NCBI GenBank assembly: GCA_041678505.1
Contig: JBAYOB010000001.1
Location: 1,667 to 65,666, forward strand
Direction of reading: 5' to 3'
Source of the DNA: Candidatus Dojkabacteria bacterium
Lineage (GTDB): Bacteria; Patescibacteriota; Dojkabacteria; SC72
DNA length: 64,000 bases
Numbering within the stretch: position 1 is the first letter of the stretch; each line of letters starts with the position of its first letter. The notes beneath the pieces were generated by a model. It worked only from the letters and a program-made list of their open reading frames with translations, did not search any database and was not told where the DNA came from. The position numbers and the translations under genes are program-made. This document shows, one piece after another, positions 1 to 64,000 of this stretch.

Positions 1-1112
1 ATAAAGAGCAAGTCCAAGAATATGAGGACTTTCAAATAAGTATAAATAATTCATCTTACGATAAGCCTAAGGATGCTAAGGGCGGAAGCAACGAAGAATA
101 CTATGAAACTCCTCAAGAACTTGGACAGTATTTTATAAAAGAAGGACTTAATACTGTTGTTATGTCTCATATGCATAAATGTCCTCCCAAAACAGACCCC
201 AATAGTGTTCACCTATACAAACTCTGTCTAAAAGAATTAAATATTTGTGAAAAAGGAAAATGGCGTAAAGATCCTACAGGAACACATAAATACGGAACCT
301 TAAAAAATCCAATAGTAGTTGAAACAGTGGATAAGGATGGGCTAGGAGAGGTTATACACTTAATCTTAAATGGAAATAATCTTACACAGTGTGTAGGAGA
401 TTCTGCAGGTGATGGTGGAGTTAACTGTTACAGTATTGAAGGAAACAACATCGCTATTACTCTAAATTCAGAAGAACAGAATATTATTTCAGGAGAGTAT
501 AGATTAGATGTAAAATGGGAAGATGGAGAAGGAATTGGTGGGAGTAATTGTGAATTAAGTAGTGAATTTAACATTTCAGAAGAACCTCTTCCTTCGGATT
601 GCGGAACTAATACAGGTTTAGTATTTGAAGCTACAGAAACAGATTGGCCTGAGGGAGGTACTTTCTGTTCTGTAGGAGATCCTAATCCTGTAAACCCCAT
701 ATTTCCAGCTTTAGGTATGACGACAGAGTGGGAGTGTGAAGGTACTTCTGGAAGTGTAGGCTGTTCTGCTTCTAGATTAAAACCAGTATCACCACCTCCT
801 GTAGTAGTAGAAGATCCAGAACCACCACCTCCATCTCCTGTAGTAGTGGAGGAACCAACAGAGACACCTCAAGCTCCTGTTGTAGCTCAAAGAACCCCTG
901 AGACAGGTATACTTGATGATATAGGGAGACCCGTATTAATGGGAAGTTCACTACTAGTCTTAGGAGTAACTTGGTCATGGATAGGTAGAGGTATGCTTAC
1001 TTCCATTACTTTCTTAGATAGGTTGTACAAAAAGACAGTAATAGGTGTTAAGGATGTTAAAGGAGATAATAGGAAAAAGAAATTTGAAAAGAGGGTAGGA
1101 AAAAGAATATAG
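1..1112 (+). CDS. Secreted/cell-surface protein, 5'-partial (the reading frame is open from the window start). It has a Pro-rich linker (PPPVVVEDPEPPPPSPVVVEEPTETPQAP) and a C-terminal sortase-like sorting signal: TPETG, then a hydrophobic segment, then a basic tail.
   Basis: The frame containing the 162..1112 ORF has no stop back to nt 3. The C-terminus reads '...QRTPETGILDDIGRPVLMGSSLLVLGVTWSWIGRG...KKKFEKRVGKRI'. This gives an LPXTG-like motif, a TM helix and a positively charged tail. Confidence 0.55.
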   Translation, partial: KEQVQEYEDFQISINNSSYDKPKDAKGGSNEEYYETPQELGQYFIKEGLNTVVMSHMHKCPPKTDPNSVHLYKLCLKELNICEKGKWRKDPTGTHKYGTLKNPIVVETVDKDGLGEVIHLILNGNNLTQCVGDSAGDGGVNCYSIEGNNIAITLNSEEQNIISGEYRLDVKWEDGEGIGGSNCELSSEFNISEEPLPSDCGTNTGLVFEATETDWPEGGTFCSVGDPNPVNPIFPALGMTTEWECEGTSGSVGCSASRLKPVSPPPVVVEDPEPPPPSPVVVEEPTETPQAPVVAQRTPETGILDDIGRPVLMGSSLLVLGVTWSWIGRGMLTSITFLDRLYKKTVIGVKDVKGDNRKKKFEKRVGKRI

Positions 1113-1151
1113 AGTGTGATATAATCACCGAGATATACATTATTTTATGAT

Positions 1152-1358
1152 ATGCATATGGCAGTTATTGTACATTCTAATGAAAATATAGATAGTGCTC
1201 TTAAAAGACTTCATAGAGAGGTTCTAAGAGAGAAAATATTAGAAACACATAGAAACAAACAGTACAGAATTAAGAAAGCTGATCTGGAAATACAGAAAAG
1301 AAGAGAGTGGGCTAAGCAGAAAAGACGAAGAAGGACAGCAGCAAGAAGAGAGAAGTAA
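1152..1358 (+). CDS. rpsU: 30S ribosomal protein S21
   Basis: 68 aa with a basic C-terminus (KRREWAKQKRRRRTAARREK) and N-terminus 'AVIVHSNENIDSALKRLHREV'. This matches the S21 pattern (V..NE..D.ALRRFKR). Confidence 0.85.
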   Translation: MHMAVIVHSNENIDSALKRLHREVLREKILETHRNKQYRIKKADLEIQKRREWAKQKRRRRTAARREK

Positions 1359-1375
1359 ATTTTCATATATACACA

Positions 1376-1819
1376 ATGTCTTTAGTAGATACAATACGAA
1401 AAGATATGTTCCAAGCCTCTAAAGAGTGCAATACTCTCAGGTCAGATATATTAAAAATGGCTCTAGCAGAGATAAAGAATGAGCAGATAGCATCTCAGAA
1501 AGAGTTAGAAGAAAAAGATATTGAAAAAATATTAAGAAAAGAAGTTAAGAAGATTCAAGATTCCATAGAACAGTATGAAAAGATGCAAAGAAAAGACCTT
1601 GTTGAGAAGGAAAGAATACAGTTGGGAGTGTTAAATGAATATCTTCCAGAGCTTTTAGGTGAAGAAGAATTAACAAAAATAGTAAAAGAGAAGGTTAATG
1701 AGATGGATGCTAAGAGTATGCAAGATATGGGTAGAGTAATGGGAGCAGTTATGAAAGAATTAGAAGGAAAAGCGGATGGAAATACAGTTAAGACAATAGT
1801 TCAAGAACTCCTTTCTTAG
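1376..1819 (+). CDS. yqeY: GatB/YqeY domain protein
   Basis: 147 aa. The N-terminus 'MSLVDTIRKDMFQASKE...LRSDILKMALAEIKN' matches the YqeY family. It sits immediately downstream of rpsU, which is a conserved pairing. Confidence 0.8.
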   Translation: MSLVDTIRKDMFQASKECNTLRSDILKMALAEIKNEQIASQKELEEKDIEKILRKEVKKIQDSIEQYEKMQRKDLVEKERIQLGVLNEYLPELLGEEELTKIVKEKVNEMDAKSMQDMGRVMGAVMKELEGKADGNTVKTIVQELLS

Positions 1820-1821
1820 AG

Positions 1822-2256
1822 ATGGAACTCGATATATACGGTTGGAATATATTAAAGAAACATCTTCCTGAGGTATCTTTTTCCAAAGGTGTCCTGTTAA
1901 ATACTCTTAAGAAAGAGTTTTCTTCTTACAAAGTGGATAGCCTTAATATTGTTTTTACTAGCAAAGATCATATTAGGAAATTAAATAGAGAATTTAGAAA
2001 GAAAAACAGTTCGACAGATGTGCTCTCTTTTTTAATAAATGAGAAACCTTTAGAGGGAGAAGTTTACATATGTTTAGAGTGTATTTTGAATAGTAACGAA
2101 AAAGAGGTTTTAAGATTAGTGGTACATGGATTTTTACATATAGTAGGATATCATCACGATAGATATTTTGATGAAGATTCAAAGGAAAAAGAGGAAATGT
2201 TTGTAATACAAGAGGAAATATTAGAGAATATATACAGAACTCTTAAGAAGAAGTGA
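1822..2256 (+). CDS. ybeY: Endoribonuclease YbeY (rRNA maturation factor)
   Basis: The metal-binding motif 'HGFLHIVGYHHD' matches the H..H.LGYDH signature. The ORF ends with TGA. Confidence 0.85.
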   Translation: MELDIYGWNILKKHLPEVSFSKGVLLNTLKKEFSSYKVDSLNIVFTSKDHIRKLNREFRKKNSSTDVLSFLINEKPLEGEVYICLECILNSNEKEVLRLVVHGFLHIVGYHHDRYFDEDSKEKEEMFVIQEEILENIYRTLKKK

Positions 2257-2531
2257 TATTGATGAAAAATATATTTAAAAATAGAATCTTTTGGATATTA
2301 CTATCTGTTCTAATCACAGCCTTAATCTTTTTTACTATGTATCAACTACTAACAACTAAAACAGATGAAGTAGAGAATGATTGTACGGTTCCCTCTACAG
2401 CTTGTGAGGAGATGGATTTACTACAATCATGCCCTGATGACACTGTTTGTAGAGAAATGCTTGTAGGGTGGCACTCTGCTGATGCTGATTGCCCTACATA
2501 CAAAGTACTTTGTTTTGAAATAATAGAATAA
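2253..2531 (+). CDS. Small predicted secreted/membrane-anchored Cys-rich protein (6 Cys), hypothetical
   Basis: An N-terminal hydrophobic helix (IFWILLSVLITALIFFTMY) is followed by a Cys-rich ~55-aa segment. It overlaps the ybeY stop and sits between ybeY and pth. A GTG start at 2253 or ATG at 2262 is possible. Confidence 0.4.
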   Translation: MILMKNIFKNRIFWILLSVLITALIFFTMYQLLTTKTDEVENDCTVPSTACEEMDLLQSCPDDTVCREMLVGWHSADADCPTYKVLCFEIIE

Positions 2532-2532
2532 T

Positions 2533-3096
2533 ATGAAATTAATAGTAGGATTAGGAAATCCTGGAGAGAAATATCACAGTAGTAGACATAATGTAGGCTT
2601 TCTTTTCTTAGATGCTTTAAGAGAGGAATTACTTTGGCAAGGAGATTACAGTGTTACTGATTGGAAAGAGGAGAAAACATTTAATTCTAAGCTTTGTCTA
2701 CTCAAGAAAGGCTCTGAGGTAATAGCAATATTGCAAAAGCCCTTAACATATATGAATAGATCAGGAGCTGCAGTAGTAAAAGTAGTGAAGAAATTTAATA
2801 TAGAGGATTTTGGAGAAAATCTAATACTGATACATGATGATTTAGACTTATCACTAGGAAAGTTTAAAATTCAGGCAGGAAAAGCACCACTAAGCCACAA
2901 TGGGGTAAGAAGTGTGGAAGAGAGAGTAGGTACAAAAGAGTTTAAAAGAATTAGAATAGGGATTGAGAATAGAGGGGGTGTAGATATTACAGGTGAGGAT
3001 TATGTGTTAATGAGGTTTCTTGATTCTGAAAAGGAAATAGTAGATGAGATCATTCAAGAGGCTGTATCAATAATACTGCCAGACATGCTAGTATAG
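2533..3096 (+). CDS. pth: Peptidyl-tRNA hydrolase
   Basis: The N-terminus 'MKLIVGLGNPGEKYHSSRHNVGF' is the canonical Pth signature. Confidence 0.9.
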   Translation: MKLIVGLGNPGEKYHSSRHNVGFLFLDALREELLWQGDYSVTDWKEEKTFNSKLCLLKKGSEVIAILQKPLTYMNRSGAAVVKVVKKFNIEDFGENLILIHDDLDLSLGKFKIQAGKAPLSHNGVRSVEERVGTKEFKRIRIGIENRGGVDITGEDYVLMRFLDSEKEIVDEIIQEAVSIILPDMLV

Positions 3097-4356
3097 CTAT
3101 CTTTGAACATATGTTTTTTCAAAGAGACCTTTGTAATTCTGAGAAGCTTCCTCTAGGGTGTGAGTATGTAAATATGTATCATCTTCTAACACAGTAGCTA
3201 GCGTAGTACCCCCTAGGGTAATGCCTAGATTTAAGATGCCGTTACTGTCATCAGTTAAGAAAAATATCTTTCCAGCTTCTAACTCAGGAGATTGACCCAG
3301 ATCTATCTCCATTAACATATTGTTTCCTTTTAAATAGTCAAAGAGTAACTCTGTATAGTCATATTCATAACTGTATGAGATGAAACCATCTCTCTTAATA
3401 GCGTAATCTCTTAAAACAGGACCAATAGGTAGGTTAATGTTGTAATATGCCTGAGATACTACTCTGTATGAGTCATGTGCTCCAAATCTGTATTTTAACC
3501 TTGTAGAAAGATCCTTAGAATCTTTACTACTAGCCCATTTCTTAGAGTTAATAATATCAAGAGTACTAGCTAGAAGATCTTCTGCTTTTGCTTGTGTAAT
3601 ATTATTCTTCCCAATATTTCCAATATCCATATCTAGAGTATCTTTTAAAGTATCATAATCAGCATCATACTGAATTTTTCCATCTTGGTTGTACATGTAG
3701 CTACGATTGTATGTATTAAGTAATACATATATTGAGAAAGGAAAGAGTAGGGTTGTAATTACTACAAAGGACTTTGTTAGTGTATTAATAAAGCGATTTT
3801 CTTTCAAGAATGTTCTGTACAGCACTAAAGTGAATATTGAAATGAAGATTAATTCTAAGAAGAAAATAGGGCTTAGGAAATATCCAGAAAAGAGACTTGG
3901 CTCTAGTATCCGAAAGAGCAATGTAAACTTAGAATCAGTAAGAGGGTAGAAAAGCATAATCTTAGTAACTAAAGTATCCGCAAGGAGATGTCCCATTGTA
4001 GCAATGAGGAAGGTATCTACCAAAATATGTAAGAACTCTCTGTTGAGTGTTTTCCCGGTCCTCTTGTTTAAAAGAGTATGGATAGGGTTAACAAGAATTT
4101 TAAGTAGTATCCATATGACTATGTAGAAGATGGGAGTATGTGAGATAAAATCATGATGCATGAAAGTTGGTATATTGAGCATAGAGTATACAAAAAGATC
4201 AAAATCAGGAAGTATTCCAAAGAAGAAACTAGCTAAAGCAATTAATATATGCTCATTACTGTTAAGTTTCTTGATCTTCTTTTTCTGTATTATCTCATTT
4301 GCAAGAAATGAGATAGGTCCGTGTGCTAAATACATACTATTTCCCCCTATTATCAA
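3097..4356 (-). CDS. Polytopic membrane protein with a C-terminal soluble domain. It may be a DUF457/YdjM-like membrane-bound metal-dependent hydrolase.
   Basis: It has multiple hydrophobic helices and His/Asp-rich short motifs (LAHGPI, LPDFDLF, HHDFISHTP, MGHLLAD). There is no firm family assignment. Confidence 0.35.
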   Translation of the reverse strand: MIIGGNSMYLAHGPISFLANEIIQKKKIKKLNSNEHILIALASFFFGILPDFDLFVYSMLNIPTFMHHDFISHTPIFYIVIWILLKILVNPIHTLLNKRTGKTLNREFLHILVDTFLIATMGHLLADTLVTKIMLFYPLTDSKFTLLFRILEPSLFSGYFLSPIFFLELIFISIFTLVLYRTFLKENRFINTLTKSFVVITTLLFPFSIYVLLNTYNRSYMYNQDGKIQYDADYDTLKDTLDMDIGNIGKNNITQAKAEDLLASTLDIINSKKWASSKDSKDLSTRLKYRFGAHDSYRVVSQAYYNINLPIGPVLRDYAIKRDGFISYSYEYDYTELLFDYLKGNNMLMEIDLGQSPELEAGKIFFLTDDSNGILNLGITLGGTTLATVLEDDTYLHTHTLEEASQNYKGLFEKTYVQR

Positions 4357-4404
4357 ATATTTAGGATATTATACATACTTTAAGCTAATTGATAAAATGG
4401 GCGT

Positions 4405-6828
4405 GTGGAAAATATACAGATAAAAAACTCATTACTAATGTCTCTTGCGAAGAGGTATGGTGGTAAAAAGAAAGAGATAGAGAGAGTATTAAAAGTGACA
4501 GGAGTGGATTTGGAGTATTACGAACTGGTTTGTGAACTATTAGGAGTACTTCTTGGGAAAGTTGTATGGCTAATGCTGGGAGATGATGAGCATCAAGAAG
4601 GGGAAGATAGTGTAATGATAAAGAAAGGTTCTCTTTTTAATCTTAACTCTCTTCTTAATATCGGCTATGAGAGGGTAGAGAGAGTGTGGAATGAGGGTGA
4701 GATATCTGTCTTAGGAGACGTTATCTTAATATGGCCCTTTAGTATGAATAATCTAATTCGTATTAGTCTTTCAGGGGATGATATAGAGGGGATTTCGGTG
4801 GTAGAGGTGGAGAGTAGAAAGAGGGTAAAAGATATAGAGGGAAGGACTCTTCTTGGTAAAAACAGTAAATTGTTAGTGGGTAATGAAGAGTCTTCTGGAA
4901 GTGTAAAGGTAAGAATGGTTGAAGATATTGAGAGACAAGAGAATTTAATTAATTTAGGTTTAAGAAACATCCCTAATGTTCAAGAGTATACTTCTAGAAA
5001 AGCGATTTTAGAAATAGTGAGGAATTTTAAAAGTAGGGGATATGATATTTGGTATTTGAGCAATAGTATAGAGAAATATGACCTATTAGTAGAGAAAGAG
5101 CTGAAAGAAAGTATTAGTGAGATATTTTCTGTAAATACTCCTTTAGAGAAAAGTCTTAAGAAGGGTTTTGTCTCTAGTGAGGCAAAGGTATTGTTACTGA
5201 CAGATTTAGAGGTATTAGGGCAGATAGATCTTTCAATATATGAAGAGAGAAATATTAAAATGGATCCAGGTAGTGTAGAGATTTTAAAGAAACTTGTACC
5301 AGGAGATTATGTTGTTCATGAAGATCATGGTATTGGCAGATTTGTTGATGTTGTCAGGAAAGAGAAGGGCTCATATATTGAAATTGCATATGCTGGTAAA
5401 GATAGGTTGTACATCCCTCTTACTGCATCTGAAAAGATTACCAAATTTATAGGTGTAGGAAGGGAGAGACCAACTTTAACAGGTTTGGGTAGTGGTGTTT
5501 GGAAAAGAATCTCTAAGAAAGTGAAGAAGGAAGTAGAGAATATTGCTAGAGAACTTTTACAACTTTATGCTTTAAGAGAAACATCAAAAACAGAAATTTT
5601 ACTTAAAGATGAAGATGCTTTAGGAGAACTGAATACATTCGTTAAACAGTTTGAATTTGATGATACGGATGATCAAGTATTGAGTACAGAGCATATTGTT
5701 AATGATTTTCAAAATAGCAAACCTATGGATAGGTTACTTGTAGGGGATGTAGGTTATGGTAAGACAGAAATAGCCTCTAGGGCAATGTTTGTGGCAGTTA
5801 ATTCAGGGTATCAAGTAGCCCTGTTAGCACCCACGACGATATTAGTGGAGCAACATAGGTCTGTACTAATGGAAAGGTTTAAAAACTATCCTTTTGTTAT
5901 AGAATCTCTCTCTAGATTTTCATCTGAAAAGAAGAAGGAGCAAGTTTTAAGAGATCTTAAAAAAGGAAGTATTGACATTGTAGTAGGTACGCATTCTTTG
6001 TTAAGTGAGGGTGTTGTTTTTAAGAATTTAGGATTACTGATAGTAGATGAGGAACAGAAATTTGGGGTAAAACAGAAGGAAAATATTAAATCGAAAAGAA
6101 TAGATACAAATGTACTCTCGTTAACAGCCACCCCAATCCCTAGAACTTTGAATATGGCATTGATGGGTATAAGGGATATATCTGTACTTGCTACACCTCC
6201 TTTAGGTCGGAAAGAGGTAATCAATTACTTTGGGAAATTTGATTGGAACACTGTTAAGGATGCAGTAGCCAAAGAATTAAAAAGAAATGGCCAGGTGTAT
6301 TATCTACATAATAGAGTCAATACTATTGAATACTCATACTCTAGACTGGTTAATATGTTCCCGCATGCGAATATTGCAATAGCGCATGGACAGATGAGTG
6401 TTCAAAGATTATCTAGTACTATGAAAAAGTTTGTTAATGAAGAAATAGATATTTTAGTATGTACCACAATTATAGAAAACGGTTTGGATATCCCTTCTGT
6501 TAATACATTAATAATAGATGATGCTACGATGTTAGGTCTCTCTCAGATGTATCAGATCAGGGGTAGGATAGGGAGGTCAGAGAGACAAGGGTATGCATAT
6601 TTTCTTTTTGAAAATCTGAGGGGAAATGCACAACTAAGACTTGAAGCACTAAGAGAGTCACAAGAGCTGGGTTCAGGTTTCTTACTCTCAAACAAAGATT
6701 TAGAGATTAGAGGTGCAGGAGACATACTTGGGAAAAACCAGTCTGGCACTATAAATTCGGTGGGCTATGGTCTTTACTCTGTTATGCTTAAGGATGCAAT
6801 TGAGAAACTTAAAAATATGAATAAATAA
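4405..6828 (+). CDS. mfd: Transcription-repair coupling factor (Mfd), short form
   Basis: Three motifs support the call: the RNAP-interaction/CarD-like motif 'GDYVVHEDHGIGRF', helicase motif I 'GDVGYGKTEIA', and 'DEEQKFGV' plus 'RGRIGRS'. At 807 aa it is about 340 aa shorter than E. coli Mfd. Confidence 0.8.
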   Translation: MENIQIKNSLLMSLAKRYGGKKKEIERVLKVTGVDLEYYELVCELLGVLLGKVVWLMLGDDEHQEGEDSVMIKKGSLFNLNSLLNIGYERVERVWNEGEISVLGDVILIWPFSMNNLIRISLSGDDIEGISVVEVESRKRVKDIEGRTLLGKNSKLLVGNEESSGSVKVRMVEDIERQENLINLGLRNIPNVQEYTSRKAILEIVRNFKSRGYDIWYLSNSIEKYDLLVEKELKESISEIFSVNTPLEKSLKKGFVSSEAKVLLLTDLEVLGQIDLSIYEERNIKMDPGSVEILKKLVPGDYVVHEDHGIGRFVDVVRKEKGSYIEIAYAGKDRLYIPLTASEKITKFIGVGRERPTLTGLGSGVWKRISKKVKKEVENIARELLQLYALRETSKTEILLKDEDALGELNTFVKQFEFDDTDDQVLSTEHIVNDFQNSKPMDRLLVGDVGYGKTEIASRAMFVAVNSGYQVALLAPTTILVEQHRSVLMERFKNYPFVIESLSRFSSEKKKEQVLRDLKKGSIDIVVGTHSLLSEGVVFKNLGLLIVDEEQKFGVKQKENIKSKRIDTNVLSLTATPIPRTLNMALMGIRDISVLATPPLGRKEVINYFGKFDWNTVKDAVAKELKRNGQVYYLHNRVNTIEYSYSRLVNMFPHANIAIAHGQMSVQRLSSTMKKFVNEEIDILVCTTIIENGLDIPSVNTLIIDDATMLGLSQMYQIRGRIGRSERQGYAYFLFENLRGNAQLRLEALRESQELGSGFLLSNKDLEIRGAGDILGKNQSGTINSVGYGLYSVMLKDAIEKLKNMNK

Positions 6829-6869
6829 TTTTCACTTGGCAAGTCTTAATCTTTGTCCTAGTATGTATC

Positions 6870-8423
6870 ATGCTTTCAGTTCTCTATCGAAAATACAGAG
6901 CGAGTAACTTTGATGAGTTAAAAGGTCAAGATCACATTACAAAGTTACTCAAAAATGCAGTTAAAACTAAACAGATAGCACAGGCCTATCTTTTTGTAGG
7001 TTCCAGAGGTACTGGAAAGACATCAACTGCAAGGATACTAGCAAAAGCAGTTAATTGTAAGAAGATAAAATCTAATGGTAATCCATGTAACGAGTGTGAG
7101 TTTTGTGTAAGTATAACAACAGGAAGGTTTTTGGATTTAATAGAGATAGATGCCGCTTCAAACAGAGGGATAGATCAAATTAGAGAATTGAAAGAGAAGA
7201 TAGAATTCTCTCCATCAGAGGGAAAGTACAAAGTATATATCATTGATGAAGTCCATATGTTAACAACGGAGGCTTTTAATGCTCTTCTTAAGACATTGGA
7301 AGAGCCACCTCCTCATGTCATATTCATCCTGGCAACTACTGATGTACATAAATTACCACCTACAATCCTTTCTAGGTGTCAAAGGTATGATTTTAGACTT
7401 GGTACAGATGAGGAGATAGCAGCTTTAATTACTGAAATTTGCAAGAAGGAGAAAATTAAAATAGAGCAAGGAGCTCTAAGTATAGTGGTTCAGAATGCTA
7501 AAGGTAGTTATAGAGATGCTCTTTCAATATTGGATGTAATATATACAGGTCAAGATGAGAAGATTAATGAAATAACTACAGAGGAGGCAAGAAAGATTCT
7601 TGGTTTGCCCGAGAAGGACAGTGTAATTTTGCTTCTTAAAAGTTTAACTAAGGGAGATGGGGGTAAATCTCTTGATATTATAGGTAGTTTGGAGAAGAAA
7701 GGTGTTAATCTTCAACAGTTTACAAATTACACTTTAGATATTCTAAGAGAGATATTGATTAGCAAGATAAAAGGGAAAATAGAAAAGGAGTATGATTTTG
7801 TAAAAGATGTAGATATGAAGGTGATTTATAAATTAATTAATCTGTTTCTAAATGCTGAGAATAGGATAAGGTATGCGAATAATCAGGCATTGGTTTTAGA
7901 GATGATTATTCCAGAAATGATGAAAGCAGATGTGGGAAAGGATATAGAAATTGTGAATAGGGATGTTAAAAAAAGGATAGAGGATACAAAGCAGAAGGAA
8001 GATGATAAAAAAAGTATAGATTCTGAAGAATTAGTAGATAGTAAAGATGTATCTGTTAAGGAAATTAATAAGAAATGGGATGAATTTATTAATGAAATCA
8101 AACCTTTTAATAGTCATCTTTATGCATTTTTAGGAGGAGCTAATGTTAAAAATTTTGATAAGGGGACTCTGTATTTAGAGGTACCTTTTAAATTTCATGG
8201 AGAGAGAATAGAGATTCCAAAGAGTAGGAATGCCATATCAGAGACATTTAAAAAAGTGTATGGAACTACCTGTAAGGTATCTTGTATAGTTAATTCATCG
8301 ATGAAATCAAAGAATAAATCAGAGCCCGAGTTTGTTTTAAGGAATTTGCCAATAATAAAGGATAAGAAGAAAGAGAAGAAAGATGTGGGAATAAATGTAG
8401 AGGCGATATTTGAGGGTATGTAG
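6870..8423 (+). CDS. dnaX: DNA polymerase III subunit gamma/tau
   Basis: The N-terminus 'KYRASNFDELKGQDHI...AYLFVGSRGTGKTSTARILAKAVNC' carries the AAA+ clamp-loader Walker A and a zinc module (CNECEFC). Confidence 0.9.
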   Translation: MLSVLYRKYRASNFDELKGQDHITKLLKNAVKTKQIAQAYLFVGSRGTGKTSTARILAKAVNCKKIKSNGNPCNECEFCVSITTGRFLDLIEIDAASNRGIDQIRELKEKIEFSPSEGKYKVYIIDEVHMLTTEAFNALLKTLEEPPPHVIFILATTDVHKLPPTILSRCQRYDFRLGTDEEIAALITEICKKEKIKIEQGALSIVVQNAKGSYRDALSILDVIYTGQDEKINEITTEEARKILGLPEKDSVILLLKSLTKGDGGKSLDIIGSLEKKGVNLQQFTNYTLDILREILISKIKGKIEKEYDFVKDVDMKVIYKLINLFLNAENRIRYANNQALVLEMIIPEMMKADVGKDIEIVNRDVKKRIEDTKQKEDDKKSIDSEELVDSKDVSVKEINKKWDEFINEIKPFNSHLYAFLGGANVKNFDKGTLYLEVPFKFHGERIEIPKSRNAISETFKKVYGTTCKVSCIVNSSMKSKNKSEPEFVLRNLPIIKDKKKEKKDVGINVEAIFEGM

Positions 8424-8478
8424 TAATTCCAATTTAAGATATAATATTCATCATTACTTAATTTTTGTTGGTATTAAT

Positions 8479-8772
8479 ATGATAAATCCAGTAGAGATTG
8501 TTAAGATGCAGAGTGAGGCTAAGAAGCTTCAAAAGAAATTAAGAGAGAGGAAGATAAAAGGAGAATCTAAAAATGGAATGATCACCATATATATGAATGG
8601 TGCACAGGAGTTTGAGGATATACATATAGATGAGGAGTATCTTTCTCCTGATATGGAGGATGCTCTAAAGAAGGGGTTAAAAGAAGCATTTAAGGATTAT
8701 CACAAGAAATTACAGAAAGAGATGGTTCAAGATATGGATATGGATCAATTAAAGAATATGTTTAGTAAATAA
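8479..8772 (+). CDS. ybaB: Nucleoid-associated protein YbaB/EbfC
   Basis: The start was re-set to ATG 8479 (MINPVEIVKMQSEAKKLQKKL...). This is the typical position between dnaX and recR. The 8410 start is rejected as an overprediction. Confidence 0.8.
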   Translation: MINPVEIVKMQSEAKKLQKKLRERKIKGESKNGMITIYMNGAQEFEDIHIDEEYLSPDMEDALKKGLKEAFKDYHKKLQKEMVQDMDMDQLKNMFSK

Positions 8773-8776
8773 TAAT

Positions 8777-9409
8777 ATGTCTGTATTACCCTCTAGTGTA
8801 GAACAAGTTATTAATGAGTTTAGTAGGTTGCCAGGAGTTGGTCCTAAATCTGCCTCTAGAATGGTTTATCACTATCTTAGATCTCCAAATGGAGATGCAA
8901 CTAAGTTAGCATCAGCATTGGAAGAGATGGACAGGACTGTTAAAAATTGTAAGAGTTGTTTTAATGTTACAGATAAAGAAGAGTGTTCTATATGTTCTAG
9001 TCAATTAAGAAAAAAAGATAAACTATGTGTAGTAGAGGAGCCTTTGGATGTAGTAGCTTTTGAGAATTCTGGTGTATATGATGGTTTGTATTTTGTTTTA
9101 GGTGGTGTTATATCACCAGCAGAGGGTATAGGGGAGGAGGAGTTGAGGTTTAAGGAATTAAAAAACAGAGTAAAGGAGTTACTGGAGAATATAGATAAGG
9201 GTTCTTCTTTGGAGATTATTATTGCAACAAATCCTAGTCTAGAGGGAGAAGCCACTTCCAGCTATATCATTGATCTTTTTAAAGAGTATCTTAAAGAGAA
9301 AAGGATTAAAATAACTAGGTTAGCAATGGGTCTTCCTACGGGTGCTGATTTAGAGTATGCAGATAGATTAACTTTAAAGAGAGCGTTAGAAGGTAGAACT
9401 GATATATAG
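8777..9409 (+). CDS. recR: Recombination protein RecR
   Basis: It has an HhH motif 'LPGVGPKSASRMVYHYL', a C4 zinc finger (CKSC...CSIC) and a Toprim-like C-terminus. Confidence 0.9.
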   Translation: MSVLPSSVEQVINEFSRLPGVGPKSASRMVYHYLRSPNGDATKLASALEEMDRTVKNCKSCFNVTDKEECSICSSQLRKKDKLCVVEEPLDVVAFENSGVYDGLYFVLGGVISPAEGIGEEELRFKELKNRVKELLENIDKGSSLEIIIATNPSLEGEATSSYIIDLFKEYLKEKRIKITRLAMGLPTGADLEYADRLTLKRALEGRTDI

Positions 9410-9582
9410 CATTGTTTAGCCCTATAGTAAATGGTATAATGTAGTACATTGAATATATGTATTCAATGATAAATCTGCTCTTTAAAAAGGTTCTACTAAC
9501 AACTCCATACTATTTCTTGTAGAATCCAATCTACCCTTTATAGACCTAGAGGTTAGTTTGGGTTCTACAGAAAGGAGCTAAA

Positions 9583-9960
9583 ATGGCAACATTTGTTGGA
9601 ATAACAGTGCTGGCAATAATTACCAACACTGTACAGGTGTCAAGGGCGAAAAGATTTTCTTTTCGCCAAATAATGTCAGGAATGCAAATTTGTACCTGTT
9701 TTGTAGTCCTCTTGGCCTTTTTAACAAAAGGCAACACTCCGTCTTTTCAGTTTTGGAGCACATTAGCCTTCTTTTTGATAGGAGTAGGAGAAGGAATAGA
9801 AATAGGTAGTACACTAAAAAACGTACGAATAGAAGGGAAAGATAAAAAGAGAGAAATAATTATAGCATTGAATAATGCTATTGCTGTTTTTCTTCCTGTT
9901 GTTCTTTTTCTTGTTTCTTTATCTCTCATTACTAAGTATATTCCACCTTTTCTCAAATGA
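9583..9960 (+). CDS. Small integral membrane protein, hypothetical
   Basis: A good RBS (aaaggagctaaaATG) precedes a 125-aa protein with 3-4 hydrophobic helices. Confidence 0.45.
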   Translation: MATFVGITVLAIITNTVQVSRAKRFSFRQIMSGMQICTCFVVLLAFLTKGNTPSFQFWSTLAFFLIGVGEGIEIGSTLKNVRIEGKDKKREIIIALNNAIAVFLPVVLFLVSLSLITKYIPPFLK

Positions 9961-9982
9961 GTATTTAAGAGTAGAACCCGAA

Positions 9983-10035
9983 AAGGGGAGGCAATATATT
10001 ACACCACCTGGTGTATAGTACAATTGTCTCCCCTT
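9983..10035. terminator. Long imperfect inverted repeat/stem-loop. The 13-bp arms are aaggggaggcaat and attgtctcccctt, with an internal hairpin. It may be a bidirectional terminator: the T-tract lies on the minus-strand side only.
   Basis: The palindrome sits directly downstream of the 9583..9960 CDS. On the + strand it is followed by an A-run, not a U-run. Confidence 0.35.
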
Positions 10036-10099
10036 AAAAACCCTCTAAATAAAAATTTCCATATAAAATAGCAATAATCATAATTACAGTGTAAAATAA

Positions 10100-11554
10100 G
10101 TGATTATGAGACTATACAGCACACTAGATAAGAAGATAGTAGATATCCAACCTCTTCAAAAAGGACAAATATCCATATATAACTGTGGACCTACAGTATA
10201 TTCAAGGATGCAAATAGGGAATATCAGGGCATATGTAAATTGGGATATATTACATAGAGCACTTGTATATCTAGGATATGACGTTAAAAGGGTGATGAAT
10301 ATTACTGATGTAGGGCATATGACATCAGATGATGATTACGGAAGTGATTTTGGAGAGGATAAGCTAGATATCCAATCACAAAAGGAGGGTGTTCAACCAA
10401 TAGATATAGCAAATAAGTATATTGATACCGTTGTAGAAGACTTTAGAGCATTAAATATACTTACACCAAATGGAGAGTTGTTTCCCAAAGATTTAACATA
10501 CAAAGATGTTCAAAACCATGGATTTACTAGAGCTACTGAATATATAGATGAAATGATAGAAATTATCAAAAAAATAGAGAAGAACGGATATACATACGAG
10601 ACAGAACAAGCACTCTACTTTGATGTTACTAAAATAGAGGACTATAATATATTTACAGGACAATCACTTGAAGAGAAAGAGATAGGGGTAAGAGAAGAAG
10701 TAGAGGTAGATTCTAAGAAAAGACATCCTGCTGATTTTGTACTTTGGATGAAAAAGACAGGAAAATATGCAAATCACCTTATGAATTGGGATTCTCCTTG
10801 GGGAGTAGGGTTTCCAGGTTGGCACATCGAATGTAGTGCTATGGGAGTAGCTTTGTTAGGAGAGAATTTTGATATACATACAGGTGGAGTAGATCACATT
10901 CCAGTACATCATACAAATGAAAGAGCTCAGAATATAGGAGCTTTTGGGCATCCAGTTGTAAATTACTGGATACATAATGAGTGGGTAGTAAACAGAGATG
11001 AAAGTAAAATATCTAAAAGTAAAGGGGCTACACTGTATCTTCCAAATCTAGTAGATATGGGTTTTGACCCTATGGATATTAGATACTATCTCCTTTCTAT
11101 TAACTACAGAACTAGAATTCAGTTCTCGCTTGATGCTTTAAAAGGTGCTAAAAATGCTAGATTAGCTGTTGTGAGAAGGGTGGGTGAGTTAGGTACTAAG
11201 AAAGGTAGTCTAATACCTGAATATATAGATAGATTTAAAGAAGCTTTAAGAGATAATTTAAATATGTCAAAAGCAGTAGCGATATTAAATGAACTCCTTA
11301 AGCTAGATGGCCCTAAGGAGGATATATTGGCTACTGTATTAGATTTAGATAGGGTATTAGGATTAGATTTAGATAGGGCTATTGTAGAAAAAGATAGTGC
11401 CGTAGATAGTGAGGTAGAAAAGTTGCTAAATTTGAGAGAAAAAGCAAAATTGGCAAAGAACTATCAGGCATCTGATAGATTGAGAGATGAAATATTGAAA
11501 TTAGGATATATAGTTAAGGATACTTTACAGGGGCAGAAAGTAGAGAAGGTGTAA
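10100..11554 (+). CDS. cysS: Cysteinyl-tRNA synthetase
   Basis: The call rests on '[20 protein letters not shown]' and the KMSKS-type motif 'KISKSKG'. The ORF track puts the first codon at a GTG at 10100; an ATG at 10106 is an alternative start. Confidence 0.9.
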
Positions 11555-11555
11555 A

Positions 11556-12434
11556 ATGGCTCACAAAACATTATCAATACAATTAAATCAAAGCGAGGTA
11601 GAGAGAGTAAGGGAAGTACTTTTGAGTAATGACTGGTCTGAGGATCCAATCGTTAATGAGTATGTTAATTTAAGGATGAAGAGTAAGAAAGGTTCTGTAT
11701 GTACTCTGTACACTAGTATGAAGGTTGTATTCCAAGGTAATGAGGATTTCTCAAGGATAGTAGAGGATATTAAGAGAAAAGAGGATGTAATACCTAGGTT
11801 AGGAGTAGATGAGGTGGGAAAAGGAGACTATTTTGGACCACTGGTAATCGTAGCCTGTTTTGTTAACAATGAGTTCTTAAAGAAATATAATACGTTAGGA
11901 ATAGGTGATTCCAAAGACTTCTCAGATAGTAAGATAGAAAGGATGTATGAGAGCTTAAAAAGTTACAAGCACTATTACACATCCACCATATACCCTGGGG
12001 AGTATAATGAGTTGTATGGACAATATGGAAATGTAGCTGTGCTTTTAGCAAAGCAACACTCTAAGGTAATTGAGATGGGATTAAAAGATTTAAAACAGAA
12101 AAAGATAGATTGTAAAAGAGTAGTGGTAGATCAATTTTCATCTAAAAAAACTCGTATTACAGATGAATTAGGTCCTTTAGCATTGAGCGAAGAGGTGGAG
12201 TTTGTACAGTTCCATAAAGGAGAATCAGATATTGCCATAGCAAGTGCCTCTATTTTAGCTAGAGGTATCTTTTTGAGAGAGATGGATAAAATGAAGAAAG
12301 AGTATTACTTTGATTTTCCAAAAGGAGCATCTAATGTCATTACCTCTGCTAAAGAGTTTGTTAAGAAATACGGTGTAGACGAGCTAGAAAAGGTTGCAAA
12401 GGTTAGCTTTAAAACAACAAAAAGGGTTATTTAG
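11556..12434 (+). CDS. rnhC: Ribonuclease HIII (RNase HII-family catalytic domain with an N-terminal extension)
   Basis: The catalytic motif is 'GVDEVGKGDYFGPLVIVACFV', preceded by an ~80-aa N-terminal domain. At 292 aa it is typical of RNase HIII. Confidence 0.7.
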   Translation: MAHKTLSIQLNQSEVERVREVLLSNDWSEDPIVNEYVNLRMKSKKGSVCTLYTSMKVVFQGNEDFSRIVEDIKRKEDVIPRLGVDEVGKGDYFGPLVIVACFVNNEFLKKYNTLGIGDSKDFSDSKIERMYESLKSYKHYYTSTIYPGEYNELYGQYGNVAVLLAKQHSKVIEMGLKDLKQKKIDCKRVVVDQFSSKKTRITDELGPLALSEEVEFVQFHKGESDIAIASASILARGIFLREMDKMKKEYYFDFPKGASNVITSAKEFVKKYGVDELEKVAKVSFKTTKRVI

Positions 12435-13347
12435 ATTTTTTCTTTCTCTTTTTACCTCTGTTCTCTGTAAATGATTTAAGAAGTATTACGGCTAGTAATA
12501 TTGTAGCTCCTACAATTAGAGGTAAAATATAGTTAGGTTTCTGTTCAACCTCAAGTATTATGAAGTTTTCATCAATTCCATTGTAAAATCTTCCAATAGC
12601 TCTTTTGGTAGCAAATAGATCAGAAATATGGATAAATTCAACCTCAAGCTCTTCCTCTGTCATCTCTCCTGGGTACAGTTTTTCTTCTTCGTTATTTATC
12701 TTAATATATACAGGAGGATATTTACTATCTTCGTTAAATACCTGGATTTCCCCCATGGGAGAAAGTACGTAATTTGTAATGTTTTGATACAGATATTTAA
12801 CCTTCATAGGTCTTAGAAAAGGTATTCCTCTTTGTGTAATATCTAGATTAATTTGAGCAAAATCAGTGGATATACCAAAGACAGAATTCTCAGGATCAGC
12901 TATATGTAAGACAACTAAATGAGAAAGAGTATCTATTACACCTATGGGGGTGGATTCAGGTAGAAAGATATCTTCTTCTTGCTGTTGTAGCAAAATTAGA
13001 TTGAAATAGGTGCCAGGTTCCATATTTTGTGGTGGTATTATTTCAAAATCAAATACAGCAGTTTCATCTGATTTAACGGTAAAGATCTCTTTATCTACTC
13101 TTACAAATATTTCGCCACCCTCTTTTATCTCAACTTCTTTAGGGTCAAAAGAGTAGGGGATAGGGGTAATTTTAATGTCTTTCTTACCTTCATTTCTGAA
13201 AGAAAATTGTTCTTTTGTCCGTTCTTGGTTTGATATTAAAATCTCTGTTTTGTAAGGAAAGACCCTATTTGCATATGCTTTAGTACAGAAAGGCTGTATT
13301 AAAAACAGAACAAAAAATATTGTAAAAAAAACTCTCTTGTAATTCAT
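12427..13347 (-). CDS. Cell-surface protein with an N-terminal signal peptide and a C-terminal TM anchor plus basic tail (KKRKKKSK). It is a paralog of the 13357..14388 product.
   Basis: The signal peptide is 'FFTIFFVLFLIQPFCTKAYA'. The C-terminus reads 'YILPLIVGATILLAVILLKSF...RGKKRKKKSK'. It shares the motif 'SPMGEIQVFN' with 'TPMGDILLTN' in the neighbouring gene. Confidence 0.5.
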   Translation of the reverse strand: MNYKRVFFTIFFVLFLIQPFCTKAYANRVFPYKTEILISNQERTKEQFSFRNEGKKDIKITPIPYSFDPKEVEIKEGGEIFVRVDKEIFTVKSDETAVFDFEIIPPQNMEPGTYFNLILLQQQEEDIFLPESTPIGVIDTLSHLVVLHIADPENSVFGISTDFAQINLDITQRGIPFLRPMKVKYLYQNITNYVLSPMGEIQVFNEDSKYPPVYIKINNEEEKLYPGEMTEEELEVEFIHISDLFATKRAIGRFYNGIDENFIILEVEQKPNYILPLIVGATILLAVILLKSFTENRGKKRKKKSK

Positions 13348-13356
13348 TCGTGTAGA

Positions 13357-14388
13357 TTATTTAGGTAAGTATTCTTTTCTCTCCTCTTTCTTTCTCTTTC
13401 TTCTGTTAACCCATATGATGATGATAACAGTGATAACAAGTATTGCTATCAAGATATATTTCCAAGGTAACACCCAGAAAGAGGTTTCTGCTGTTAGAGG
13501 AGCAAAACCTGGTTGAGAAGCACGATAGGTTAACATTAAATCTGCTTTTATCGGACCTAGAATAAGTTTACGATCGGTAGTTAAGAAAGAACCGTAGTCC
13601 CAATCTGTCTCATATATACCCGTATTTTCTCTTAAGATACTCTGTCTAGCTGCATTAAATGTAATTGTTCCTACCTGTTGATTAAATATATTTGTTAGTA
13701 AGATATCTCCCATTGGAGTGATATGGGTATCTCCAATATTATTTAATTTTGTCTCAAACTTGATATTAGGAAATTCATAAAAGTTTCTATCTGTTTCAAA
13801 GCTTATTAATTCAGCTCTCTCTACAAATTCATCTCCTATTTTAATTAAGATAGGAGTTCCAGAGCCAAGTACAGTGAATGCTGCAGTACCAATGTTTTCA
13901 TATTCTGTTTCAGAGAGGAAAGCAATAATTACATAGTACTCTCCTTTGGTAGCACCTAAAGGAACATCTATACTGTAGAATATTTTTTCGTTTTTGTTTG
14001 GAACTAAGTCTATCTCTTCTCTACTAACTGTAACCCAGGAGGAAGCAGAGTAGAGTGTTCTTTCTTCTTCAGATTCTGTAAGCATAATGGCAGTACCAGG
14101 TTGGTTTTGTACTTGTCTAAAGCCTCTAATAACAACGTGATATTTAGTAGATTTCTCAGACAGATTCCATATTACTATCTCTCCTTCATGTCTATCTCCT
14201 GGCTGTAATTGTAATTTCTCTGATGCAGGTGCTCTTCCAATGGTGAGTGGATACTGTGCAAAGAGAAGAGTTTTAAAAAAAGACAGAAAAAGGACTACTG
14301 TCAGTAGTGATACAAGGGTTGTTTTTTTACTTAACCATGGGACAGGGTGTAGTTTTTCTTTTTTCATAATTAATAATAGCCACCACAA
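13357..14388 (-). CDS. Cell-surface protein with a signal peptide and a C-terminal TM anchor plus basic tail. It is a paralog of the 12427..13347 product.
   Basis: It has an N-terminal hydrophobic signal. The C-terminus reads 'WVLPWKYILIAILVITVIIIIWVNRRKRKKEERK'. Confidence 0.5.
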   Translation of the reverse strand: MWWLLLIMKKEKLHPVPWLSKKTTLVSLLTVVLFLSFFKTLLFAQYPLTIGRAPASEKLQLQPGDRHEGEIVIWNLSEKSTKYHVVIRGFRQVQNQPGTAIMLTESEEERTLYSASSWVTVSREEIDLVPNKNEKIFYSIDVPLGATKGEYYVIIAFLSETEYENIGTAAFTVLGSGTPILIKIGDEFVERAELISFETDRNFYEFPNIKFETKLNNIGDTHITPMGDILLTNIFNQQVGTITFNAARQSILRENTGIYETDWDYGSFLTTDRKLILGPIKADLMLTYRASQPGFAPLTAETSFWVLPWKYILIAILVITVIIIIWVNRRKRKKEERKEYLPK

Positions 14389-15530
14389 ACAAATGTAACA
14401 GTTTCTTCATATTGTCCTGGGACGGCAGAAGCCCCAGCTCTAGCTCCGTATGTAATGGTAGAGGTTGATAGGGCAGATTGGTCTGACTCTTTGTAAAGCA
14501 AGAGTTGCGCACCAGTAAGACCACTAACACCTAAGGTACCAAATTGTCCAACAGTTCCAGCAGCAAATTTACTTACAACAGTTCCCGAACCTCCTGGAGT
14601 TGGAGAAGATGCAGTTAGACCAAAACCTTCCACACCGAAACCCGTTAACGCTATAGTATTACCTCCAGGATTTGAAGTTATTAGATAGTCATTTGTCCCT
14701 GGAGTGTCATCATGGAAGAGACCGGAATCTGATCCATTGCCTTGACCATATACAACCCAGTAGTAACCCTCAGTATTGGCCGTTTGTATTGTTATATTAT
14801 GATTTCCTGTAACATAGGGTCCTGTTGGATACATTGTACCTAGGTCTACAGTATTGTTACTGATAGCACAGGTAACAGATGGGATTTCTTCAACTTCTGC
14901 AGTTATGGTAACCTGGTCTTCTTCTAGAAGTTTAAATCTAAATATACCAAAATCTAAATTATTACCCTGTTCTAATTCAACGAGGATAGGAGAGTAATCA
15001 GAGGTTTCATTTCCTGTCCCCAGTCTTCCCTCACCACTTTTGTTAGATAACTTAACACCATAACTAGTAGCTGTTTGTAATGCAGTAATACCAGTAATCA
15101 CAATCTTATCAGGATCATTAGGAGTAGAACTACCTTGAGAACAGCTAGCTGAAAGTGTGCCTGGTAGAGCTGTAGTTATGGACCAATCAGAACCTGCACC
15201 TGGAGCATCCGCTGCTGAAGAAGTTACACCTGCTGCAGTTAAACCACCTGCATTTCTACACCATTCCCCATTCTGATCATCGGGGAAATATATAGTTATA
15301 GTACCACCAGTAGCGAAAGCTTGGTTAGTACGAAATTCAAGTACAAATTCTACTTCATTTCCTGCAGTACCGTCTAAATCTGCTTCCATCCTACTTGTGT
15401 AGAAGTACAGAGCTTGAAATCTCCCACGAGCAGCAAAACTTTTAAAAGAAGGCAAGAGAAAAGATACTGTCAGTATACTCAAAACAAAGACAAGAACAGA
15501 GATAAATAACCTCTTTTTATTATTTTCCAT
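14370..15530 (-). CDS. Secreted Gly/Thr/Ser-rich protein, hypothetical. It is a paralog-like partner of the 15597..16802 product.
   Basis: It has the signal peptide 'LFISVLVFVLSILTVSFLLPSFKSFAA'. The composition is low-complexity G/T/S-rich and the C-terminus ends ...CGGYY. Confidence 0.5.
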   Translation of the reverse strand: MENNKKRLFISVLVFVLSILTVSFLLPSFKSFAARGRFQALYFYTSRMEADLDGTAGNEVEFVLEFRTNQAFATGGTITIYFPDDQNGEWCRNAGGLTAAGVTSSAADAPGAGSDWSITTALPGTLSASCSQGSSTPNDPDKIVITGITALQTATSYGVKLSNKSGEGRLGTGNETSDYSPILVELEQGNNLDFGIFRFKLLEEDQVTITAEVEEIPSVTCAISNNTVDLGTMYPTGPYVTGNHNITIQTANTEGYYWVVYGQGNGSDSGLFHDDTPGTNDYLITSNPGGNTIALTGFGVEGFGLTASSPTPGGSGTVVSKFAAGTVGQFGTLGVSGLTGAQLLLYKESDQSALSTSTITYGARAGASAVPGQYEETVTFVCGGYY

Positions 15531-15596
15531 AACGAAAAGGCAGCATCTTTCAATTTAGTTGGTTAAAATGTACATGTAATATAATTTTTTGTCAAG

Positions 15597-16802
15597 CTAA
15601 TATCTGCCTACAGCAACCATAGTTATTTTCTCACCGTAATCATCTGCAGCACTCCTACTAACCCCTGCTCTTGCTTTCACATACATTCCCATTCGCCCAT
15701 TATTTATTGGTCCATCTGCATCATACATTCTAATTGCATTAGTTGATACTTTACCAACAGTATTACCACTTCCTGTGTAGCTTGTACTAGCTGTTATTTC
15801 TCCTAGGTATGAAGATATTTGATAATTAATATAATAATTTTGAAGACCAAATCCTTCTGTACCGAAAGAATCTAAATCTTTATCATCTGATTCTATTAAT
15901 TCAGTAGTTGTTGGACTGTATAATCCTCCATTTTCACCTGAGTGTATTATTGCAGCCCCTCCTGTTGCAGATGATATTAAGTCTAGCCATATTAAGCTAG
16001 GAGCAGTAACTGCGGGTGCAGATGGAAGGAGAGAGTGGTCTCCAATGAAGGAGATAATATATGGAGGCTGACTCTCTGCACTGTATCCCGTATCTGATGC
16101 AATATCTATATCAAAGAACAGAAACCCTATACCGGTCCTTGCAGAAGACACTATACTAAAATCTGATTGTGTAAAATCTCCATGAAGTGCAGTTATACGT
16201 AGGAAATACTCTGTATCAGAGTTTAAGTTTTTAATATTAAAGTCTTCATCTTCCCAGTATTGTTGCGTTCTAAAATCATTAATATCACAACTACTCAATA
16301 TTTTAGGTCTGAATGTAGAGCCATCTATACATCTAACATCAGAAATGAAATCATCTTCAGATATTTGAATCATGTAGAGAGTGTCAAAAGGGTTCTGTTG
16401 TTCTTCTATCTCAAATCTAGCCTTGTCATAGCATCCTCCAGGACCACATATCGCTACCATACCACCTCCTGTTAATTCTTGAGGTCCAGACACACAATCA
16501 GTAGTACCATCAGTATCAGTCTCAAAACATCTGATACCAGGCTGTGCTGCTCTAAATCTAGCTGATGGATCCTGATCTAATCTGTAATTAGCAGAATATA
16601 CTCTAGGATCTGCAGATATTCTCCCAATTGTAGATAGTATGGAGTATTCAGAAGATTCCAATATACCACCACCGCCTCCAGTAGAAACACCAATCATCTT
16701 AAAGTTAGGAGACTCTAATTCGTTACTTAGCACTACACCTGTAGATACCAAGAGTAGGGAGAGCATAAATATGGATACTTTTAATATGTTGGCAGTTTTC
16801 AT
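15597..16802 (-). CDS. Secreted protein, hypothetical
   Basis: It has the signal peptide 'ILKVSIFMLSLLLVSTGVVLS'. It is Gly-rich with several Cys pairs and ends ...AVGRY. Confidence 0.5.
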   Translation of the reverse strand: MKTANILKVSIFMLSLLLVSTGVVLSNELESPNFKMIGVSTGGGGGILESSEYSILSTIGRISADPRVYSANYRLDQDPSARFRAAQPGIRCFETDTDGTTDCVSGPQELTGGGMVAICGPGGCYDKARFEIEEQQNPFDTLYMIQISEDDFISDVRCIDGSTFRPKILSSCDINDFRTQQYWEDEDFNIKNLNSDTEYFLRITALHGDFTQSDFSIVSSARTGIGFLFFDIDIASDTGYSAESQPPYIISFIGDHSLLPSAPAVTAPSLIWLDLISSATGGAAIIHSGENGGLYSPTTTELIESDDKDLDSFGTEGFGLQNYYINYQISSYLGEITASTSYTGSGNTVGKVSTNAIRMYDADGPINNGRMGMYVKARAGVSRSAADDYGEKITMVAVGRY

Positions 16803-16864
16803 ATGTGCAATGATATTGTAAATTATATTAGTTAGTCAAATTTTGATATAATTCTACTGCTTTT

Positions 16865-16951
16865 GGAGAGGTGCCAGAGCGGTCGAATGGGACGGTCTTG
16901 AAAACCGTTGTACAGGTTCCTGTACCGAGGGTTCGAATCCCTCCCTCTCCG
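16865..16951 (+). tRNA. tRNA-Ser (anticodon TGA), with a long variable arm
   Basis: The acceptor GGAGAGG pairs with CCTCTCC. The anticodon stem ACGGT/ACCGT flanks the loop CTTGAAA, giving anticodon UGA. A long variable arm TGTACAGGTTCCTGTAC and a T-arm GGTTCGAATCC follow. It closely resembles E. coli tRNA-Ser(UGA). Confidence 0.85.
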
Positions 16952-16985
16952 TAGTATTAATCTATATAAATTAAAAGTTCTTTTT

Positions 16986-17894
16986 ATGGATAAGAAAATA
17001 TCTCTTTTAGTGTTAGCAGCAGGTATGGGTAGTAGGTATGGAGGGTTAAAACAGATGGAAGGTTTCGGTCCGAATGAGGAGACAATAATAGATTACTCTA
17101 TATATGATGCTATAAAAGCGGGTATTGAAAAGTTTGTCTTCATAATAAGAGAGGAGATGGAGGATGATTTTAAGGAGCTGTTTGTGAAGAAGTATGAGAA
17201 GAGAATCGATATACAGTATATTTTCCAAAGTTTAGATATGGTTCCTGATTGGTACAAGGTAAATCCTGAAAGAGTTAAACCTTTAGGTACAGGACATGCT
17301 CTGTTAGTGGCAAAAGATATAATTAAAGAACCTTTCCTAGTAATTAATGGAGATGATTTCTATGGTAATCACTCTTTTAAAGTATCAGCTGATTTCCTAA
17401 AAAAGGAGTGCACAGAGGAATTGTATGCAATTACTACATACAGGTTAGAAAATGTATTAAGTGAACACGGTACTGTAAAGAGAGGAATATGTAAGGCAGA
17501 GGATAACTATTTAAAAGAGATAGATGAAACTTTTGAAATAGCCAGAGAGAAAGATGGAAAGATTACTGGAAAAAGTTGGAATGGAGATAGGGTGAGGTTG
17601 AGAGATAATGATTTGGTTTCAATGAATATGTTCTGTTTACATCATACTATTTTTGATTCTCTGGAAAGGAGATTTGAGGCTTTCCTAAAGGATAATGAAG
17701 ATGAGTTAGAAGGAGAGTTTCTGCTTTCAATGATACTAAGTAATATGATTAATGATGGTGAGGTTAAATTTAAAGTACTTGAGGCTTTAGATGAATGGTT
17801 TGGTGTTACATATCCAGAGGATGGTCCAGTAGTAAGAGAGAAGATAAAGGATTTAGTTGAAAAATCGGTGTATCCATCTAATCTAGAAATTTAG
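16986..17894 (+). CDS. Sugar-phosphate nucleotidyltransferase (NTP-transferase fold)
   Basis: The N-terminal motif 'LLVLAAGMGSRYGG' matches the LAAG.G.R nucleotidyltransferase signature. The start was re-set to 16986 to avoid overlapping the tRNA. Confidence 0.6.
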   Translation: MDKKISLLVLAAGMGSRYGGLKQMEGFGPNEETIIDYSIYDAIKAGIEKFVFIIREEMEDDFKELFVKKYEKRIDIQYIFQSLDMVPDWYKVNPERVKPLGTGHALLVAKDIIKEPFLVINGDDFYGNHSFKVSADFLKKECTEELYAITTYRLENVLSEHGTVKRGICKAEDNYLKEIDETFEIAREKDGKITGKSWNGDRVRLRDNDLVSMNMFCLHHTIFDSLERRFEAFLKDNEDELEGEFLLSMILSNMINDGEVKFKVLEALDEWFGVTYPEDGPVVREKIKDLVEKSVYPSNLEI

Positions 17895-17930
17895 ATGTTA
17901 CTTGTAAAGCATAAGATAGCAGTATAGAAT

Positions 17931-19571
17931 GTGTTGATTATGAAAAAAATAAAGAAAAAAGATAGTTTTGACAGTAAAAACCCTTACAAGCCAAAAGACA
18001 GAGAGGGTGGGTTTCCTTCTGATATGCCGTATTTCCAAAGAAGGTTCTTTGAAACCTTACCGGGTATATTTACTTGGACACTACTTCTCTTACCTGTAAT
18101 ATTTGCACTGTTAAGGTGGAATATTGCTTTGGTAATATACATATCATTCTTGGTCGCATATTGGCTCTTTAGAACAATCAAGTTTGTTGTAGGGATATAT
18201 TTTGGTGTTAAAAGAATGGAGAAAGAGAAGAAAATAGATTGGGTAGGAGAGATAGAAAAATTAAATTCAGATAAGTTAGCAGATTTAAGATATATCTATC
18301 TTTGTCCTGTGTATGGAGAAAGTATGGATATCTTAGATCCATCTTTTAAAGCTTGGTCAAAGAGTGACATTGGTCCAGAAAAGATTGATGTTGTTATGGC
18401 TATTGAAGAAGCAAAAAAGGATTTACAGGTGAAGAATTTTAATGTGTTAAAGAAGAAATATGGGAGTAAGTTTGGTAGTATGAGATACTATGTCCATCCA
18501 TCAGGAATACCAGGAGAAATAGTTGGTGTTAAGGGAGCAAATATTAACTATGCTGCAAGGGAGTTGGTAAAGGATTTGGAAAAAGAAGGTAAAGATATAT
18601 CTAACTATTTAGTTGCAACATGTGATTCAGATTTAAGGCCCCATCCCAAGTATCTTTCTGCTATTACATACAGGTATTTGACGGCTGAGGAGCCTTTAAA
18701 CACCTTTTATGCATCTGCTGTACACTCATTTAACAATAATATTTGGAATGTACCTCCAATAATTAGGACTCAATCCAATATGTTGACTTTGGTAGTCCTT
18801 CATTTCTGGGCTATTGATAAGACAATCAAAATACCATTTACAGGAGAAACAGTGTACAGGAAAGATACTTTCTCTTCATATGTTGTAAATCTGAAAACTT
18901 TGAAAGAAATAGAGTTTTGGGATCCAGAGATCCCCAATGACGATACAGCTTTTTACTGGAATTCTGCATTAAGAAGTAAAGGGAAATTTAAGAGTCAGGA
19001 AGTATATATTCCAACATATAATGACGCTGTAGAAAACAAGACCTTTATAAAATCACACATATCTTTTTACAAACAGCAGTACAGATGGGGTTGGGGTATT
19101 ATTAACTTCCCAATATCACTTGCAGTTCTCTCCCATGATAAAGAGAATTTCCCTGTTCACAGGAAAATACTTCTTGCAAAAATGATGGTAGAGTACCTAT
19201 GGTTCCTAACCGTTGTCTTTGTTCTTACCTTTGGTCTTAATATAATGGGATGGTTAAATCCTACATATCAATACACAGTATTTTCATATAATCTCCCTCG
19301 AATCCTTAGCTATATTTTTTCCTTAATAATGCTTTCTAATGTTGGAATAGTGATATCTAGAAGGAAAATAACTCCTGTCCCAAAAGATTGGAAGTGGTGG
19401 AGGCATGTATTAGATTTCTTCGAGACATTTTTAATAGCACTAAATATGATTACATTCTCATTTATTCCATATATGCAAGCTATTACTGAGATGATGTTGG
19501 GAAGAAGTAAGTTCAGGCGTAATTTTTATGTTACAGAGAAGGTTAGGATAGAGAAAGAGGAGAACAAGTAA
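17931..19571 (+). CDS. Membrane-embedded processive family-2 glycosyltransferase (cellulose/chitin/hyaluronan-synthase-like)
   Basis: It has the DxD-type motif 'ATCDSDLRP' and the QxxRW signature 'QQYRWGWG'. It has 2 N-terminal and several C-terminal TM helices. Confidence 0.65.
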   Translation: MLIMKKIKKKDSFDSKNPYKPKDREGGFPSDMPYFQRRFFETLPGIFTWTLLLLPVIFALLRWNIALVIYISFLVAYWLFRTIKFVVGIYFGVKRMEKEKKIDWVGEIEKLNSDKLADLRYIYLCPVYGESMDILDPSFKAWSKSDIGPEKIDVVMAIEEAKKDLQVKNFNVLKKKYGSKFGSMRYYVHPSGIPGEIVGVKGANINYAARELVKDLEKEGKDISNYLVATCDSDLRPHPKYLSAITYRYLTAEEPLNTFYASAVHSFNNNIWNVPPIIRTQSNMLTLVVLHFWAIDKTIKIPFTGETVYRKDTFSSYVVNLKTLKEIEFWDPEIPNDDTAFYWNSALRSKGKFKSQEVYIPTYNDAVENKTFIKSHISFYKQQYRWGWGIINFPISLAVLSHDKENFPVHRKILLAKMMVEYLWFLTVVFVLTFGLNIMGWLNPTYQYTVFSYNLPRILSYIFSLIMLSNVGIVISRRKITPVPKDWKWWRHVLDFFETFLIALNMITFSFIPYMQAITEMMLGRSKFRRNFYVTEKVRIEKEENK

Positions 19572-19637
19572 AATTAATCTAGATTTAATAATTACTTAGT
19601 AGAATATCAATATATAATTTTAGTTGGTATTCTTACT

Positions 19638-20747
19638 ATGTTTTTTCTAATAATTTTCTTTTTACTTTTGTTGTCAGTAACTCCTGTTAAGGCAGATATG
19701 TTTTGTACAACCTATGATGGTGCTTTAAATGCTTTTGCTCAAACAGTGTCATTGTCAATATCAAAGCTACCTGCACAGGATGATATAGAGTATGAGGTTA
19801 CAGATGTACTTGGTTCTTCAACAGATTATGTGTTTGAGAATTATACAATTTATGATTTAACCAGTGATAATGAGCACCAACATAGATATCCGCAAGTGTT
19901 AGATAGAGTAGAGGTTCCTCCTAATACGGATGTCGATCTGGCATATTTCTATAGAAATCGTACTGGACACGATGTCAGAATATTTAAAATAGGTATGTTT
20001 TTTAGTAAAGAAGATATAGGAGATGGTGATTGGACAGGCGTATTAGATATTGAAGAATCAGGATTACCGTGGGATATGATTAATCTTCTTTACCAAGGGA
20101 AAATGCTGTATAGAGAAGGGTTCTACAAAGAGTATCAAGGGTTAGGTATTGTACCAAAAGATATGTTCAGTGCTTTTGTACTTGATACTTTGAAAGTTTC
20201 AGATCCTCTGTCTATTAAAGATTTGAAATATGAGAAAAATGGAGAACTTTTAGATTTTTCAATTACTGTGGTTAATAGTGGTAATCAAGATTTAAATAAT
20301 TTGGAATTAAAACATGAGGGCATTATTAAAGAATTTTCCATATCAGCAAAAGATGAAATCTCTCTCCAGTACAGTGTGAGTAATACTGAAAGTATCTTTA
20401 AAGAAGGTCTTTTTAAAATATATAATCCTAATAGTCGGACAGAGTGTATAATACCAGGGAATGATCATTCTAGTACAAACAGGATGAGTGTAGCGACAGT
20501 ATTTACTCTTAGAGAGCAAGGATGGGTACACGGTGCATATAAATTGCCTGAGGAACGGAGTTTCTGTATTACGAGAATACCGTACACACGTGTACATAGA
20601 TTCTCAGAGCATCAAGAAGAAAAAGAGAGTGATGCTATAGAAGATGGTGTAAAACAGGAAGAAGATGAAGTACTGAGTGAAGTGTTGGGGGTAGTAAGTG
20701 AGAGTAGAGATATTCTTACACTACCCAAAACAGGTAAAATATATTAG
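19638..20747 (+). CDS. Secreted protein with a signal peptide and the C-terminal motif LPKTG at the extreme C-terminus (…TLPKTGKIY*)
   Basis: The signal peptide is 'MFFLIIFFLLLLSVTPVKA'. LPKTG lies 3 residues from the stop and no hydrophobic anchor follows it. Confidence 0.55.
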   Translation: MFFLIIFFLLLLSVTPVKADMFCTTYDGALNAFAQTVSLSISKLPAQDDIEYEVTDVLGSSTDYVFENYTIYDLTSDNEHQHRYPQVLDRVEVPPNTDVDLAYFYRNRTGHDVRIFKIGMFFSKEDIGDGDWTGVLDIEESGLPWDMINLLYQGKMLYREGFYKEYQGLGIVPKDMFSAFVLDTLKVSDPLSIKDLKYEKNGELLDFSITVVNSGNQDLNNLELKHEGIIKEFSISAKDEISLQYSVSNTESIFKEGLFKIYNPNSRTECIIPGNDHSSTNRMSVATVFTLREQGWVHGAYKLPEERSFCITRIPYTRVHRFSEHQEEKESDAIEDGVKQEEDEVLSEVLGVVSESRDILTLPKTGKIY

Positions 20748-20756
20748 GATTGTAAT

Positions 20757-22181
20757 ATGAAAGTTAAGATAGTAATACCGGAATATGTACAAACAGTTGC
20801 CAGAATACTTACCAAGGAAGGTTTTGACTGCTATTTGGTAGGAGGTGCACTAAGAGATGTTGTATTAGGAAAGGAACCACATGATTATGATTTGGCGACA
20901 AGTGCCTTACCTGATGAAATGTTAAATATATTCCCTAAGTCCATATCTACAGGAGCTAAATTTGGTACCGTTATTGTACTTGTGCAGGATAGGTATAAAG
21001 AGACACATGAAGTGGAGGTGACAACCTTTAGAAGTGAGTCTGGATACATTGATGGTAGATGGCCAAATAACGTTAAATTTGTAGATGAGATAGATATGGA
21101 TTTGGGAAGAAGGGATTTTACCTTTAATGCTATGGCAATGGATCTCTCAAAGATGGATATGGATGGATCAGAGGATGAAAAGGAAGGAGAAATATATGAT
21201 CCTTTTGATGGGGTAGGAGATATTGAGAGGAAACTGGTAAGAGCTGTAGGTACACCTTTAGAAAGGTTTAAAGAGGATGGATTAAGAGCCTTTAAGGCGT
21301 GTAGGGTAGCATCACAACTGGGCTTTGAGATAGAGAAGGAAACATTTGAAGCCATTAAGGCTTCTATACCGATAGCGTCCAAAGTATCTATGGAAAGGAT
21401 TAGAGACGAATTTATGAAAATGATTTTAGACTCTCCGAAACCATCAGTAGGGATAGAATTAATGAGACAAACAGGTCTTTTAAATATATTTATACCAGAA
21501 CTTTTGGAAGGGGTAGGTGTGGAACAGAAACTTTTCCATGCTCATGATGTATATTGGCATACTCTTAAAACTTGTGATGCTGCACATGATAGTGTCAAAT
21601 TAGCTGCTCTTCTTCATGATGTTGCCAAACCTAGAACAGATATGGGCGATGGTCATTTCTATGGACATGACAGGATGGGTGCTGATTTGGCAGAAAAAAT
21701 AATGAAAAGGATGAAATTTCCTCGATCAGAAATAGAGAGAGTAAAGATATTGATAAAGAATCATATGTTTTACTTTCCTCATGTTAAAGAAGATATGACA
21801 GAAGAAGAAAAAGAGAATATTGAGTCACACAGGTGGTCTGATGCTGCTGTTAGGAGATTTATACAAAGAGTGGGAGAAGAAAATATCGATGATCTATTTA
21901 AATTAAGAATGGCAGATGCCTTGTCTAATCCAGCTACTGTCTTTAAACCTGAAGAAATAACACTGTTACAAAAAAGGATATCTGAAGTGAGAGAGCAAGA
22001 TATGGCCCTTAAGGTTACAGATTTAGATGTTTCAGGAGAAGATTTAATGAAACTGGGTATTGAGAAAGGACCTAAGTTAGGAATAATACTGAATGAATTG
22101 TTAGATATGGTGGTAGAAGATCCATTACTTAATAGTAAGGAGAAATTACTAGAGAAAGCAAAAGAGTTAGCAAAAATGTAA
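20757..22181 (+). CDS. cca: CCA-adding tRNA nucleotidyltransferase with HD domain
   Basis: It has the polymerase-beta-type motif 'LVGGALRDVVLGKEPHDYDLAT'. A downstream HD motif (HD...HMFYFPH) is also present. Confidence 0.8.
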   Translation: MKVKIVIPEYVQTVARILTKEGFDCYLVGGALRDVVLGKEPHDYDLATSALPDEMLNIFPKSISTGAKFGTVIVLVQDRYKETHEVEVTTFRSESGYIDGRWPNNVKFVDEIDMDLGRRDFTFNAMAMDLSKMDMDGSEDEKEGEIYDPFDGVGDIERKLVRAVGTPLERFKEDGLRAFKACRVASQLGFEIEKETFEAIKASIPIASKVSMERIRDEFMKMILDSPKPSVGIELMRQTGLLNIFIPELLEGVGVEQKLFHAHDVYWHTLKTCDAAHDSVKLAALLHDVAKPRTDMGDGHFYGHDRMGADLAEKIMKRMKFPRSEIERVKILIKNHMFYFPHVKEDMTEEEKENIESHRWSDAAVRRFIQRVGEENIDDLFKLRMADALSNPATVFKPEEITLLQKRISEVREQDMALKVTDLDVSGEDLMKLGIEKGPKLGIILNELLDMVVEDPLLNSKEKLLEKAKELAKM

Positions 22182-22247
22182 TATCTCTTGTCATCCATAC
22201 CCTCTATCTACTATCATGTATAAATTACCTAAAGAAAAACTGTCTAC

Positions 22248-23654
22248 ATGCGAATACAATTTTTAGGAGGTGCAAAATCAGTAACAGGTTCATGCTTTTT
22301 CATTGAAACCGATGGAATTAAAGCTCTTGTAGATTGTGGAGCTTTTCAAGGACCTGGTGATATAGAGAAAGGAAATTATGAGCCTTTTCCTTTTAATCCA
22401 GCAGATATAGATGTGATATTTTTAACTCATGCACACTATGATCATAGTGGTAGGATACCAATTTTAGTAAAACAGGGTTTTAAAGGAAGAATAATATGTA
22501 CACAACCAACTAGAGATTTAACCAAAATAATACTTTTAGATTCTGCTAATTTACAAAAAGAGGAGTATGAAAGATGGATTGCTAAGCCGAAAGGAAAGAA
22601 GGATGAAGAAGAGGAAAGATTTGTAAAACCTCTTTTTACAGAAGAGGATGTAGAGGAAAGTATGAAATATTTTGAAGTATATCCGTACGGCAATTCAGTA
22701 AATGTAAACAAATCATGTGAGTTTAGAATGAGAGACGCTGGACATATATTAGGATCTTCAATATTTGAGCTTTGGTTAAAAAATGAAGTAGGAAGGTTGA
22801 GAAAAGTGGTTTTTTCAGGAGATTTGGGACAACCAGGAGCTAGAATAGTTAACGATCCTGATTTAATAAGGGAGGCTGATTATGTGATCTGTGAGTCTAC
22901 ATATGGAAATAGACTACATAAGGATAGAAATGAAACAGTATTGGAGCTTCTTGCTGCAATTAAGAGTGCCCAAGAGACTAAGGGAAACATATTAATACCT
23001 TCATTTGCAATAGAAAGAACTCAAGAATTGCTGTATGAAATTAATCTTTTTGTAGAGAACAAACTCATTACAGATCTTCCCGTATATTTAGATAGCCCTA
23101 TGGCCTCAAAAGCTACAGAGATTTTTAGACAGTATCCTAATTTCTATGATGATGATGCTAGAAGATTGCTTAAAAAGGGAGATGACCCTTTTGAGTTTCC
23201 AGGATTACATAAGATAGAGTCTGTGGAAGAATCAATGAGATTGGCAAGTAAGAAAGGAATCGCAATTATTGCAGGTAGTGGGATGTGTACAGGAGGAAGA
23301 ATAGTACATCATTTAAAGAATAATATTGAAGATCCAACAACCCATATCATCATTGTAGGCTATCAAGTGAAAGGAACTTTGGGTAGAAAAATAGTTGATA
23401 GAGAACCTGTAGTAACAATAATGGGGGAGCAATACAAGAATAATGCTAAAGTACATTCTTTAGGAGCTTTCTCTGCACATGGAGATCAAAGAGATTTAAG
23501 ATATTGGTTAAGGAGTTTTGGCCATGCACCAAGAAAAATATTCTTAGTTCATGGAGACGAAGAGGTAATAAATGCTTTTAAAAGTAATTTAAGAGAGCAT
23601 TTTAGAACTGAAATAGTAGCTCCTAATCAGGGAGATAGTTTTAAATTAGACTAA
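22248..23654 (+). CDS. Beta-CASP family metallo-beta-lactamase-fold ribonuclease (RNase J/CPSF-like)
   Basis: It has the MBL motif 'THAHYDHSG' and a C-terminal RNA-metabolising MBL/beta-CASP pattern. At 468 aa it lacks an RNase J C-terminal domain. Confidence 0.65.
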   Translation: MRIQFLGGAKSVTGSCFFIETDGIKALVDCGAFQGPGDIEKGNYEPFPFNPADIDVIFLTHAHYDHSGRIPILVKQGFKGRIICTQPTRDLTKIILLDSANLQKEEYERWIAKPKGKKDEEEERFVKPLFTEEDVEESMKYFEVYPYGNSVNVNKSCEFRMRDAGHILGSSIFELWLKNEVGRLRKVVFSGDLGQPGARIVNDPDLIREADYVICESTYGNRLHKDRNETVLELLAAIKSAQETKGNILIPSFAIERTQELLYEINLFVENKLITDLPVYLDSPMASKATEIFRQYPNFYDDDARRLLKKGDDPFEFPGLHKIESVEESMRLASKKGIAIIAGSGMCTGGRIVHHLKNNIEDPTTHIIIVGYQVKGTLGRKIVDREPVVTIMGEQYKNNAKVHSLGAFSAHGDQRDLRYWLRSFGHAPRKIFLVHGDEEVINAFKSNLREHFRTEIVAPNQGDSFKLD

Positions 23655-23659
23655 AAAAA

Positions 23660-24610
23660 ATGATCGAGAAATATAGTGAGATAAAAAAAATATATGATGA
23701 TATAAAAAATTTGAACATTCAGGGAGCCACCAATGTTGCAATTGCGACCTTAGAAGGAATGAAGATGTATATCAATGTTAGTAATGAAAAAGAAAAGGAG
23801 CTGTTTTACAAAGAGTTGATAAAAGTAGGTAGAGAACTTTCTTTAGCCAGAGATAATGAACCAATGGCTAAAAATGGTGTAACATTTGTTGAATACTCTT
23901 TCGGACAGCTATATTCTGATTTACCAGAATTAAATACCATGAAACGAGAAGTAGATAAGCTGTGTGATCAGTTTTTGGACATGGTTGCCAAATCTAAGAA
24001 AGATTTACTAGAGAAATCCAGTAATTTCTTTGGTAATTTTACCAAAGTGTTTACACATTGCCACTCCTCAACTGCTGAGTCATTAATTATATCAATGAGC
24101 AAAGAAAAGAAGAATTTTAAAGCTGTGTGTACAGAAACAAGGCCAAAGTTACAGGGAAGGATAACTGCACAAAATCTCTTAAATGGAGGTGTGGATACAA
24201 CATTAATAGCAGATAGTGCAGCAGAGTCATTTATTATTGGAAGAGGTAGTGTTCCTGTAGAAATACTTTTCATAGGGTGTGATATGATAACTTCAGGAGG
24301 TCATACAGTTAACAAGATAGGGAGCTGGGGAATAGGGATGGCTGCCCACTATGCAGACAAGCCTATGTATGTTGTAACTCCTATCCTCAAGATGGATCCA
24401 GATTCATATATACATAATCTAAAGATAGAGATTAGAGAGTCTTCAGAGCTTTGGGAGAATGCTCCTGTCGGTTTACATATGTATAATCCTGCATTTGAAA
24501 TAGTAGATAGTAAGTTAATAACGGGATATGTCACGGAACTAGGCATTATTAGACCTAATGATATTGAGAAAGTTGCCTTACAAGCATATCCTTGGATAAT
24601 ACAAAAATAA
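23660..24610 (+). CDS. Ribose-1,5-bisphosphate isomerase (eIF-2B alpha/beta/delta-like, e2b2 family)
   Basis: Three motifs match archaeal R15P isomerase: 'THCHSSTAE', 'CTETRPKLQGRITAQ' and 'NPAFEIV'. Confidence 0.75.
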   Translation: MIEKYSEIKKIYDDIKNLNIQGATNVAIATLEGMKMYINVSNEKEKELFYKELIKVGRELSLARDNEPMAKNGVTFVEYSFGQLYSDLPELNTMKREVDKLCDQFLDMVAKSKKDLLEKSSNFFGNFTKVFTHCHSSTAESLIISMSKEKKNFKAVCTETRPKLQGRITAQNLLNGGVDTTLIADSAAESFIIGRGSVPVEILFIGCDMITSGGHTVNKIGSWGIGMAAHYADKPMYVVTPILKMDPDSYIHNLKIEIRESSELWENAPVGLHMYNPAFEIVDSKLITGYVTELGIIRPNDIEKVALQAYPWIIQK

Positions 24611-24628
24611 ATTAAAAAGTACAAAATT

Positions 24629-26140
24629 ATGGCGTTCTACTTGAGAAGTAAAAACTTAGATCTTGGTAAAGATAATGATTTTAATATTGTATTAAACAGA
24701 AAAGATGCTGAGAGATTAGGTGTTAGGGAAGGGGAAATAGCGTTGATTGGAGTAGGAGAGGTTGAATTGTATGCAAATGTTCTAGAAACAGATACTGAGG
24801 TTGCAGAAGGAGAGGTGGGTCTTTTTGAAGAGATCTGGAAGGAATACAATATGAAAAATGGCTATTCTATCTTTGTTGATATTCCAAGGCCAAGCGAATC
24901 TTTAGATATCATTAGTAAAAAGCTTTTAGGACGAGATTTAAGTGAAAAAGATCTTGAAATTATTATGAAAGATATAGGGGAGGGGAAATTAAGAGAGGTA
25001 GAGATAGCTTTCTTTATCTCTACTTTTTTTAATCCAGGATTTAATGATAACGAGATATATTGGATGACAAAAGGTATGGCTAATTCCGGAGATATTCTCT
25101 CTTTTAAAGGTATCAGAGAAAACGGAAATATTGTTGTAGATAAGCACTCAATAGGGGGGGTAGCTGGCAAGGCAATAACTCCTACTCTTGTTCCCATATT
25201 AGTAGCTGGAGGTTTAATAGTACCAAATAGCTCTAGTAGAGCTATTACATCTCCTGCAGGTACATCAGATATTTTAGAGGTAGTAATGCCTGTAACTTTA
25301 GCAAAAGAGAAAGTAATAGAGGTAGTTAAACAAACAGGGGGCTGTATGTTCTGGGGAGGCTCTTTAGATCTCTCTCCCGCAGATGATGTAATTATTAATG
25401 TAGAGAGATCTTTGAAGATACAGGAATTTCAAAAGGTCTTAGTTAGTATTGTTGCTAAAAAAATCTCTATGGGAATAACACATATATTGATAGATTTACC
25501 ATACGGTAAGGGTTCAAAGGTAGAAAGAGTAGATGATGTGAATATGTTAGAGAGAGAATTTAAGAAACTGTTTAAAAAATTTAACATAGAATGTGAAACC
25601 ATGAGAAGACCAATACGTAGCTTAGATGCAAGAAGTGTTGGTCCTAACTTAGAGATTAGAGAGGCCTTAAGAATACTAGAAAGAGATGAGAGGAGAAGTA
25701 GGGAGGTGGAGAAGATAGTGATAGAGATGGCGACCAGACTATTTGAGATGACTAAAAAGGTAAAGAGAGGGGAGGGTAAAAAACTTGCTCGTGAAATATT
25801 AGATTCTGGGAAAGCCTTGGACAAATTCTGGGAAATAGCTTTTGCACAAGGTGCTACTAGGAAGATACAAGCTTCAGATATTAGACCAGCTACTTTACAG
25901 TACGATCTTCTTTCTGACAGAGATGGAATTGTAAAGAGTATAAATAATGTAGAATTGGTTGTTGTATCAAGAGCTTTAGGAAATCCTAAAATAAAAGAGG
26001 CGGGTATCTATGTATATAAAACAACAGATGAAGAGGTTAAAAAAGGAGATAAGTTACTAACGATTTATGCAACTACAGAGTCAAGACTGGAAAGTGGTAG
26101 AGGGTTATTAGATATAGACAAACTTTATACTTTTAAATAG
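24629..26140 (+). CDS. AMP phosphorylase (thymidine-phosphorylase family, DeoA-like)
   Basis: It carries 'DKHSIGGVAGK', 'SSRAITSPAGTSD' and 'CMFWGGSLDLSPADD'. The N-terminal domain 'MAFYLRSKNLDLGKDNDFNIVLNRKDAERLGV' parallels archaeal AMPpase. Confidence 0.8.
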   Translation: MAFYLRSKNLDLGKDNDFNIVLNRKDAERLGVREGEIALIGVGEVELYANVLETDTEVAEGEVGLFEEIWKEYNMKNGYSIFVDIPRPSESLDIISKKLLGRDLSEKDLEIIMKDIGEGKLREVEIAFFISTFFNPGFNDNEIYWMTKGMANSGDILSFKGIRENGNIVVDKHSIGGVAGKAITPTLVPILVAGGLIVPNSSSRAITSPAGTSDILEVVMPVTLAKEKVIEVVKQTGGCMFWGGSLDLSPADDVIINVERSLKIQEFQKVLVSIVAKKISMGITHILIDLPYGKGSKVERVDDVNMLEREFKKLFKKFNIECETMRRPIRSLDARSVGPNLEIREALRILERDERRSREVEKIVIEMATRLFEMTKKVKRGEGKKLAREILDSGKALDKFWEIAFAQGATRKIQASDIRPATLQYDLLSDRDGIVKSINNVELVVVSRALGNPKIKEAGIYVYKTTDEEVKKGDKLLTIYATTESRLESGRGLLDIDKLYTFK

Positions 26141-27986
26141 TATGTTTTTTCTTCTTCTTTTCTCTAAGCTTTTTGTATATGTAAATAGAGAAAGAGATTA
26201 ATCCTATTAATAATCCAAATACAATTAAAATAGGTAAAGTTACAATGATAGCTTTCCCTAATGTTGTTGTTTTGAGTATGGTATCTCCAAGTACAGAGAT
26301 TTGCGAGAAAGAATTTTCTGGGATTTTATCCTTGTCAATTAAATCAGTATAGGAGTTGAAGTCTTTAAAATTAGGTTCATCTTCTACACCGTAAACTTTT
26401 ACAAGTAAACCTTCTGTAGTAAGTTCTTGTATATTATTTGCAGAATATATCTTTATATTAGACAGAGATTCATCATTAAAAACCTCCCATAAAACCCTAT
26501 CCACCATCTGCCCAATTTTCATGTTCTTACTTTCAAAACTTGGATCTACAGATAGCCAACCGTACTCAGGAACCCAAACCTGTACCCACTGATGTCTAAC
26601 TTGATCCTGTGTACTTGTAATATTGGTCAGATTAGCATATCCAATTGCAGCTCTAGAAGGAATACCCTGTGCCCTAAGAAGAGCAATCATTAAATCAGCA
26701 TACTCCATACATACAGAAGGACCTCCTAAAAATGCTTCCAGTGCACCAATACGTTCATTCTCGGATGTCGCTTTTGCTGAATCATACTCTAAGACTTCAT
26801 TGACAAAAGAGTAATTAGCTTTAATAATATCCATAAGAGTTTCTTTCTCCTTTGCTAGAATTTCTGCTTCTTTTTTAATTGTTTTGTCATTGCTCTGCCA
26901 ATATTTTGTAGATACAAGATACCTACTTAAATGCTTTGTCTTTTTAACATCCCCTAGATAGTCACTAAAAGAGATATCAAGTAATTCTTTGTCCTCTTCC
27001 CATTCATCTTGTTCAACAACAATATATCCGTTAATCTTAATCTTGCTTTCTTTGTTTGCAGGCACTTCAAAAAGAGCAAGAATATTCCCTTCTGTATCTT
27101 TGTGTAAACTTTTAGGTAAAGGTTTTACAGTTTCAAAAAAAACTTTCTGATTAGTTTCTGAAAACTCCCTAGGCAGAGATACTTCATATATATTTGTAGA
27201 AAGAGCTTCAAAATGTTTTGAGTAGCTCTCAGGTATGAGGTTATCTGTTTTTAAAGTTTGATACTCTAATTCAAATCTGTAAATAACAGAGGTTCCAAAC
27301 TCCAAATAGGGCGAGTTACCAATCCTATCTGTTTGAGAAAAAGTATAAAGAGTCTTCCCATTACTTTCGCTCTTTGTAAATGATGGGAAAGCTTTTGCTA
27401 AAGGTTCAATACTATCATCTACTACCATACTTAGTTGGTAATTAAACTTTGTTACTGTTCCACTTTGTTCATCTTTTTGTTCAAACACAGTATCTCTGGG
27501 AAGAGATGTACCAATAATGTTAACAAATTTACCTACCTTAACAACATAATCATGAGTTTTGTATGAAAAAACCATCTTGTACGGTGCAGATGATGTAGTA
27601 GCTCTTTCATTTGGAATAGTTACATAGATGCCTTCACCATGTTCTTTCTCTTCAAGAGAGTAATCCAAACTGTTACCCTTATCATCTTTTACAGAAATGC
27701 TTTTAGTCTTAAATAGGCGCTCTTTAGTAATATGTTCCTCAGATGCAGTAGCTATATCTGGAATATGAAAGATTTTTTCTCCAGCAGCAGGGAAGTAGAA
27801 GTCACTATTTTTAACAGTCCTAATATATTCTGTAGAGACAGTGACGTAATCTTTTCCAGTTGTGTATGATATTTCAGTTTTTGTTTCTACAAAAAAATCT
27901 TCGTCTGAAGCAAAAGTACTGTCTACAAAGAAAAAGACAGACAGTATTGAGATTAGTATAGAAAGTGTTAGTACGGATTTCTTCAT
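26133..27986 (-). CDS. Transglutaminase-like cysteine protease-fold protein, membrane-anchored (signal peptide; C-terminal TM + KKKKK tail)
   Basis: The transglutaminase core is 'GGPSVCMEYADLMIALLRAQGIPSRAAIGY' with a downstream His/Asp. The C-terminus reads 'IIVTLPILIVFGLLIGLISFSIYIYKKLREKKKKK'. Confidence 0.65.
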   Translation of the reverse strand: MKKSVLTLSILISILSVFFFVDSTFASDEDFFVETKTEISYTTGKDYVTVSTEYIRTVKNSDFYFPAAGEKIFHIPDIATASEEHITKERLFKTKSISVKDDKGNSLDYSLEEKEHGEGIYVTIPNERATTSSAPYKMVFSYKTHDYVVKVGKFVNIIGTSLPRDTVFEQKDEQSGTVTKFNYQLSMVVDDSIEPLAKAFPSFTKSESNGKTLYTFSQTDRIGNSPYLEFGTSVIYRFELEYQTLKTDNLIPESYSKHFEALSTNIYEVSLPREFSETNQKVFFETVKPLPKSLHKDTEGNILALFEVPANKESKIKINGYIVVEQDEWEEDKELLDISFSDYLGDVKKTKHLSRYLVSTKYWQSNDKTIKKEAEILAKEKETLMDIIKANYSFVNEVLEYDSAKATSENERIGALEAFLGGPSVCMEYADLMIALLRAQGIPSRAAIGYANLTNITSTQDQVRHQWVQVWVPEYGWLSVDPSFESKNMKIGQMVDRVLWEVFNDESLSNIKIYSANNIQELTTEGLLVKVYGVEDEPNFKDFNSYTDLIDKDKIPENSFSQISVLGDTILKTTTLGKAIIVTLPILIVFGLLIGLISFSIYIYKKLREKKKKKHTI

Positions 27987-28060
27987 TATTTATTGGCAGT
28001 TAGGTGATCTTATCTATATAGTATATATCATATTTATCTCCATTATTATATAATCCCTTT

Positions 28061-29167
28061 ATGTCAATTAAACAATCACATTCATTCTCATTGGGTATAG
28101 TAGGGCTACCTAATGTAGGGAAGTCAACAATATTTAATGTTTTAACAAAGATGTCTGTATCTGCAGAGAATTTCCCTTTCTGTACTATAGATAAGAATGT
28201 AGGTGTGGTAGAAATACCAGATGAGAGGTTAGAGAGATTATCTAAGCATTTAAAAGCAGAGAAAACTGTTCCATCTGCTATGAAGTTTGTAGATATTGCT
28301 GGCTTGGTCAAAGGAGCTTCTCAAGGAGAGGGTTTAGGGAATCAGTTTCTCTCTCATATTAGGGAGGTTGATGTAATTATGTATGTACTGAGGGCTTTTA
28401 AAAGTGAAAAAATAGTGCATGTATATGATAGAGTAGATCCAATTGATGATTTTGAAATAATCCAGTCGGAATTAATATTAAAGGATATTGAGAGTGTGGA
28501 GAAGAGGTTAGTAAATGTTAAAAAAGAGGAGAGAGTAGGGAAAGAGAAAGCTCAAAGAGAGAGAGAACTTCTAGAGAAAGTTTTAAAAAGGTTAAATGAG
28601 GGTACTTCCATTATTGACATGAACCTATCTAAAGATGAAGGTGATTTAATTCATGACTTATGGTTACTAACTAGTAAGAAGAGGTTCTTTGTATTAAATA
28701 GTAAGGTAGGTTTAGATGATAAAAGGTTGAGTGAATACAAGAGTCGATTAGAAAAAGCGACAAAAGGTACTGTTTTAATAGTGGATGTTAAATTACTCTC
28801 GGAGATGGTAGATATGAGTGAAGATAAGAGGAAGGAATATATTAGTATGCTAGATAGTGTTCCTACAACGATAGAGGAGGTTTTGAAATTTGCTTTCAAA
28901 GTATTAAATCTAATTACTTTCTATACGGGCTCTTCAAAGGAGTGTAATGCTTGGAGTATTGTAGACGGAAGTACAGTAAAGGAGGCTGCTGGTGTTATAC
29001 ATTCAGATTTAGAGAAAGGTTTTGTAACTGCAGATGTTGTAAATGTAGAACAGATGATGAAGGTTGGAGGATGGGTAGAGGCTAAAAATCATGGTATAAT
29101 AAGGAATGTTGGGAAGGAATATGTTGTAGAGGATGGAGATTATATAGTGGTTTTAGCAAATAAATAG
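28061..29167 (+). CDS. ychF: Ribosome-binding ATPase YchF
   Basis: It has the Walker A 'LGIVGLPNVGKSTIFN' and, at 368 aa, a C-terminal TGS-like domain (…VVEDGDYIVV). Confidence 0.85.
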   Translation: MSIKQSHSFSLGIVGLPNVGKSTIFNVLTKMSVSAENFPFCTIDKNVGVVEIPDERLERLSKHLKAEKTVPSAMKFVDIAGLVKGASQGEGLGNQFLSHIREVDVIMYVLRAFKSEKIVHVYDRVDPIDDFEIIQSELILKDIESVEKRLVNVKKEERVGKEKAQRERELLEKVLKRLNEGTSIIDMNLSKDEGDLIHDLWLLTSKKRFFVLNSKVGLDDKRLSEYKSRLEKATKGTVLIVDVKLLSEMVDMSEDKRKEYISMLDSVPTTIEEVLKFAFKVLNLITFYTGSSKECNAWSIVDGSTVKEAAGVIHSDLEKGFVTADVVNVEQMMKVGGWVEAKNHGIIRNVGKEYVVEDGDYIVVLANK

Positions 29168-29217
29168 TGTGTATATACTGCCTTAGATACTTTATATTGT
29201 GTATTTTTTACTAAGTT

Positions 29218-31608
29218 ATGTTTAGTAAGTTTGAAACAGGATTTATAGATAAAGAAATTACAACACCGCAGGATGGGGAAAGTCCTGTGTTAAGAATGTG
29301 GGTTGAAGCCAATGATTTTACTACTGAAGTTGTACCTGTAAATAAAGAGGTTTGGGAGGAGAAAAAAGAGGAAGGGGAAATACTGGAAGAAGAATACAAT
29401 GTGTTACATATCCCGGAATCATTATCACTATTGGATATGGGGGAGTTGATAGGTGCAATAGATAAAGATACATACCGAGATAATCCAGAGTTATCAGAGC
29501 AGGGAATAGATGAAATAGTTAAGTTAGGAGACACATTTGAGAAGGCAGCAAAGTATATCTCTCAATATTCAGCAGGACTAAGGGAGGGCAAGGATATATC
29601 AGAAGAGCTTTCTGACAAATTTTCCAAATACGGCTTATTACTTAAACAGAGTGTGGGAGAAGTTGAAGAATCTAATCAGTCTGTAGCCTTAACAGAGAAA
29701 GATAAACAGATATTGGATAGATGGTTTTTAGGAGAGGAAATATACAGTAAAATAATAAACAGATTGGGTAGTAATCCCAGTTTGGAAGTGATAGAACAAG
29801 AGAGGGTAAGATATTTCCGGGGCTATTTTAAAGCTTTAGCAAGAGAAGGGTGTAAAGACAACAATTATTTTAGAAAGGAGAGCCTAGGAGGTGTGATTGC
29901 TAATATACATGAAAAAACAGAAGAAGGGATAACAAAAGAAATAAGGAAACCAGATAAAATACTGTTTGAAACTATATGGAGGAGGGGAATGGAGCAATTA
30001 AAGAGAAATATGTTAACACCTAGAGAATATAGGGAAAGTATACAGAAGGACAAATTATATCTTTATAATTATTTGAAAATTCCTCAATTGAGAAAACAGT
30101 TAAAATCGGTAAGGAAAAGAGGAAATATTGAAAGGATCTCTAATAAAGAATTAGAGATTGCTGGGAAAATATACAAAGTTATTAGCAAAGACCATAGATA
30201 TCTAAAAGGTGTAAATAGTCCTTCAAAGATAGTAAATGGAGATTTTTTAGATTGCCTAGGTAGTGCATTACTGGGTTCTGCTTTACTAGATGAGATTGGA
30301 ATAAAATACTATTTCGTTACAACAGATGGTCACATAATGACATTTCTGAGGACAACAGATCAGAAATTATATTATCAGGATTTTACACCTAAAAAATGGT
30401 TTTCAAATTGGTGGTTGAATCATATGATTTTTGAACTTAAAAATCTTAGAGTTGAAAATGACAAAGATATTTTATCAAAGATAGAAGAACAGAATTTTGT
30501 TAAAGTATATTCTGACAATTATGAAAAAGAGTTGTTTATATGGAAATCAAAGGATATTGCTATTGACAGTTTGTTTTATAGTGTTGGCAATGAGTGGCAA
30601 AAAAAACAAACAGACTTACATGAAGATGAAAAAGCAAAAATAAATGTAGATTTTTTTAAAAAGTTAGCAGAATTTAATGAGTATGACCCTTTTATCTTTC
30701 TTTCTCTTGGAAATGCTCATCTATCTTTAAGGCAATATAAAGATGCGGAAAAGTTCTATAAAAAAGCAATAGAACTCGATCCTTTTAGTAGTCGTGCAAA
30801 TACTTCTTTAGGTGCTGTTTATGTTGGGTTAAATAAATATAGGGATGCAATAGATGCGTATAGAAGAGCGGTAGAATTAGATCGGAAGGATATTAATGCG
30901 GTTTTGGGATTGGGGGAAGCATACTGCATTGAGGGTCGGTATGATGAAGCAGAGAAAGTATACAAGAGGGGAATAAAGCACAACCCAGAAAACACTTTGC
31001 TCTCTCGAGATTTAGGTAATTTATATTGTGATTTAAAGAGATATGATGAAGCAGAGAAAATATACAAGGAAGCAATAAAGCACAATCCAGAAAACGCATC
31101 TCTCCTTCAAAGTTTAGGTGATTTATATCGTAATTTAGAGAGATATGAAGAAGCAGAAAAAGCATATAAGAAGGGAATAGAATTTAACCCCAAGAGTGCT
31201 TTACTTTACGGATTTTTAGGGCATTTGTATTGTAAATTAAAAAGATATGATGAAGCAGAAGAAACATATAAGGAAGGATTAAAATTTAATCCTGAAAAAG
31301 GTTTTCTTTACATATGTTTAGGAGATATGTATTGCATATTAAAAAGATATAAAGAAGCAGAAGAAGTATACAAGGAAGGGATAAAACATGATTCAAAAGA
31401 GGGGTATCTTTATTATCATTTGGGAGGGATATATTACACATTAAGAAGATATGAAGAAGCCGAAAAGATTCTTAAGGAGGGAATAAAGAACAGTTCTGAA
31501 AACACTTCTCTTTACAGGGGATTGAGGGATTTATATTACAAGTTGTACAGATATGAGGAGGCAGATGAGATAAAGGAGAAACTCAAACTATTGTCTAAGA
31601 GTAAATAG
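29218..31608 (+). CDS. TPR-repeat protein. An unknown ~490-aa N-terminal domain is followed by about 9 tandem TPR units.
   Basis: It has repeated 34-aa units of the form 'RYDEAEKIYKEAIKHNPEN..L...LGDLY'. Confidence 0.7.
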   Translation: MFSKFETGFIDKEITTPQDGESPVLRMWVEANDFTTEVVPVNKEVWEEKKEEGEILEEEYNVLHIPESLSLLDMGELIGAIDKDTYRDNPELSEQGIDEIVKLGDTFEKAAKYISQYSAGLREGKDISEELSDKFSKYGLLLKQSVGEVEESNQSVALTEKDKQILDRWFLGEEIYSKIINRLGSNPSLEVIEQERVRYFRGYFKALAREGCKDNNYFRKESLGGVIANIHEKTEEGITKEIRKPDKILFETIWRRGMEQLKRNMLTPREYRESIQKDKLYLYNYLKIPQLRKQLKSVRKRGNIERISNKELEIAGKIYKVISKDHRYLKGVNSPSKIVNGDFLDCLGSALLGSALLDEIGIKYYFVTTDGHIMTFLRTTDQKLYYQDFTPKKWFSNWWLNHMIFELKNLRVENDKDILSKIEEQNFVKVYSDNYEKELFIWKSKDIAIDSLFYSVGNEWQKKQTDLHEDEKAKINVDFFKKLAEFNEYDPFIFLSLGNAHLSLRQYKDAEKFYKKAIELDPFSSRANTSLGAVYVGLNKYRDAIDAYRRAVELDRKDINAVLGLGEAYCIEGRYDEAEKVYKRGIKHNPENTLLSRDLGNLYCDLKRYDEAEKIYKEAIKHNPENASLLQSLGDLYRNLERYEEAEKAYKKGIEFNPKSALLYGFLGHLYCKLKRYDEAEETYKEGLKFNPEKGFLYICLGDMYCILKRYKEAEEVYKEGIKHDSKEGYLYYHLGGIYYTLRRYEEAEKILKEGIKNSSENTSLYRGLRDLYYKLYRYEEADEIKEKLKLLSKSK
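30690..31570 (+). repeat. Tandem array of near-identical 102-bp (34-aa) TPR-encoding repeats inside the CDS
   Basis: Repeated nucleotide strings (e.g. 'agatatgatgaagcagagaaaatatacaag', 'gcaataaagcacaatccagaaaac') recur at ~102-bp spacing. Confidence 0.6.
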
Positions 31609-31737
31609 CCTATTGAAATACTTTTGCGAAGTAAGGTAGAATGGAGATGGGAATTAGTGAGTTAATAATGATGTTGTTTTACTTTCTTTTTTCTGTTAAA
31701 ATCCTTCTCGTTAACGATAATTTTAATTAATTGTTTA

Positions 31738-32094
31738 ATGGTTGTTAAAAAAGAAAAGAAACTAAAAGTTTATGAAATGATGGTAGCTTTAAAACCTTTG
31801 CTACCAGATGATTTAAGAAAAGAAATACACAAAGAATTTGTAGGTATGGTAGAAAAAGAGAAAGGAGAGATTTTAGATGTAGATGTATGGGGTAAAAGAT
31901 ATTTGGCATATGAAATAGATGGGCATAATGAAGGGTATTACATAATATATAGCTTTAAAGCATTCCCTGATAATATAGCGGAAATGAAAAGACAGTTAGA
32001 GCTAAGGCAGGAGATATTACGTTTCATGATTGTAGAGATAGAAGATGCTAGTACAATAGGGAAAAGTATAAAAAAGAAAGAAATAAATATTTAA
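31738..32094 (+). CDS. rpsF: 30S ribosomal protein S6
   Basis: The 'KVYEMMVALKPLL...' pattern matches the S6 N-terminus (RHYEIVFMVHP..). It sits in the conserved rpsF-ssb-rpsR arrangement. Confidence 0.8.
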   Translation: MVVKKEKKLKVYEMMVALKPLLPDDLRKEIHKEFVGMVEKEKGEILDVDVWGKRYLAYEIDGHNEGYYIIYSFKAFPDNIAEMKRQLELRQEILRFMIVEIEDASTIGKSIKKKEINI

Positions 32095-32154
32095 TAGAAA
32101 TTTAATAATTAGAGGGTATAGTTAAAGGTAAGTTAAATTATTATATATATAAAA

Positions 32155-32631
32155 ATGGCAGCAAGATCTTTAAATAAAGTTCTTTTAATAGGGAACTTAA
32201 CAAGAGATCCAGAGATGAGATATACAAACTCTGGAACTCCAGTAGTCACATTTGGAATGGCTACAAACAAATCTTGGAAAGATTCTGAGGGTGATACTAA
32301 AGAATTAGCAGAATTCCATAATTTAGTTGCATGGAATAAAATAGCTGAGATTTGTCAGCAATTACTTGCAAAGGGAATGAAAGTTTACATAGAGGGTTCT
32401 TTAAATACAAGATCCTGGGAAGGAGAGGATGGTGTTACAAGATACAAGACGGAGATTAGAGTAGATAATATGATTTTGTTAGATAGCAGAGGAAAAGATG
32501 GAGTAGGTTTGGATGATACAGAGATGCCAGAAGGAAAGAAGAAAGAATCCGAAGAAGAGGAACCTGAGAGGGAAGAGCCTGAAGATGAATCACAAGGAGA
32601 AGATCCTTTAGAGGATGATCTCCCATTTTAA
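32155..32631 (+). CDS. ssb: Single-stranded DNA-binding protein
   Basis: The OB-fold N-terminus is 'LNKVLLIGNLTRDPEMRYTNSGTPVVTFGMATN'. An acidic tail ends ...EDDLPF. Confidence 0.9.
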   Translation: MAARSLNKVLLIGNLTRDPEMRYTNSGTPVVTFGMATNKSWKDSEGDTKELAEFHNLVAWNKIAEICQQLLAKGMKVYIEGSLNTRSWEGEDGVTRYKTEIRVDNMILLDSRGKDGVGLDDTEMPEGKKKESEEEEPEREEPEDESQGEDPLEDDLPF

Positions 32632-32650
32632 TTTCAGAACTGTTTAAAAT

Positions 32651-32998
32651 ATGTCAGAGAAAAAGAAGGATTTAGAAGAAACAAAGAAACCTACATTAGA
32701 GGATGTTTTTGATGATTCTAATATAACTGAAGATGAAGATGTTGATGATGCAGTATCCAGAAAGAAATACAGAAAAAGAAGGAAACCACAACAGAATCTT
32801 AAATGTAGTTTCTGCGAGACAGGTGTGAAGGATATATCTTACAAAGATGTTTACCAGCTTAAAAAATATACTTCCGTTAGAGGAAAGATAATCTCTACAG
32901 AGAAATCTGGCATATGTCATAAGCATCAGAGAAATCTTAAAAGAGCAATTAAAAGAGCTAGATTTATGGCTCTTCTACCTTACTCTCTTAAAGATTAG
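32651..32998 (+). CDS. rpsR: 30S ribosomal protein S18 (with an acidic N-terminal extension)
   Basis: The S18 core is 'YKDVYQLKKYTSVRGKIISTEKSGICHKHQRNLKRAIKRARFMALLPY'. Confidence 0.85.
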   Translation: MSEKKKDLEETKKPTLEDVFDDSNITEDEDVDDAVSRKKYRKRRKPQQNLKCSFCETGVKDISYKDVYQLKKYTSVRGKIISTEKSGICHKHQRNLKRAIKRARFMALLPYSLKD

Positions 32999-33028
32999 TA
33001 TAGAATAACAAGGCAATTGTATGAAGAA

Positions 33029-33050
33029 GGGATAGTAATATCCCTTTTTT
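33029..33050 (+). terminator. Rho-independent terminator after rpsR
   Basis: The stem GGGATA pairs with TATCCC around the loop GTAA, followed by TTTTTT. Confidence 0.6.
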
Positions 33051-33089
33051 GTTGAAAAGCAACTCTCTTTTAAGTAATATATTAGGGTA

Positions 33090-34442
33090 ATGCAAAATCT
33101 GTCCATATTACAAAAAAATGCATATCTAAGTGTAATAATTAAGGATAATGGTGTCTGGGCACATCTAGCCTATACTGATTTTAATGCAGGAAGAGAGTAT
33201 ATACTATCTGATTTTACAGATTTAACACCGCTAAGATACAGATTAGATGATGATCTGTTTTCTAAACAGTTTTGGTTTGATTACTTTACTAATTTGGAAA
33301 AGGTATTTAATTGGGATTTGTTAAATAGGAGTAAAAGCTCTCCTTTTGTTACTCTAAATTTTGAAAAAGAAGGGGTAGGGATATCTGGAATTAGGATGCA
33401 GATAGATGATAATCAGAAGTTTTTTGATAGGATATTTTCATCAGTTAGAGATTTTTCGAAAGATATTGCTTTAAGAGTGGTAGATGATTTGTATGTACAG
33501 AAGGTTCTAGAAGGTTTCATCAAGAGGACAGAATACAGTGATTTGATGTATGTAGATATGGATCTTTTAGATTTTTCTGTATTTAGAGTTAGAAAGGTAT
33601 ATGATAGGAAAAACAAAAGAGATGATGTGGTCTTTTCAAAAGCAAAGATAAACTGGAAAGATGAACTTTCAATAATAGATTCAATAATGGATTCTAGATT
33701 TAAAGCTTTTCTAGCTACAGAATTAAGTGCCAAAGAGATACTAAACTATTGGAGCAATTTTGTTTTAAACAGAGTGCTTTTTTCAGAAGATCCTAATATA
33801 GTAGATATTTTAAGGTCATACTGCACTATTCAGAATCACTCCATATACAGGGATAATGGCGAGAAAATAGAAAACTTTGGTCTCTCAAAAGATGAGTCAG
33901 CACTAATTGTGTCAGGATATGTCCCAAGGGTGTTAGGAGAAACCAAGACTTTACTTTCCTTAATAGATGGGCTTGAGTTGAATGGGAATTTTGATTGTTA
34001 CTGGGATCTTGATATGAAAACTCTCTGTTATGGAAGAAGTTTTGCAGAAGGGAGTGGTTCAGAAGATATAATTCTGACAAGAAAAGAGCTTTTTTCTCTT
34101 GCCACTAAAGTGTTAATACCGTATACAAATATAGAGAAAAAGAACAAGATGGTATTTTCAGGAAGTATTGAATCTTTAGGTATGGGCAGGAGTGAATTTT
34201 TCACTCTTTCTTCTGAGTTTACCTTTGTTCAACTTCCTCAACATACTGAGAAGTTAATTGTAGAGGGAGAGTTTAAAAATGGAGTGTATTTGCAACCAAA
34301 GAATCAAAAAAACATAGGGTTAGTTTCAAAACCTGGAATAAGGAAATACAACTCATTGTTAATAGATGCAAGGGTTAGACCTATTGTCTACGGCCCTGAT
34401 AGCTATTCTAACAAACTTAAATTACAGAAATGGATAAAATGA
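33090..34442 (+). CDS. Hypothetical cytoplasmic protein (450 aa), no recognisable family
   Basis: It is a long ORF with coding-like composition and no TM segments. Its stop overlaps the next gene's start. Confidence 0.5.
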   Translation: MQNLSILQKNAYLSVIIKDNGVWAHLAYTDFNAGREYILSDFTDLTPLRYRLDDDLFSKQFWFDYFTNLEKVFNWDLLNRSKSSPFVTLNFEKEGVGISGIRMQIDDNQKFFDRIFSSVRDFSKDIALRVVDDLYVQKVLEGFIKRTEYSDLMYVDMDLLDFSVFRVRKVYDRKNKRDDVVFSKAKINWKDELSIIDSIMDSRFKAFLATELSAKEILNYWSNFVLNRVLFSEDPNIVDILRSYCTIQNHSIYRDNGEKIENFGLSKDESALIVSGYVPRVLGETKTLLSLIDGLELNGNFDCYWDLDMKTLCYGRSFAEGSGSEDIILTRKELFSLATKVLIPYTNIEKKNKMVFSGSIESLGMGRSEFFTLSSEFTFVQLPQHTEKLIVEGEFKNGVYLQPKNQKNIGLVSKPGIRKYNSLLIDARVRPIVYGPDSYSNKLKLQKWIK

Positions 34443-35473
34443 TAGTAAGACATAGAATTTTTGAGAAATATGAAGATTACAAGTTTAATATTCCATATAA
34501 ATCGGGAGATATGCCTCTGTTAGATAAAGGACAGAAGGTAAAAGAGGGTACTGAAATTATGAGGAAGAGAGGAAGTACTATTAAATACTCTTTTTATCTC
34601 CCTGAACAGATAGGTGTATCCATTTCAGAGATAGGAAAGAGTCTTAACTGTATTGATGGAGAATTGGTAAGTGAGGGAGATGTATTGGCTGAGAAAGTGG
34701 TGATGAAAGGACTTAATGTTAGGAAACTAATCTCTCCTGCTCAGGGCGTAGTAGACCTTTCGAGGATAGAGAAGGGATATTTAGGACTATTGGGAGAGGA
34801 GAGTGAAGTAATAGTAAAAAGCACATTCAATGGATTAGTAGAGGGTATAAATCCAGTAGAGGGTATAAATATAGTTTCAGATGCTTTTGCCTTAGACATA
34901 TTAGCAATTGCAGATTTACCTATAAAAGATGATATAGAGAATAAAAAAGTGATAGGAGAGTTCTTAGTTCTAGGAGATGGTAAAGATCTTCTTTTAAATG
35001 TAAAGGATCTAAATTGTGAGGATAAGATAGTTTTTGCAGGTAAGTATCTACATCCTGACTTAATGTACAATCTTTTTGAGAAAGGAGCTTCTTTCATTCT
35101 TACATATTCAATGGAGTATGAAGATTTTAGAAAACGAGGGCTTCCTGTTGGTGTGGTCGGAGGTTTTGGAGAGATATATTCGGGTAAGAAAATCCTAGAG
35201 TTAATCGCCTCTATGGAAGGGAAATTTGCAGTGGTGGATTATTCAGAGAGTCAAATATTTTTTGTAACAGGTAGTACAGCATATCAAACAAAAGAGGACC
35301 TTTTTGTTAAGTCCGCTGTTGGTAGTCAAGTAATATCACGCGCTCTCTCTAATTATGGAATGTTAGGGAAAATCATATCTGTAGAAGAATATAATCTTTA
35401 TGTAAATGTAGAGTGGGAGACAGGACATAAATCTATGGTGAATATGGGTAGCCTAGAATTTGTCTCTTTTTAG
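34430..35473 (+). CDS. Hypothetical cytoplasmic protein (347 aa), no recognisable family
   Basis: A 13-bp overlap with the upstream ORF suggests translational coupling. It has no TM segments. Confidence 0.5.
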   Translation: MDKMIVRHRIFEKYEDYKFNIPYKSGDMPLLDKGQKVKEGTEIMRKRGSTIKYSFYLPEQIGVSISEIGKSLNCIDGELVSEGDVLAEKVVMKGLNVRKLISPAQGVVDLSRIEKGYLGLLGEESEVIVKSTFNGLVEGINPVEGINIVSDAFALDILAIADLPIKDDIENKKVIGEFLVLGDGKDLLLNVKDLNCEDKIVFAGKYLHPDLMYNLFEKGASFILTYSMEYEDFRKRGLPVGVVGGFGEIYSGKKILELIASMEGKFAVVDYSESQIFFVTGSTAYQTKEDLFVKSAVGSQVISRALSNYGMLGKIISVEEYNLYVNVEWETGHKSMVNMGSLEFVSF

Positions 35474-35512
35474 AGTATAATATTTAGATGTTTAATTGAG
35501 TAGAAAAAGAGT

Positions 35513-36736
35513 ATGCAACAAGAAAGTAAACAGAAGAGATTAAGTAGAATATTAGGACTAGGAATTCTTTTAGTTTTGGTGTTTTCAGGAGGTTTAATTG
35601 TAGGAAGGACGGTAGATAAAGATATTAATCTTCCTTACTTAAAAGCATCTAGAGATTTAGATATGACACTTTTTTGGGACGTTTTAGATATAACAAAAGG
35701 ATCCTATGTAGACGTAGAAGATATAGATGATCAAGAGCTTGTTTACGGAGCTATTAAAGGGATGGTAAATTCAATTGGAGATCCCGCTACTGTATTTTTA
35801 ACTCCAGTAGAGACAGAGGAATTTGAACTAGTAAGTGAAGGGAAATATTTTGAAGGTATTGGTGCGGAGTTGGGATATGAAAACAGTCAGATTATTGTAG
35901 TATCGCCCTTGGAGGGCTCTCCAGCCAAAGAGGCAGGCATTAGGCGGGGAGATTACATATTAAAGGTAGATGATTATGAATTGACAGTAAATGACACAGT
36001 ATATGATGCAGTAGCAAAGATTAGAGGGGAGGCAGGTACTAAAGTAACATTAACAGTACTACATCTAGGAGAGAGTGAACTTAAGGAGATAACTATTACT
36101 AGAAAAGAGATAACGGTTCCTAGTATAACATTGGAGTATGTAGGAGATAATGATGAGATTGCTCATCTTAAAGTAGGGAGATTTACAGAGGCAACTTACT
36201 TGGAATGGGTAAAGAAGTGGAGAGAGCAGGTAGAAAAAATTAAAGCCTCAGGGGTAAGTAAAATGATATTAGATTTAAGAGGTAATCCAGGAGGTTTTTT
36301 TGATGCGGCAATATATGCAGCCGATGATTTTCTTGGTGAAGGTTTTGTAATCTCTAAACAGAGTGATTCAAAGGGTAATATCAAAGATTTTAAATCCTCA
36401 AAGGATGGAATATTAGAAGATATCGAAGTAATAGTGCTGGTAAATTCAGGTAGTGCTTCTGCATCCGAGATTCTTGCAGGTGCTTTGCAACATTCAAGTA
36501 GAGCTCAGATATTGGGAGAAACAACTTTTGGTAAGGGGACAGCGCAGAAGACATTAGATTTAAAAGGAGGATCTTCACTACATGTAACTATTTTAAAATG
36601 GCTACTTCCTGATGGAACTCAGATAGAAAGAGATAACTCGGTTGTCCCAGATATAGAGGTTGAGCTTACAAATGAGGATTTTGTAAAAGGAATAGACCCT
36701 CAGCTTGAGAAAGCTGTTGAGATTTTATCTAACTAA
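35513..36736 (+). CDS. ctpA: Carboxyl-terminal processing protease (S41 family) with PDZ domain
   Basis: It has the PDZ motif 'GIRRGDYILKVDD', the S41 motif 'LDLRGNPGG' and 'SGSASASEILAGALQ'. An N-terminal TM helix is present. Confidence 0.85.
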   Translation: MQQESKQKRLSRILGLGILLVLVFSGGLIVGRTVDKDINLPYLKASRDLDMTLFWDVLDITKGSYVDVEDIDDQELVYGAIKGMVNSIGDPATVFLTPVETEEFELVSEGKYFEGIGAELGYENSQIIVVSPLEGSPAKEAGIRRGDYILKVDDYELTVNDTVYDAVAKIRGEAGTKVTLTVLHLGESELKEITITRKEITVPSITLEYVGDNDEIAHLKVGRFTEATYLEWVKKWREQVEKIKASGVSKMILDLRGNPGGFFDAAIYAADDFLGEGFVISKQSDSKGNIKDFKSSKDGILEDIEVIVLVNSGSASASEILAGALQHSSRAQILGETTFGKGTAQKTLDLKGGSSLHVTILKWLLPDGTQIERDNSVVPDIEVELTNEDFVKGIDPQLEKAVEILSN

Positions 36737-36754
36737 GTTTTTACTAAATTTAAT

Positions 36755-37927
36755 ATGAAAAAACAAAAAGAGGTAAAGAAGGTAAAAAAAGAGAATAAAA
36801 AATCGAAAAAATATTTTCATATTGCTCTTGCTTTAATCTTCATAGTTGTCTTAAACACTGTAGTTATACTTGCAACAGGATATGTAATGCTTAAGTATTC
36901 CTCCAATGTTCGAGAGTATGTTTCATCTCTATTTCATCCAACAGGAACAAAAGTAGAGGAAAGAAAGATTGTAGTTACAGAGGGAGAAAGTAATCTTATC
37001 AATGTAATCGAAAACTCTACACATTCGGTGGTTAGCATAGCCATTTCTACTCTTTCTTTGTCATCAGAGCAGGGATTAGTTGATACCCAGAGTAATATAG
37101 GGACGGGGTTTGTGGTGGATAGTGATGGTATCATTATTACAAACCAACATGTTGTTTCAGACAGTAATGCAGATTACAAGGTTGTTACGCAGGAGGGAGA
37201 TGAATGTGACGTTATTGAGATATTAAGAGATGACTTGAATGACATTGCTTTGATTCGGGTTGATACTCAAGGAAAAGAACTCCCAGCTTTGGTATTAGGT
37301 GATTCAGATTCACTTTTAGTAGGGCAGGATGTAGTGGCGATAGGGACTCCTTTAGGAAAGTTAGCAGGAAGTGCTACTAAAGGGATAGTAAGTGGACTAA
37401 GTAGATCTGTGACTGCGGGGGTAAGTTGGTTTGGAAGTACAGCAAGGACATATGAAGATGTTATTCAAACGGATGCAGCAGTTAATCCTGGTAATTCAGG
37501 AGGTCCTTTACTTAATCTTCAAGGAGAAGTAGTGGGAATCAACTTTGCTACCACAGCAGATGCGGATAATATCTCTTTTGCAATTCCAATAAACAAAGTA
37601 AAAAGCAGGCTCGAAGAGTATAGAACATTTGGTAAATTTATTAGGCCATATCTTGGAGTTACATATCAGATGATCTCAGAGTATGAAGCTTTCTATTACT
37701 CTAATGTTGTTCCGGGAGCGTTAGTTTTAAGAGTTGATCCAACATCTCCAGCATTTCAAGCAGGACTGCAAAGAGGAGATATATTAACAAAATTTGGAGA
37801 CAAGGAAGTAGATAGATACTTGGGAGATATAATACAAGAGTTCGAAGTAGAGCAAGAGGTTCAGATAGAGTTGTTTAGAGAAGGTAGTATCAAAACAGTT
37901 ACAGTTGTATTAGGAGAAATGGATTAA
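36755..37927 (+). CDS. htrA: HtrA/DegP-family trypsin-like serine protease with C-terminal PDZ
   Basis: The catalytic triad context is 'ITNQHVV', 'DIALIRVD' and 'NPGNSGGPLLNLQGEVVGIN'. The PDZ motif is 'LQRGDILTKFGD'. Confidence 0.85.
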   Translation: MKKQKEVKKVKKENKKSKKYFHIALALIFIVVLNTVVILATGYVMLKYSSNVREYVSSLFHPTGTKVEERKIVVTEGESNLINVIENSTHSVVSIAISTLSLSSEQGLVDTQSNIGTGFVVDSDGIIITNQHVVSDSNADYKVVTQEGDECDVIEILRDDLNDIALIRVDTQGKELPALVLGDSDSLLVGQDVVAIGTPLGKLAGSATKGIVSGLSRSVTAGVSWFGSTARTYEDVIQTDAAVNPGNSGGPLLNLQGEVVGINFATTADADNISFAIPINKVKSRLEEYRTFGKFIRPYLGVTYQMISEYEAFYYSNVVPGALVLRVDPTSPAFQAGLQRGDILTKFGDKEVDRYLGDIIQEFEVEQEVQIELFREGSIKTVTVVLGEMD

Positions 37928-38716
37928 AACAAATCTTTCCATATCTCTAAAATCCTTAATTATTTGATATCTTCTGTCTTTTAGAAGCTCTGTTAGTTTA
38001 TCTCTTGTACTGGGGTCTATTTCTATGAGTAAAACAACTTTCTTTTTAGGACTCTTCTTTCTATCTAACTGTTTAAATAGGTTTTTGTAATATTTTAAAC
38101 CATCGACTCCTCCATCTAATGCAGATTTGGGTTCGTAACCTTTTACACTTCTATCTAGTTTTTTATACATAGATTTGGGTATATATGGCAGGTTGGATAT
38201 GATGAAAGTATCTTCAGTTATGTTGACATTGGAAACCAAGTTTTGCCTTAAGAAAAGTATTTTTTCGTTAGTTTTGTGTAACAGAGAATTTCTCTTAGCA
38301 ATTTCTAAAGCCTTTTTACTTATATCTATTCCTATGAATTTGTACTTATTTCTCCTACATGAAGTTTTAGCTAAGAAAATAATTATACATCCTGAGCCTG
38401 TTCCCACGTCTATGATATTGGTGAAGTTCTTATTTACCTCTAAAAAGTCTTTTGCAATGGTGACTAGTTGCTCTGTTTCCACTCTAGGGATTAGTACATC
38501 TCTGTTTACGATGAAGGGGAGGCCTAAAAACTCTGCTTCTCCTTTTATGTACTCCCAAGGTTCACTTTCTTCTATTCTTTTTAATATTGTTTCTAAGGAG
38601 ATCTTCTCTTTCTTTGAAAAATCTAAAATTTCTCTAGAAATCCTCGATATGTCGTAATAGCCATTTTCCTTTAGAATTTGTTGAATTCTGTAAAGAACTT
38701 TCAATTCACTATTCAC
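37910..38716 (-). CDS. prmC: Release-factor glutamine N5-methyltransferase PrmC/HemK
   Basis: It has the SAM motif 'IIDVGTGSGCI' and the NPPY-type motif 'NLPYIP'. It lies immediately downstream of prfA. Confidence 0.8.
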   Translation of the reverse strand: MNSELKVLYRIQQILKENGYYDISRISREILDFSKKEKISLETILKRIEESEPWEYIKGEAEFLGLPFIVNRDVLIPRVETEQLVTIAKDFLEVNKNFTNIIDVGTGSGCIIIFLAKTSCRRNKYKFIGIDISKKALEIAKRNSLLHKTNEKILFLRQNLVSNVNITEDTFIISNLPYIPKSMYKKLDRSVKGYEPKSALDGGVDGLKYYKNLFKQLDRKKSPKKKVVLLIEIDPSTRDKLTELLKDRRYQIIKDFRDMERFVLIHFS

Positions 38717-39824
38717 TTTGTTCTTCTTCTTTTAATAATTGATTCATTATCCCATCTCTTGTCTCTTTTATTACTTCTTCTAGATTACCATTTATTATAG
38801 AATCGACATCAAACCAAGATTTTTTAATCCTATGATCAGTTATGCGACTTTGAGGGAAGTTGTATGTCCTTATCTTCTCAGATCTCATAGCAGAACCAAT
38901 TAATTTAGATCTCATACTTCCTCTCTTAGCACTTTCTTCCTGAATTTTTTTGTCATACAATCTTGCTCTGAGTATGGTCATAGCTTTCTCTTTGTTTTGT
39001 GCTTGGAATTTAGTTTCTTGACAACTAACAGAGATTTTACTTGGAATATGAGTAATTCTAACAGCTGAATCAGTCTTGTTTACGCTCTGTCCTCCAGCAC
39101 CAGAAGATCTCATCACCTCAATATTTAGATCTTCAGGATTAATCTGTACATCAATCTCTTTTGCTTCAGGTAAGACGGCAACGGAGGCTGTAGATGTATG
39201 TATCCTGCCAGATGATTCAGTAGTAGGTACTCTTTGTACTCTGTGAACACCACTTTCATATTTAAGCTCTCCATACACATTTTTACCCTCTATTTGAGCT
39301 ATAACCTCCTTGTAACCTCCAGACTCTGATATGCTTGTTTCAACTAAGTTAACTATCCATCCTTTTTTAGATGCATAGTTCTTGTACATACGGAAAAGGT
39401 CTGCAGCAAAAAGAGAAGCTTCTTCTCCACCAGCACCAGCCCTGATCTCTAAAACAGTTGATCTGCTGTCATCCTCTCCAGAGAATTTTTTGGAAATCTT
39501 CATCTTTTGAATATGTTTGTCTAGTTTCTCTATTTCATCCATCAAGATATTTATCTCTTCCTGTGCCATCTCTTTTATCTCATGGTCACTCTCTGTTTCT
39601 AAGAGTTCTTGTGCGTTCTTTAAATCCTTTATACTTTTTAATATCTGAGCTGTATTTGAGGATAATTCAGAGTAGTAGGAGAGTTCGCTACTAATCTGGG
39701 ACATATTATCACTATTTTCTTTGTAATCAGAGAGCTTACTTTCTAACTCTTTCACTTTCTCCTGTGCACTGTTCTTACTGTATTTTTTCTCTAAAGCAAT
39801 AATATCCATAGTGGATGATATCAT
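38709..39824 (-). CDS. prfA: Peptide chain release factor 1
   Basis: It has the GGQ motif 'SGAGGQSVNKTDSAVRITHIP' and a PxT-type tripeptide in 'RVPTTESSGRIHTS'. Confidence 0.85.
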   Translation of the reverse strand: MISSTMDIIALEKKYSKNSAQEKVKELESKLSDYKENSDNMSQISSELSYYSELSSNTAQILKSIKDLKNAQELLETESDHEIKEMAQEEINILMDEIEKLDKHIQKMKISKKFSGEDDSRSTVLEIRAGAGGEEASLFAADLFRMYKNYASKKGWIVNLVETSISESGGYKEVIAQIEGKNVYGELKYESGVHRVQRVPTTESSGRIHTSTASVAVLPEAKEIDVQINPEDLNIEVMRSSGAGGQSVNKTDSAVRITHIPSKISVSCQETKFQAQNKEKAMTILRARLYDKKIQEESAKRGSMRSKLIGSAMRSEKIRTYNFPQSRITDHRIKKSWFDVDSIINGNLEEVIKETRDGIMNQLLKEEEQSE

Positions 39825-39847
39825 TTTAAAATATTAATGGGAATTTG

Positions 39848-40183
39848 CTATCTACTAATCTTTGCGTTTTCAAGCATATCTTTAAGAGTAAGGGTAGAGG
39901 AGGGTTGACTCTCCATTTTATGAGTTTTCTCTCTTCTCTTCTCCATTTTTTCTCTTTTAGATTTGTAAGAAAGACCTTTTGATTTCTCTACTCTATCAGT
40001 ATATTTCTTAACAAGATTATCAGTATCAACTATTTTTTGCTCTCCTGTGTAGAAAGGATGACATTTAGAACATATTTCAACATTAATCTCATCTGAATCC
40101 AGGGTGGAGCCTGTAACAAAAGAATTACCACAAGAGCAGGTGATTTTTACAGTGTTGTATTTTGGGTGTATGTCCTTTTTCAT
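39848..40183 (-). CDS. rpmE: 50S ribosomal protein L31 with a ~40-aa basic C-terminal extension
   Basis: The N-terminus '[22 protein letters not shown]...[10 protein letters not shown]' is the L31 zinc-ribbon core. Confidence 0.8.
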
Positions 40184-40268
40184 AACGACAGTGATTATAT
40201 CAGAAGGATATGGAGCTGTCTACAAGGGATTCTTGCACTAACTTTAATTAAGATGGTATATTGTATTT

Positions 40269-40490
40269 ATGCAATATCCTAAAAAATTACAGAACAGAAT
40301 AAGGAGGACGGAGGGTCAAGTTACTGCTGTTAGGAAAATGATTGTAAATGGAGAAACTGATGAAAAGGTTATGATTCAACTACAGGCATGCATATCCTCT
40401 TTGGAGAGTCTAAAAACAGAACTTATCAAGCAGCAAATGAAAGAATCTATGGTTTCTGATGTTAAAAAATCTTTAGGACTAGAGGATTAG
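40269..40490 (+). CDS. CsoR/RcnR/FrmR-family (DUF156) metal/stress-sensing transcriptional repressor-like protein
   Basis: The segment 'LQNRIRRTEGQVTAVRKMIVNGETDEKVMIQLQACISSLESL' matches the family core (L.RI.GQV..V.RM...C.D....A). The first conserved Cys is absent. Confidence 0.55.
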   Translation: MQYPKKLQNRIRRTEGQVTAVRKMIVNGETDEKVMIQLQACISSLESLKTELIKQQMKESMVSDVKKSLGLED

Positions 40491-40579
40491 AGAAAAGAAT
40501 ACTGCCCAATTAGAGAATTTGCTATACTAGAAACACTAGGTTCTTGATATGAGTGTACTAATTTAAAAAGAAAAACAAA

Positions 40580-41227
40580 ATGAAGATAAAAAAAGTAGGG
40601 TGGGTTAGTTTTTTGTTAAATGGAGATGATATAACGGCTCTTACAGATCCGCTTGAACTCTTGAAAGCACAGAAGAATTTCCCAAAAACTAAAACAGATG
40701 TATGTCTTTTTACAAATTATGAAAAAGATATTAAAGAGAGTATTTTAAAGGATAACGGTATAGATAGTAAAATAGTAGGTGAGAAGAGAGAGAATGTAAT
40801 GGAGATAAATCTTCCTGGAGAATATGAGATAGGGGGATTAATGATTAGGAGAGGGATAGGAGAAGATTTTTTTGTAATAGATGAGGGTACTCTTCGAATA
40901 GTGTATATGGGGGATACAGATAATAGTTTTGATCCAGAGAAGGTTTCTAACTTAGGGGATGTTGATGTGTTAATCATTCCTGTTGGTGATGGCGTTGATT
41001 ATATGGATTTTGATAAAATAGAGAAGGTTATTTCTAATACGGACCCAGCAATATTAATACCTTGTGCATATCGAGAAGAATTTAAAGGGAATAGTAATTT
41101 AAAAACAAAAGATGAGTTTATAAAGCATTTTGGTTTTGCTAATGTTAGAGATGAGAACTATCTGAAAGTTGATAAAAGAAAAGTGGAATTAGATCAACAG
41201 AGTGTGGAAGTTGTATTTTTACAATAA
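40580..41227 (+). CDS. Degenerate MBL-fold (UPF0173-like) protein lacking the HxHxDH motif, hypothetical
   Basis: The N-terminus 'MKIKKVGWVSFLLNGDDITALTDP' parallels UPF0173 'MKITYLGHSAFLIE...IDPF'. The His ligands are replaced. Confidence 0.3.
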   Translation: MKIKKVGWVSFLLNGDDITALTDPLELLKAQKNFPKTKTDVCLFTNYEKDIKESILKDNGIDSKIVGEKRENVMEINLPGEYEIGGLMIRRGIGEDFFVIDEGTLRIVYMGDTDNSFDPEKVSNLGDVDVLIIPVGDGVDYMDFDKIEKVISNTDPAILIPCAYREEFKGNSNLKTKDEFIKHFGFANVRDENYLKVDKRKVELDQQSVEVVFLQ

Positions 41228-41233
41228 TTTAAT

Positions 41234-42553
41234 ATGGCGGAAATAAAAAAAATACCACCACAAAATATAGAGGTAGAGCAATCTTTACTATCCTGTATGT
41301 TGATGGATAAAGATGCAATTATAGCTGTATCAGGTTGGCTTTTACCCGAGCATTTTTATGATGACAGACATGTTTTAATATACTCAAGTATTTTAGAACT
41401 TTTTAATGAAGGTCTTCCTGTAGATTTAATTACACTAACAGATAATCTTAAAAAGAAGAAGAAATTAACAGGGATAGGGGGAAGAGCCTACTTAGCAGAT
41501 TTGGCTACAATGGTTGCTACTTCTGCACATGCAGAGGAGTATGGTGAGATTATAAAAGAGAGTGCTACTAGAAGAGGTCTTATAAGTGCAGCAAGGCATA
41601 TTACTGAGTTTGCTTTTAATGAATCAACTAGTATAGATGAGGTAATAGATAAATCAGAGAAACAGGTTTTTGAAGTTGCACAGGCGGGTACAAAAGCAAA
41701 CTTTGTTCATATTAAGGATTTGCTAAAAGATGCCTATGAGAGGGCAGAGAGGGCAGATAAAGATGAGGCATATTTAGGAGTATCTACAGGTTTCAAAGAC
41801 CTAGATGATCTTCTTGGTGGTTTCCAAAAGTCAGATCTTGTTATACTTGCAGCTAGACCATCTGTAGGGAAAACAGCATTAGCATTAGATATGATGAGAC
41901 ATGCTGCTTTGGTAGAGGGGAAAACGGTTGCTTTCTTCTCTCTTGAAATGTCCAAGACACAGATTATGGATAGGTTGTTGGGTATGCAGTCAGGCATCCC
42001 ATTTTGGGAAATTAGAACTGGAAGACTGAGTGATAAAAAGTTTATGAAATTAGCAGATACAATGGGAGAGCTGGCCGATGCAAATATATATGTAGATGAT
42101 CAAGCGGGACAGCATATCAACGCACTAAGAACAAAGGCAAGAAGACTTGCAATAGAGAGAGGGGTAGATATTATTTTCGTAGACTATCTTCAATTAATGC
42201 ATGGCAATAGTAAGGAGAGTAGGACATTAGAAGTTGGAGAGATATCTCAAGGTTTAAAGAATATAGCAAAAGAGTTAGATATCCCAGTGGTAGGGATATC
42301 TCAACTATCTCGTGCTATTGAACAGAGACAGAGTAGGAGACCTCAACTATCTGATTTGCGAGAGTCTGGTTCTATAGAACAGGATGCGGATGTAGTTATG
42401 TTTGTTGACAGAGAAGAGGCATGGAATCCCGATACTGAGGAGAAAGGCTTAGGTGAATTAATTGTTGCAAAGCATAGAAATGGTCCTACAGGTGTTGTTA
42501 AGTTGGCTTTCATAAATGAGATTGCCAGTTTTAGGAATTTGTATAAAAAGTAG
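41234..42553 (+). CDS. dnaB: Replicative DNA helicase DnaB
   Basis: The N-terminal motif is 'IEVEQSLLSCMLMD'. The Walker A is 'ARPSVGKTALAL'. The RecA-like C-terminal domain is present. Confidence 0.9.
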   Translation: MAEIKKIPPQNIEVEQSLLSCMLMDKDAIIAVSGWLLPEHFYDDRHVLIYSSILELFNEGLPVDLITLTDNLKKKKKLTGIGGRAYLADLATMVATSAHAEEYGEIIKESATRRGLISAARHITEFAFNESTSIDEVIDKSEKQVFEVAQAGTKANFVHIKDLLKDAYERAERADKDEAYLGVSTGFKDLDDLLGGFQKSDLVILAARPSVGKTALALDMMRHAALVEGKTVAFFSLEMSKTQIMDRLLGMQSGIPFWEIRTGRLSDKKFMKLADTMGELADANIYVDDQAGQHINALRTKARRLAIERGVDIIFVDYLQLMHGNSKESRTLEVGEISQGLKNIAKELDIPVVGISQLSRAIEQRQSRRPQLSDLRESGSIEQDADVVMFVDREEAWNPDTEEKGLGELIVAKHRNGPTGVVKLAFINEIASFRNLYKK

Positions 42554-42611
42554 GGTCTAGTCCTCATAAAGGCTTTTTTGTATAATTACACCAAGACTTA
42601 ATTATAGATTA

Positions 42612-42695
42612 GGTCGAGTGGTGGAATCGGCAGACACGCGGGACTCAAAATCCCGTGCTAGCAATAGCGTGAGGGTTCAACTCCCTCCTCGACCA
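42612..42695 (+). tRNA. tRNA-Leu (anticodon CAA), with a long variable arm
   Basis: The acceptor GGTCGAG pairs with CTCGACC. The anticodon stem GGGA/TCCC flanks the loop CTCAAAA, giving anticodon CAA. The T-arm is GGTTCAACTCC. The architecture matches E. coli tRNA-Leu(CAA). Confidence 0.8.
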
Positions 42696-42720
42696 TATAT
42701 ATACTTTTTAAAAATATATT

Positions 42721-43440
42721 ATGGAAGACTTTATTCTTAATTTACTTGAAAGTATTGGTAATATAGACTTTACTTTCATATGGGAGATATTCCTTTATTC
42801 ATTAATTGTATTCTGGGTAGTTGTCCTCTATTGGGTATGGCTTGATTCAGGAGAGAGAACTTCTAACAAAACAGTTAAATTTTCATATGTACTTTTAGTT
42901 GCAGTATTGAATATAGTTGGGTTGATAATATATTTGATCATTAGACCTACACAAACAATAGAAGAGATCTATTGGAGTGATTTAGAAAGAAGGTATTTAA
43001 AATATGAGACAGCAGAATTAGGAGATTGTACAAAATGTGGAAGACAGCTGTTCCCAGGTTTTAACTTTTGTCCACATTGTAGAGAAACAATTAAAATTAA
43101 ATGTCCTAATTGTAAAGTAAATATAGATAAAAGGAGTAAATTTTGTCCATTTTGTGGTACCTTGATAGAGCAAAGGGTAAGTCCTGAACAAGAGTCTCCA
43201 TCAAAAGAAGTTATGGAACAACAGATTCAAGCTGTTAGGGAAGAGGCTACACAGGTAGTAGAGTCTAAAGGTACTAAATATACTACAAAGAAAAGCTTTG
43301 TTGTTAAAATAGGTGAGTCTATTATAGGAGGGTACAAAATCATAGGGCGAAAACTGAAAAATTTAAGTAAGAAGAAACCTAAAAGAGATAAGAAAAGTAA
43401 AAAAGAAAAGAGTAAATCTGAAAACGAGAAAGAGGAATAG
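42721..43440 (+). CDS. Membrane protein with a double zinc-ribbon (CxxC x4) and a lysine-rich C-terminal tail
   Basis: It has 2 TM helices followed by 'CTKCGRQLFPGFNFCPHC...CPNCKVNIDKRSKFCPFCG'. Confidence 0.5.
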   Translation: MEDFILNLLESIGNIDFTFIWEIFLYSLIVFWVVVLYWVWLDSGERTSNKTVKFSYVLLVAVLNIVGLIIYLIIRPTQTIEEIYWSDLERRYLKYETAELGDCTKCGRQLFPGFNFCPHCRETIKIKCPNCKVNIDKRSKFCPFCGTLIEQRVSPEQESPSKEVMEQQIQAVREEATQVVESKGTKYTTKKSFVVKIGESIIGGYKIIGRKLKNLSKKKPKRDKKSKKEKSKSENEKEE

Positions 43441-43503
43441 AATATTTTCTGAGAAATACAGATTTGTGTTATCATTATTTATGTAATTTTAATCTAACGA
43501 TTT

Positions 43504-44340
43504 GTGTATCGGGCTTTTATAAGTAACCTTGAAAAGATACTGTTAGGGATTAATCCTTTAATACTGTTTTTATTAGTTGTTTTTATAGGATTATTTGTCT
43601 TCTGGAGAGGCTGTATATCAACAAGGAAAAACAACTCCTCTATTTTTGATACCTTCTTACTTTCTTTGTTCTCTGGAGTAATTTTTGGCAGAATCTCCTT
43701 TATAATAAATAATTCTGCCTCTTACATATCTAAAATATGGTACTGGCTCCCTTATGAGAAATATGGAGATGAGATTTATCTTTTTAGATTACTACCATGG
43801 AGGTTCTTTAGAGTATGGGACTGGGGCATAGATATCTTCTCTATGAGTATTGGTTTCCTGATAATGACATCTGTCTGGTCTCTGTTTGTTAAAAAGTGGA
43901 AATGGAGTGATATCTTTACAACAATTTTCTTTACAGTACAAGTGATGTTAGGGATAGCTTTTTTGATACTAGGAGGATCTAGTTCAAATGAATCATGGAT
44001 GTTAGAAGGTTTACTTATGCTTCTGATGCCTTTGATTCTACTTTTTCTCAAAAATTCAACAAAAGTTATTAACAAGAAGAAAAAATTTGATAAAGCGGCT
44101 ATGGTACTTGATGTTTTCTTCATATTACTTAGTACACTGTATATCTCTCATACCTATCTAACAATGGATATCTCTAAGATAGAGAGAGGTGGTGTCATAT
44201 TCTTTATCCTCTGGGCTGTTTTAGGCACATTTTTTTACATATTGGATTCTAGAAAGGACTATGTAACTATAGAGAAAGTTTCATCAGTAAGAGAAATATC
44301 TCCAATAGAGATGAACCATCCAATAAAATTACCTAAATAA
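43504..44340 (+). CDS. lgt: Prolipoprotein diacylglyceryl transferase-like membrane protein
   Basis: 'LFSGVIFGRISF' and 'LFRLLPWRFFRVWDWGIDIFSMSIGFLIM' parallel the Lgt segments 'FLGGRIGY' and 'LYLFRVWDGGMSFHGGLIG'. Confidence 0.5.
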   Translation: MYRAFISNLEKILLGINPLILFLLVVFIGLFVFWRGCISTRKNNSSIFDTFLLSLFSGVIFGRISFIINNSASYISKIWYWLPYEKYGDEIYLFRLLPWRFFRVWDWGIDIFSMSIGFLIMTSVWSLFVKKWKWSDIFTTIFFTVQVMLGIAFLILGGSSSNESWMLEGLLMLLMPLILLFLKNSTKVINKKKKFDKAAMVLDVFFILLSTLYISHTYLTMDISKIERGGVIFFILWAVLGTFFYILDSRKDYVTIEKVSSVREISPIEMNHPIKLPK

Positions 44341-44344
44341 AAAT

Positions 44345-45313
44345 ATGGAAGAAAGGGTAGGGAAAAGATTAGATCTGTTTCTATCAGAATATTTGAAAGG
44401 AAAGGGGTATTCTGTTTTCTCTAGAGCTTTTTTACAAGAAAACTGGGGTAAATTAATTTCTGTTAATAACTCTTTTCCTAAGCCTTCATACAGATTGAAG
44501 ATAGATGATAAGGTGGTAGTAAATTGGGAAAAAATCAAAAGATTAGAGAGCAGTTTAGATAGAAGTGAGAATATTCTAGGAGAAGAGGGTGATTTAGATA
44601 TACTGTTTGAAGAAGATAGTTTTTTGATAGTAGATAAGCCAAAGGGTATAGTTATCCATCCAGGAATTGGTAATCTATCAAATACTTTGGCAAATAAGGT
44701 TAGAGGATATCTTGAAACTAAAGGAGAGTATGAGAAAGATTTAAAAAGAGCAGGTTTAGTACATAGGTTAGATAAGGGGGTGTCAGGAGTTATGGTTTTT
44801 GCAAAAACATCTGCTATGCAAGAAAATCTACAAGAACAGTTTGAATCACATAGGACAAAAAAAATATATCTGGCACAAGTAAGATACAAACAACTAACTC
44901 CTGATTTTCAAAATCTAATACCAGCGGAGAAATTAGATATATATAATGAGATAGAGAGATTAGAGAGTAAAAACTTTGTTTTTAATTCTGAATGGCACAA
45001 GGTGGAGGGATATATAGGGAGAAGTGATAGAAATAGAATAAAGATGCTTTTTAAAAGATATAAGAGTAAAGGAGCTAGAGATTCAATCTCATATATCAAA
45101 CCAATATCTCAAGATCAACTTTTAATATCAATAGAAACAGGTAGGATGCATCAAATAAGGGCTACATTAGAATATATGGGAATATACATAGTAGGCGATA
45201 CTTTGTATCAAAAAAGTAAAGGAAAAGAGATCCCAGATAAAATAGAATTAAGGTCGATATTTCTCTCATTTTTTGATTTAAATGGGGAATATTTTTCAAT
45301 ATGTAAAATATAG
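44345..45313 (+). CDS. rluD: RluA-family 23S rRNA pseudouridine synthase (RluD-like) with an N-terminal S4 domain
   Basis: The catalytic motif is 'LVHRLDKGVSGVMVFAKT'. Confidence 0.8.
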   Translation: MEERVGKRLDLFLSEYLKGKGYSVFSRAFLQENWGKLISVNNSFPKPSYRLKIDDKVVVNWEKIKRLESSLDRSENILGEEGDLDILFEEDSFLIVDKPKGIVIHPGIGNLSNTLANKVRGYLETKGEYEKDLKRAGLVHRLDKGVSGVMVFAKTSAMQENLQEQFESHRTKKIYLAQVRYKQLTPDFQNLIPAEKLDIYNEIERLESKNFVFNSEWHKVEGYIGRSDRNRIKMLFKRYKSKGARDSISYIKPISQDQLLISIETGRMHQIRATLEYMGIYIVGDTLYQKSKGKEIPDKIELRSIFLSFFDLNGEYFSICKI

Positions 45314-45318
45314 TTAAG

Positions 45319-46512
45319 ATGAAGAGAAGAAGAAACGTTAAAAGGAAAAAAAAGAATAAGATTGATATAAAGGCTATAATTTTACCTCTTTTATTAATAG
45401 GTTTAATTATCTATATAATATATTTCCTAATGCTGTTTTTTGGCATAGAGACAGTTGATTCTGTTGCAGAGAATATCGCCTCATATACAATCCTATCTCA
45501 AGAAAAAGGTGATGTAGAAAAAACTATGTTCCTCTTTGAGAAAGAGGTAGAGGATTTAAGGAGGATTTCTGATATATATGTACTCTTGCAGAATAAAAAT
45601 AGAGGAATCTCTTTATTAATCTATGTCCCTGGAAGTATATATTTTGAAGGATTAGAAGAAGAATTTGGTAACCCTATCTCTATCTCCTCTCTTAGATATG
45701 CAGGAGATTTTCTACAGGAGGATAGGGGAGTGGAGTATGCTCTGTGGCAATTGAGTGAGATACTTGGTTTTAAGGTACAAAACTATATTTGGATAACTAC
45801 AGAGGCATATGAAAAAATACTTGAAATTTATGGTGAACCAAGTCTTCTTAAAGAGAAGGATAAATTAGCATATCATCCATCTGTTAATAAAGAGCTTACG
45901 GATTCTTTTTTCCAACTAAGCACTTTCTCTTCAAATGTTTCTGCTACGGATACATTCTTAAAGATACGTCAGATAAAAGAATTAGATGGGCAAATATTTT
46001 CTAATCTTTCATTTTTCAATGTGATGCAAAGGTTAAGTTCTTTTAAAAAAGAAGTGGAAAATACAGAGGCATATGCTTTGGATATTAGTAGATCCAATTT
46101 TTCCACGGAAAAATTTTCAGAGAATGGAGGTGTAGTTTCAAGTATGAATATAAAGGAGTACGATAAGGTATTGAGAAACTATGTTTTCAAAATGATAGAC
46201 AAAGAATTAGAGAAGGAAAGAGTTAGAGTAGAGGTATACAATGGGACAGATGTTGCTGGGAGGGCTCTGATTTATTCAAGAAAAATACAGAATAGTGGCT
46301 GTGATGTTGTAAGGTTTGGAAATGCGCCTGTTGGACATGAGAGAACCCAAATATATATATCAGATAAAAATCAGTTTAAAAATTCTCTAAAAGTCATATC
46401 GGATGTGCTTTTAGGAAGATTTGAAATGTTAGAGGAGAGACCTTCTTTTATGACAACAGGAGATATTGTAATAATATTAGGTGATGATATTGCTCATACA
46501 GAGATATTTTAG
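45319..46512 (+). CDS. LytR-CpsA-Psr (LCP)-like membrane-anchored protein with a LytR_C-type C-terminal domain
   Basis: An N-terminal TM helix is followed by a degenerate LCP-like core. The C-terminal segment 'RVEVYNGTDVAGRALIYSRKIQNSGCDVVRFGNAP' resembles LytR_C. Confidence 0.4.
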   Translation: MKRRRNVKRKKKNKIDIKAIILPLLLIGLIIYIIYFLMLFFGIETVDSVAENIASYTILSQEKGDVEKTMFLFEKEVEDLRRISDIYVLLQNKNRGISLLIYVPGSIYFEGLEEEFGNPISISSLRYAGDFLQEDRGVEYALWQLSEILGFKVQNYIWITTEAYEKILEIYGEPSLLKEKDKLAYHPSVNKELTDSFFQLSTFSSNVSATDTFLKIRQIKELDGQIFSNLSFFNVMQRLSSFKKEVENTEAYALDISRSNFSTEKFSENGGVVSSMNIKEYDKVLRNYVFKMIDKELEKERVRVEVYNGTDVAGRALIYSRKIQNSGCDVVRFGNAPVGHERTQIYISDKNQFKNSLKVISDVLLGRFEMLEERPSFMTTGDIVIILGDDIAHTEIF

Positions 46513-46521
46513 TTAAGATAG

Positions 46522-48975
46522 TTGCTTAAAAACTTTCTTTCTATTAGAATTCTTACTATGATAATGATAATTGCTGTCCTAATACTGTTGATTCTTTCCC
46601 TTCTTTTTATCGTTTTAATACTTATAATTAGTGGTAAAAAAAAGAGTGATGAAGAGTATTACGAAGAGGTGCGAAACCCTTTCATTATGCAGATTTTAGT
46701 CCCCAGAGAGAATGAAAAAGCATCTTTAGCTGCAGAGCAGATGTTTGCATCCATACATGGAATTCTAGAAGATTATCAAAAGTGCCCAGATGTAGTAAGT
46801 TTTGAGATAGCATCTTCAGAAGAGCATGGTATAAAATTCTATGTTGTAGCATCAGAGCATCTTTCTAGGTTCATTGAAGGACAAATATATGCTCAGTATC
46901 CTAATGCGGATATAAAGTATGTTAATGACTATACCAAAAGAGAGAATGAAGAGAATGTTTTTGTTACGACAGGAGAAATAGAGATGGAGAAAGACTACAT
47001 TTTCCCAATCAAGACTTTTATGAGTTTTGAGGTGGATCCATTAGCGGCGATAACAGGAGCTCTTTCAGAGTTAAATAGAGGTGAGGAGGCTTGGCTTCAA
47101 ATAATTGTAAGGCCAGTATCAAACTATTGGCAAGAGAAAGCTAAGAAATATATTACAGCAATAGAGGAAGGAAAGAACCCTTATGCGAATACCTTCTGGG
47201 ATTTTGTTTCTTCTCTTTTTAAGGGAATAGGTAGTGCTTTAGCAGAAAGCCCTACAAGTAAAGTACAGAAGGAAATAGTGAAACTTTCTCCAGGACAGGA
47301 GGAAGAATTAAAAGAGATAGAAAAGAAGATGCTTAAGGTTGGTTTTGAGTTTAGAATTAGAGTGGTAACAAAGGCGGATACTCAATTAAGGTCAGAGCAA
47401 ATATTAAGAGATATGGTGGCTAGTTTCAAACAGTTTACAACAGCCCATCTAAATAATTTTGTACATATAGTGCCAGAGAAATCAGGTAAGGAGATATATG
47501 AAGATTATCTTAAAAGACATATTTCTCAGGAGGAGTTTGATATATTAAATATTGAAGAGTTAGCCTCTCTATACCACTTACCCAACATTTCAGTTGAAAC
47601 CCCTAATATTGCATGGAGTAGGGCAAAGAAGTTAGAACCTCCTATGAATTTACCCAAGAGTACTGAAGATGAGGTTACAGTATTTGGAGAAACGGATTAT
47701 CGTGATATTAAAGTAGAATTTGGTTTGAAAAAGAAGGATAGACAAAGACATTTCTATCTTCTTGGTAAAACGGGAACAGGAAAATCTACGCTATTTAAAA
47801 ATATGTTCATATCGGATGTTTTAGCTGGAGAAGGAGCCTGTTTTGTAGATCCTCACGGTGATACGGTTGAGGAGCTACTAGACTACATTCCTCCTAACAG
47901 GATTGATGATGTAGTATATTTCAATCCTACTGATGTAGAAAACCCAGTAGGATTCAATCTCTTAGAACTTAAGGATAAGTCTCAAAGAGATCTGATAGCA
48001 GATGGAGTGGTGGAGGTGTTTAAGAAACAGTTTGGAGACTCTTGGGGGCCTAGGCTGCAATATATCCTCACAAATACTGTTTCTACTGCACTAGAAGCAC
48101 AAGGGACGACTCTCTTAGCTATCATTAGGTTATTAACAGATAGTAATTACAGGAAGTTCATATTAAAACAGGTCGATGATCCAATCCTATACAAATTTTG
48201 GACAGAAGAATATGCTCAAATGGCACAGAATAGCCGTTTAATAACAGAAGCTATTTCTCCTATCCAAAATAAGGTGGGAAGATTCATATCCTCTGCTGTT
48301 ATTCGAAACATTATTGGTCAGATTAAATCAACGGTGAATTTAAGAGAAATAATGGATAACCAGAAAATACTACTTGTCAATTTAGCACAAGGTAAGTTAG
48401 GAGAAGAGACAGCTTCACTACTTGGGGGTATGGTAATAACTAGGTTACAGGCAACTGCTATGGAGAGAGTTGATATCGCAATGGATGACAGAAAAGATTT
48501 TTTCCTGTATGTAGATGAGTTTCAGAATTTTGCTACAGAATCTTTTGCTAAAATTCTTTCAGAAGCTAGAAAGTACAAACTAGATTTAACTATGACCAAC
48601 CAATATATTGATCAGATACCACTACCTGTTAGGCAATCCATATTTGGTAATGTAGGAACAATTGGCTCTTTTGTAGTAAGTCCTGCAGATGCTGCCATAT
48701 TAGAAAAAGAGTTTGCTCCGATGGTATCTGCTGATGATTTAGTTTCATTAGATGCTTGGGCAATGTATGTTAAATTGTGTATAGATGGGATGACATCTGT
48801 TCCTTTTAGTGCCAAATCACTACCGATTAGATATCATAAGTTTGCATTAAAAGATGATGTTGTTAGTAGGTCTAGAGAGAAATATGGAACAGAAAGAGAG
48901 GTAATTGAAGGGAAAATTAAGAAATGGAGCAATCAAAAATACAGTGATAAGGGGAATAGGTCTATAGAGAAGTAA
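46522..48975 (+). CDS. Membrane-anchored TraG/TraD/VirD4-family (type IV coupling protein-like) P-loop ATPase
   Basis: It has an N-terminal TM helix, the Walker A 'LLGKTGTGKSTL', the TraG/VirD4-type motif 'FVDPHGD' and a Walker B-like 'LYVDEFQNF'. Confidence 0.55.
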   Translation: MLKNFLSIRILTMIMIIAVLILLILSLLFIVLILIISGKKKSDEEYYEEVRNPFIMQILVPRENEKASLAAEQMFASIHGILEDYQKCPDVVSFEIASSEEHGIKFYVVASEHLSRFIEGQIYAQYPNADIKYVNDYTKRENEENVFVTTGEIEMEKDYIFPIKTFMSFEVDPLAAITGALSELNRGEEAWLQIIVRPVSNYWQEKAKKYITAIEEGKNPYANTFWDFVSSLFKGIGSALAESPTSKVQKEIVKLSPGQEEELKEIEKKMLKVGFEFRIRVVTKADTQLRSEQILRDMVASFKQFTTAHLNNFVHIVPEKSGKEIYEDYLKRHISQEEFDILNIEELASLYHLPNISVETPNIAWSRAKKLEPPMNLPKSTEDEVTVFGETDYRDIKVEFGLKKKDRQRHFYLLGKTGTGKSTLFKNMFISDVLAGEGACFVDPHGDTVEELLDYIPPNRIDDVVYFNPTDVENPVGFNLLELKDKSQRDLIADGVVEVFKKQFGDSWGPRLQYILTNTVSTALEAQGTTLLAIIRLLTDSNYRKFILKQVDDPILYKFWTEEYAQMAQNSRLITEAISPIQNKVGRFISSAVIRNIIGQIKSTVNLREIMDNQKILLVNLAQGKLGEETASLLGGMVITRLQATAMERVDIAMDDRKDFFLYVDEFQNFATESFAKILSEARKYKLDLTMTNQYIDQIPLPVRQSIFGNVGTIGSFVVSPADAAILEKEFAPMVSADDLVSLDAWAMYVKLCIDGMTSVPFSAKSLPIRYHKFALKDDVVSRSREKYGTEREVIEGKIKKWSNQKYSDKGNRSIEK

Positions 48976-49011
48976 ACAAGTTTTTTCTAAATATCCGAAT
49001 ATGATAGAATA

Positions 49012-49800
49012 GTGATTATGGCAGGGCATTCGAAATGGTCTACAATTAAACATAAAAAGGCGATAACTGATGCTAAGAAAGGAAAAGTCTTTTCTAAAAT
49101 ATCTACACAGATAACACATGCTGCAAAAGAGGGTGGAGGAGATCCTAATATGAATCCTTCTTTAAGAATGTATATGGATAAAGCAAAAGAGGTTGGCTTT
49201 CCTGCAAACAATATTGAAAAAGCGATACAAAAAGGTACAGGAGAGGGTTCTGAGGCGGTAATATATGATAATTCCTCATATGAAGGTTTTGGCCCTAGTA
49301 ATATTCAAATAATTGTTGATACATTAACTGACAACAAAAATAGAACAGTGGCAGAACTAAGAAGACTTTTTGAAGATGTAGGAGGTAATATGAGCAGTGA
49401 GGGTAGTGTGTCTTGGAATTTTGATGTAAAAGGTTTGATTATAATTAAATGTGGTCATATGGAAAAAGGAGATAAATTTGGAGAAGGAGATGTATTTGTA
49501 AGTGATGATGTAGAAGAAGTAATGCTTAGTATTATGGATTTAAAGGGAGTTTTAGACATTGTGGAGATTGATTTAAATGGTGTTAAAGGGTTAGAAATAT
49601 ATACAGAGTATGATAAATTGGCAAGTGTAAGAGATGGTATAGGTAATATGAATTATATTATTAAAGAGGCAGAGTTGATTAAAGAGGCTAATACTAAAGA
49701 AAGTCTCGATGGGGAGGAGTTAGAAAAAGTCAAAGAGGCTCTAGATAGGTTGGATGAGCATGACGATGTACAAAGTGTATGGAGTAATTTAAAGTTGTAA
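49012..49800 (+). CDS. yebC: YebC/PmpR-family transcriptional regulator
   Basis: 'MAGHSKWSTIKHKKAITDAKKGKVFSKIS' is the signature N-terminus. The likely start is 49018. Confidence 0.85.
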   Translation: MIMAGHSKWSTIKHKKAITDAKKGKVFSKISTQITHAAKEGGGDPNMNPSLRMYMDKAKEVGFPANNIEKAIQKGTGEGSEAVIYDNSSYEGFGPSNIQIIVDTLTDNKNRTVAELRRLFEDVGGNMSSEGSVSWNFDVKGLIIIKCGHMEKGDKFGEGDVFVSDDVEEVMLSIMDLKGVLDIVEIDLNGVKGLEIYTEYDKLASVRDGIGNMNYIIKEAELIKEANTKESLDGEELEKVKEALDRLDEHDDVQSVWSNLKL

Positions 49801-49861
49801 AAAGAGAGGCAATATAGTATTATTATAAGGACAAGAATTTATCTGTAACAATTATGTAATT

Positions 49862-50488
49862 ATGTCTGTAGAAACGCCATCTTCTCTAATAGAACAAAAT
49901 AGCCTTGAGAAATCTGTTCAAGAGAAAGTACTCGGAAGAATAGGACCTATCTTAAGAGCGGAAGAATTACTCCTTCATTATCGGGAAGGTGCTACGGAGT
50001 TTGATTTTGAAGATGGGATATTTATAATAGGTGAGGAAAAACAAGTAGAAATTTTGAAATATATAGATGCTATGTGTTATGTTGGACCATATGAGATTGC
50101 AATGATTGATGTAGTGCCTTTTTATGCACCAAACGAGGAAGGAAGACAAGACATATTGGTTTCTGCTCTTTTAACAGAAGTGCTTCCTTTTAAAAATAAA
50201 GATATCTTTGAATTACATTCAGATATTGATGTTCTTATTACCTGTGATTCGAGAGAAGCCCTTGTTGAAATTGCAAAAAGATTAATGGGAAACGCAATGT
50301 ATGAAAGCCTTTTAAACCCTTTTCCTTATGCGATTTCAATTTCAGATGAAGATGGGACGGAAAAAGTTGAAATACACCATCTCTTAAGATATGTAGGAGA
50401 ATATCCTGAGATTGCAAAAACTAGTAAGATATTTCGGGAAAGAGGAATAACAGGACCATATAGTGGAACTTTCCATTTAAGAGAGTAA
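49862..50488 (+). CDS. Hypothetical protein (208 aa)
   Basis: It is a long ORF with no recognisable motifs, inserted between yebC and ruvC. Confidence 0.4.
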   Translation: MSVETPSSLIEQNSLEKSVQEKVLGRIGPILRAEELLLHYREGATEFDFEDGIFIIGEEKQVEILKYIDAMCYVGPYEIAMIDVVPFYAPNEEGRQDILVSALLTEVLPFKNKDIFELHSDIDVLITCDSREALVEIAKRLMGNAMYESLLNPFPYAISISDEDGTEKVEIHHLLRYVGEYPEIAKTSKIFRERGITGPYSGTFHLRE

Positions 50489-50515
50489 TCTCCCCTGTTT
50501 ATGTTACAATATCAT

Positions 50516-50980
50516 ATGCGAATATTAGGAATAGACCCTGGTTTGGCTACTACAGGATGGGCAATTGTAGATTTTGATAAGAATGGAGATCCGGAAGTAA
50601 TAGATTACGGTTGTATATCTACAGAGAAAGGATTGCCTGTATCTACTCGTCTTTTAGAGATATTCAATGATATGCAGGAATTAATAGAGACATTTAAGCC
50701 AGATTTAGCAGGAGTTGAGACATTAATATTTTACAATAATGCGAAAACTGCTATGAATGTGGGTGAGGCAAGGGGAGTTGTGAGGGTGGTCTTAGAACAA
50801 AACAGTATCCCTGTAAAGGAATTTACACCTTTACAAGTTAAGAGTGCTGTAACAGGTTATGGAAAGGCTGAAAAGAAGCAAGTACAGGAAAATGTCAAAA
50901 TGTTGTGTAACTTAGATGAGATTCCTAAACCTGATGATGCTGCAGATGCAATAGCTATTGCTATAGCCTCATCTTCATGA
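50516..50980 (+). CDS. ruvC: Holliday junction resolvase RuvC
   Basis: 'MRILGIDPGLATTGWAIVD' matches the RuvC N-terminus. The start was re-set to 50516. Confidence 0.85.
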   Translation: MRILGIDPGLATTGWAIVDFDKNGDPEVIDYGCISTEKGLPVSTRLLEIFNDMQELIETFKPDLAGVETLIFYNNAKTAMNVGEARGVVRVVLEQNSIPVKEFTPLQVKSAVTGYGKAEKKQVQENVKMLCNLDEIPKPDDAADAIAIAIASSS

Positions 50981-51030
50981 TTTTCTAATGTGTTTAATCC
51001 TTCCTACCTTAAATCCTGTATAATATATAT

Positions 51031-51612
51031 ATGATCTCATATATAACGGGTATCGTATTAAAAAGTAATATATCTAAAAACTCGTATGTAGATATATTAA
51101 CAGATAGTGGGATAGGGTATAGGGTAAACATTCCTAATTCATATACTCCTTTATCTAAAGGAGAGAAATACTCACTATTTACCTATTTACATGTAAGAGA
51201 GGATACTCAAACTCTTTTTGGTTTTGAAAAAGAAGAGGAAAGAGATTTCTTTGAACAGATAATTTCAGTATCGGGGATAGGTCCTAAGACAGGGCTGGCA
51301 ATCCTTTCAACATATTCTAAGAGTAAACTAGAAGATATTATATTAAAGGGTGACTCTAAGGCTTTAAGTAAGGCCCCAGGTTTAGGAAGTAAGGGTGCAC
51401 AAAAGATAATATTGGAACTGAGAGGGAAGATAGATTTTGATGAAAAAGAGAGTAAGGAAGAAGAAATAATTAAGGAGCTAAAGGAGGTATTAAAGGCATT
51501 AGGTTTTTCAGGAGAACAGTTGAAAGAGAAGGTAACTATTGGAGAAAAGATATTATCAAAGAAGAAACAAATTAGTATAGAAGAACTTATTAAGGAGGTA
51601 TTAAACAAATGA
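51031..51612 (+). CDS. ruvA: Holliday junction branch-migration protein RuvA
   Basis: It has the N-terminal OB domain segment 'GIGYRVNIP' and HhH motifs 'ISVSGIGPKTGLAILS'. Confidence 0.85.
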   Translation: MISYITGIVLKSNISKNSYVDILTDSGIGYRVNIPNSYTPLSKGEKYSLFTYLHVREDTQTLFGFEKEEERDFFEQIISVSGIGPKTGLAILSTYSKSKLEDIILKGDSKALSKAPGLGSKGAQKIILELRGKIDFDEKESKEEEIIKELKEVLKALGFSGEQLKEKVTIGEKILSKKKQISIEELIKEVLNK

Positions 51613-52637
51613 TAAAGTCTACGGTAGATAAGAAAAAAACAGAGAAGAAAAAAGGAAAAGTTGTAGATTCTACATCTACAATTCCAGAATTAGAACAAAA
51701 AATTAGACCAAGTAAGTTAGATGAAATAATAGGGAGGAAAACAGAGAAAGAAACACTAGAAATGATGATAAATTCAGCTCAGAAAAGAAATGAGGTGATA
51801 GATCATATACTTTTCTATGGTCCTCCTGGTTTAGGGAAAACTACTTTTGCTATTGCAATAGCAAATGAAATAGGGGCATCTATTAAGATAACATCAGGAC
51901 CAGCAGTGGAGCGACAGGGAGATTTAGCTGCAATAGTAACGGGGTTAAAAGCTAATGATGTTCTTTTTATAGATGAAATACATAGATTGTCTAAGGTGGT
52001 GGAGGAGGTTCTTTATCCTGTTATGGAAGATAGGGTTTTAGACATTATAATGGGGAAAGGTCCTTCTGCTAAGACAATACGGTTGACACTAGAACCGTTT
52101 ACTTTGATAGGGGCTACAACTCAAATTGGGAAAATTAGTTCTCCTATGCGAGATAGATTCGGTTTAATACAGCGACTAGATTTCTTTTCCCAATCAGATT
52201 TAGTTTCTATTCTTGAGCGTGCTAGTAAATTGTGGGATATTAAGGCGGAAAAGGATGCTTTGAAGATGTTAGCTAATTGTTCTAGAGGAACGGCTAGGGT
52301 AGGGCTTAGATTGTTAAGAAGGACAAGGGATTATGCAGATAAAAAGAAATCAAGCACCATTACAGAAGAGATAGTAATTAAAACGATGCAACTTTTAGGA
52401 GTAGATCTTCAAGGTCTGGAGGAGATAGATAGAACAATACTTAGGACTATGTTAAATAATTTTGCAGGAGGACCTATCGGTCTTTCTACTTTAGCAGCAT
52501 CTATCTCTGAGGATGAAGTTACTTTAGCTGATGTACATGAACCCTATCTCATGAAGTGTGGCTACATTAAAAGAACATCTAGGGGTAGAGTATTAACAAC
52601 GAAAGGTCTAAAATATATAGAATCTGTAGATGGATAA
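51609..52637 (+). CDS. ruvB: Holliday junction ATP-dependent helicase RuvB
   Basis: It has the AAA+ Walker A 'LFYGPPGLGKTTFA' and a Walker B 'VLFIDEIHRL'. It overlaps ruvA by 4 bp. Confidence 0.9.
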   Translation: MIKSTVDKKKTEKKKGKVVDSTSTIPELEQKIRPSKLDEIIGRKTEKETLEMMINSAQKRNEVIDHILFYGPPGLGKTTFAIAIANEIGASIKITSGPAVERQGDLAAIVTGLKANDVLFIDEIHRLSKVVEEVLYPVMEDRVLDIIMGKGPSAKTIRLTLEPFTLIGATTQIGKISSPMRDRFGLIQRLDFFSQSDLVSILERASKLWDIKAEKDALKMLANCSRGTARVGLRLLRRTRDYADKKKSSTITEEIVIKTMQLLGVDLQGLEEIDRTILRTMLNNFAGGPIGLSTLAASISEDEVTLADVHEPYLMKCGYIKRTSRGRVLTTKGLKYIESVDG

Positions 52638-53451
52638 AATTGGTAGGAATATAGATGAGGAAAAGAGAGGTAAACTTCTAGTTCTTGCAGCTTTTATCTC
52701 TATTGCTATCTTTGTCACTAAGATTACTCAAGCACAGGCTCAGATTGTAGTATGGAGAGTGTATCTTAATGCAGCAATATATTTCTTAATTGCATTCGTT
52801 GGATTAATTTGGGCATTTGGATTTCAGATTAAGAAAAAGTCTATACTATTTATTCTTCTTCCCTCCTTTTATGTCTTTTCTCAAGCTCTGTTTATAGAGT
52901 TTTTCTTTTTCCAGAAGTTTAGTCGTATTTATGAAGCCATTATACTTCTTCTGTTAATATTTTTGGCCTTTTTAGGTAACTATGTTTCATTCTTAATGGC
53001 CAATGTTTTAAATGTAGATCTGTTTAAAAAAATACCTCTTGCACAGGTAGGTAGAACCTCTTCCTATCTGGTTTCTCTTCTAATGATGTATTTTTTTACT
53101 TTTAGTTTCCTAGTTAGTGGCTTCCCGCTGTATATTTTACTTCCTCTTCTGTTACTATCATATATTTTTGTTGTTTCTGTTCATTACTCTAATATTGGCC
53201 TAGAGGGTAGGGAGCTTTTAAGAAAAAGTATATTAACAATATTAATATCATTTACTCTTTTTCTAGGGATATTCCTAACAGGAGATGCTCATGAAGTTGT
53301 TGCTGCTATACCTGTTCTTGGTTATTTCTTTACAGTAGGGGTAGTTAGTAGAGAGAGAGTTGTTCACAGTAAAGCTAAAGGGATCTATTTGTATGCAATC
53401 ATTTTAGTAATAATGTTCCTTTTTGCAGTATTTTTAAATATTCGCAATTAG
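52630..53451 (+). CDS. Polytopic membrane protein, hypothetical
   Basis: It has about 7 hydrophobic helices and overlaps the ruvB stop. Confidence 0.4.
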   Translation: MDKIGRNIDEEKRGKLLVLAAFISIAIFVTKITQAQAQIVVWRVYLNAAIYFLIAFVGLIWAFGFQIKKKSILFILLPSFYVFSQALFIEFFFFQKFSRIYEAIILLLLIFLAFLGNYVSFLMANVLNVDLFKKIPLAQVGRTSSYLVSLLMMYFFTFSFLVSGFPLYILLPLLLLSYIFVVSVHYSNIGLEGRELLRKSILTILISFTLFLGIFLTGDAHEVVAAIPVLGYFFTVGVVSRERVVHSKAKGIYLYAIILVIMFLFAVFLNIRN

Positions 53452-53920
53452 AGAAATATGTGTGTTGTTTCATGAGAGTAGGGGGAGGGCACCTTGGAGC
53501 CCATAGTATCCGATGGCCTGTAGTAATCGGTGTGGATAAGGTTCTGCTAAATAAATCTTAGATGAAAATAAAAGAGACAGTATAGTAGAAGTATATCTTT
53601 TTAACGAATTTATATTCTTCTTGTATTTAATCATTTTAAATAATGGGGTTACTTCTTCTCCCCTTTACGATAATATGTTACAATACCAAATATGGCAATC
53701 GAGTATAATCATCCTTATATGCGGTGATGTACTCTGGGGCTTTGGAGGAGACTCTCTAAGATCTAATTTAAGATATTTAAATTAAATGAGATATATGATC
53801 AACCACACTTACCACAATTCAATCCTGTATTACTCTCTCTCATTCATATGTTCCTCATCAGCTTTTCAAAAAATAGTCCCCTACTCTGGTTGTTTAAATT
53901 TTAATTTGATATAAAGAGAT

Positions 53921-55285
53921 ATGGACAATTTCCCTAAATTAGAAGATCAAGATGACTTCTTACTCTACCTTCAGAATAATAATTACAGCATACAGAGCAT
54001 TCATAACTATGCACGTGATCTTTGTATATTTGCTACCTTTCTGTATTTCAGGAATGTAAAGTTTAAGAATATTACTAAGAGAGATATAAGTACGTTTAAA
54101 GGATACTTAGTTGCAGGAGAACATTTAAAAGATTTGGATAGATTTAGAGGTCAATACAGAAGAAAGATTGATACAGCAAGGGTTCAGAAGGACGAAGCTC
54201 TCAGAGGCGATCTAAGGCATGTTGAAATTCAAAGTGATACAGTTACACCTTTTGAAGAGGATGAAAAGTCGGTGAAACATGAGGAGAAGTTTGAAAGCAA
54301 ATTTTTGACTGATGTTTACAGTAAGGTCTATGGAAGTCTTGGGAAATTTTCTAAACCGTTGAATAGTTCAGCTAGGAAAAATAATGGATTGGATCCAAGG
54401 AGTATAAATAGGATGTTATCTGCTTTGAGATCTTTTTTAAGATTCAGAATATCTTGGGATTTGGATGTTCCAATTCCTCCAGATGCAATTGATATGATGA
54501 AAGCAGAAAAAAGGACAAAGAAGGTTGCTGATTTAGAAGAGCTTGTTAAATTAATTGAATCACCAATGCTTTTTGAGAGAGATGAAAGGGTGGCTTTAAG
54601 AAATAGGTGTATGCTAGAGATGTTAATTTCAACAGGTATGAGGATATCAGAGTTGATCTCTTTGGATTTGGAACAGATTAATGAAGATGGTAAATTATAT
54701 ATTATTGGTAAAGGTAAGAAAGAAAGATCTGTGTTTTTAACATCAAGGAGTTTGGATTGGTTAAATAAATATTTAGTGGTTAGGTTAAAATATGCATTTT
54801 TGGATAGGAGTAAAGATGAACAACCAGTAGAAATGAATGGGATTTTTGATGAAAATTATAGTGAAAAAGACCGTGAAACATCTGAGGTTTCTAACTTAAA
54901 TTTAGAAATTTTTGATAAAGGGAATAGGAAATATATAGGGCTGGTTGAAAAGTATAGGAAAAGTGGTCTGTTAAGTAAGTTTGATTCCCCTGCCCTATTT
55001 ATTCCTTTCTCAGGTGTTAGAGCTAAAAAACCTAATTCAAGATTATCTACAAACTATTTACAAGAAAGAATTGCTGTGTATAGAAGGAAGTTAGGTATAC
55101 AGATACCTACCTCTGCTCATAGCTTAAGGCATGGTTTTGCTACCTACTTGGCAGAACAAGGAGCTAGTCCAGTGGCGCTACAACTGTTGTTAGGTCATGA
55201 GAGTTTAAATACTACTACAAGGTATGTCCATGCAAGTGAGAAATTTGCAGAGGAAACTGTTAGAAAGAATCATCCATTGAAATAA
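53921..55285 (+). CDS. Tyrosine-type site-specific recombinase/integrase (XerC/D-like catalytic domain; 454 aa with insertions)
   Basis: Three catalytic motifs are present: box I 'LRNRCMLEMLISTGMRISEL', box II 'SAHSLRHGFAT' and the Tyr motif 'LLGHESLNTTTRYVH'. Confidence 0.8.
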   Translation: MDNFPKLEDQDDFLLYLQNNNYSIQSIHNYARDLCIFATFLYFRNVKFKNITKRDISTFKGYLVAGEHLKDLDRFRGQYRRKIDTARVQKDEALRGDLRHVEIQSDTVTPFEEDEKSVKHEEKFESKFLTDVYSKVYGSLGKFSKPLNSSARKNNGLDPRSINRMLSALRSFLRFRISWDLDVPIPPDAIDMMKAEKRTKKVADLEELVKLIESPMLFERDERVALRNRCMLEMLISTGMRISELISLDLEQINEDGKLYIIGKGKKERSVFLTSRSLDWLNKYLVVRLKYAFLDRSKDEQPVEMNGIFDENYSEKDRETSEVSNLNLEIFDKGNRKYIGLVEKYRKSGLLSKFDSPALFIPFSGVRAKKPNSRLSTNYLQERIAVYRRKLGIQIPTSAHSLRHGFATYLAEQGASPVALQLLLGHESLNTTTRYVHASEKFAEETVRKNHPLK

Positions 55286-55302
55286 CAAGAAAATCCAATT
55301 TT

Positions 55303-58300
55303 CTAATTTGCATCATTAATGATAGAGTAGAATGCATGTAGAATGTATGTTAGTTTTTCTCCCTCTTCATGTTGTTCTGTGGTACTAGTAGTATTTAAGT
55401 CCGGATGAGCTCTTTTTAGTATATTGATATATACCTTACGCCAATCTTTAAACTGTGATCTCTGTTTTCTAATTAAAAAGATTTTTTCCGCTTCAGTAAG
55501 AGATGAAGGGCCATTATCTAGTAGTTTTGCAAGAATCTGTATGGGCAAATTCCTTACTGTTTCAAGAAAATTATATGACTGCTGTTCAATAGGGTCTGAA
55601 GAGTCTTTATTAAATCCCCAAAATGGGTCATATTTCTGTTCTGGTTGTTCATGTTCAGACTGTTCAGAGGATGCCGAGTCTCCATCTGTAAAGTTTCCTT
55701 TATATCTGAGATATTCCTGTATTATTGGAATTTTACTAATATAGTTTTCGTACATGTCTACATAAAGCCCGTTCCTTAGTCCAGGATTTCCATATCCTTC
55801 TGCTTGTGATTCGTATTCGAATGCTGGAGTTATTAAATCTCCTCCTTTAATCCAATTTCTATGCAGTCCAGTAGAAGTAATATTTCCTTCTTCATGAATT
55901 CCTCCTATCCAAACTCTACCTTTTGTATCCTTGTAGAGCGTGTATCTTAAAGAATTATCGTTAGAGGGATAGACTTCAACTGTAACTTCACCACCATAAA
56001 AAAGGCTCCTTTGACTCCATGTGTCAATGAGATTGGAATAGTTAGGAGACTCTTCTTCGGTAAGTACTAATTCTTCTGGAGGTACTTTTTCATTTGAGCC
56101 TGTTGTATAAGGGAAGTTCTTGAGTTCTCTAGGGTTTTCGTTTATCTCTTGATAATAAGAGTACTTCTCAGATTCCGTGTTATTTACCTGATTGTATTTT
56201 GTTCCTAGTCTTGCAGTACCGGCAAAAACGAATTCAGCATCATCTATTGCTAGAATAGAATTTTCATCCTTTGTTATCTCTGATAAGGCTTTACTTATTG
56301 GAATTGGAAGCCCAAGGCTTTCTTCACTCCATCCCTTACCATACCATCCAATAGAACTGTTATCATTTGGGTCAAGACTGTAGTAAGGCAATAGTCTCCA
56401 TGTGGCAGAAGAGTTGCTAAGATAATAAGATCTTGCATAAACCTTATCTTCCTGTTCTACATATGCTACAACAGCCAAGCGGTTACCCATAATTCTGTAT
56501 GCTGATGAGGATAACCATATTACAGAGTTTTCCATGTTTATTCTGTATTTTGGTGATAAACCTTTCTCTCTTAATATCTCTGCAGTTAAGGTTTTTCCCT
56601 GATATAGATCACCTTCTATTATTACTTTGTCTAATATTCTCTCTGCGTCATCACTTTCCAATGTATGGATACCATAAGCTATTTCACCTTGTGTAAAAGG
56701 AGAATCCTCCAAAACTTGTTCTGGAGTGCTACTTTGATACGATTGCTCAGAAGATGTAATTTCTTCATCAAGAGGTATATTTCCTACAAAAGAACCCGCC
56801 TCTTCTTCTTTTATACGTAGAATTCTTTGAGCTAACACTCTACTAGTTATTATTTCTCTTTCCTCTATAGGTTTCATTGTGCCCCACTCTACCCAAGTAC
56901 TGTTTTCCTTAATACCAGATTGTACTTTTTGGAATCCACCATTATTGCCATGAGGGAAAAGGTTTATTCTTCTTCTACCTCTTTGTCCGTCGGCAGAAGA
57001 GATATTATCTAGTACATTTGTAAGTACTTCTATTTTAGTGTCATTTTCTTGAGAAAGAAGTGTATCAACTAGGTCCTCTATCTCAATTGGTTGGCTATCC
57101 ATAAACCATCCTAAATTAGTAAGTGTAAAAGAGTGATTACCCATTATAAATATCTGTCCGTTAGGCATAAATTTATAGTTCTTATCTGTATAATCTTTTC
57201 CAAAAACCTGTGTAATAAGTATTTCTCTAGTGTATTCTTCAAGTAGAGGGTCTACAGGCTCAGGTTTGGGGATTTCAACATTTAATTCAGGTATAGATAA
57301 AATAGTTTCTCTAATAATTCTTCCTTCTTTAGCTGGGAAAAGAGATGCTATAGCTAAAGATGAAGTAATACCTAATGTGTTTAGTGTAAGATTGGGAGTA
57401 GTATCCACCAATGTTGTTAGGTCTATAGAATCTACAGTGGCTTCAAAATTAAAATTAATTCCAGGGGAACTTTGGGTTATCGTTTGTCCAGGGGATGAAG
57501 CAGGGAAATTAACAGGTAGCCCATTGTTAAGTTGTTGTAACCATCTCATTACTGTGGGAGAATTTGTTATTTCAAATTGTTCAGCAGGTTGTACAGGATT
57601 GTTTAGTCCAAATTCAGTTCTAATATTTGCATCATTAATATTATGCCCCCCTCCATCTCTATACAAAAAATTTTGTAACTCATGTTTTTCTCCCTGCATG
57701 TTAGGGTTGTACTCTTTTGCTACGGTGAGGATCTTATCGAGCAAGGATGGCACAGAATCTCCTGTCTCTACCTTAATAATGGAAGAGCTTGGTGTCCCTT
57801 CTGTGACAGAAATAGATTCAGATCCAGGGATACTAGATAGTTGTGCAAGGTTAATATTGTGTGCAGTACCGTTAATCTGAACAACAGTATCTCCGTTAGC
57901 TTGTATGTTTGAGATAGACATAGATGCTGTGGAACCATCACTCATTGATGCTTTCAATGCACCGGTCAATTGTGATTGATTCATAATGGAAAGGTTCCCA
58001 CTACTGTCGGAGTGAATTATTCCTACTACTTCTCCCTGTTGTCCTACTATTGTTCCCATTATTCCTGTATTTGAACCTGTAAACTCAGAAACAGATACTT
58101 TCCCAAAGCCAGGGTTTTGAATTTCAAAAAGTTTTTCAGCCCCAACAGTGTTCTTAGCATAGAATTCATTAGTATTAGGGACATGTACTAAATCAGCAGC
58201 CCCATCTCCATCTAGATCGATTAGATTTACATCTCTCCCTGTGTGGTCTTTGTATTGGGACACATTTGCATTTTGATTATTTAATGCATTTCTATACTGA

Positions 58301-59943
58301 TCTCGTACTAAGTTTTGATTCTTTTGAATTTCTATTTGCCCTACTCCCGAATGGATTAATTTCCCAGCAGCAATAGATGTAAATGTTAAGTTTGCAAGAG
58401 TATTTCCTGTTTTGATCCCTAATGTCTTGTTGACTAAATCAAAGTAGGTGCTTCTTTCATTAGAAAGTAGGTTCTCTACATCAGTTGCTTCCAAACTTAC
58501 AAATTTGGTTATTATCTCTACTGCAAGTTTTTTCCTGTCATCTTCAGCACTGTTGTTCCATGCCTCAGATGTTAAATTGATAAGCTCTTCATTATCAAGG
58601 GTATCTATAAAGCTTTCGATATTAATACCTATAATTTCCTCCATAGGGTATTCCTGAGTACTTGTTGGTAAATCACGAAAACCTATATTAGTTATATCTA
58701 CTTCCTTTCTGATGTCGTTTCCTTGATTATCTTTTTCTGTATAATGTACATATTTATATTTAGGATCACCTGTTTGTTTATATAGATAGTTAAGTGCGGC
58801 TATAGCTGTTTTCTGAGCTGTTTTTACTTCATCTGGAGATAAATTGGGATCTTGTATGTCGCTAATAACTTTACTGATATCTATACCCTCTCTCTTAACA
58901 TACCCTAAATTTTTAAGTTTGTTATATCTTCTCTGTTCAAAGGAATTCAAATACGAATCTAATAGTTCTTGTTGCTTTTTATTTAAATCACTTTCTAGTT
59001 TTGCTTGCATCCCAATTTCTATTGCAGTAGAACCTACTACCATAGCGATAGGTAATGCTGGTCCTACACCGGGTATTAAAGCAGGAAGTAACATTCCAGC
59101 ACCTCCCTTCATAAGACCTGATACCGCAAGACCTGTAGCTACTCCTTTTAAAAACCCCTTATCTTTTATCAATTCAGAAACAGTTTTCCCTTGTTCTTTA
59201 GCTGATATTTTCATTCCTTCATAGACTTTATATGCAGTGTAACCACCAAGCCCTAACATTATGGCTCCAGCTCCTATGGCCCCTGCAGGTCCTAGGGTTG
59301 CTATGGCTAAGCCTGTTCCTTTTGCTACTGCAAGAGAACCAGCTACAGATATTCCTATTTGGGATACTAAACCCTTCCATCTCTGTCCTGAAAACATTCT
59401 CTTAATAGTTGCAAAATATCCATTATTTGTTTTACCAGCCTCTTCGATTTCTTTCTTTTCTTCTTGCGAAAGAGGAACTAGAGCATTTGCTCTTTCTACG
59501 ATGACCGTATTTATTTGTTCTGTTTGATTGGATATATCTTGTTCAGGAGTGTCTTGTTGCTCCTCCATAGGTCTAGGATCTCCGGTCAAAGCAATATCTA
59601 CAGCACTTCTTATTAAATTAGAGTCAGAACTTTCCTCTGGTATAGCTGTGTTTGTTTCATCAGGAGTATCTTGTTGCCCCTCCATGGGTCTAGGACCTCC
59701 GGCCATAGCAATATCTATAGCACTTCTTATTAAATTAGGGTCAGAACTTTCCTCTGGTATAGCTGTGTTTGTTTCATCAGGAGTATCTTGTTGCTCCTCC
59801 ATAGGTCTAGGACCTCCGGCCATAGCAATATCTACAGCACTTCTTATCAAATTAGAATCAGAGCTTTCCTCTGGTATAGGTGTAGAGATATTTCCTTCAG
59901 AAGGAGTCTCGTCTTCTCTACTGTTTCCTATTTCTGGGTCCAT
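55303..59943 (-). CDS. Giant (1546 aa) repeat-containing membrane-associated protein, hypothetical. It has N-terminal tandem 39-aa repeats, Gly/Ala-rich hydrophobic helices and a C-terminal J-domain-like segment.
   Basis: It is an uninterrupted ORF. The N-terminus carries three copies of the 'NTAIPEESSD.NLIRSA.DIAMAGGPRPME.QQDTPDET' repeat. Hydrophobic stretches include 'GISVAGSLAVAKGTGLAIATLGPAGAIGAGAIMLGLGG'. The C-terminus reads 'YINILKRAHPDLN...EKLTYILHAFYSI', which contains an HPD motif. Confidence 0.55.
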   Translation of the reverse strand: MDPEIGNSREDETPSEGNISTPIPEESSDSNLIRSAVDIAMAGGPRPMEEQQDTPDETNTAIPEESSDPNLIRSAIDIAMAGGPRPMEGQQDTPDETNTAIPEESSDSNLIRSAVDIALTGDPRPMEEQQDTPEQDISNQTEQINTVIVERANALVPLSQEEKKEIEEAGKTNNGYFATIKRMFSGQRWKGLVSQIGISVAGSLAVAKGTGLAIATLGPAGAIGAGAIMLGLGGYTAYKVYEGMKISAKEQGKTVSELIKDKGFLKGVATGLAVSGLMKGGAGMLLPALIPGVGPALPIAMVVGSTAIEIGMQAKLESDLNKKQQELLDSYLNSFEQRRYNKLKNLGYVKREGIDISKVISDIQDPNLSPDEVKTAQKTAIAALNYLYKQTGDPKYKYVHYTEKDNQGNDIRKEVDITNIGFRDLPTSTQEYPMEEIIGINIESFIDTLDNEELINLTSEAWNNSAEDDRKKLAVEIITKFVSLEATDVENLLSNERSTYFDLVNKTLGIKTGNTLANLTFTSIAAGKLIHSGVGQIEIQKNQNLVRDQYRNALNNQNANVSQYKDHTGRDVNLIDLDGDGAADLVHVPNTNEFYAKNTVGAEKLFEIQNPGFGKVSVSEFTGSNTGIMGTIVGQQGEVVGIIHSDSSGNLSIMNQSQLTGALKASMSDGSTASMSISNIQANGDTVVQINGTAHNINLAQLSSIPGSESISVTEGTPSSSIIKVETGDSVPSLLDKILTVAKEYNPNMQGEKHELQNFLYRDGGGHNINDANIRTEFGLNNPVQPAEQFEITNSPTVMRWLQQLNNGLPVNFPASSPGQTITQSSPGINFNFEATVDSIDLTTLVDTTPNLTLNTLGITSSLAIASLFPAKEGRIIRETILSIPELNVEIPKPEPVDPLLEEYTREILITQVFGKDYTDKNYKFMPNGQIFIMGNHSFTLTNLGWFMDSQPIEIEDLVDTLLSQENDTKIEVLTNVLDNISSADGQRGRRRINLFPHGNNGGFQKVQSGIKENSTWVEWGTMKPIEEREIITSRVLAQRILRIKEEEAGSFVGNIPLDEEITSSEQSYQSSTPEQVLEDSPFTQGEIAYGIHTLESDDAERILDKVIIEGDLYQGKTLTAEILREKGLSPKYRINMENSVIWLSSSAYRIMGNRLAVVAYVEQEDKVYARSYYLSNSSATWRLLPYYSLDPNDNSSIGWYGKGWSEESLGLPIPISKALSEITKDENSILAIDDAEFVFAGTARLGTKYNQVNNTESEKYSYYQEINENPRELKNFPYTTGSNEKVPPEELVLTEEESPNYSNLIDTWSQRSLFYGGEVTVEVYPSNDNSLRYTLYKDTKGRVWIGGIHEEGNITSTGLHRNWIKGGDLITPAFEYESQAEGYGNPGLRNGLYVDMYENYISKIPIIQEYLRYKGNFTDGDSASSEQSEHEQPEQKYDPFWGFNKDSSDPIEQQSYNFLETVRNLPIQILAKLLDNGPSSLTEAEKIFLIRKQRSQFKDWRKVYINILKRAHPDLNTTSTTEQHEEGEKLTYILHAFYSIINDAN
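59543..59893. repeat. Three tandem, near-identical 117-bp direct repeats encoding the N-terminal 39-aa repeats of the giant protein
   Basis: Copies start at 59543, 59660 and 59777 ('tcaggagt.tcttgttgc.cctccat.ggtctagga.ctccgg...'). Only a few substitutions separate the copies. Confidence 0.8.
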
Positions 59944-59965
59944 TACTTAAAAATCATAAATTATA

Positions 59966-60442
59966 TTATTCCCCATTAATAATTCTATCTACCCCTTCAT
60001 AATCTCCAGCTTCAAGTAACTCTTTTGCCTTATCAATCTCTTGTTCAGATAATTGCGATATTTTAATATGTAAGTCTTTTGTATTTACTATCTCTTCTAG
60101 TGTGTCTTTTATCAACGAATCCATTATTTCAGAGTTTATAGTTTCCAAATCTTTATTTGTCTTATTTAATAGAAATTTATTCAATACAAGCAGTTGTTGC
60201 GCACTATTTGCTCCAGAATCAACAAAATCTTTCCATTTGCTAAATTCTTCATCATTCATTAAGGCACTTATTTTTGCTAATGTTTGCTTAATACTTGTAG
60301 TAGACAAGCTAAAAACGAGAGTTTCTATCTGTTCATCATTGAAACCTAGATTTTGAAGATTGCTGGTGAAAGTCTTTAACTTTTCCTCTAGAAGGTCACT
60401 ATCTTGTACGAGAGAAGATAGACTTTGTTGGGCAGAATCCAT
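59966..60442 (-). CDS. Small acidic, predicted all-helical protein (158 aa), hypothetical. It lies 22 bp upstream of the giant ORF and is co-directional with it.
   Basis: It is an ORF with coding-like composition and is rich in D/E/L/K with no TM segment. Confidence 0.45.
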   Translation of the reverse strand: MDSAQQSLSSLVQDSDLLEEKLKTFTSNLQNLGFNDEQIETLVFSLSTTSIKQTLAKISALMNDEEFSKWKDFVDSGANSAQQLLVLNKFLLNKTNKDLETINSEIMDSLIKDTLEEIVNTKDLHIKISQLSEQEIDKAKELLEAGDYEGVDRIINGE

Positions 60443-60546
60443 ACATTACTTTTACCAAATTATACGTAAACATATAGTAGTAATTAAAAAGGGAAAAGTC
60501 AATAAAAACATATTAAAATGATGACTAACATACTCTTAAAAACACA

Positions 60547-62559
60547 CTACTGTTTTCCAATAGCTTTGAAAGAGGTGTTCAACACATTTTCTTTCTTAAC
60601 GACATTAAATCTTACTATTTCTTGAATAGCTTCAAAACCATGTTTAAACCATCTCATCTTTTTACCCTCTTGCTCTGTTCTTGGATTATAGTAAATATCT
60701 AGTTCTTTAACATTAAGTTTCTTTTTATTTACTTTTCTGTAACTTGCAAATTTAGCGGTAGATTCAGGTTCTAAACCAAAGTTTGTAGTAGATACTAAAG
60801 AAGAGAAAACATCTCTTACAATATCCCCTCTACCCATCTTGTAACAGGTCTCCATATCTTTTACTCTAAAACCTTTTGAGAAAGTAAATAGATTAGAAAC
60901 AGTAGTAACAAACTTGTTTCCTAAAAGATGAGTTTTGTTTATAAAGGTATTACCTTTGTTAAATCTGTTACCGTATATTAAATCGGTGTATGGTTGAGTG
61001 ATAAAGATATCTACAAATCTTGCCAAGTCATTAGGTTTGTATTCTAAGTCAGCATCCTGTACTACTACGAGGTCTCCCGTACTATGTAATACTCCATGTT
61101 TAACTGTCTGAGATTTTCCTAAGTTCTCATGGTTATGTAAAAGTTTATATTCAGAATCATTACTATTTGCTCTCTTTACAAAAGATTTTACTAATTCAGC
61201 TGTACTATCAGTAGATTTATCATTAACTATTATTATCTCTTTTGTAATACCGTTGGATAGTTCAATGTCATTAACCTTTTTAAGAAGTTTAAGTATAGTG
61301 TTCTCCTCATTGTAAACAGGTATGACGATTGAAAGTTTACTTATATTCTCAGCGTAAAGATGATCATAGAAGATGTTTTCATAATATTTATTAACCATAG
61401 CTTTGTTAGAGAAATTCTCTTTTGTTAATATTGCAATACTATTATGCATATCTTTCTTTTTACTATCCTCTATTGCCATAGCTAATCTCCTAGACATATC
61501 GGCAGCATTTCCTCTAACAAAGATATATTTTTCTGTTCCTGTCGTTCTTGCTATTTCTCTGTTACTTGGTGCATTAGAAAGAACAGGAATATTACCAAAA
61601 GCACAAGCTTCTAAAATACCTAAAGCTAATCCTTCGCTTAGAGAGCTGTTAACATAGATTTTAGATTTTCTCAGAAGTCTAAAAAGATCCTCCTGCTTTA
61701 TAAATTTGGGGATAATCTCAATATTCTTAGGAAGATTTTTGTATTTCTTTAATGATTTACCCTCACCAATTAATACAAATTTCCAATCTGGATATCTTTT
61801 GGCAATCTTTCTGTATCCTCTTAAAGCAGTACTAGGATCCTTTACCTCTATCCATTTAGCTGCCCACACAACGATATTTTCTTTCTTTCCTGAATCATTC
61901 CTTATCTCTTTAGAATCATGCCCGTTGTATATCACATCTATAGCATCTCTCTCAATATTAAATGTTTTTGATGCCCATTTTCTTCCTGTTTCTGATACAG
62001 TTATTACATTTTCTGCAAATTTAGGAACAAACTTAAATATATTCCCATCTGCCCATTTTGCTAATTCTGTTGTAAATTTAGTACTAAAGAATGCATTTCC
62101 TGCATTATGCTCAATAACGGTATATTTATGACCTAGTACTATACAAAGTAATGCAGCAATAATGCTACTTGTTACATGTCTACTATGGATAATTACCTTT
62201 GCGTTGGTGTTCTTTCTTAAAAGATTGAAAAGATGTATTGTAAATCCAATGCCAAATATAGGGTATGTGCCATTAAAGATGTTTTTAACTTTAAAACTAT
62301 TTAATTCGAAACCATCTATAGTTGTTCTATATTTCTTGTCAGAACCGAATACTGATATACAACTAAGGCCTTTTTTCTGTAATCCTGATACAAGATTGTA
62401 AGCCATGTTCTCCAATCCCCCTACCCTAGGATAGAAGAAATGAGAGATTGATATCAAATCATATTTATTTTTCTGTTTTTTATCAAAAATCTTCATAGAA
62501 ATGGTGTCTTTAAAGTATTTTATATAATCTAACAGTACTACATTATACCACAAAAACAC
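60547..62559 (-). CDS. Bifunctional glycosyltransferase: an N-terminal GT4 (GT-B) domain fused to a C-terminal GT2 (DPM1-like, GT-A) domain
   Basis: The GT4 motifs are 'ISHFFYPRVGGLENMAYNL' and 'SLSEGLALGILEACAFGNIPV'. The GT2 motifs are 'LSIVIPVYNEEN', 'IIIVNDKSTDST' and 'VVVQDADLEY'. The likely true start is ATG 62496 (MKIFDKK). Confidence 0.7.
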   Translation of the reverse strand: MFLWYNVVLLDYIKYFKDTISMKIFDKKQKNKYDLISISHFFYPRVGGLENMAYNLVSGLQKKGLSCISVFGSDKKYRTTIDGFELNSFKVKNIFNGTYPIFGIGFTIHLFNLLRKNTNAKVIIHSRHVTSSIIAALLCIVLGHKYTVIEHNAGNAFFSTKFTTELAKWADGNIFKFVPKFAENVITVSETGRKWASKTFNIERDAIDVIYNGHDSKEIRNDSGKKENIVVWAAKWIEVKDPSTALRGYRKIAKRYPDWKFVLIGEGKSLKKYKNLPKNIEIIPKFIKQEDLFRLLRKSKIYVNSSLSEGLALGILEACAFGNIPVLSNAPSNREIARTTGTEKYIFVRGNAADMSRRLAMAIEDSKKKDMHNSIAILTKENFSNKAMVNKYYENIFYDHLYAENISKLSIVIPVYNEENTILKLLKKVNDIELSNGITKEIIIVNDKSTDSTAELVKSFVKRANSNDSEYKLLHNHENLGKSQTVKHGVLHSTGDLVVVQDADLEYKPNDLARFVDIFITQPYTDLIYGNRFNKGNTFINKTHLLGNKFVTTVSNLFTFSKGFRVKDMETCYKMGRGDIVRDVFSSLVSTTNFGLEPESTAKFASYRKVNKKKLNVKELDIYYNPRTEQEGKKMRWFKHGFEAIQEIVRFNVVKKENVLNTSFKAIGKQ

Positions 62560-62583
62560 CCCATAGTAAATCTCGCCCTAAGG

Positions 62584-63987
62584 CTAGTTAGGTACGACTA
62601 AAAGTCTGAAATTGCTGTCTAAATACACAATTTCATACCCTTTTGAAAGGAGAAATAAACCTAATTCCTCAATATCAGGTATTCCATAATTATTATTTAT
62701 CTCATACTCATACATAGAGTTTAGCCAAGGAATATTATCTTGGTTCACATATCTCTTTTTTGAGTAGATTCTGCTAGAAAGAAGGATACACAGGTTGTTC
62801 CTTTTAATATCTCCTGCGATTAAGAGTTCTTCATATGTTCTTTCTTTTGGTGAATTTACAAACTCTACAAGTGCTTCTCTTGTTTTTAGCTCCTGATAAT
62901 GTCCTCCAGCAGTTTGATAATCTGTATAGCTTGCTACTATTAATTGGGTATATGGATCAGAAACTATTTGACAATCATATTTGTTGTTTTTTAAATGCAT
63001 AACTATCCCATTATCATCATTTGAAATAGCAGATATTTTACCCGTATTTTGAGTATAGAAAAGGTTGTATTTTTGTGAGTTTAGGAGATAGAAAGGGAGA
63101 GAAGAGGTAAAGAGAATAGAAAGGATAGTTATAGCAAGTATTTTGTTTGTTCTTAAGTCTAAGAGAAGTAAACATATGAGTAATATCATAAAGACAGTAC
63201 TTCCAAGTAAAAACTTGTTTGCATATGTAGGGCCTAAAAAGAAAAGAGATAGAGATACTGATATGTAAAAAATTGCGAATAAAGAGATGTTTCCTTTGTC
63301 CTTTTTCTTAAAGATAAAATATACAGCTGCAATAATTAGTGGTATTAAAAGAGGACCGTACTGTGTGGCTAGGAACTTTAAGTTATCAGGGAAATAATAG
63401 TTACTTAGATACCCTATCTGCTCTATATCTTGAATTTGTAGTAACTTTTCAATACTAAATCCTCTTAAGTTGGCAAAAAAAGTAATAATTACACTTAAAA
63501 AGGATAGTAGTGTAAATGTTTTAGCTAATCCGAAGTTTTTAGGTTTGCTGTGTGGATTGAATACAGTAATAGAAATTATTGAAAGTGCAGTGAAGAGAGG
63601 ACCGAATATGAAGTGTGTAGATATTAATATTGGTGTAACTAGGAGGACCTTTTTCCAGTTTAAGTTTTTTTCTAAAAGAATATTTAAGAAAAGGAAAAAT
63701 GTAAGTGTTTGAGGAAGAATGAAGTTAAAAGAGTGTGCGCCTATTTCAAATACAAAAATAGCTGATAATGATGCTAAAAAGGAGATTGTTTTGTCTTTAA
63801 TATGTCTGTTTAAGAAGAGAGAGATAAGTAATGAGGAAACAGCAATAAAGGCAATGTTTAAGGATACTTCTGCTATTCCAATATTTAGGTTTGATCCTAC
63901 TGTATGTACTGTTTGGATGGTGTGGTAATATGTCGTATATCCAAGTTTTTTAAACAAAGAGGAACATTGGTTTGGTGTTATACACAA
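62584..63987 (-). CDS. Polytopic membrane protein (~9 TM) with a C-terminal soluble domain. It may be a GT-C-type glycosyltransferase or polymerase/ligase-like. Its 5' end may extend beyond the window.
   Basis: It has many hydrophobic helices. The frame is still open at the window edge and the apparent start codon is TTG. Confidence 0.35.
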   Translation of the reverse strand: MCITPNQCSSLFKKLGYTTYYHTIQTVHTVGSNLNIGIAEVSLNIAFIAVSSLLISLFLNRHIKDKTISFLASLSAIFVFEIGAHSFNFILPQTLTFFLFLNILLEKNLNWKKVLLVTPILISTHFIFGPLFTALSIISITVFNPHSKPKNFGLAKTFTLLSFLSVIITFFANLRGFSIEKLLQIQDIEQIGYLSNYYFPDNLKFLATQYGPLLIPLIIAAVYFIFKKKDKGNISLFAIFYISVSLSLFFLGPTYANKFLLGSTVFMILLICLLLLDLRTNKILAITILSILFTSSLPFYLLNSQKYNLFYTQNTGKISAISNDDNGIVMHLKNNKYDCQIVSDPYTQLIVASYTDYQTAGGHYQELKTREALVEFVNSPKERTYEELLIAGDIKRNNLCILLSSRIYSKKRYVNQDNIPWLNSMYEYEINNNYGIPDIEELGLFLLSKGYEIVYLDSNFRLLVVPN

Positions 63988-64000
63988 ATTGCCATCTGTC

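Follow-up and report, generated by a model that had tools for sequence, protein, structure and literature searches.

A conserved four-gene surface-protein cluster of a Candidatus Dojkabacteria bacterium as a probable minimal Pam-type pilus operon

Background

The Pam pilus of Candidatus Mycosynbacter amalyticus (Saccharimonadia, CPR), a system described in 2026 and resting on one preprint, comprises the pilins PamA, PamB, PamE and PamT, the chaperones PamC (WP_260763277.1) and PamD (WP_260763284.1), and the tether PamR (WP_260763282.1) (Troman et al., bioRxiv 10.64898/2026.03.03.709456). Its pilins were shown experimentally to form filaments, and conservation is reported to be highest in the linker that is donated and in the site that receives it; the preprint does not mention Dojkabacteria. 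Anchored proteins of another kind, the WxLIPs, are encoded by csc/WxL clusters in Lactobacillales and Bacillales, and consist of DUF916 (PF06030, WxLIP_PGBD), DUF3324 (PF11797, WxLIP_HBD) and a TM helix (PMC10599100; PDB 9i1y). They are thought to display proteins on peptidoglycan and not to polymerise a fibre. Here we describe a gene cluster in the genome of a Candidatus Dojkabacteria (WS6, CPR) bacterium, which was analysed within a 64-kb stretch of DNA (hereafter, the window), and compare it with these systems.

Results

Gene content and layout of the cluster

Four co-directional genes occupy positions 12427–16802 of the minus strand, to which all coordinates of cluster features below refer. 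The promoter-proximal ORF4 (15597–16802; 401 aa) is followed by ORF3 (14370–15530; 386 aa), ORF2 (13357–14388 as called from a TTG; 343 aa) and ORF1 (12427–13347; 306 aa). The real start of ORF2 is the ATG at 14367 (13357–14367; 336 aa), because the identical database protein, P0121, has 336 aa. An N-terminal hydrophobic segment is present in all four proteins, and the gene calls and these segments bear out the first-pass annotation, which had described four minus-strand genes whose products each carry a signal peptide. It had also correctly described the two proximal products as ending in aromatic residues (VGRY in ORF4 and GGYY in ORF3, neither of which has a C-terminal hydrophobic segment), and the two distal ones as carrying a C-terminal TM segment and a basic tail.

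The cluster is flanked by tRNA-Ser(UGA) (16864–16952, plus strand) and by the gene for RNase HIII (11556–12434; domains RNase_HII and DUF3378). The neighbours in the window further include RecR, CysRS, a nucleotidyltransferase, a CCA-adding enzyme and an RNase J-like protein, and no paralogs beyond the four cluster genes are found in it. A promoter-like site, TTGACT-18-TATCAT (16810–16839; 10 of 12 positions match), stops 8 nt before the ATG of ORF4. It is weak evidence, because in total the region holds no more such sites than shuffled sequences do. The spacer between ORF4 and ORF3 (15531–15596) holds a second such site, TTGACA-17-TACATT (15567–15595). In relatives this spacer measures 73–197 nt at 41 of 42 loci and about 1.3 kb at one, the ORF3–ORF2 gap is mostly 2–31 nt, and ORF2 and ORF1 are usually separated by a few nucleotides or overlap.

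Conservation of the locus

The order of all four genes is kept in about 50 other species-level genomes, and these features of the cluster are far beyond chance; together with the tight gaps, the conserved order supports an operon. The cluster had been placed in an islet between rnhC and tRNA-Ser, with a comparison of the tRNA-Ser locus in related genomes proposed as a check. Both flanks, tRNA-Ser and RNase HIII-CysRS-RecR, are kept in essentially all 59 recovered Dojkabacteria loci, and no compositional anomaly was found at the cluster. Because it lies among the same neighbours in essentially all 59 genomes, the cluster belongs to the conserved core of Dojkabacteria and is no mobile islet. The first-pass annotation had named core status in all relatives, with annotated functions, as an argument against its own reading as a surface structure; the conservation is present, the annotated functions are not. 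Identity among orthologs ranges from 29 to 72% for ORF1, versus 44 to 81% for ORF2.

Paralogy within the cluster

The proposal that the four proteins are paralogs holds in part. BLASTP gives it no support (E = 0.2 for ORF1/ORF2 and 0.04 for ORF3/ORF4), whereas family profiles relate ORF1 and ORF2 over their full length and ORF3 and ORF4 in the C-terminal domain only. The hhalign alignment of the ORF1 and ORF2 families runs end-to-end (96.5%, E = 9.4e-10, 287 columns, 17% identity) and places the motifs TPMGDILLTN and SPMGEIQVFN in register; ORF1 is a remote, faster-evolving paralog of ORF2 and shares its architecture. The C-terminal domains of ORF3 and ORF4 align at 82% (E = 1e-5, 154 columns), whereas the N-terminal domains of the two and the cross-domain controls reach at most 2.2%. 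Two bridging proteins, P0342 and P0371, match the HMMs of both ORF3 and ORF4, and the two C-terminal domains have a series of ordered motifs in common (GLY..I.S..L..EGFGL..ARAG..Y.E.I....Y-stop).

The secreted proteins ORF3 and ORF4

ORF3 itself matches the NCBI model NF058581 (CPR_Pam_pilin_C) along positions 3–148 of 148, with 14.5 bits (E = 0.029) and thus below the cutoff of 55 bits, and ORF4 does not match it. The model is matched by 27 of 85 ORF3 orthologs (best E = 7.9e-8). When the ORF3-family profile was searched exhaustively, it yielded 217 relatives, and among 53 distant ones 34 match NF058581 (best E = 6.5e-42) and eight match PamT. The named relatives belong to CPR groups (Dojkabacteria/WS6, Parcubacteria, Pacebacteria, Gracilibacteria and Microgenomates MAGs); one relative (P0464) is labelled Polynucleobacter sp. 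and is probably mis-binned. The bridge is the protein P0282, which is matched over its full length by the ORF3-family profile (E = 3.5e-38) and scores 143 bits on the curated NF058581, i.e. passes its cutoff. Because the profile reaches a protein that passes this model, ORF3 is, transitively, homologous to bona fide Pam pilins. ORF4 is matched by an HMM of the distant Pam-type pilins (E = 8.5e-17), and five of 41 members of its family match PamT (NF058579; best E = 8.6e-6). At profile level, and transitively, both ORF3 and the C-terminal domain of ORF4 are thus homologous to curated Pam pilins.

The AF2 model of ORF3 (pLDDT 92.3) has two all-beta domains (residues 35–199 and 218–385), which matches the two-domain architecture reported for Pam pilins. 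The segment between them, residues 203–217, is extended and unpaired in the monomer model, with no DSSP strand. Within it lies the linker EEDQVTITAEV (14892–14924; aa 203–213; family consensus ADDQVSVTATV), which ranks second in conservation, after 369–379, among the 11-residue windows compared across distant Pam-type pilins. It is the predicted donor strand. That conservation peaks in the linker and the C-terminal strand region agrees with what the Pam preprint reports. The C-terminal pilin domain (14373–14879; aa 218–386) contains the invariant C221 and C382 and ends in VTFVCGGYY. At the level of fold, the pilin model resembles CsuA/B, FimG/H/I, the pilin domain of PapG and CupE. ORF3 is most likely a signal peptide followed by a two-domain Pam-type pilin.

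The corresponding C-terminal domain of ORF4 (15600–16085; about aa 240–401) also ends in an aromatic residue, Y or F being last in 40 of 41 orthologs. A candidate donor strand, FFDIDIA (16098–16118; aa 229–235), lies between the domains; it has an alternating hydrophobic pattern, and F230, D231 and D233 are invariant. The N-terminal domain of ORF4 is lineage-specific and contains cysteines (C92, C103, C119 and C124 are invariant). ORF4 is a candidate tip/adhesin or second shaft pilin.

A sortase-assembled Gram-positive-type pilus is effectively refuted by missing sorting signals (no LPxTG or C-terminal TM among 126 homologs of ORF3 and ORF4) and lacks a sortase or any fifth gene in the cluster, with an LPKTG gene lying on the opposite strand and detected at only 28 of 59 loci, and a classical chaperone-usher pilus is equally hard to credit, as cluster genes of at most 401 aa include none of usher size and the cluster proteins match neither PapD (PF00345/PF02753) nor PF00419.

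The anchored proteins ORF2 and ORF1

In the model of ORF2, a signal peptide precedes two Ig-like beta-sandwich domains, and a TM helix follows them. The helix is placed at 13375–13464 (aa 302–331), followed by RRKRKKEERK, and the hydrophobic segment directly before this tail at residues 295–324; in ORF1, a C-terminal TM segment (12463–12540; aa 270–295) precedes KKRKKKSK. Such a C-terminal TM segment is found in all 68 members of the ORF2 family, all 52 of the ORF1 family and all 237 of the anchored-protein family. As expected of a Pam-type system, the operon thus encodes PapD/FimC-like proteins, ORF2 and ORF1, that carry a signal peptide at one end and a TM helix at the other.

At locus L060, the gene directly after the Pam pilin P0282 matches the HMMs of ORF2 (7.9e-15) and ORF1 (8.1e-13). 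When aligned with its CPR-wide family, the ORF2 family reaches 99.8% (E = 7.9e-29) and the ORF1 family 98.0% (hhalign, E = 1.6e-13), so that ORF2 and ORF1 are, on these profile alignments, homologous to the gene adjoining a bona fide Pam pilin. In most of 49 metagenome loci, too, an ORF2-like gene comes after a pilin gene. No match of the anchored proteins to the NCBIfam chaperone models was found. The fold of ORF2 resembles those of the chaperones CfaA, CupB2, EcpB, SafB and YadV, and equally that of RbmA (PamR-like fold). We propose that ORF2 is an anchored, strand-complementing partner, i.e. a PamC/D-like chaperone and/or PamR-like tether and a candidate member of the DUF916/WxLIP superfamily, and ORF1 a second chaperone or a tether.

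The earlier analogy with DUF916-type proteins and the csc clusters can be retained as regards the logic of an anchored partner and, perhaps, its DUF916/WxLIP-like character, but not as regards the WxL domain, DUF3324 or the Firmicute lineage. Taken literally, it would make ORF2 and ORF1 WxLIP adaptors that bind ORF3 and ORF4 and expose them on the envelope as adhesins, whether monomers or oligomers, in a non-filamentous surface complex, which we consider unlikely. ORF2 reaches 19.3 bits on PF06030, below the threshold of 27.3, and the matches of the Dojkabacteria family are likewise sub-threshold. DUF3324 gave no consistent match (one of 52 ORF1-family members, E = 0.04, and not among the families listed as matched by the ORF2 family), and a profile search of the PDB sequences did not find WxLIP. 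The WxL domain could be found neither in the 69 ORF3 and ORF4 family members (E ≤ 0.1) nor in the proteins of the window (E ≤ 1). Moreover, the partners are homologous to proteins experimentally shown to form filaments, and the organism belongs to CPR, outside Lactobacillales and Bacillales. The secreted proteins are homologous to CPR Pam pilins, and the gene logic is better matched by the Pam system than by csc/WxL.

It is also quite improbable that the cluster encodes a non-polymerising coat or adhesins, that the anchored Ig-domain proteins ORF1 and ORF2 are unrelated to them, and that the likeness to Pam is due only to a common Ig-like superfamily. The profile links to the curated Pam pilin and to the family of its neighbour are full-length and highly significant. 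The adjacency of pilin and anchored protein is kept across CPR, which points to a functional pair, as do the conserved linker and aromatic C-terminus.

Discussion

A minimal Pam-type pilus operon

The explanation that we favour, with a probability of roughly 0.7, is that these four genes form a minimal, divergent Pam-type pilus operon in a Dojkabacteria (CPR) bacterium. From homology with the Pam pilus of M. amalyticus we infer filament formation, donor-strand exchange, the split between chaperone and tether, the order of subunits and the biological role, as follows. ORF4 and ORF3 would be pilins exported by Sec, and ORF2 and ORF1, likewise Sec-exported, would remain fixed to the outside of the cytoplasmic membrane through the C-terminal TM helix. 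A beta-strand of the anchored ORF2 or ORF1 would cap the open C-terminal domain of an exported pilin, until displaced by the linker strand of the next pilin. Repeated exchange would give a linear, usher-less filament, tethered to the membrane through one anchored protein. ORF3 would be the likelier shaft subunit, and ORF4 the likelier tip/adhesin or a specialised segment, because it combines a unique N-terminal domain with a PamT-like C-terminal domain. The role of such a filament is probably contact with a host cell or surface.

More tentatively, the anchored two-Ig-domain proteins of CPR Pam operons (ORF2, ORF1 and their CPR-wide relatives) and the Firmicute DUF916/WxLIP proteins might constitute one superfamily of anchored, strand-complementing chaperones or tethers. 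If so, the usher-less chaperone pathway would be an old and widespread monoderm solution, which the WxL clusters would use as well. The Dojkabacteria operon would then be its minimal self-sufficient version, in which the duplicated anchored protein would fill both roles and the N-terminal domain of ORF4 would be a host-binding tip.

Comparison with known systems

Usher-less donor-strand fibres are also known in B. subtilis TasA and the environmental TLP-1a/b fibrils (PDB 9ikj, 9ikk), the latter probably from Bacteroidota. However, their subunits are single-domain proteins whose donor strands are N-terminal, and homology to the cluster was not detected in sequence. Chaperone-usher pili (Pap/Fim, CFA/I, Csu and CupE) resemble the cluster in the conserved aromatic C-terminus of the pilins, in the donor-strand logic proposed here and in fold, but the cluster would operate without an outer membrane or usher, and its chaperone-like proteins are anchored in the membrane where those of the pili are soluble. 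The chaperone-usher donor strand is an N-terminal extension, whereas that predicted here is an internal inter-domain linker. WxLIPs have the signal peptide and C-terminal TM anchor of ORF2 and ORF1, but belong to another phylum and to clusters with WxL-domain partners instead of Pam-type pilins.

The Pam system itself differs in having separate PamR, PamE and PamT and in its ATP-synthase or CorB context, whereas the Dojkabacteria cluster has four genes, of which ORF4 joins a novel N-terminal domain to a PamT-like C-terminal one, and lies between tRNA-Ser and RNase HIII-CysRS-RecR; the 64-kb window contains no separate PamR, PamE or PamT gene and no ATP-synthase or CorB neighbour. Pam filaments have been seen, and those of the Dojkabacteria cluster are predicted, from proteins that score below the NCBIfam cutoffs. 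Both systems are restricted to CPR, encode only Sec-exported parts in one operon and do without an usher or trans-envelope machine. In both, a conserved linker joins the N-terminal beta-sandwich of the pilins to a truncated Ig domain at the C-terminus, which has paired cysteines. The partners in both combine two beta-sandwich domains with a TM helix at the C-terminus, and one neighbouring-gene family is common to the two. In short, the cluster would be a new, divergent member of the Pam pilus system with only four genes.

Organization and conservation of the gene cluster

The four genes of the cluster lie on the minus strand: ORF4 (15597–16802, 401 aa) and ORF3 (14370–15530, 386 aa), encoding secreted proteins, and ORF2 (13357–14388, 343 aa when read from TTG) and ORF1 (12427–13347, 306 aa), encoding membrane-anchored ones. 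In the identical database protein P0121, ORF2 starts at the ATG at 14367 (336 aa), and the gap between ORF3 and ORF2 is then 2 nt. The cluster is flanked by a divergent tRNA-Ser(UGA) gene (16864–16952) and, convergent with ORF1, by the gene of RNase HIII (11556–12434; RNase_HII and DUF3378). By hydropathy scan, each of the four proteins has a hydrophobic segment at its N-terminus, and a C-terminal one, followed by a polybasic tail, is confined to ORF2 (295–324) and ORF1 (270–295); ORF3 ends in GGYY and ORF4 in VGRY. Thus, the first-pass annotation was correct in its description of gene order, signal segments, C-terminal transmembrane (TM) helices, tails and aromatic ends.

The nearest organism-labelled relatives are hypothetical proteins of Candidatus Dojkabacteria or candidate division WS6 (CPR). 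Across 59 species-level genome loci, the genes are arranged as ORF4-ORF3-ORF2-ORF1, then RNase HIII, CysRS and RecR, wherever the contig is long enough to judge it. ORF1 and ORF3 were each detected in 56 of the 59 loci and ORF4 in 52, and tRNA-Ser(UGA) is located 5' of ORF4 in 29 of the 30 loci checked. The limits of all four genes could be set in 42 loci; there, ORF3-ORF2 gaps are mostly 2–31 nt, ORF2 and ORF1 are usually a few nucleotides apart or overlapping, and the ORF4-ORF3 spacer is 73–197 nt in 41. No GC anomaly was found at the cluster. It is therefore a core locus of the class Dojkabacteria, and the earlier proposal of an islet beside tRNA-Ser, as well as any reading by horizontal transfer, is ruled out by synteny and composition. 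Some lineage-specific gene insertion is seen at the margins of the otherwise fixed cluster: 1–2 kb extra between tRNA-Ser and ORF4 in L015, L012, L019, L020 and other loci, and about 1.3 kb between ORF4 and ORF3 in L015.

The two best promoter-like matches of the region (16810–16839 and 15567–15595, both on the minus strand; 10 of 12 positions) are intergenic and on the operon strand. The second hexamer of the former ends 8 nt before the ORF4 ATG, so that a transcript started from it would be almost leaderless. The latter sits between ORF4 and ORF3, in a spacer that is never shorter than 73 nt among the relatives; this suggests that ORF4 may be under control separate from that of ORF3-ORF1. 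In the scan of the cluster region, no terminator was found between the cluster genes, and neither promoter nor terminator counts were above those of shuffled sequence.

Paralogy among the four proteins

Pairwise BLASTP gave no significant match among the four proteins (E = 0.2 for ORF1/ORF2; E = 0.04 for ORF3/ORF4), so that family profiles were required. These were built from database matches and the 59 genome loci (alignments A1 for ORF3, A2 for ORF2, A3 for ORF4 and A4 for ORF1). The ORF1 and ORF2 families align over their whole length (hhalign 96.5%, E = 9.4e-10, 287 columns, 17% identity), with the motifs TPMGDILLTN and SPMGEIQVFN in register. Homology between ORF3 and ORF4 is limited to the C-terminal domain (82%, E = 1e-5, 154 columns; at most 2.2% in the N-terminal-domain and cross-domain controls), and two database proteins, P0342 and P0371, match both HMMs over this domain. 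The paralogy claimed earlier, undetectable by BLASTP, is thus recovered by profiles over the full length of ORF1 and ORF2 and over one domain of ORF3 and ORF4. Ortholog identity is 29–72% for ORF1 and 44–81% for ORF2; ORF1 evolves faster, which would fit functional divergence after duplication.

Relationship of ORF3 and ORF4 to Pam pilins

A 2026 preprint described the Pam pilus of Candidatus Mycosynbacter amalyticus (Saccharimonadia); the Pam pilins polymerise by donor-strand exchange, conservation in them is highest in the donor strand and the site that binds it, and the pilus structures are 25PZ and 25QA (bioRxiv 10.64898/2026.03.03.709456, with supplement). ORF3 covers the full NCBIfam model of the Pam pilin C-terminal domain (NF058581, 'CPR_Pam_pilin_C') with a weak score, 14.5 bits against a cutoff of 55, and 27 of 85 ORF3 orthologs match it (best 7.9e-8). 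An exhaustive profile search with A1 yielded 217 relatives; among the 53 distant ones, 34 match NF058581 (best 6.5e-42) and eight match PamT. The bona fide Pam pilin P0282 reaches 143 bits with NF058581 and matches the ORF3 profile over its full length (E = 3.5e-38). Because P0282 bridges the two models, it establishes, at the level of sequence profiles, the homology of ORF3 to Pam pilins. ORF4 was matched by an HMM of the distant pilins (E = 8.5e-17), and five of 41 ORF4 orthologs match PamT.

In the AF2 model of ORF3 (pLDDT 92.3), two beta domains are connected by a segment (203–217) that is extended and unpaired. In the distant family, with ORF3 left out, the most conserved 11-residue windows are 369–379, in the C-terminal strand region, and the linker 203–213 (consensus ADDQVSVTATV), the same pattern as the conserved donor strand and binding site of Pam pilins. 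Among 126 ORF3/ORF4 homologs, none has a C-terminal TM segment or LPxTG, and nearly all have Tyr or Phe as the last residue. Searches of PDB sequences (phmmer with ORF3, hmmsearch with the ORF1, ORF2 and ORF4 family profiles) gave only noise, with no WxLIP and no Pam entry, and a Foldseek search with the ORF3 model yielded generic tandem-Ig matches of low TM-score from a PDB copy that lacks 25PZ and 25QA.

The curli chaperone model CsgC (NF007507) was weakly matched by 21 of 85 ORF3 orthologs (best 8.6e-6), and Pfam Tafi-CsgC by one pilin-family member; these matches probably reflect a common, disulfide-bearing Ig-like fold. In ORF4, the N-terminus of the mature protein (aa 27–75) is among the most conserved parts and carries three S-x-N-[FY]-x-[LIM] repeats (SPNFKM, SSEYSI and SANYRL; family consensus STNYKI, STNYS.L and STNYRL) with a Gly run between. 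Downstream, C92, C103, C119 and C124 are invariant. No relatives of this N-terminal domain were found in Pfam, NCBIfam or the PDB.

The anchored proteins ORF2 and ORF1

In the AF2 model of ORF2 (pLDDT 83), a signal helix is followed by two beta-sandwich domains (43–152 and 170–299) and a C-terminal TM helix. At the fold level the model resembles a PapD-like domain (10.5), RbmA (10.5) and the five chaperone-usher chaperones CfaA, CupB2, EcpB, SafB and YadV (9.0–9.7), and many generic Ig domains score similarly. No NCBIfam Pam chaperone model was matched by the ORF2 family, and no consistent Pfam match was obtained for the ORF1 family.

The gene directly 3' of P0282 on the same contig matches the HMMs of both ORF2 (7.9e-15) and ORF1 (8.1e-13). 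Its CPR-wide family (about 325 aa; one member is titled 'DUF916 domain-containing protein') has a C-terminal TM segment in all members and aligns with the ORF2 family (99.8%, E = 7.9e-29) and the ORF1 family (98.0%, E = 1.6e-13). Among 49 metagenome loci surrounding relatives of P0282, a pilin gene directly followed by an ORF2-like gene is a recurrent module, and the full four-gene arrangement exists in only one, Dojkabacteria-type, contig. The gene 5' of P0282 (L060, 1–1413) encodes tandem Fn3 or purple-acid-phosphatase-N-like repeats.

In the Pam operon, AlphaFold and FoldSeek predicted PapD/FimC-like chaperones, PamC and PamD, with a signal peptide and C-terminal TM helix, and an RbmA-like TM-anchored tether, PamR (32.8 kDa; two Fn3-like domains and a TM helix) (bioRxiv 10.64898/2026.03.03.709456). 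The gross architecture of PamR is the same as that of both ORF1 and ORF2, so that ORF2 and ORF1 may both be chaperones, or one of them may be the tether. The proteomics table of the preprint lists 'pamC' as QHN42421.1 (119 kDa), distant from the pam operon accessions QHN4327x, an entry that looks inconsistent with PamC as described in its text.

Neighboring genes

The gene at 17931–19571 (+), near the cluster in 20 of the 59 loci, adjoins a nucleotidyltransferase gene (16986–17894) and encodes a predicted multi-pass membrane protein of 546 aa with no Pfam match. This protein may be an envelope enzyme of glycosyltransferase type, a putative assignment of interest because the pilin PamA bears a glycan-like modification (bioRxiv 10.64898/2026.03.03.709456). 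The gene at 19638–20747 (+), detected in 28 of 59 loci, encodes a secreted protein of 369 aa with weak DUF11/DUF7507 repeat matches, ending in LPKTGKIY, that is, a sortase-type motif and three residues only. In many Dojkabacteria loci the orthologous protein carries LPKTG, LPQTN or LPKTF, then an ordinary hydrophobic segment and a basic tail; the truncated tail is common to this lineage, L004, L005, L010 and L013. An ORF of 1546 aa (55303–59943, -) has no sequence relatives detected among solved structures.

A probable minimal Pam-type pilus and its relation to known systems

The cluster is real, conserved and functionally coherent. Its best explanation is a minimal Pam-type pilus operon, in which ORF4 and ORF3 would be the pilins and ORF2 and ORF1 anchored strand-complementing proteins; exchange of donor strands, the order of the subunits and attachment to a host are inferred for it. 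CPR bacteria, which constitute a large share of bacterial diversity, are thought to be host-attached, and their attachment machinery is mostly unannotated. Here a four-gene version of Pam, highly diverged but still recognisable, is core and syntenic in another class, Dojkabacteria. The named database records found for its genes are all 'hypothetical protein' and the scores fall under the curated NCBIfam cutoffs, so that current annotation misses them. The minimal conserved module, a pilin and an anchored two-Ig-domain protein, is widespread across CPR and is thus a simple candidate for reconstitution in a heterologous host.

Little is understood of the WxL surface clusters found in lactobacilli, enterococci and Listeria. 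The first-pass annotation had likened the cluster to them, with DUF916-type anchors, and part of this analogy holds: WxLIP has the same architecture as the ORF2/ORF1-type proteins, and PF06030 (DUF916/WxLIP_PGBD) was matched by 67 of 68 ORF2 orthologs, every one under the gathering score, and by 37 of 117 members of the P0282-downstream family. However, the WxL-domain partners that define such clusters are missing (0 of 69 secreted-partner homologs), the ORF2 and ORF1 families show no consistent DUF3324 signal, and the lineage is CPR. Sortase and classical chaperone-usher pili are ruled out by the absence of sorting signals and of an usher, respectively. The Pam-type cluster is a new, divergent representative of a kind described only very recently. 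For WxLIP, insertion of a strand into the partner is predicted (PMC10599100), and it is possible, judging from sequence and models, that the Pam-associated anchored proteins and WxLIP form one superfamily. Neither WxL/DUF916 nor Dojkabacteria is named in the Pam preprint (bioRxiv 10.64898/2026.03.03.709456), and this link in sequence and fold is absent from it. The value of the cluster lies mainly in providing a minimal model system and in the DUF916 connection, which suggests a testable mechanistic tie between CPR pili and the WxL clusters of lactobacilli, enterococci and Listeria.

Follow-up and report, generated by a model that had tools for sequence, protein, structure and literature searches.

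A membrane-tethered DUF8128 ATPase of the VirD4/TrwB coupling-protein type in a conserved housekeeping block of Candidatus Dojkabacteria

Two intact co-directional genes, 45319-46512 (+) and 46522-48975 (+), lie within a housekeeping block of Candidatus Dojkabacteria (CPR/Patescibacteria), in the 64-kb stretch of DNA analysed here (the window, 64,000 nucleotides). The second gene encodes an ATPase of the VirD4/TrwB coupling-protein type that is tethered to the membrane; it belongs to a subtype with an N-terminal DUF8128 domain, and its family clearly descends from conjugative coupling proteins. Its most likely role, to which we give an even chance, is that of a hexameric translocase serving a distant CPR T4SS. 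CPR bacteria account for a large part of the diversity of bacteria; they live on other cells and are unable to synthesise nucleotides, and the ATPase family is among the most conserved large uncharacterised proteins of this phylum. The protein is already annotated in public records, and the DUF8128 family is already catalogued. The presence of T4CP homologues in most Patescibacteria, mostly distant from virB4, has also been published (PMC12102498).

The ORF list confirmed both genes as described in the initial annotation, placing the LCP-like/LytR_C gene (397 aa) at 45319..46512 (+) and the ATPase gene, with 817 aa counted from TTG 46522, at 46522..48975 (+). The true start of the ATPase is probably ATG 46558 (805 aa), because the NCBI version and most homologues begin there. 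A public 805-aa protein is 100% identical to the ATPase product and thousands of homologues are on record, which led us to reject the reading of the pair as chance ORFs. Upstream, the gene of an RluD-type pseudouridine synthase (44345..45313 (+), Pfam PseudoU_synth_2) stops 5 nt ahead of the LCP-like gene. Downstream, also on the plus strand and within 49012..55285, are the Pfam-assigned genes for YebC (49012-49800), RuvC (50501-50980) and an Xer-type recombinase (53921-55285), together with orf208 between YebC and RuvC, a multi-TM protein gene (52630-53451), and the RuvA and RuvB genes between RuvC and the multi-TM gene. These genes agree with the housekeeping neighbourhood proposed initially. 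GC content and skew of the pair are the same as in the surroundings, and no integrase, repeat or relaxase flanks it. The initial claim that other conjugation genes are missing nearby was also borne out, with no VirB4, relaxase or pilus families among the 42 window products scanned with Pfam (ORFs of at least 120 aa not inside a larger annotated gene, leaving out a few ORFs of 120-210 aa).

The N-terminal TM helix and the three nucleotide-binding motifs that had been read from the 817-aa product were all located. Hydropathy analysis finds a single TM segment in the ATPase (46558..46632 (+), aa 13-37; helix 2-37 in the structure model, pLDDT 84.8) followed by the sequence GKKKSDEE, which places the remainder of the protein in the cytoplasm. 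The first half of the nucleotide-binding domain (47674..47976 (+)) contains the Walker A motif GKTGTGKST (47764-47790 (+), aa 415-423) and the adjoining strand FVDPHGD (47842-47862 (+), aa 441-447). According to the structure model, it is separated from the second half (48358..48831 (+)) by an all-alpha domain (47977..48357 (+), aa 486-612). The second half includes the Walker B motif YVDEFQNF (48508-48531 (+), aa 663-670) and the motif TMTNQY (48589-48606 (+)). With both Walker motifs, this is a P-loop nucleotide-binding domain of the FtsK/HerA/VirD4-type fold, and Lys421, Asp665, Glu666 and Gln694 are invariant in an alignment of 57 sequences.

The proposed TraG/TraD/VirD4-type identity was supported by some family models and not by others. 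The ATPase matches the Pfam families TrwB_AAD_bind (PF10412, 30.7 bits, cut-off 20.5) and DUF87 (25.7 bits, cut-off 23.2), whereas TraG-D_C (PF12696) gave a weak match below its cut-off (14.4 bits, cut-off 22, aa 662-699) and T4SS-DNA_transf (PF02534) none at E up to 1. The NCBIfam T4CP models (TraD and CD1115 families) scored 15-32 bits against cut-offs of 250-800. For certain CPR homologues, precomputed matches to PF02534 or PF12696 are on record, those to PF02534 being faint where their strength is given. The top matches in a profile search of the PDB were TrwB (3.6e-6) and DotL (2e-3), and 362 of the 420 residues of TrwB-deltaN70 align to the predicted model of the ATPase. Like TrwB from plasmid R388, VirD4, TraG, TraD and DotL, the ATPase has a RecA-like domain, Walker A, a modelled all-alpha insert and Walker B, and its GxTGxGKS...VDPxGD sequence aligns residue by residue to TrwB (GATGTGKS...VDPNGD), at an overall identity of about 14%. 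It also shares the N-terminal membrane anchor of TrwB-type proteins, formed here by one hydrophobic helix (aa 13-37), whereas canonical coupling proteins have two TM helices. Unlike TrwB-type proteins, it has a 330-aa cytoplasmic DUF8128 domain between anchor and motor, is encoded away from T4SS and relaxase genes, and evolves very slowly on the chromosome, where it is inherited vertically. The build of VirB4 proteins (CagE_TrbE_VirB N-terminal domain plus C-terminal ATPase) was not found in it.

The part ahead of the motor, initially described as a non-ATPase domain of about 350 aa, can now be named DUF8128 (PF26449; 46669..47646 (+), about aa 50-375) from the precomputed Pfam match on the 100% identical public protein. 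It is an alpha/beta domain whose invariant columns indicate conservation as strong as that of the ATPase part, with the motifs LAAEQMFA (46726-46749 (+)), YAQYPNAD (46888-46911 (+)) and HLPNISVETPNIAW (47575-47616 (+)). A phmmer search with aa 45-385 revealed 2,371 representative proteins carrying DUF8128. Among the 150 matches listed, the domain begins no more than about 145 residues into the protein, with one exception, for which the best stretch covers the domain end only.

Outside CPR, full-length homologues of the ATPase (25-31% identity) belong to the conjugation modules that Actinobacteria, Bacillus and haloarchaeal plasmids carry, where the DUF8128 coupling subtype adjoins VirB4-like ATPases and other transfer genes. 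The homologue WP_331738717 on an Embleya plasmid (28% identity over 644 aa, E 2e-76) is preceded by genes for a PrgI family protein, an XF1762 family protein and a 643-aa ATP-binding protein, which appears VirB4-like from its position and size, and is followed by genes for a replication-relaxation protein and an NlpC/P60 protein. The 913-aa homologue WEZ26732 from a plasmid of B. subtilis DSM 5611 (hhalign probability 100, E 2e-41, columns 88-781) is encoded upstream of genes annotated as conjugal transfer protein, TcpD family and TcpE family. Haloarchaea encode DUF8128 separately, in a gene directly upstream of the one for the coupling protein: on the Natrinema plasmid, genes for a pilin and for a 1093-aa protein annotated as conjugal transfer protein are followed by one for a free-standing DUF8128 protein of 375 aa, which aligns to aa 47-398 of the ATPase (hhalign probability 98.7, E 4e-16), and then by that of a T4CP, the last two products being WP_226043279 and WP_226043280. 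These plasmid coupling proteins share with the window ATPase the two-module build of DUF8128 plus T4CP ATPase and the motif EELA..H.P....ETP.I.W, but they adjoin VirB4-like, PrgI/TcpD/TcpE-type, relaxase-type and wall-hydrolase genes, which the window ATPase does not. A hydrophobic N-terminal segment is absent from the Bacillus and Natrinema plasmid homologues, and we found no experimental study of DUF8128-bearing plasmid coupling proteins in the literature. Full-length homologues are also encoded by the Bacillus phages G (gp156, 23% identity over 820 aligned columns) and SPO1 (gp27.4), in contrast to the chromosomal CPR genes. The corresponding family PHROG 5156 (phrog_5156) matches the ATPase with E 5.9e-95 over aa 86-807, and tblastn gave 25% identity over aa 68-769 for the phage G/SPO1 group. 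In phage SP8, the inspected flank of the homologue has no annotated T4SS gene.

In CPR, the ATPase gene is chromosomal, vertically inherited and fixed in a housekeeping block across classes, with the order RluD, LytR_C protein, ATPase, YebC, RuvC, Xer. The RluD-type gene is the conserved upstream neighbour in Dojkabacteria and other CPR classes, and YebC, RuvC and Xer remain 3' of the ATPase gene across classes. The position of the ATPase is identical in 80 loci from many species, and relatives are present in at least 551 species genomes, those from CPR3, WWE3, Woykebacteria and Woesebacteria sharing 42-50% identity with the window protein. Comparison of median sequence identities (75% for the ATPase, 76% for DnaB, 74% for RuvB, 40% for the LCP-like partner) shows that the ATPase is as conserved as DnaB. 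The synteny with the LCP-like gene, which the initial annotation had proposed to check in relatives, is kept in every Dojkabacteria-type locus surveyed (loci that include the DNA upstream and in which the ATPase ORF can be called), with gaps of 0-85 nt except in L064 (133 nt) and in L043 and L072, where the ORFs are broken. A LytR_C gene lies 0.1-2.4 kb from the ATPase gene in CPR3 and Woykebacteria-like loci. The WWE3 locus L074 and also L077 and L078 lack the partner upstream of the ATPase, and in L083 and L089 the two genes are separated by others.

The upstream protein (120 homologues, 42-99% identity; model pLDDT 87.1) consists of a basic tail, a TM helix, an LCP-fold domain and a C-terminal LytR_C domain, in line with the TM-anchored, co-directional LytR_C protein noticed at the outset. 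Its Lys/Arg-rich N-terminus, with MKRRRNVKRKKKNK ahead of the TM helix (45367..45444 (+), about aa 17-42, a helix also in the model), precedes a single hydrophobic segment (within aa 13-49), and the positive-inside rule predicts an N-in/C-out, type-II membrane protein. The LytR_C domain (46219..46488 (+), aa 301-390) matches Pfam PF13399 with 34.0 bits (cut-off 22.2), and its Foldseek matches are the solved Rv2700-type protein 6q10 and the C-terminal domain of Rv0431 (2m5y), which also carry this domain. The label "LCP-like" stands for the predicted fold and not for the sequence family. A Foldseek search of the PDB with the highly divergent domain at 45496..46203 (+) (about aa 60-295) matched TagT (6mpt, E 9.8e-9), LcpA (6uex) and Cps2A (2xxp) with probability 1.00 and about 10% identity, and 32 LCP chains in all at E up to 4e-6 with the same probability, whereas Pfam LytR_cpsA_psr (PF03816) has no match to the window protein. 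The CPR3 counterpart (L080:6396-7637) does match this family (28.0 bits, cut-off 24.6). The upstream protein shares a predicted type-II topology and the LCP fold with the LCP transferases TagT, LcpA and Cps2A. Among the basic residues of the domain only Lys95, Arg126 (84%) and Arg136 (86%) are conserved, and LCP catalytic competence is therefore uncertain.

The Patescibacteria T4CPs surveyed by Quinonero-Coronel et al. (2025, PMC12102498) resemble the window ATPase in being VirD4-type and nearly all distant from virB4: 5,713 homologues were reported in 2,918 of 3,035 genomes, 148 of them near virB4, in line with the initial view of such proteins as recurrent uncharacterised orphans. VirB4 occurs in fewer genomes (2,417 of the 3,035), and in most genomes no relaxase accompanies the CPR T4SS (PMC12102498). 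The term orphan holds for the position of the gene but not as a genome-wide claim, since the two Dojkabacteria rows seen in Table S1 of that paper both have VirB4 elsewhere in the genome. The published analysis concerns virB4 neighbourhoods, and in its available portions we found no description of DUF8128, the LCP/LytR_C neighbour or the RluD...YebC-RuvC-Xer block. In Southlakia, SEML1_0293 agrees with the ATPase in its NCBI name and its Pfam coordinates, with PF10412 from residue 402, and is probably a member of the family; it was scored non-essential, and the T4SS of this organism is essential.

As a translocase serving a distant T4SS, the ATPase would form a hexameric ring beneath the membrane and spend ATP on passing a polymer, for which DNA is the most likely and protein a possible candidate, to a relaxase-less MPF-FATA-type T4SS encoded elsewhere in CPR genomes, including Dojkabacteria. 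DUF8128 would act as a collar or adaptor linking membrane and motor, and the LCP-fold/LytR_C ectoprotein would be a long-kept neighbour, possibly a wall-side partner. The TrwB-type identity, the conjugative relatives, the conserved CPR gene order and the presence of VirB4 in most genomes (PMC12102498) support this role. It is opposed by the lack of T4SS genes in the Pfam scan of the window, the rarity of T4CP genes near virB4 and their occurrence in more genomes than VirB4, the missing relaxases (all PMC12102498), a DnaB-level conservation unusual for a coupling protein, and the poor agreement with PF02534 and the NCBIfam T4CP models, as well as by Southlakia, where the probable member is dispensable and the T4SS is not. 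The last observation and the excess of T4CP over VirB4 speak for a T4SS-independent envelope motor, in which the ATPase hexamer and the LCP-fold/LytR_C ectoprotein import or export nucleic acid or another polymer, possibly to draw on the DNA or RNA of the host as a source of nucleotides, which CPR bacteria need from outside. The adjacent or nearby LytR_C gene in nearly all Dojkabacteria loci and in CPR3 and Woykebacteria-like loci, the complementary predicted topologies (ATPase inside, LCP/LytR_C outside) and the phage homologues, with no annotated T4SS genes in the SP8 flank, also speak for such a motor. However, the adjacency is part of a far larger conserved block and may therefore reflect inherited gene order only, the partner evolves far faster and is missing or separated in the WWE3 and other loci named above, and no channel-forming component was found, one TM helix per subunit making a thin pore. 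We regard this motor as a tentative alternative, distinctly less probable than the T4SS-serving translocase, and its most specific form, a CPR-wide trans-envelope motor importing host-derived nucleic acid, as doubtful. If true, the latter would be the missing feeding route of CPR bacteria without nucleotide synthesis and would explain the DnaB-level conservation of a former conjugation protein. The position in a housekeeping block away from the T4SS and the frequent LCP/LytR_C gene in front provide experimental handles in the genetically tractable Saccharibacteria.

An FtsK-like chromosome translocase, cooperating at the division site with the downstream Xer recombinase and RuvABC, is unlikely. 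The TM anchor, linker domain and superfamily motor, the conserved YebC, RuvC and Xer-type genes and the DnaB-like conservation fit this role, but the Pfam FtsK_SpoIIIE score is 13.4 bits (cut-off 24), and neither the FtsK gamma domain nor the 4-TM region has a Pfam match at E up to 1. Moreover, Southlakia, also a CPR bacterium, has an essential canonical FtsK with all domains, and its YebC-Ruv cluster has no adjoining ATPase of this kind. A DNA-tracking motor of a defence system, comparable to DptH/DndH or to mad8 of MADS, is even less probable: the PADLOC mad8 model does match aa 408-750 (51.5 bits, E 2.4e-14), but this match spans the shared ATPase fold only, among the neighbours Pfam identified neither a methylase or nuclease nor any further defence partner, and a near-universal, syntenic and slowly evolving gene is the opposite of a defence-island gene. 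The non-CPR relatives on plasmids and in phages might suggest that the pair is left over from an integrated conjugative element in decay, but conservation and synteny refute this reading for practical purposes: both ORFs are intact, their base composition (GC content and skew) does not stand out, the flanks are free of integrases, repeats and relaxases, the downstream Xer-type gene belongs to the conserved block, the catalytic residues are invariant in the 57 aligned sequences, and the gene occupies the same position in 80 loci.

The ATPase gene (46522-48975, + strand; 817 aa from a TTG codon) and the gene of an LCP-like protein with a LytR_C domain (45319-46512, + strand; 397 aa) are co-directional and closely spaced. 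The LytR_C gene begins 5 nt past the RluD stop codon, the ATPase gene follows it after 9 nt, and 36 nt separate the ATPase stop codon from the start of YebC. The NCBI version of the ATPase and most homologues begin at ATG 46558, which leaves a 45-nt spacer to the upstream gene, as is typical among related loci, and this ATG is more likely to be the true start than TTG 46522. The window has a GC content of about 34% and a steadily positive GC skew on the + strand, and its housekeeping content comprises Mfd, DnaX, CysS, RNase HII, RF-1, DnaB, RluD, YebC, RuvC, RuvA, RuvB and an Xer-type recombinase. Scans of 42500-53600 for promoters and terminators were uninformative: promoter-like sites were fewer than in shuffled sequence, with none outstanding, and no terminator was detected between the two genes. 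The sole Rfam matches at gathering score within the window are tRNA-Leu(caa) (42612-42695), located between DnaB and a zinc-ribbon membrane protein gene, and tRNA-Ser(tga) (16864-16952).

The gene pair proposed in the initial annotation is real, and the assignment of the ATPase to the coupling-protein family stands. The protein is a DUF8128-type VirD4/TrwB coupling ATPase, with the previously noted ATPase motifs located at residues 415-423, 441-447 and 663-670 (numbered from the TTG start). It matches the Pfam model TrwB_AAD_bind at 30.7 bits (cut-off 20.5) and, marginally, DUF87/HerA at 25.7 bits (cut-off 23.2), with FtsK_SpoIIIE, TraG-D_C and AAA_10 all under threshold. The NCBIfam coupling-protein models matched only the surroundings of the P-loop, far under their cut-offs. 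In a PDB profile search with a 57-member family profile, the best solved relatives were TrwB (3.6e-6) and DotL (2e-3). In an AlphaFold model built from the 57-member alignment (mean pLDDT 84.8), a single helix at the N-terminus is followed by an alpha/beta domain (aa 50-350) and a RecA-type core, and an eight-helix bundle (aa 486-612) separates Walker A from Walker B; coupling proteins share this predicted domain arrangement. Residues K421, D665, E666 and Q694 do not vary among the 57 family sequences, and the ATPase is therefore presumably enzymatically active. Its hydrophobic N-terminal helix is followed by KKK, and by the positive-inside rule most of the protein should be cytoplasmic.

The domain between the helix and the motor is annotated as PF26449 (DUF8128) on a 100% identical public protein. 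DUF8128 is as conserved as the motor itself, with the motifs LAAEQMFA, YAQYPNAD and HLPNISVETPNIAW. A phmmer search with residues 45-385 against 1.84 billion representatives retrieved 2,371 proteins at E 1e-3, 1,161 at E 1e-10 and 129 at E 1e-30. In all but one of the 150 matches listed, no more than about 145 residues precede the domain; in the exception, the best stretch spans just the end of the domain. The listed proteins fall into two size classes, 750-1,130 aa and about 350-480 aa, and those of the smaller class may be fragments or free-standing versions of the domain.

Full-length homologues of the ATPase (25-31% identity) were found by tblastn in 360 plasmid records from Streptomyces and its relatives, Bacillus, Staphylococcus, haloarchaea and Sulfolobus. 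Phages contributed 44 records, among them those of Bacillus phage G (gp156) and of the SPO1 group; a BFVD fold search recovered the same phage proteins, and PHROG 5156 matches residues 86-807 (E 5.9e-95). The plasmid settings are conjugation modules. On an Embleya plasmid, genes for a PrgI family protein, an XF1762 family protein and a 643-aa ATP-binding protein, which we infer to be VirB4-like, precede the homologue (28% identity over 644 aa, E 2e-76), which is followed by replication-relaxation and NlpC/P60 hydrolase genes. On a B. subtilis plasmid, a 913-aa homologue (hhalign probability 100, E 2e-41) lies upstream of genes for a 'conjugal transfer protein' and for TcpD and TcpE family proteins. 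This 65-kb plasmid was considered as pLS20 and rejected: the T4CP of the pLS20 family (gene 48) has 786 aa (range 761-820) and two TM helices, and the 913-aa match is therefore another protein.

The Natrinema sp. DC36 plasmid NZ_CP084475.1 (locus L087, 8911-13123) carries a split pair. Here, a pilin gene and a gene for a 1093-aa conjugal transfer protein are followed by a gene for a 375-aa stand-alone DUF8128 protein, which overlaps the beginning of the gene for the 1031-aa coupling protein. The stand-alone protein aligns to residues 47-398 of the ATPase (hhalign probability 98.7, E 4e-16). Thus, DUF8128 and the coupling ATPase are separate proteins in Natrinema, whereas they are fused in CPR, Bacillus and Actinobacteria, and this alternation between fused and split forms argues for DUF8128 as a working partner of the coupling ATPase. 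Through DUF8128, the CPR ATPase is newly tied to conjugative coupling proteins of monoderms and archaea, split form included, and its ancestry is conjugative. Another new observation is that the CPR proteins have an N-terminal TM helix, in contrast to the Bacillus and Natrinema plasmid homologues, which lack one.

The upstream protein has a basic cytoplasmic tail and a single TM helix, with a LytR_C domain (34 bits, Pfam) at the C-terminal end. Its structural model (pLDDT 87.1) resembles 32 chains of LCP enzymes, including TagT, LcpA, Cps2A and MsrR (E 1e-8 to 4e-6), at about 10% identity, and the C-terminal part matches the LytR_C-type domains of Rv2700 and Rv0431. The Pfam LCP model gave no match in the window protein and scored just over threshold in its CPR3 counterpart; a search of the PDB with a profile of the LCP-like alignment returned nothing significant. 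Conserved basic residues are scarce in the LCP-like part, and the protein could be either an enzyme that has diverged or a pseudo-enzyme.

At least 551 genomes encode a relative of the ATPase, as found in a scan with two DUF8128 motifs using one genome per species. Members from CPR3, WWE3, Woykebacteria, Woesebacteria and other groups share 42-50% identity and the same domain set with the window protein. The Dojkabacteria-type gene order is L31 (-), CsoR, metallo-hydrolase, DnaB, zinc-ribbon protein, membrane protein, RluD, LytR_C protein, ATPase, YebC, RuvC, RuvA, RuvB, membrane protein and Xer. In all Dojkabacteria-type loci for which the DNA upstream is present and an ATPase ORF could be called, the ATPase gene is preceded by the LytR_C gene. 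The two genes stand 0-85 nt apart; exceptions are L064, with 133 nt, and L043 and L072, which have broken ORFs. Distant classes keep the core of RluD, LytR_C protein, ATPase, YebC, RuvC, DUF5656 and Xer, with insertions. No LytR_C gene was found upstream of the ATPase in one WWE3 locus and in L077 and L078. In these last two loci, its place directly next to the ATPase gene is taken by a gene for a Na+/H+ exchanger, and the ATPase ORF as called (752-754 aa; 7989-10247 in L077) begins without a TM helix; anchor and neighbour may have been lost jointly in these two closely related loci.

The median identity to the window protein across Dojkabacteria-type loci is 75% for the ATPase, compared with 76% for DnaB, 74% for RuvB, 68% for RuvC, 62% for YebC and 40% for the LytR_C protein. 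Conservation of the ATPase at the level of DnaB and its deep synteny with the LCP/LytR_C gene and the YebC-RuvC-Xer block are both new. In CPR, the ATPase is a chromosomal gene under strong constraint and vertical inheritance, and the conserved gene order and slow evolution reject a mobile-element remnant.

The view that such orphan coupling proteins recur had already been published for Patescibacteria, and the family is annotated in public records. Quinonero-Coronel et al. (2025) report VirB4 in 2,417 of 3,035 Patescibacteria genomes, 5,713 T4CP homologues across 2,918 genomes and very few relaxases; just 148 of the T4CP homologues lie near virB4, and the authors suggest exaptation of the T4CP as possible (PMC12102498). 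Their Table S3 has 349 t4cp1 (VirD4-type) versus 166 t4cp2 hits among the rows covered, and genomes of Dojkabacteria that have VirB4 appear in Table S1. In Southlakia, a CPR bacterium studied by Wang et al. (2023), the T4SS is essential and its cluster has no recognisable coupling protein (PMC10633639). The two candidate orthologues of the window ATPase there are SEML1_0142, which is essential, and SEML1_0293, a 'T4SS DNA-binding domain-containing' protein of 921 aa with PF10412 from residue 402, which is non-essential by Tn-seq (reads dropping through 5817, 2940 and 1372; PMC10633639). No ATPase of the DUF8128-coupling type adjoins the Southlakia YebC-Ruv cluster.

The ATPase/LytR_C feature is biologically interesting, and its best explanation, to which we give an even chance, is that the ATPase would form a hexameric ring beneath the membrane, act on a polymer, probably nucleic acid, and cooperate with a CPR T4SS encoded elsewhere in the genome. 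Alternatively, the ATPase and the ectoprotein could constitute a motor independent of any T4SS, possibly importing nucleic acid. This main rival appears rather unlikely to us; in its favour, the ATPase is distributed more widely than VirB4, phages have homologues of it, the two genes lie close together, and essentiality differs between the Southlakia T4SS and the candidate orthologue SEML1_0293. Little supports the FtsK-like, defence and remnant readings. As a replacement for FtsK the ATPase was rejected on the poor scores of FtsK models and fold and on the canonical FtsK of Southlakia (SEML1_0096, 742 codons, 2,226 nt), which is essential by Tn-seq (PMC10633639); likeness to the defence ATPases mad8 and DptH is confined to the ATPase fold, and a defence context is absent.

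The title 'uncultured Candidatus Saccharibacteria bacterium' is given to many MAG records among L001-L076 in which the order of the genes and the ATPase are clearly Dojkabacteria-like; these labels look unreliable, and organism labels in these assemblies are unfit for inferring the taxonomic spread of the family. Between YebC and RuvC, the window has a 208-aa ORF (49862-50488, + strand) without a Pfam match and with a tblastn match in only one of 80 related loci (L055); it appears to be an insertion specific to one lineage, in a gene order that is otherwise fixed. The Xer-type recombinase (53921-55285, + strand) has 454 aa versus 306-313 aa for the syntenic gene elsewhere in CPR, and its Phage_integrase match is stretched across residues 217-440, therefore indicating large insertions.

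A 1546-aa ORF (55303-59943, - strand) had no Pfam match at E <= 0.01, and no Pfam family was found for 17931-19571 (546 aa), 62584-63987 (467 aa), two ORFs in 33090-35473, 162-1112, 3097-4356 and 19638-20747. Four co-directional genes at 12427-16802 (- strand) encode products of 306, 343, 386 and 401 aa whose N-termini resemble signal peptides; two of the products have a C-terminal TM helix and a basic tail. None of the four has a Pfam match over threshold, and the 343-aa product matches WxLIP_PGBD weakly (E 0.0012, 19.3 bits versus a cut-off of 27.3). This region, in which GC is raised (0.386) and GC skew reversed, may represent a WxL-like cluster of cell-surface proteins.

Follow-up and report, generated by a model that had tools for sequence, protein, structure and literature searches.

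What does a tyrosine recombinase do whose gene is preceded by a conserved non-coding stretch and ends tail-to-tail against a giant ORF? The original prediction, made on the 64,000 nucleotides of Dojkabacteria DNA analysed here (the window), left two answers side by side: the boundary of an integrated element or genomic islet, or a housekeeping Xer gene accompanied by a dif-like site. We consider it probable (roughly 0.8) that the locus is a gene-linked Xer/dif module for the resolution of chromosome dimers, equipped with KOPS-like polar motifs and located at the replication terminus of the Dojkabacteria (CPR/Patescibacteria). Most of the argument below rests on what was observed directly: how well the locus is conserved, how the site is built, that it is present in a single copy, that the skew inverts and that the motif is polar.

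The recombinase gene (53921..55285, plus strand) encodes a 454-aa protein whose matches in Pfam, NCBIfam, PDB and Foldseek are those of an Xer-type tyrosine recombinase. In the Pfam search PF00589 (Phage_integrase) reached 110.5 bits (cut-off 27.1) and PF02899 (Phage_int_SAM_1), the N-terminal SAM-like core-binding domain, 37.7 bits (cut-off 22.3). The R, H-x-x-R and Y motifs claimed earlier are all present; the catalytic set (R241, K264/K267, H400-x-x-R403, H426 and Y435) is complete and invariant across 23 orthologues. The best NCBIfam matches are XerD (TIGR02225, 166.2 bits, cut-off 329.6) and XerC (TIGR02224, 162.2 bits, cut-off 335.15), about half of the equivalog cut-offs, and each of these models matches the protein in two separate stretches. 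The cut-offs of XerS (NF003462, 84.8 bits, cut-off 267) and XerA (NF040815, 135.2 bits, cut-off 220) are not reached by the protein. By sequence, the closest PDB chains are XerD 1a0p, XerA 4a8e and XerH 5jjv, with the XerH chains at E = 3e-12. The Foldseek neighbours of the AlphaFold model are IntI4, XerA, XerD and XerH; the model has a mean pLDDT of 62, with both insertion linkers below 50, and served solely to confirm the Xer/integrase fold neighbourhood.

The protein had been described as about 150 aa longer than a canonical Xer, and this excess resolves into two inserted stretches that E. coli XerD lacks, residues ~57-151 and ~286-380, which add 150-155 aa in total (XerD 53-60 corresponds to recombinase 56-152, and XerD 191-222 to recombinase 285-381). 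XerC and XerD are about 300 aa long and colinear, and the 454-aa protein departs from that pattern by its large insertions. The RQ..QQ residues through which the C-terminus of XerD contacts FtsK-gamma (PMC5357621) are not conserved in the recombinase, XerD ...ERLRQLHQQHHP being aligned with ...EKFAEETVRKNHP. Orthologues that are 60-97% identical make up more than 100 protein clusters named Dojkabacteria/WS6, an exact-sequence look-up returned no identical record, and no second recombinase is encoded within the window. Judged by its sequence, the 454-aa protein can be classed as a lineage-specific Xer-type tyrosine recombinase, a core gene rather than an accessory one.

The gap in front of this gene (53452..53920, 469 bp), bounded on its other side by a membrane-protein gene, is indeed the longest stretch of the window free of ORFs of 60 aa or more, the second longest being 173 bp. 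It is conserved and non-coding, a putative dif region: in 65 related loci it measures 426-520 bp, and its conserved blocks follow one another in the same order, at a spacing that varies with a standard deviation of ~7 bp. Small ORFs of 33-54 aa within it are confined to unconserved stretches rich in insertions and deletions, and were rejected as coding. The GC-rich segment at 53473-53545 is as atypical as had been supposed, with 53% GC compared to 34% in the window, a value reached by 0.2% of all 73-bp segments. It consists of two overlapping G-rich polar octamers and further conserved short motifs. Two direct copies of CCYRTAG (CCCATAG at 53500 and CCTGTAG at 53517; 53500..53523, plus strand) occupy conserved alignment columns; relatives carry two or three copies spaced by ~17 bp, and RNAalifold gave no fold support for this region. 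The DnaA-box consensus TTATCCACA lies on the bottom strand at 53531..53539 (top strand TGTGGATAA), varies little or not at all across the aligned gaps, and is the sole perfect copy in the window. Further downstream, a GGGG..CCCC hairpin (53643-53661) precedes an extended -10-like element, TGTTACAAT (family TGTTAYRAT; 53674..53682, plus strand), which falls in conserved columns and is positioned 25-28 bp ahead of GAGTATAA in most loci. Its sequence suggests a promoter role; a consensus scan of the gap yielded fewer promoter-like matches than shuffled sequences did and no terminator-like site. The CCYRTAG repeats, TGTGGATAA and TGCTAA are conserved elements of the gap that go beyond a plain dif model.

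The sharpest conserved block of the gap is a 28-mer at 53698..53725, ATCGAGTATAA-TCATCC-TTATATGCGGT, located 196 bp upstream of the recombinase ATG; its family consensus is ACCGAGTATAA-TCACCC-TTATATGCGGT. The layout is 11-6-11, and a dif site is defined as two 11-bp arms with a 6-bp spacer (PMC2958812). Over the columns of the 28-mer the mean identity is 0.90 (66 related gaps): arm positions are conserved to 86-100% and centre positions 2-4, where variation is concentrated, to 51-83%, while the flanks fall to 30-60%. With E. coli dif, GGTGCGCATAATGTATATTATGTTAAAT, it has 13-14 of 28 positions in common, including the inner ATAA-N6-TTAT; a possible resemblance to the Pyrococcus dif sequence carries no weight here. 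The arms form an imperfect inverted repeat, complementary at 9 of 11 positions in 49 of the 69 loci and at 8 of 11 in a further 16. They are more symmetrical than those of E. coli dif, which suggests that one protein reads both, a view that fits two loci in which both arms are altered symmetrically (left C to T, right G to A). The 28-mer is present once in the window and once per locus in 69 of 69 loci; on the 760,270-bp and 556,949-bp contigs there is one match each among the matches listed (80 of 97). In relatives the recombinase match begins ~220-265 bp past the 28-mer (69 genome loci and ~60 metagenome loci), the exception being locus L142. A dif site linked to its recombinase gene has been described as a hallmark of Xer systems with a single recombinase, namely XerS/difSL and XerH/difH (PMC5357621). 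A literature search on Xer/dif in Patescibacteria returned nothing relevant. The 28-mer is most likely a dif site of canonical layout that would be cut by the adjacent recombinase.

A dif-like or recombinase-binding site had been suggested at another place in the gap, namely at the 19-bp palindrome AATTTAAGATATTTAAATT (53765..53783). This 19-mer is present, but its occurrence is at chance level and it is not conserved, which leaves it outside the conserved system. Perfect 7-5-7 inverted repeats number 12 in the window versus 7.6 ± 3.4 in shuffles (65 when loops of 3-8 are allowed), and the exact 19-mer was found in 1 of 66 related gaps, that of this genome, and in 0 of 65 relatives, at a mean column identity of 0.49. 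The palindrome was therefore rejected as the recombinase or dif site, and the idea of a housekeeping Xer with a dif-like site is supported with one amendment: the predicted site is the 28-mer.

Sites with the same left arm and different centres also occur on phage-like contigs, all short fragments, beside HTH_17/excisionase-like or small-terminase genes. A loose dif pattern run against viral contigs gave 33 matches, about as many as chance would produce; among the better matches, two lay inside an ORF, and L085 and L098 are the weak leads left from that scan.

The -10-like element, conserved 15 bp upstream of the 28-mer, invites the question of whether the 28-mer acts only in transcription, as an operator or as the stem-loop at the 5' end of a transcript that begins at TGTTAYRAT, serving for example recombinase autoregulation and not recombination. 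A palindrome suits a dimeric repressor, a hairpin can be drawn for the plus-strand RNA of the 28-mer when G-U pairs are admitted, and one-sided changes preserve wobble pairing on that strand. We nevertheless consider this explanation improbable: 11-6-11 around a variable centre is how a recombinase core site is laid out, both the skew and the polar motif described below invert exactly at this locus, and sites with the same arms adjoin excisionase-like and terminase genes on phage-like contigs. In addition, L142 has kept the whole dif region and both flanking motifs although no xer gene is found within 6.2 kb downstream; therefore, the region is not merely a leader of xer. The operator role and the dif role are not mutually exclusive. 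The best reading of the 469-bp stretch, originally described as a leader, is that it is not mainly a leader and carries the predicted target of the recombinase.

The predicted dif site is bracketed by a polar motif that points toward it from both sides. On the left, GAGTAGGG (53476-53483) overlaps GGGGAGGG (53482-53489; together 53476..53489, plus strand), and on the right GAGTAGGG is on the bottom strand at 53879..53886 (top strand CCCCTACTCT, 53878-53887). Both are conserved in related gaps, and the right motif is an inverted copy of the left one, ~400 bp apart, so placed that each is ~200 bp from the 28-mer. A further motif, GGGCAGGG, lies on the template strand inside the recombinase gene (54988..54995, minus strand), pointing back to the dif site; it overlaps the conserved SPAL codons and is found at the same place in ~42 loci. 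Over ~1 Mb, GAGTAGGG is oriented toward the 28-mer 107 times and away from it 0 times, with no exception on either side, where an order-3 Markov model expects 21 and 6.4, and it is the most skewed of the frequent octamers. The looser pattern G[AG]GNAGGG gives 520 toward versus 16 away. In genes transcribed away from the site (head-on), the counts are 27 to 0 for GAGTAGGG and 101 to 5 for G[AG]GNAGGG, the figure of 101 being partly due to one conserved site inside xer. As polarity holds in head-on genes, it follows the site and not transcription. The window itself contains 9 matches of the polar motif compared to 1.9 expected, all directed at the site, and the orientation switch is also present in locus L113. 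By analogy with KOPS and FtsK, the most likely function of the polar octamer is to direct a DNA translocase to dif; a Chi-like role is conceivable as well. A tblastn search with approximate E. coli FtsK motor and gamma queries gave no match in 2.26 Mb, which comprise the xer neighbourhood only.

The inversion of the octamer also bears on the possibility that the gap is a structured non-coding RNA of ~410 nt, closed by pairing between GAGAGUAGGGGG (from 53473) and CCCCUACUCUG (up to 53889), with the 28-mer as an internal hairpin. The ends are complementary in 98% of cells, one pair displays 14 double changes from G-C to A-U with G-U intermediates, the 5' segment is GC-rich and the spacer lengths are conserved. 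The strands of this helix are, however, copies of the genome-wide polar octamer, and their complementarity arises because the copies invert here, so that no RNA is needed; the covariation at three pairs is explained equally well by shared DNA motifs. A.C mismatches, moreover, appear on either strand in different loci. Even with E values of up to 10 admitted, Rfam recognises no RNA family in the gap, and this covers the GC-rich segment, for which such a scan had been proposed and in which no conserved fold was detected; in the whole window Rfam recognises only two tRNAs, outside the gap, and the permissive matches within it are noise (snoRNA and miRNA models). The folding energy is no better than that of shuffles (plus strand, z = -0.63; minus strand, z = -1.63), and RNAalifold recovers only the two inverted repeats from the whole gap and assigns the GC-rich block -4.5 kcal/mol with zero compensatory pairs. 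Furthermore, the blocks are separated by ~250 nt of AT-rich sequence that is not conserved, and the promoter-like element would be situated mid-way in the proposed RNA. An RNA of this kind is thus very unlikely.

Upstream of the recombinase, 99% of the genes are on the plus strand and the GC skew is +0.25; downstream, the skew drops to ~0 or becomes negative in 26 of 26 loci, although over the first ~10 kb it is weak, ~0 rather than -0.25. The cumulative G-C maximum of the window is at 55673, at the 3' end of the recombinase gene. Within 10 kb the coding-strand skew by side was ambiguous, and this was settled by walking further along the 760-kb contig of a relative. There, too, the cumulative-skew maximum coincides with the 3' end of the recombinase gene, 1.6 kb from the 28-mer, the skew is +0.2 to +0.43 before the maximum and mostly -0.12 to -0.19 after it, and a co-oriented block of 16 kb that includes holB, gyrB and gyrA converges on xer. 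The best reading of these sequence features is that the locus sits at the replication terminus. The invariant TGTGGATAA might instead point to a replication origin or a DnaA-controlled region, it being the only perfect copy in 64 kb, yet the DnaA box is single, the genes converge on the locus instead of diverging, the cumulative GC skew has its maximum and not its minimum here, and no dnaA or dnaN is near the recombinase locus, all of which makes an origin highly implausible.

The gene order on both sides agrees with a resident locus. Upstream, on the plus strand, are ruvC (50501-50980), ruvA (51031-51612) and ruvB (51609-52637), identified by Pfam/NCBIfam matches, and the gene for a 273-aa polytopic membrane protein (52630-53451); the synteny of these neighbours holds in ~65 loci. 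The order ruvC-ruvA-ruvB-membrane protein-gap-recombinase is kept in ~65 of 79 Dojkabacteria genome loci and in ~60 metagenome loci. On the far side, the recombinase gene ends at 55285 and the convergent 1546-aa ORF (55303..59943, minus strand) at 55303, which leaves the 17 bp between the two stops that had been noted. This giant ORF opens the opposite co-oriented block, which belongs to the other replichore; the ORF matches no Pfam or NCBIfam family and has homologues at the same position in L020, L071, L073, L117 and L118. The block continues with a 158-aa protein, a GT4-GT2 glycosyltransferase, a 632-aa membrane protein, a sortase, VanY, gyrA and gyrB, and from the giant ORF through gyrB it is syntenic in three long contigs.

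One could also take the recombinase for the integrase of an inserted element or islet to which the giant ORF and the glycosylation genes would belong, with the attachment site in the gap. This notion draws on the convergent junction beside variable surface and glycosylation genes, on gene content that differs among loci downstream of the recombinase, and on the compositional shift at the recombinase end. It can be set aside, because synteny across the class takes in the recombinase and its neighbours on either side, the protein is conserved at 60-97% like a core gene product, no tRNA or tmRNA was found by scanning the gap and no tRNA at the convergent junction, the compositional change is an inversion of GC skew and not a shift in GC content, and the 28-mer is single-copy in every 21-kb locus, so that no direct repeat marks a second boundary there. 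The original suggestion of an island boundary is thereby withdrawn, and annotation is freed of a false call.

How would the proposed Xer/dif module work? Recombinase binding and cleavage, as well as the identity of the translocase, are here inferred from sequence. Crossovers, processed by the neighbouring RuvABC, would yield a dimeric chromosome whenever their number is odd, and the two dif copies of the dimer would meet at the septum. Recombinase protomers would occupy both nearly symmetrical arms of each dif site, and strand exchange across the 6-bp centre through a Holliday-junction intermediate would restore monomers. The copies of GAGTAGGG, which are polar along both chromosome arms and invert at dif, would steer the translocase there. 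A considerably more tentative proposal, which we regard as doubtful, is that the region of ~420 bp is a composite terminus organiser, in which DNA bound by accessory proteins lies on both sides of the core site and which phages exploit. Its parts would be the CCYRTAG iterons, the invariant DnaA box, the hairpin with the promoter-like element, and spacers of fixed length. These might assemble a nucleoprotein complex, possibly with the two lineage-specific insertions of the recombinase, with DnaA or with a fork-arrest protein, and the complex could control the timing and topology of recombination; phages that carry dif mimics beside excisionase-like genes might use the site for IMEX-type integration.

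CPR bacteria are uncultivated and their chromosome biology has been deduced almost wholly from sequence. For one class of them, the present results provide a recombinase, its predicted 28-bp target and an 8-bp polar motif that marks both replichores. The site and the polarity of the motif would mark the terminus and could be used to orient and check metagenome-assembled genomes. A candidate site also opens the way to a search for mobile elements that use it, and to biochemical studies with the 454-aa protein and short oligonucleotides.

How does the module compare with known systems? With XerC/XerD-dif and FtsK/KOPS of E. coli and Vibrio (SRS in Bacillus) it shares the 28-bp length, the 11-6-11 layout, the inner ATAA-N6-TTAT and the position of the site at the GC-skew shift point. 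A G-rich polar octamer converges on dif in both cases; G[AG]GNAGGG includes the KOPS consensus GGGNAGGG, and GAGTAGGG is presumably one base off the B. subtilis SRS GAGAAGGG. XerD and XerC are also the closest sequence matches of the protein, whereas its scores are half of the equivalog values, it has ~155 extra residues and RQ..QQ is not conserved. The arms are complementary at 8-9 of 11 positions in the Dojkabacteria 28-mer and at 6 of 11 in E. coli dif, and E. coli xerC and xerD, unlike the Dojkabacteria xer, are not adjacent to dif. As in the plasmid Xer sites cer and psi and in the IMEX elements (CTX, VGJ and TLC phages), the core is embedded in conserved DNA, here within ~200 bp on each side. 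No ArgR, PepA or ArcA-type accessory factor or binding site was recognised at the Dojkabacteria locus. The dif-like sites with the same left arm and different centres on phage-like contigs are reminiscent of IMEX elements, although integration junctions were not observed and these contigs are short fragments.

Archaeal XerA/dif combines a single recombinase with a highly conserved 28-bp 11-6-11 site of near-perfect arm symmetry (PMC2958812; PMC5357621). The conserved sequences and inverted repeats that flank archaeal dif, proposed to be binding sites for partners, can be likened to those of the Dojkabacteria region, and in both groups short polar sequences invert at the site (PMC2958812; PMC5357621), these being tetramers in archaea and a KOPS-type G-rich octamer in Dojkabacteria. 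The Thermococcales dif, in contrast to that of Dojkabacteria, is not beside xerA (PMC2958812).

A close parallel in organisation is offered by XerS/difSL of Streptococcus and Lactococcus and XerH/difH of Helicobacter and Campylobacter, where, as in Dojkabacteria, the recombinase gene and dif form one module, the recombinase exceeds XerC/D in length, the two arms show near symmetry with a slight but conserved asymmetry, and the locus is at the terminus (PMC5357621). The Dojkabacteria protein differs by its length of 454 aa (XerS and XerH have ~355 aa) and by two insertions of its own. About 200 bp separate the predicted site from the gene, the site is part of a conserved region of 420 bp that contains additional motifs, and its centre is the canonical 6 bp and not the 11 bp of difSL. 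To the bacterial lineages that have xer and dif in one module the Dojkabacteria would add a third, distinguished by a canonical 6-bp centre and two conserved insertions in the recombinase.

The reading best supported by the data, to which we assign a probability of about 0.8, is that this locus represents an Xer/dif module in which the site is linked to the gene, located at the terminus and with KOPS-like motifs on both flanks. The 454-aa tyrosine recombinase (53921-55285, plus strand) is confirmed by Pfam as Phage_integrase (110.5 bits) with a SAM-like N-terminal domain (37.7 bits), and its catalytic residues R241, K264/K267, H400-x-x-R403, H426 and Y435 are all present and invariant in 23 orthologues. 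The nearest proteins (60-97% identity, 432-486 aa) belong, where named, to Candidatus Dojkabacteria or WS6, which places the window in a CPR/Patescibacteria genome. Among the curated models XerD scores highest (166 bits), followed by XerC (162), the generic tyrosine-recombinase subfamily model NF001399 (152), XerA (135) and XerS (85). Every score is far under the cut-off, and the protein is outside the curated XerC, XerD, XerS and XerA families. The solved chains that match it best by sequence are XerD (1a0p, 2e-21), the XerD catalytic domain, XerA and XerH; the predicted structure is mediocre (mean pLDDT 62), and its structural neighbours are IntI4, XerA, XerD and XerH. The greater length noticed originally is real, and alignment to XerD places the roughly 155 extra residues in two insertions, one of ~89 aa (query 57-151, between XerD residues 53 and 60) and one of ~65 aa (query 286-380, between XerD residues 191 and 222). 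Both consist of a variable low-pLDDT linker and a conserved segment, examples of the latter being FESKFL..VYSKVYGSLG and LNLEIFDKGNRKYI..YR..G.L.KFDSPALFIPF. The RQ..QQ residues of XerD are not kept in this alignment. The conserved SPAL motif is encoded in the recombinase gene (xer) by TCC CCT GCC CTA, and its C-ending codons are unusual in a 34% GC genome; on the template strand they give GGGCAGGG (54988-54995, minus strand), a KOPS-consensus octamer directed back to the predicted dif and retained in ~42 loci.

The original prediction had proposed either an island boundary or a housekeeping Xer system with a dif-like site. The first is contradicted by the gene order, which is kept on both sides of the recombinase across Dojkabacteria loci. 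A scan of the genome collection gave 79 loci. Essentially every locus that is long enough has ruvC, ruvA and ruvB in that order, then a 273-aa membrane protein, which a gap of 426-520 bp separates from the recombinase. The far side is also conserved: in three contigs (760-kb JGI, 320-kb NCBI and 72-kb JGI) a co-oriented block of holB, gyrB, gyrA, VanY, sortase, a 632-aa membrane protein, a GT4-GT2 glycosyltransferase, a 158-aa protein and a giant ORF runs into the recombinase 3' end. As described before, the 1546-aa minus-strand ORF of the window (55303-59943), which is without a family match, converges on the recombinase, the two ends lying 17 bp apart. It belongs to a downstream block (55303-63987) together with the 158-aa protein, the fused GT4-GT2 glycosyltransferase (670 aa) and the membrane protein, which is cut at the window end and has 632 aa in relatives. 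The block, a variable surface and glycosylation region adjoining the terminus, has kept its order in several Dojkabacteria but has been replaced in others. On the other side, the 273-aa polytopic membrane protein (52630-53451) is without a Pfam or NCBIfam match, and the start of its gene shares 8 bp with the end of ruvB. It lies invariably between ruvB and the dif region (the conserved gap around the site), and shows 42-82% identity across the class. Farther upstream, an 817-aa protein (46522-48975) combines a membrane helix at the N terminus with a P-loop domain of the VirD4/TraD/HerA type, its Pfam/NCBIfam matches being weak; it is syntenic in relatives (L115), ~5 kb upstream of ruvC, and is a member of the FtsK/HerA superfamily but no canonical FtsK.

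The gap (53452-53920) was correctly recognized as the longest ORF-free stretch of the window (469 bp, the runner-up having 173 bp), and its segment 53473-53545 as GC-rich (53% GC, compared with 34% for the window as a whole; 0.2% of 73-bp windows are as high). By blastn it is found in the same position in almost every locus, and the alignments reveal the same series of blocks in relatives, with spacings that vary by an sd of only ~7 bp. The series begins with GAGTAGGG and a second G-rich octamer (53476-53489), followed by two or three direct copies of CCYRTAG at ~17-bp spacing (53500 and 53517 in the window, spanning 53500-53523), conserved in all relatives, and by TGTGGATAA (53531-53539), invariant in relatives, the bottom strand of which is the DnaA-box consensus and the sole perfect copy of it in the window. 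After a conserved TGCTAA and ~100 bp of unconserved purine-rich sequence there is a short conserved hairpin (53643-53661; GGGG..CCCC in the window, GGAGTAG..CTACTCC in relatives) and an extended -10-like TGTTAYRAT (53674-53682), 15 bp ahead of the dif-like site; these two may represent the terminator of the ruv operon and a promoter firing across dif. The conserved 28-mer (53698-53725) is separated by ~150 bp of unconserved pyrimidine-rich sequence from CCCCTACTCT (53878-53887), which stands ~35-45 bp ahead of the start codon.

The housekeeping alternative is favoured as an Xer/dif module, with the 28-mer as its predicted site and not the palindrome first suggested. The 28-mer consensus is ACCGAGTATAA-TCACCC-TTATATGCGGT (ATCGAGTATAA-TCATCC-TTATATGCGGT in the window). 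Both 11-bp arms are 86-100% conserved, positions 2-4 of the 6-bp centre 51-83%, and the positions just outside 30-60%; the arms are complementary at 8-9 of 11 positions, with the asymmetry fixed at positions 5-6. This layout matches the published dif architecture (PMC2958812). The 28-mer occurs once in the window and once per locus in 69 of 69 loci, and a stricter pattern has, among the matches listed, one match each in the 760-kb and 557-kb contigs. Since the window holds 22 repeats of the 11-6-11 type with at least 9 matches, the case for the 28-mer is its conservation and not its palindromic character. The 19-bp palindrome at 53765-53783 does exist, but as a site it is at chance level and unconserved: perfect 7-5-7 inverted repeats number 12 in the window against 7.6 +/- 3.4 in shuffles, the 19-mer is present in 0 of 65 related gaps, and identity to the window across relatives is 49% in its columns versus 90% in the 28-mer.

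That the gap is an RNA rather than a DNA element is very improbable. In the two inverted repeats proposed by RNAalifold, 98.6% of the positions count as 'paired' and 3 pairs show double changes, which is above shuffles; one protein reading a shared DNA motif predicts an identical pairing pattern. Beyond these repeats RNAalifold proposes only one weak five-pair stem, mostly of G-U pairs and lacking compensatory change; the fold energies are not significant, the GC-rich block has no consensus structure, and the Rfam search gave no match in the gap, including the GC-rich segment singled out originally for covariance models.

The position of the Xer/dif module at the terminus is indicated by strand polarity. 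Upstream genes are 99% plus-strand with a skew of +0.25; downstream of the recombinase the skew is ~0 and two thirds of coding DNA is minus-strand. These values are ambiguous alone, and therefore a longer stretch of the 760-kb contig was examined. In the 28 kb around its locus the skew is +0.21 to +0.43 until the recombinase and -0.04 to -0.19 past it, save one 2-kb window at +0.14, and the cumulative maximum (11349) falls within the recombinase gene (10001-11365; 28-mer at 9775). In our window the maximum is at 55673.

The same switch is followed by the octamer GAGTAGGG. One copy on each side, both pointing inward, forms the inverted repeat that brackets the 28-mer. In ~1 Mb of pooled flanks, gap excluded, 107 copies point toward the site and 0 away (21 and 6.4 expected from an order-3 Markov model), the strongest skew among all frequent octamers, although such counts are not fully independent because some represent one conserved position in many loci (-1376; GGGCAGGG inside xer). 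The pooled top-strand copies are all upstream of the site and the bottom-strand copies all downstream. The looser motif G[AG]GNAGGG, within which the KOPS consensus GGGNAGGG falls (PMC5357621), has 320 top-strand copies upstream of the site and 9 downstream of it; for the bottom strand the numbers are 7 and 200, respectively. Coding-strand purine bias does not explain this polarity, because the motif points to the site even in genes that are themselves read away from it (27 to 0 for GAGTAGGG, 101 to 5 for G[AG]GNAGGG). The window has 9 copies of GAGTAGGG (3745, 10803, 13151, 16752, 28533, 47616 and 53476 on the plus strand; 53879 and 58339 on the minus strand) against 1.9 +/- 1.5 expected, all 9 directed at the site, and three of the seven copies to the left of 53.7 kb are within minus-strand genes. 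The polarity switch recurs over 22 kb of the 760-kb contig, and the octamer could help to orient Dojkabacteria assemblies.

Related loci from the scans provide further aspects. L142 (oriented, 1-8781) has ruvA, ruvB, the membrane protein and the dif region intact, with both GAGTAGGG flanks and the site at 2561, followed by a 1179-aa membrane protein and a GT2 glycosyltransferase, with no recombinase within 6.2 kb after the dif region, which is therefore an entity in its own right. Other dif-like 28-mers, with the host left arm (ACCGAGTATAA) and different 6-bp centres, adjoin HTH_17/excisionase-like genes (L189, reverse complement, site ~1889; L164; L176; L151) or small-terminase genes (L133; L085, 1155-1177) on low-GC, phage-like fragments. 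These may represent elements of CPR bacteria that exploit Xer in an IMEX-like way. L098/L185 were grouped with these loci, and GATACAGT iterons adjoin the dif-like site in L189 and L164. Assembly breaks are also concentrated there: of 51 complete metagenome contigs, 7 have an end no more than 60 bp from the site, versus 1.67 expected (P ~0.002), a 100-N scaffold gap in L057 (9879-9979) begins inside the site centre, and a 557-kb contig terminates 78 bp away. Besides L057, the loci concerned are L139, L149, L156, L168, L174, L181, L186 and L125. L142, the phage-like sites and the breaks are compatible with a hot spot of recombination or with a trough in coverage at the terminus, and prove neither.

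The 28-mer has 13-14 of its 28 positions in common with E. coli dif. The locus resembles XerS/difSL and XerH/difH in how the module is organised, and XerCD/FtsK/KOPS in the layout of the site and in the polar motif.
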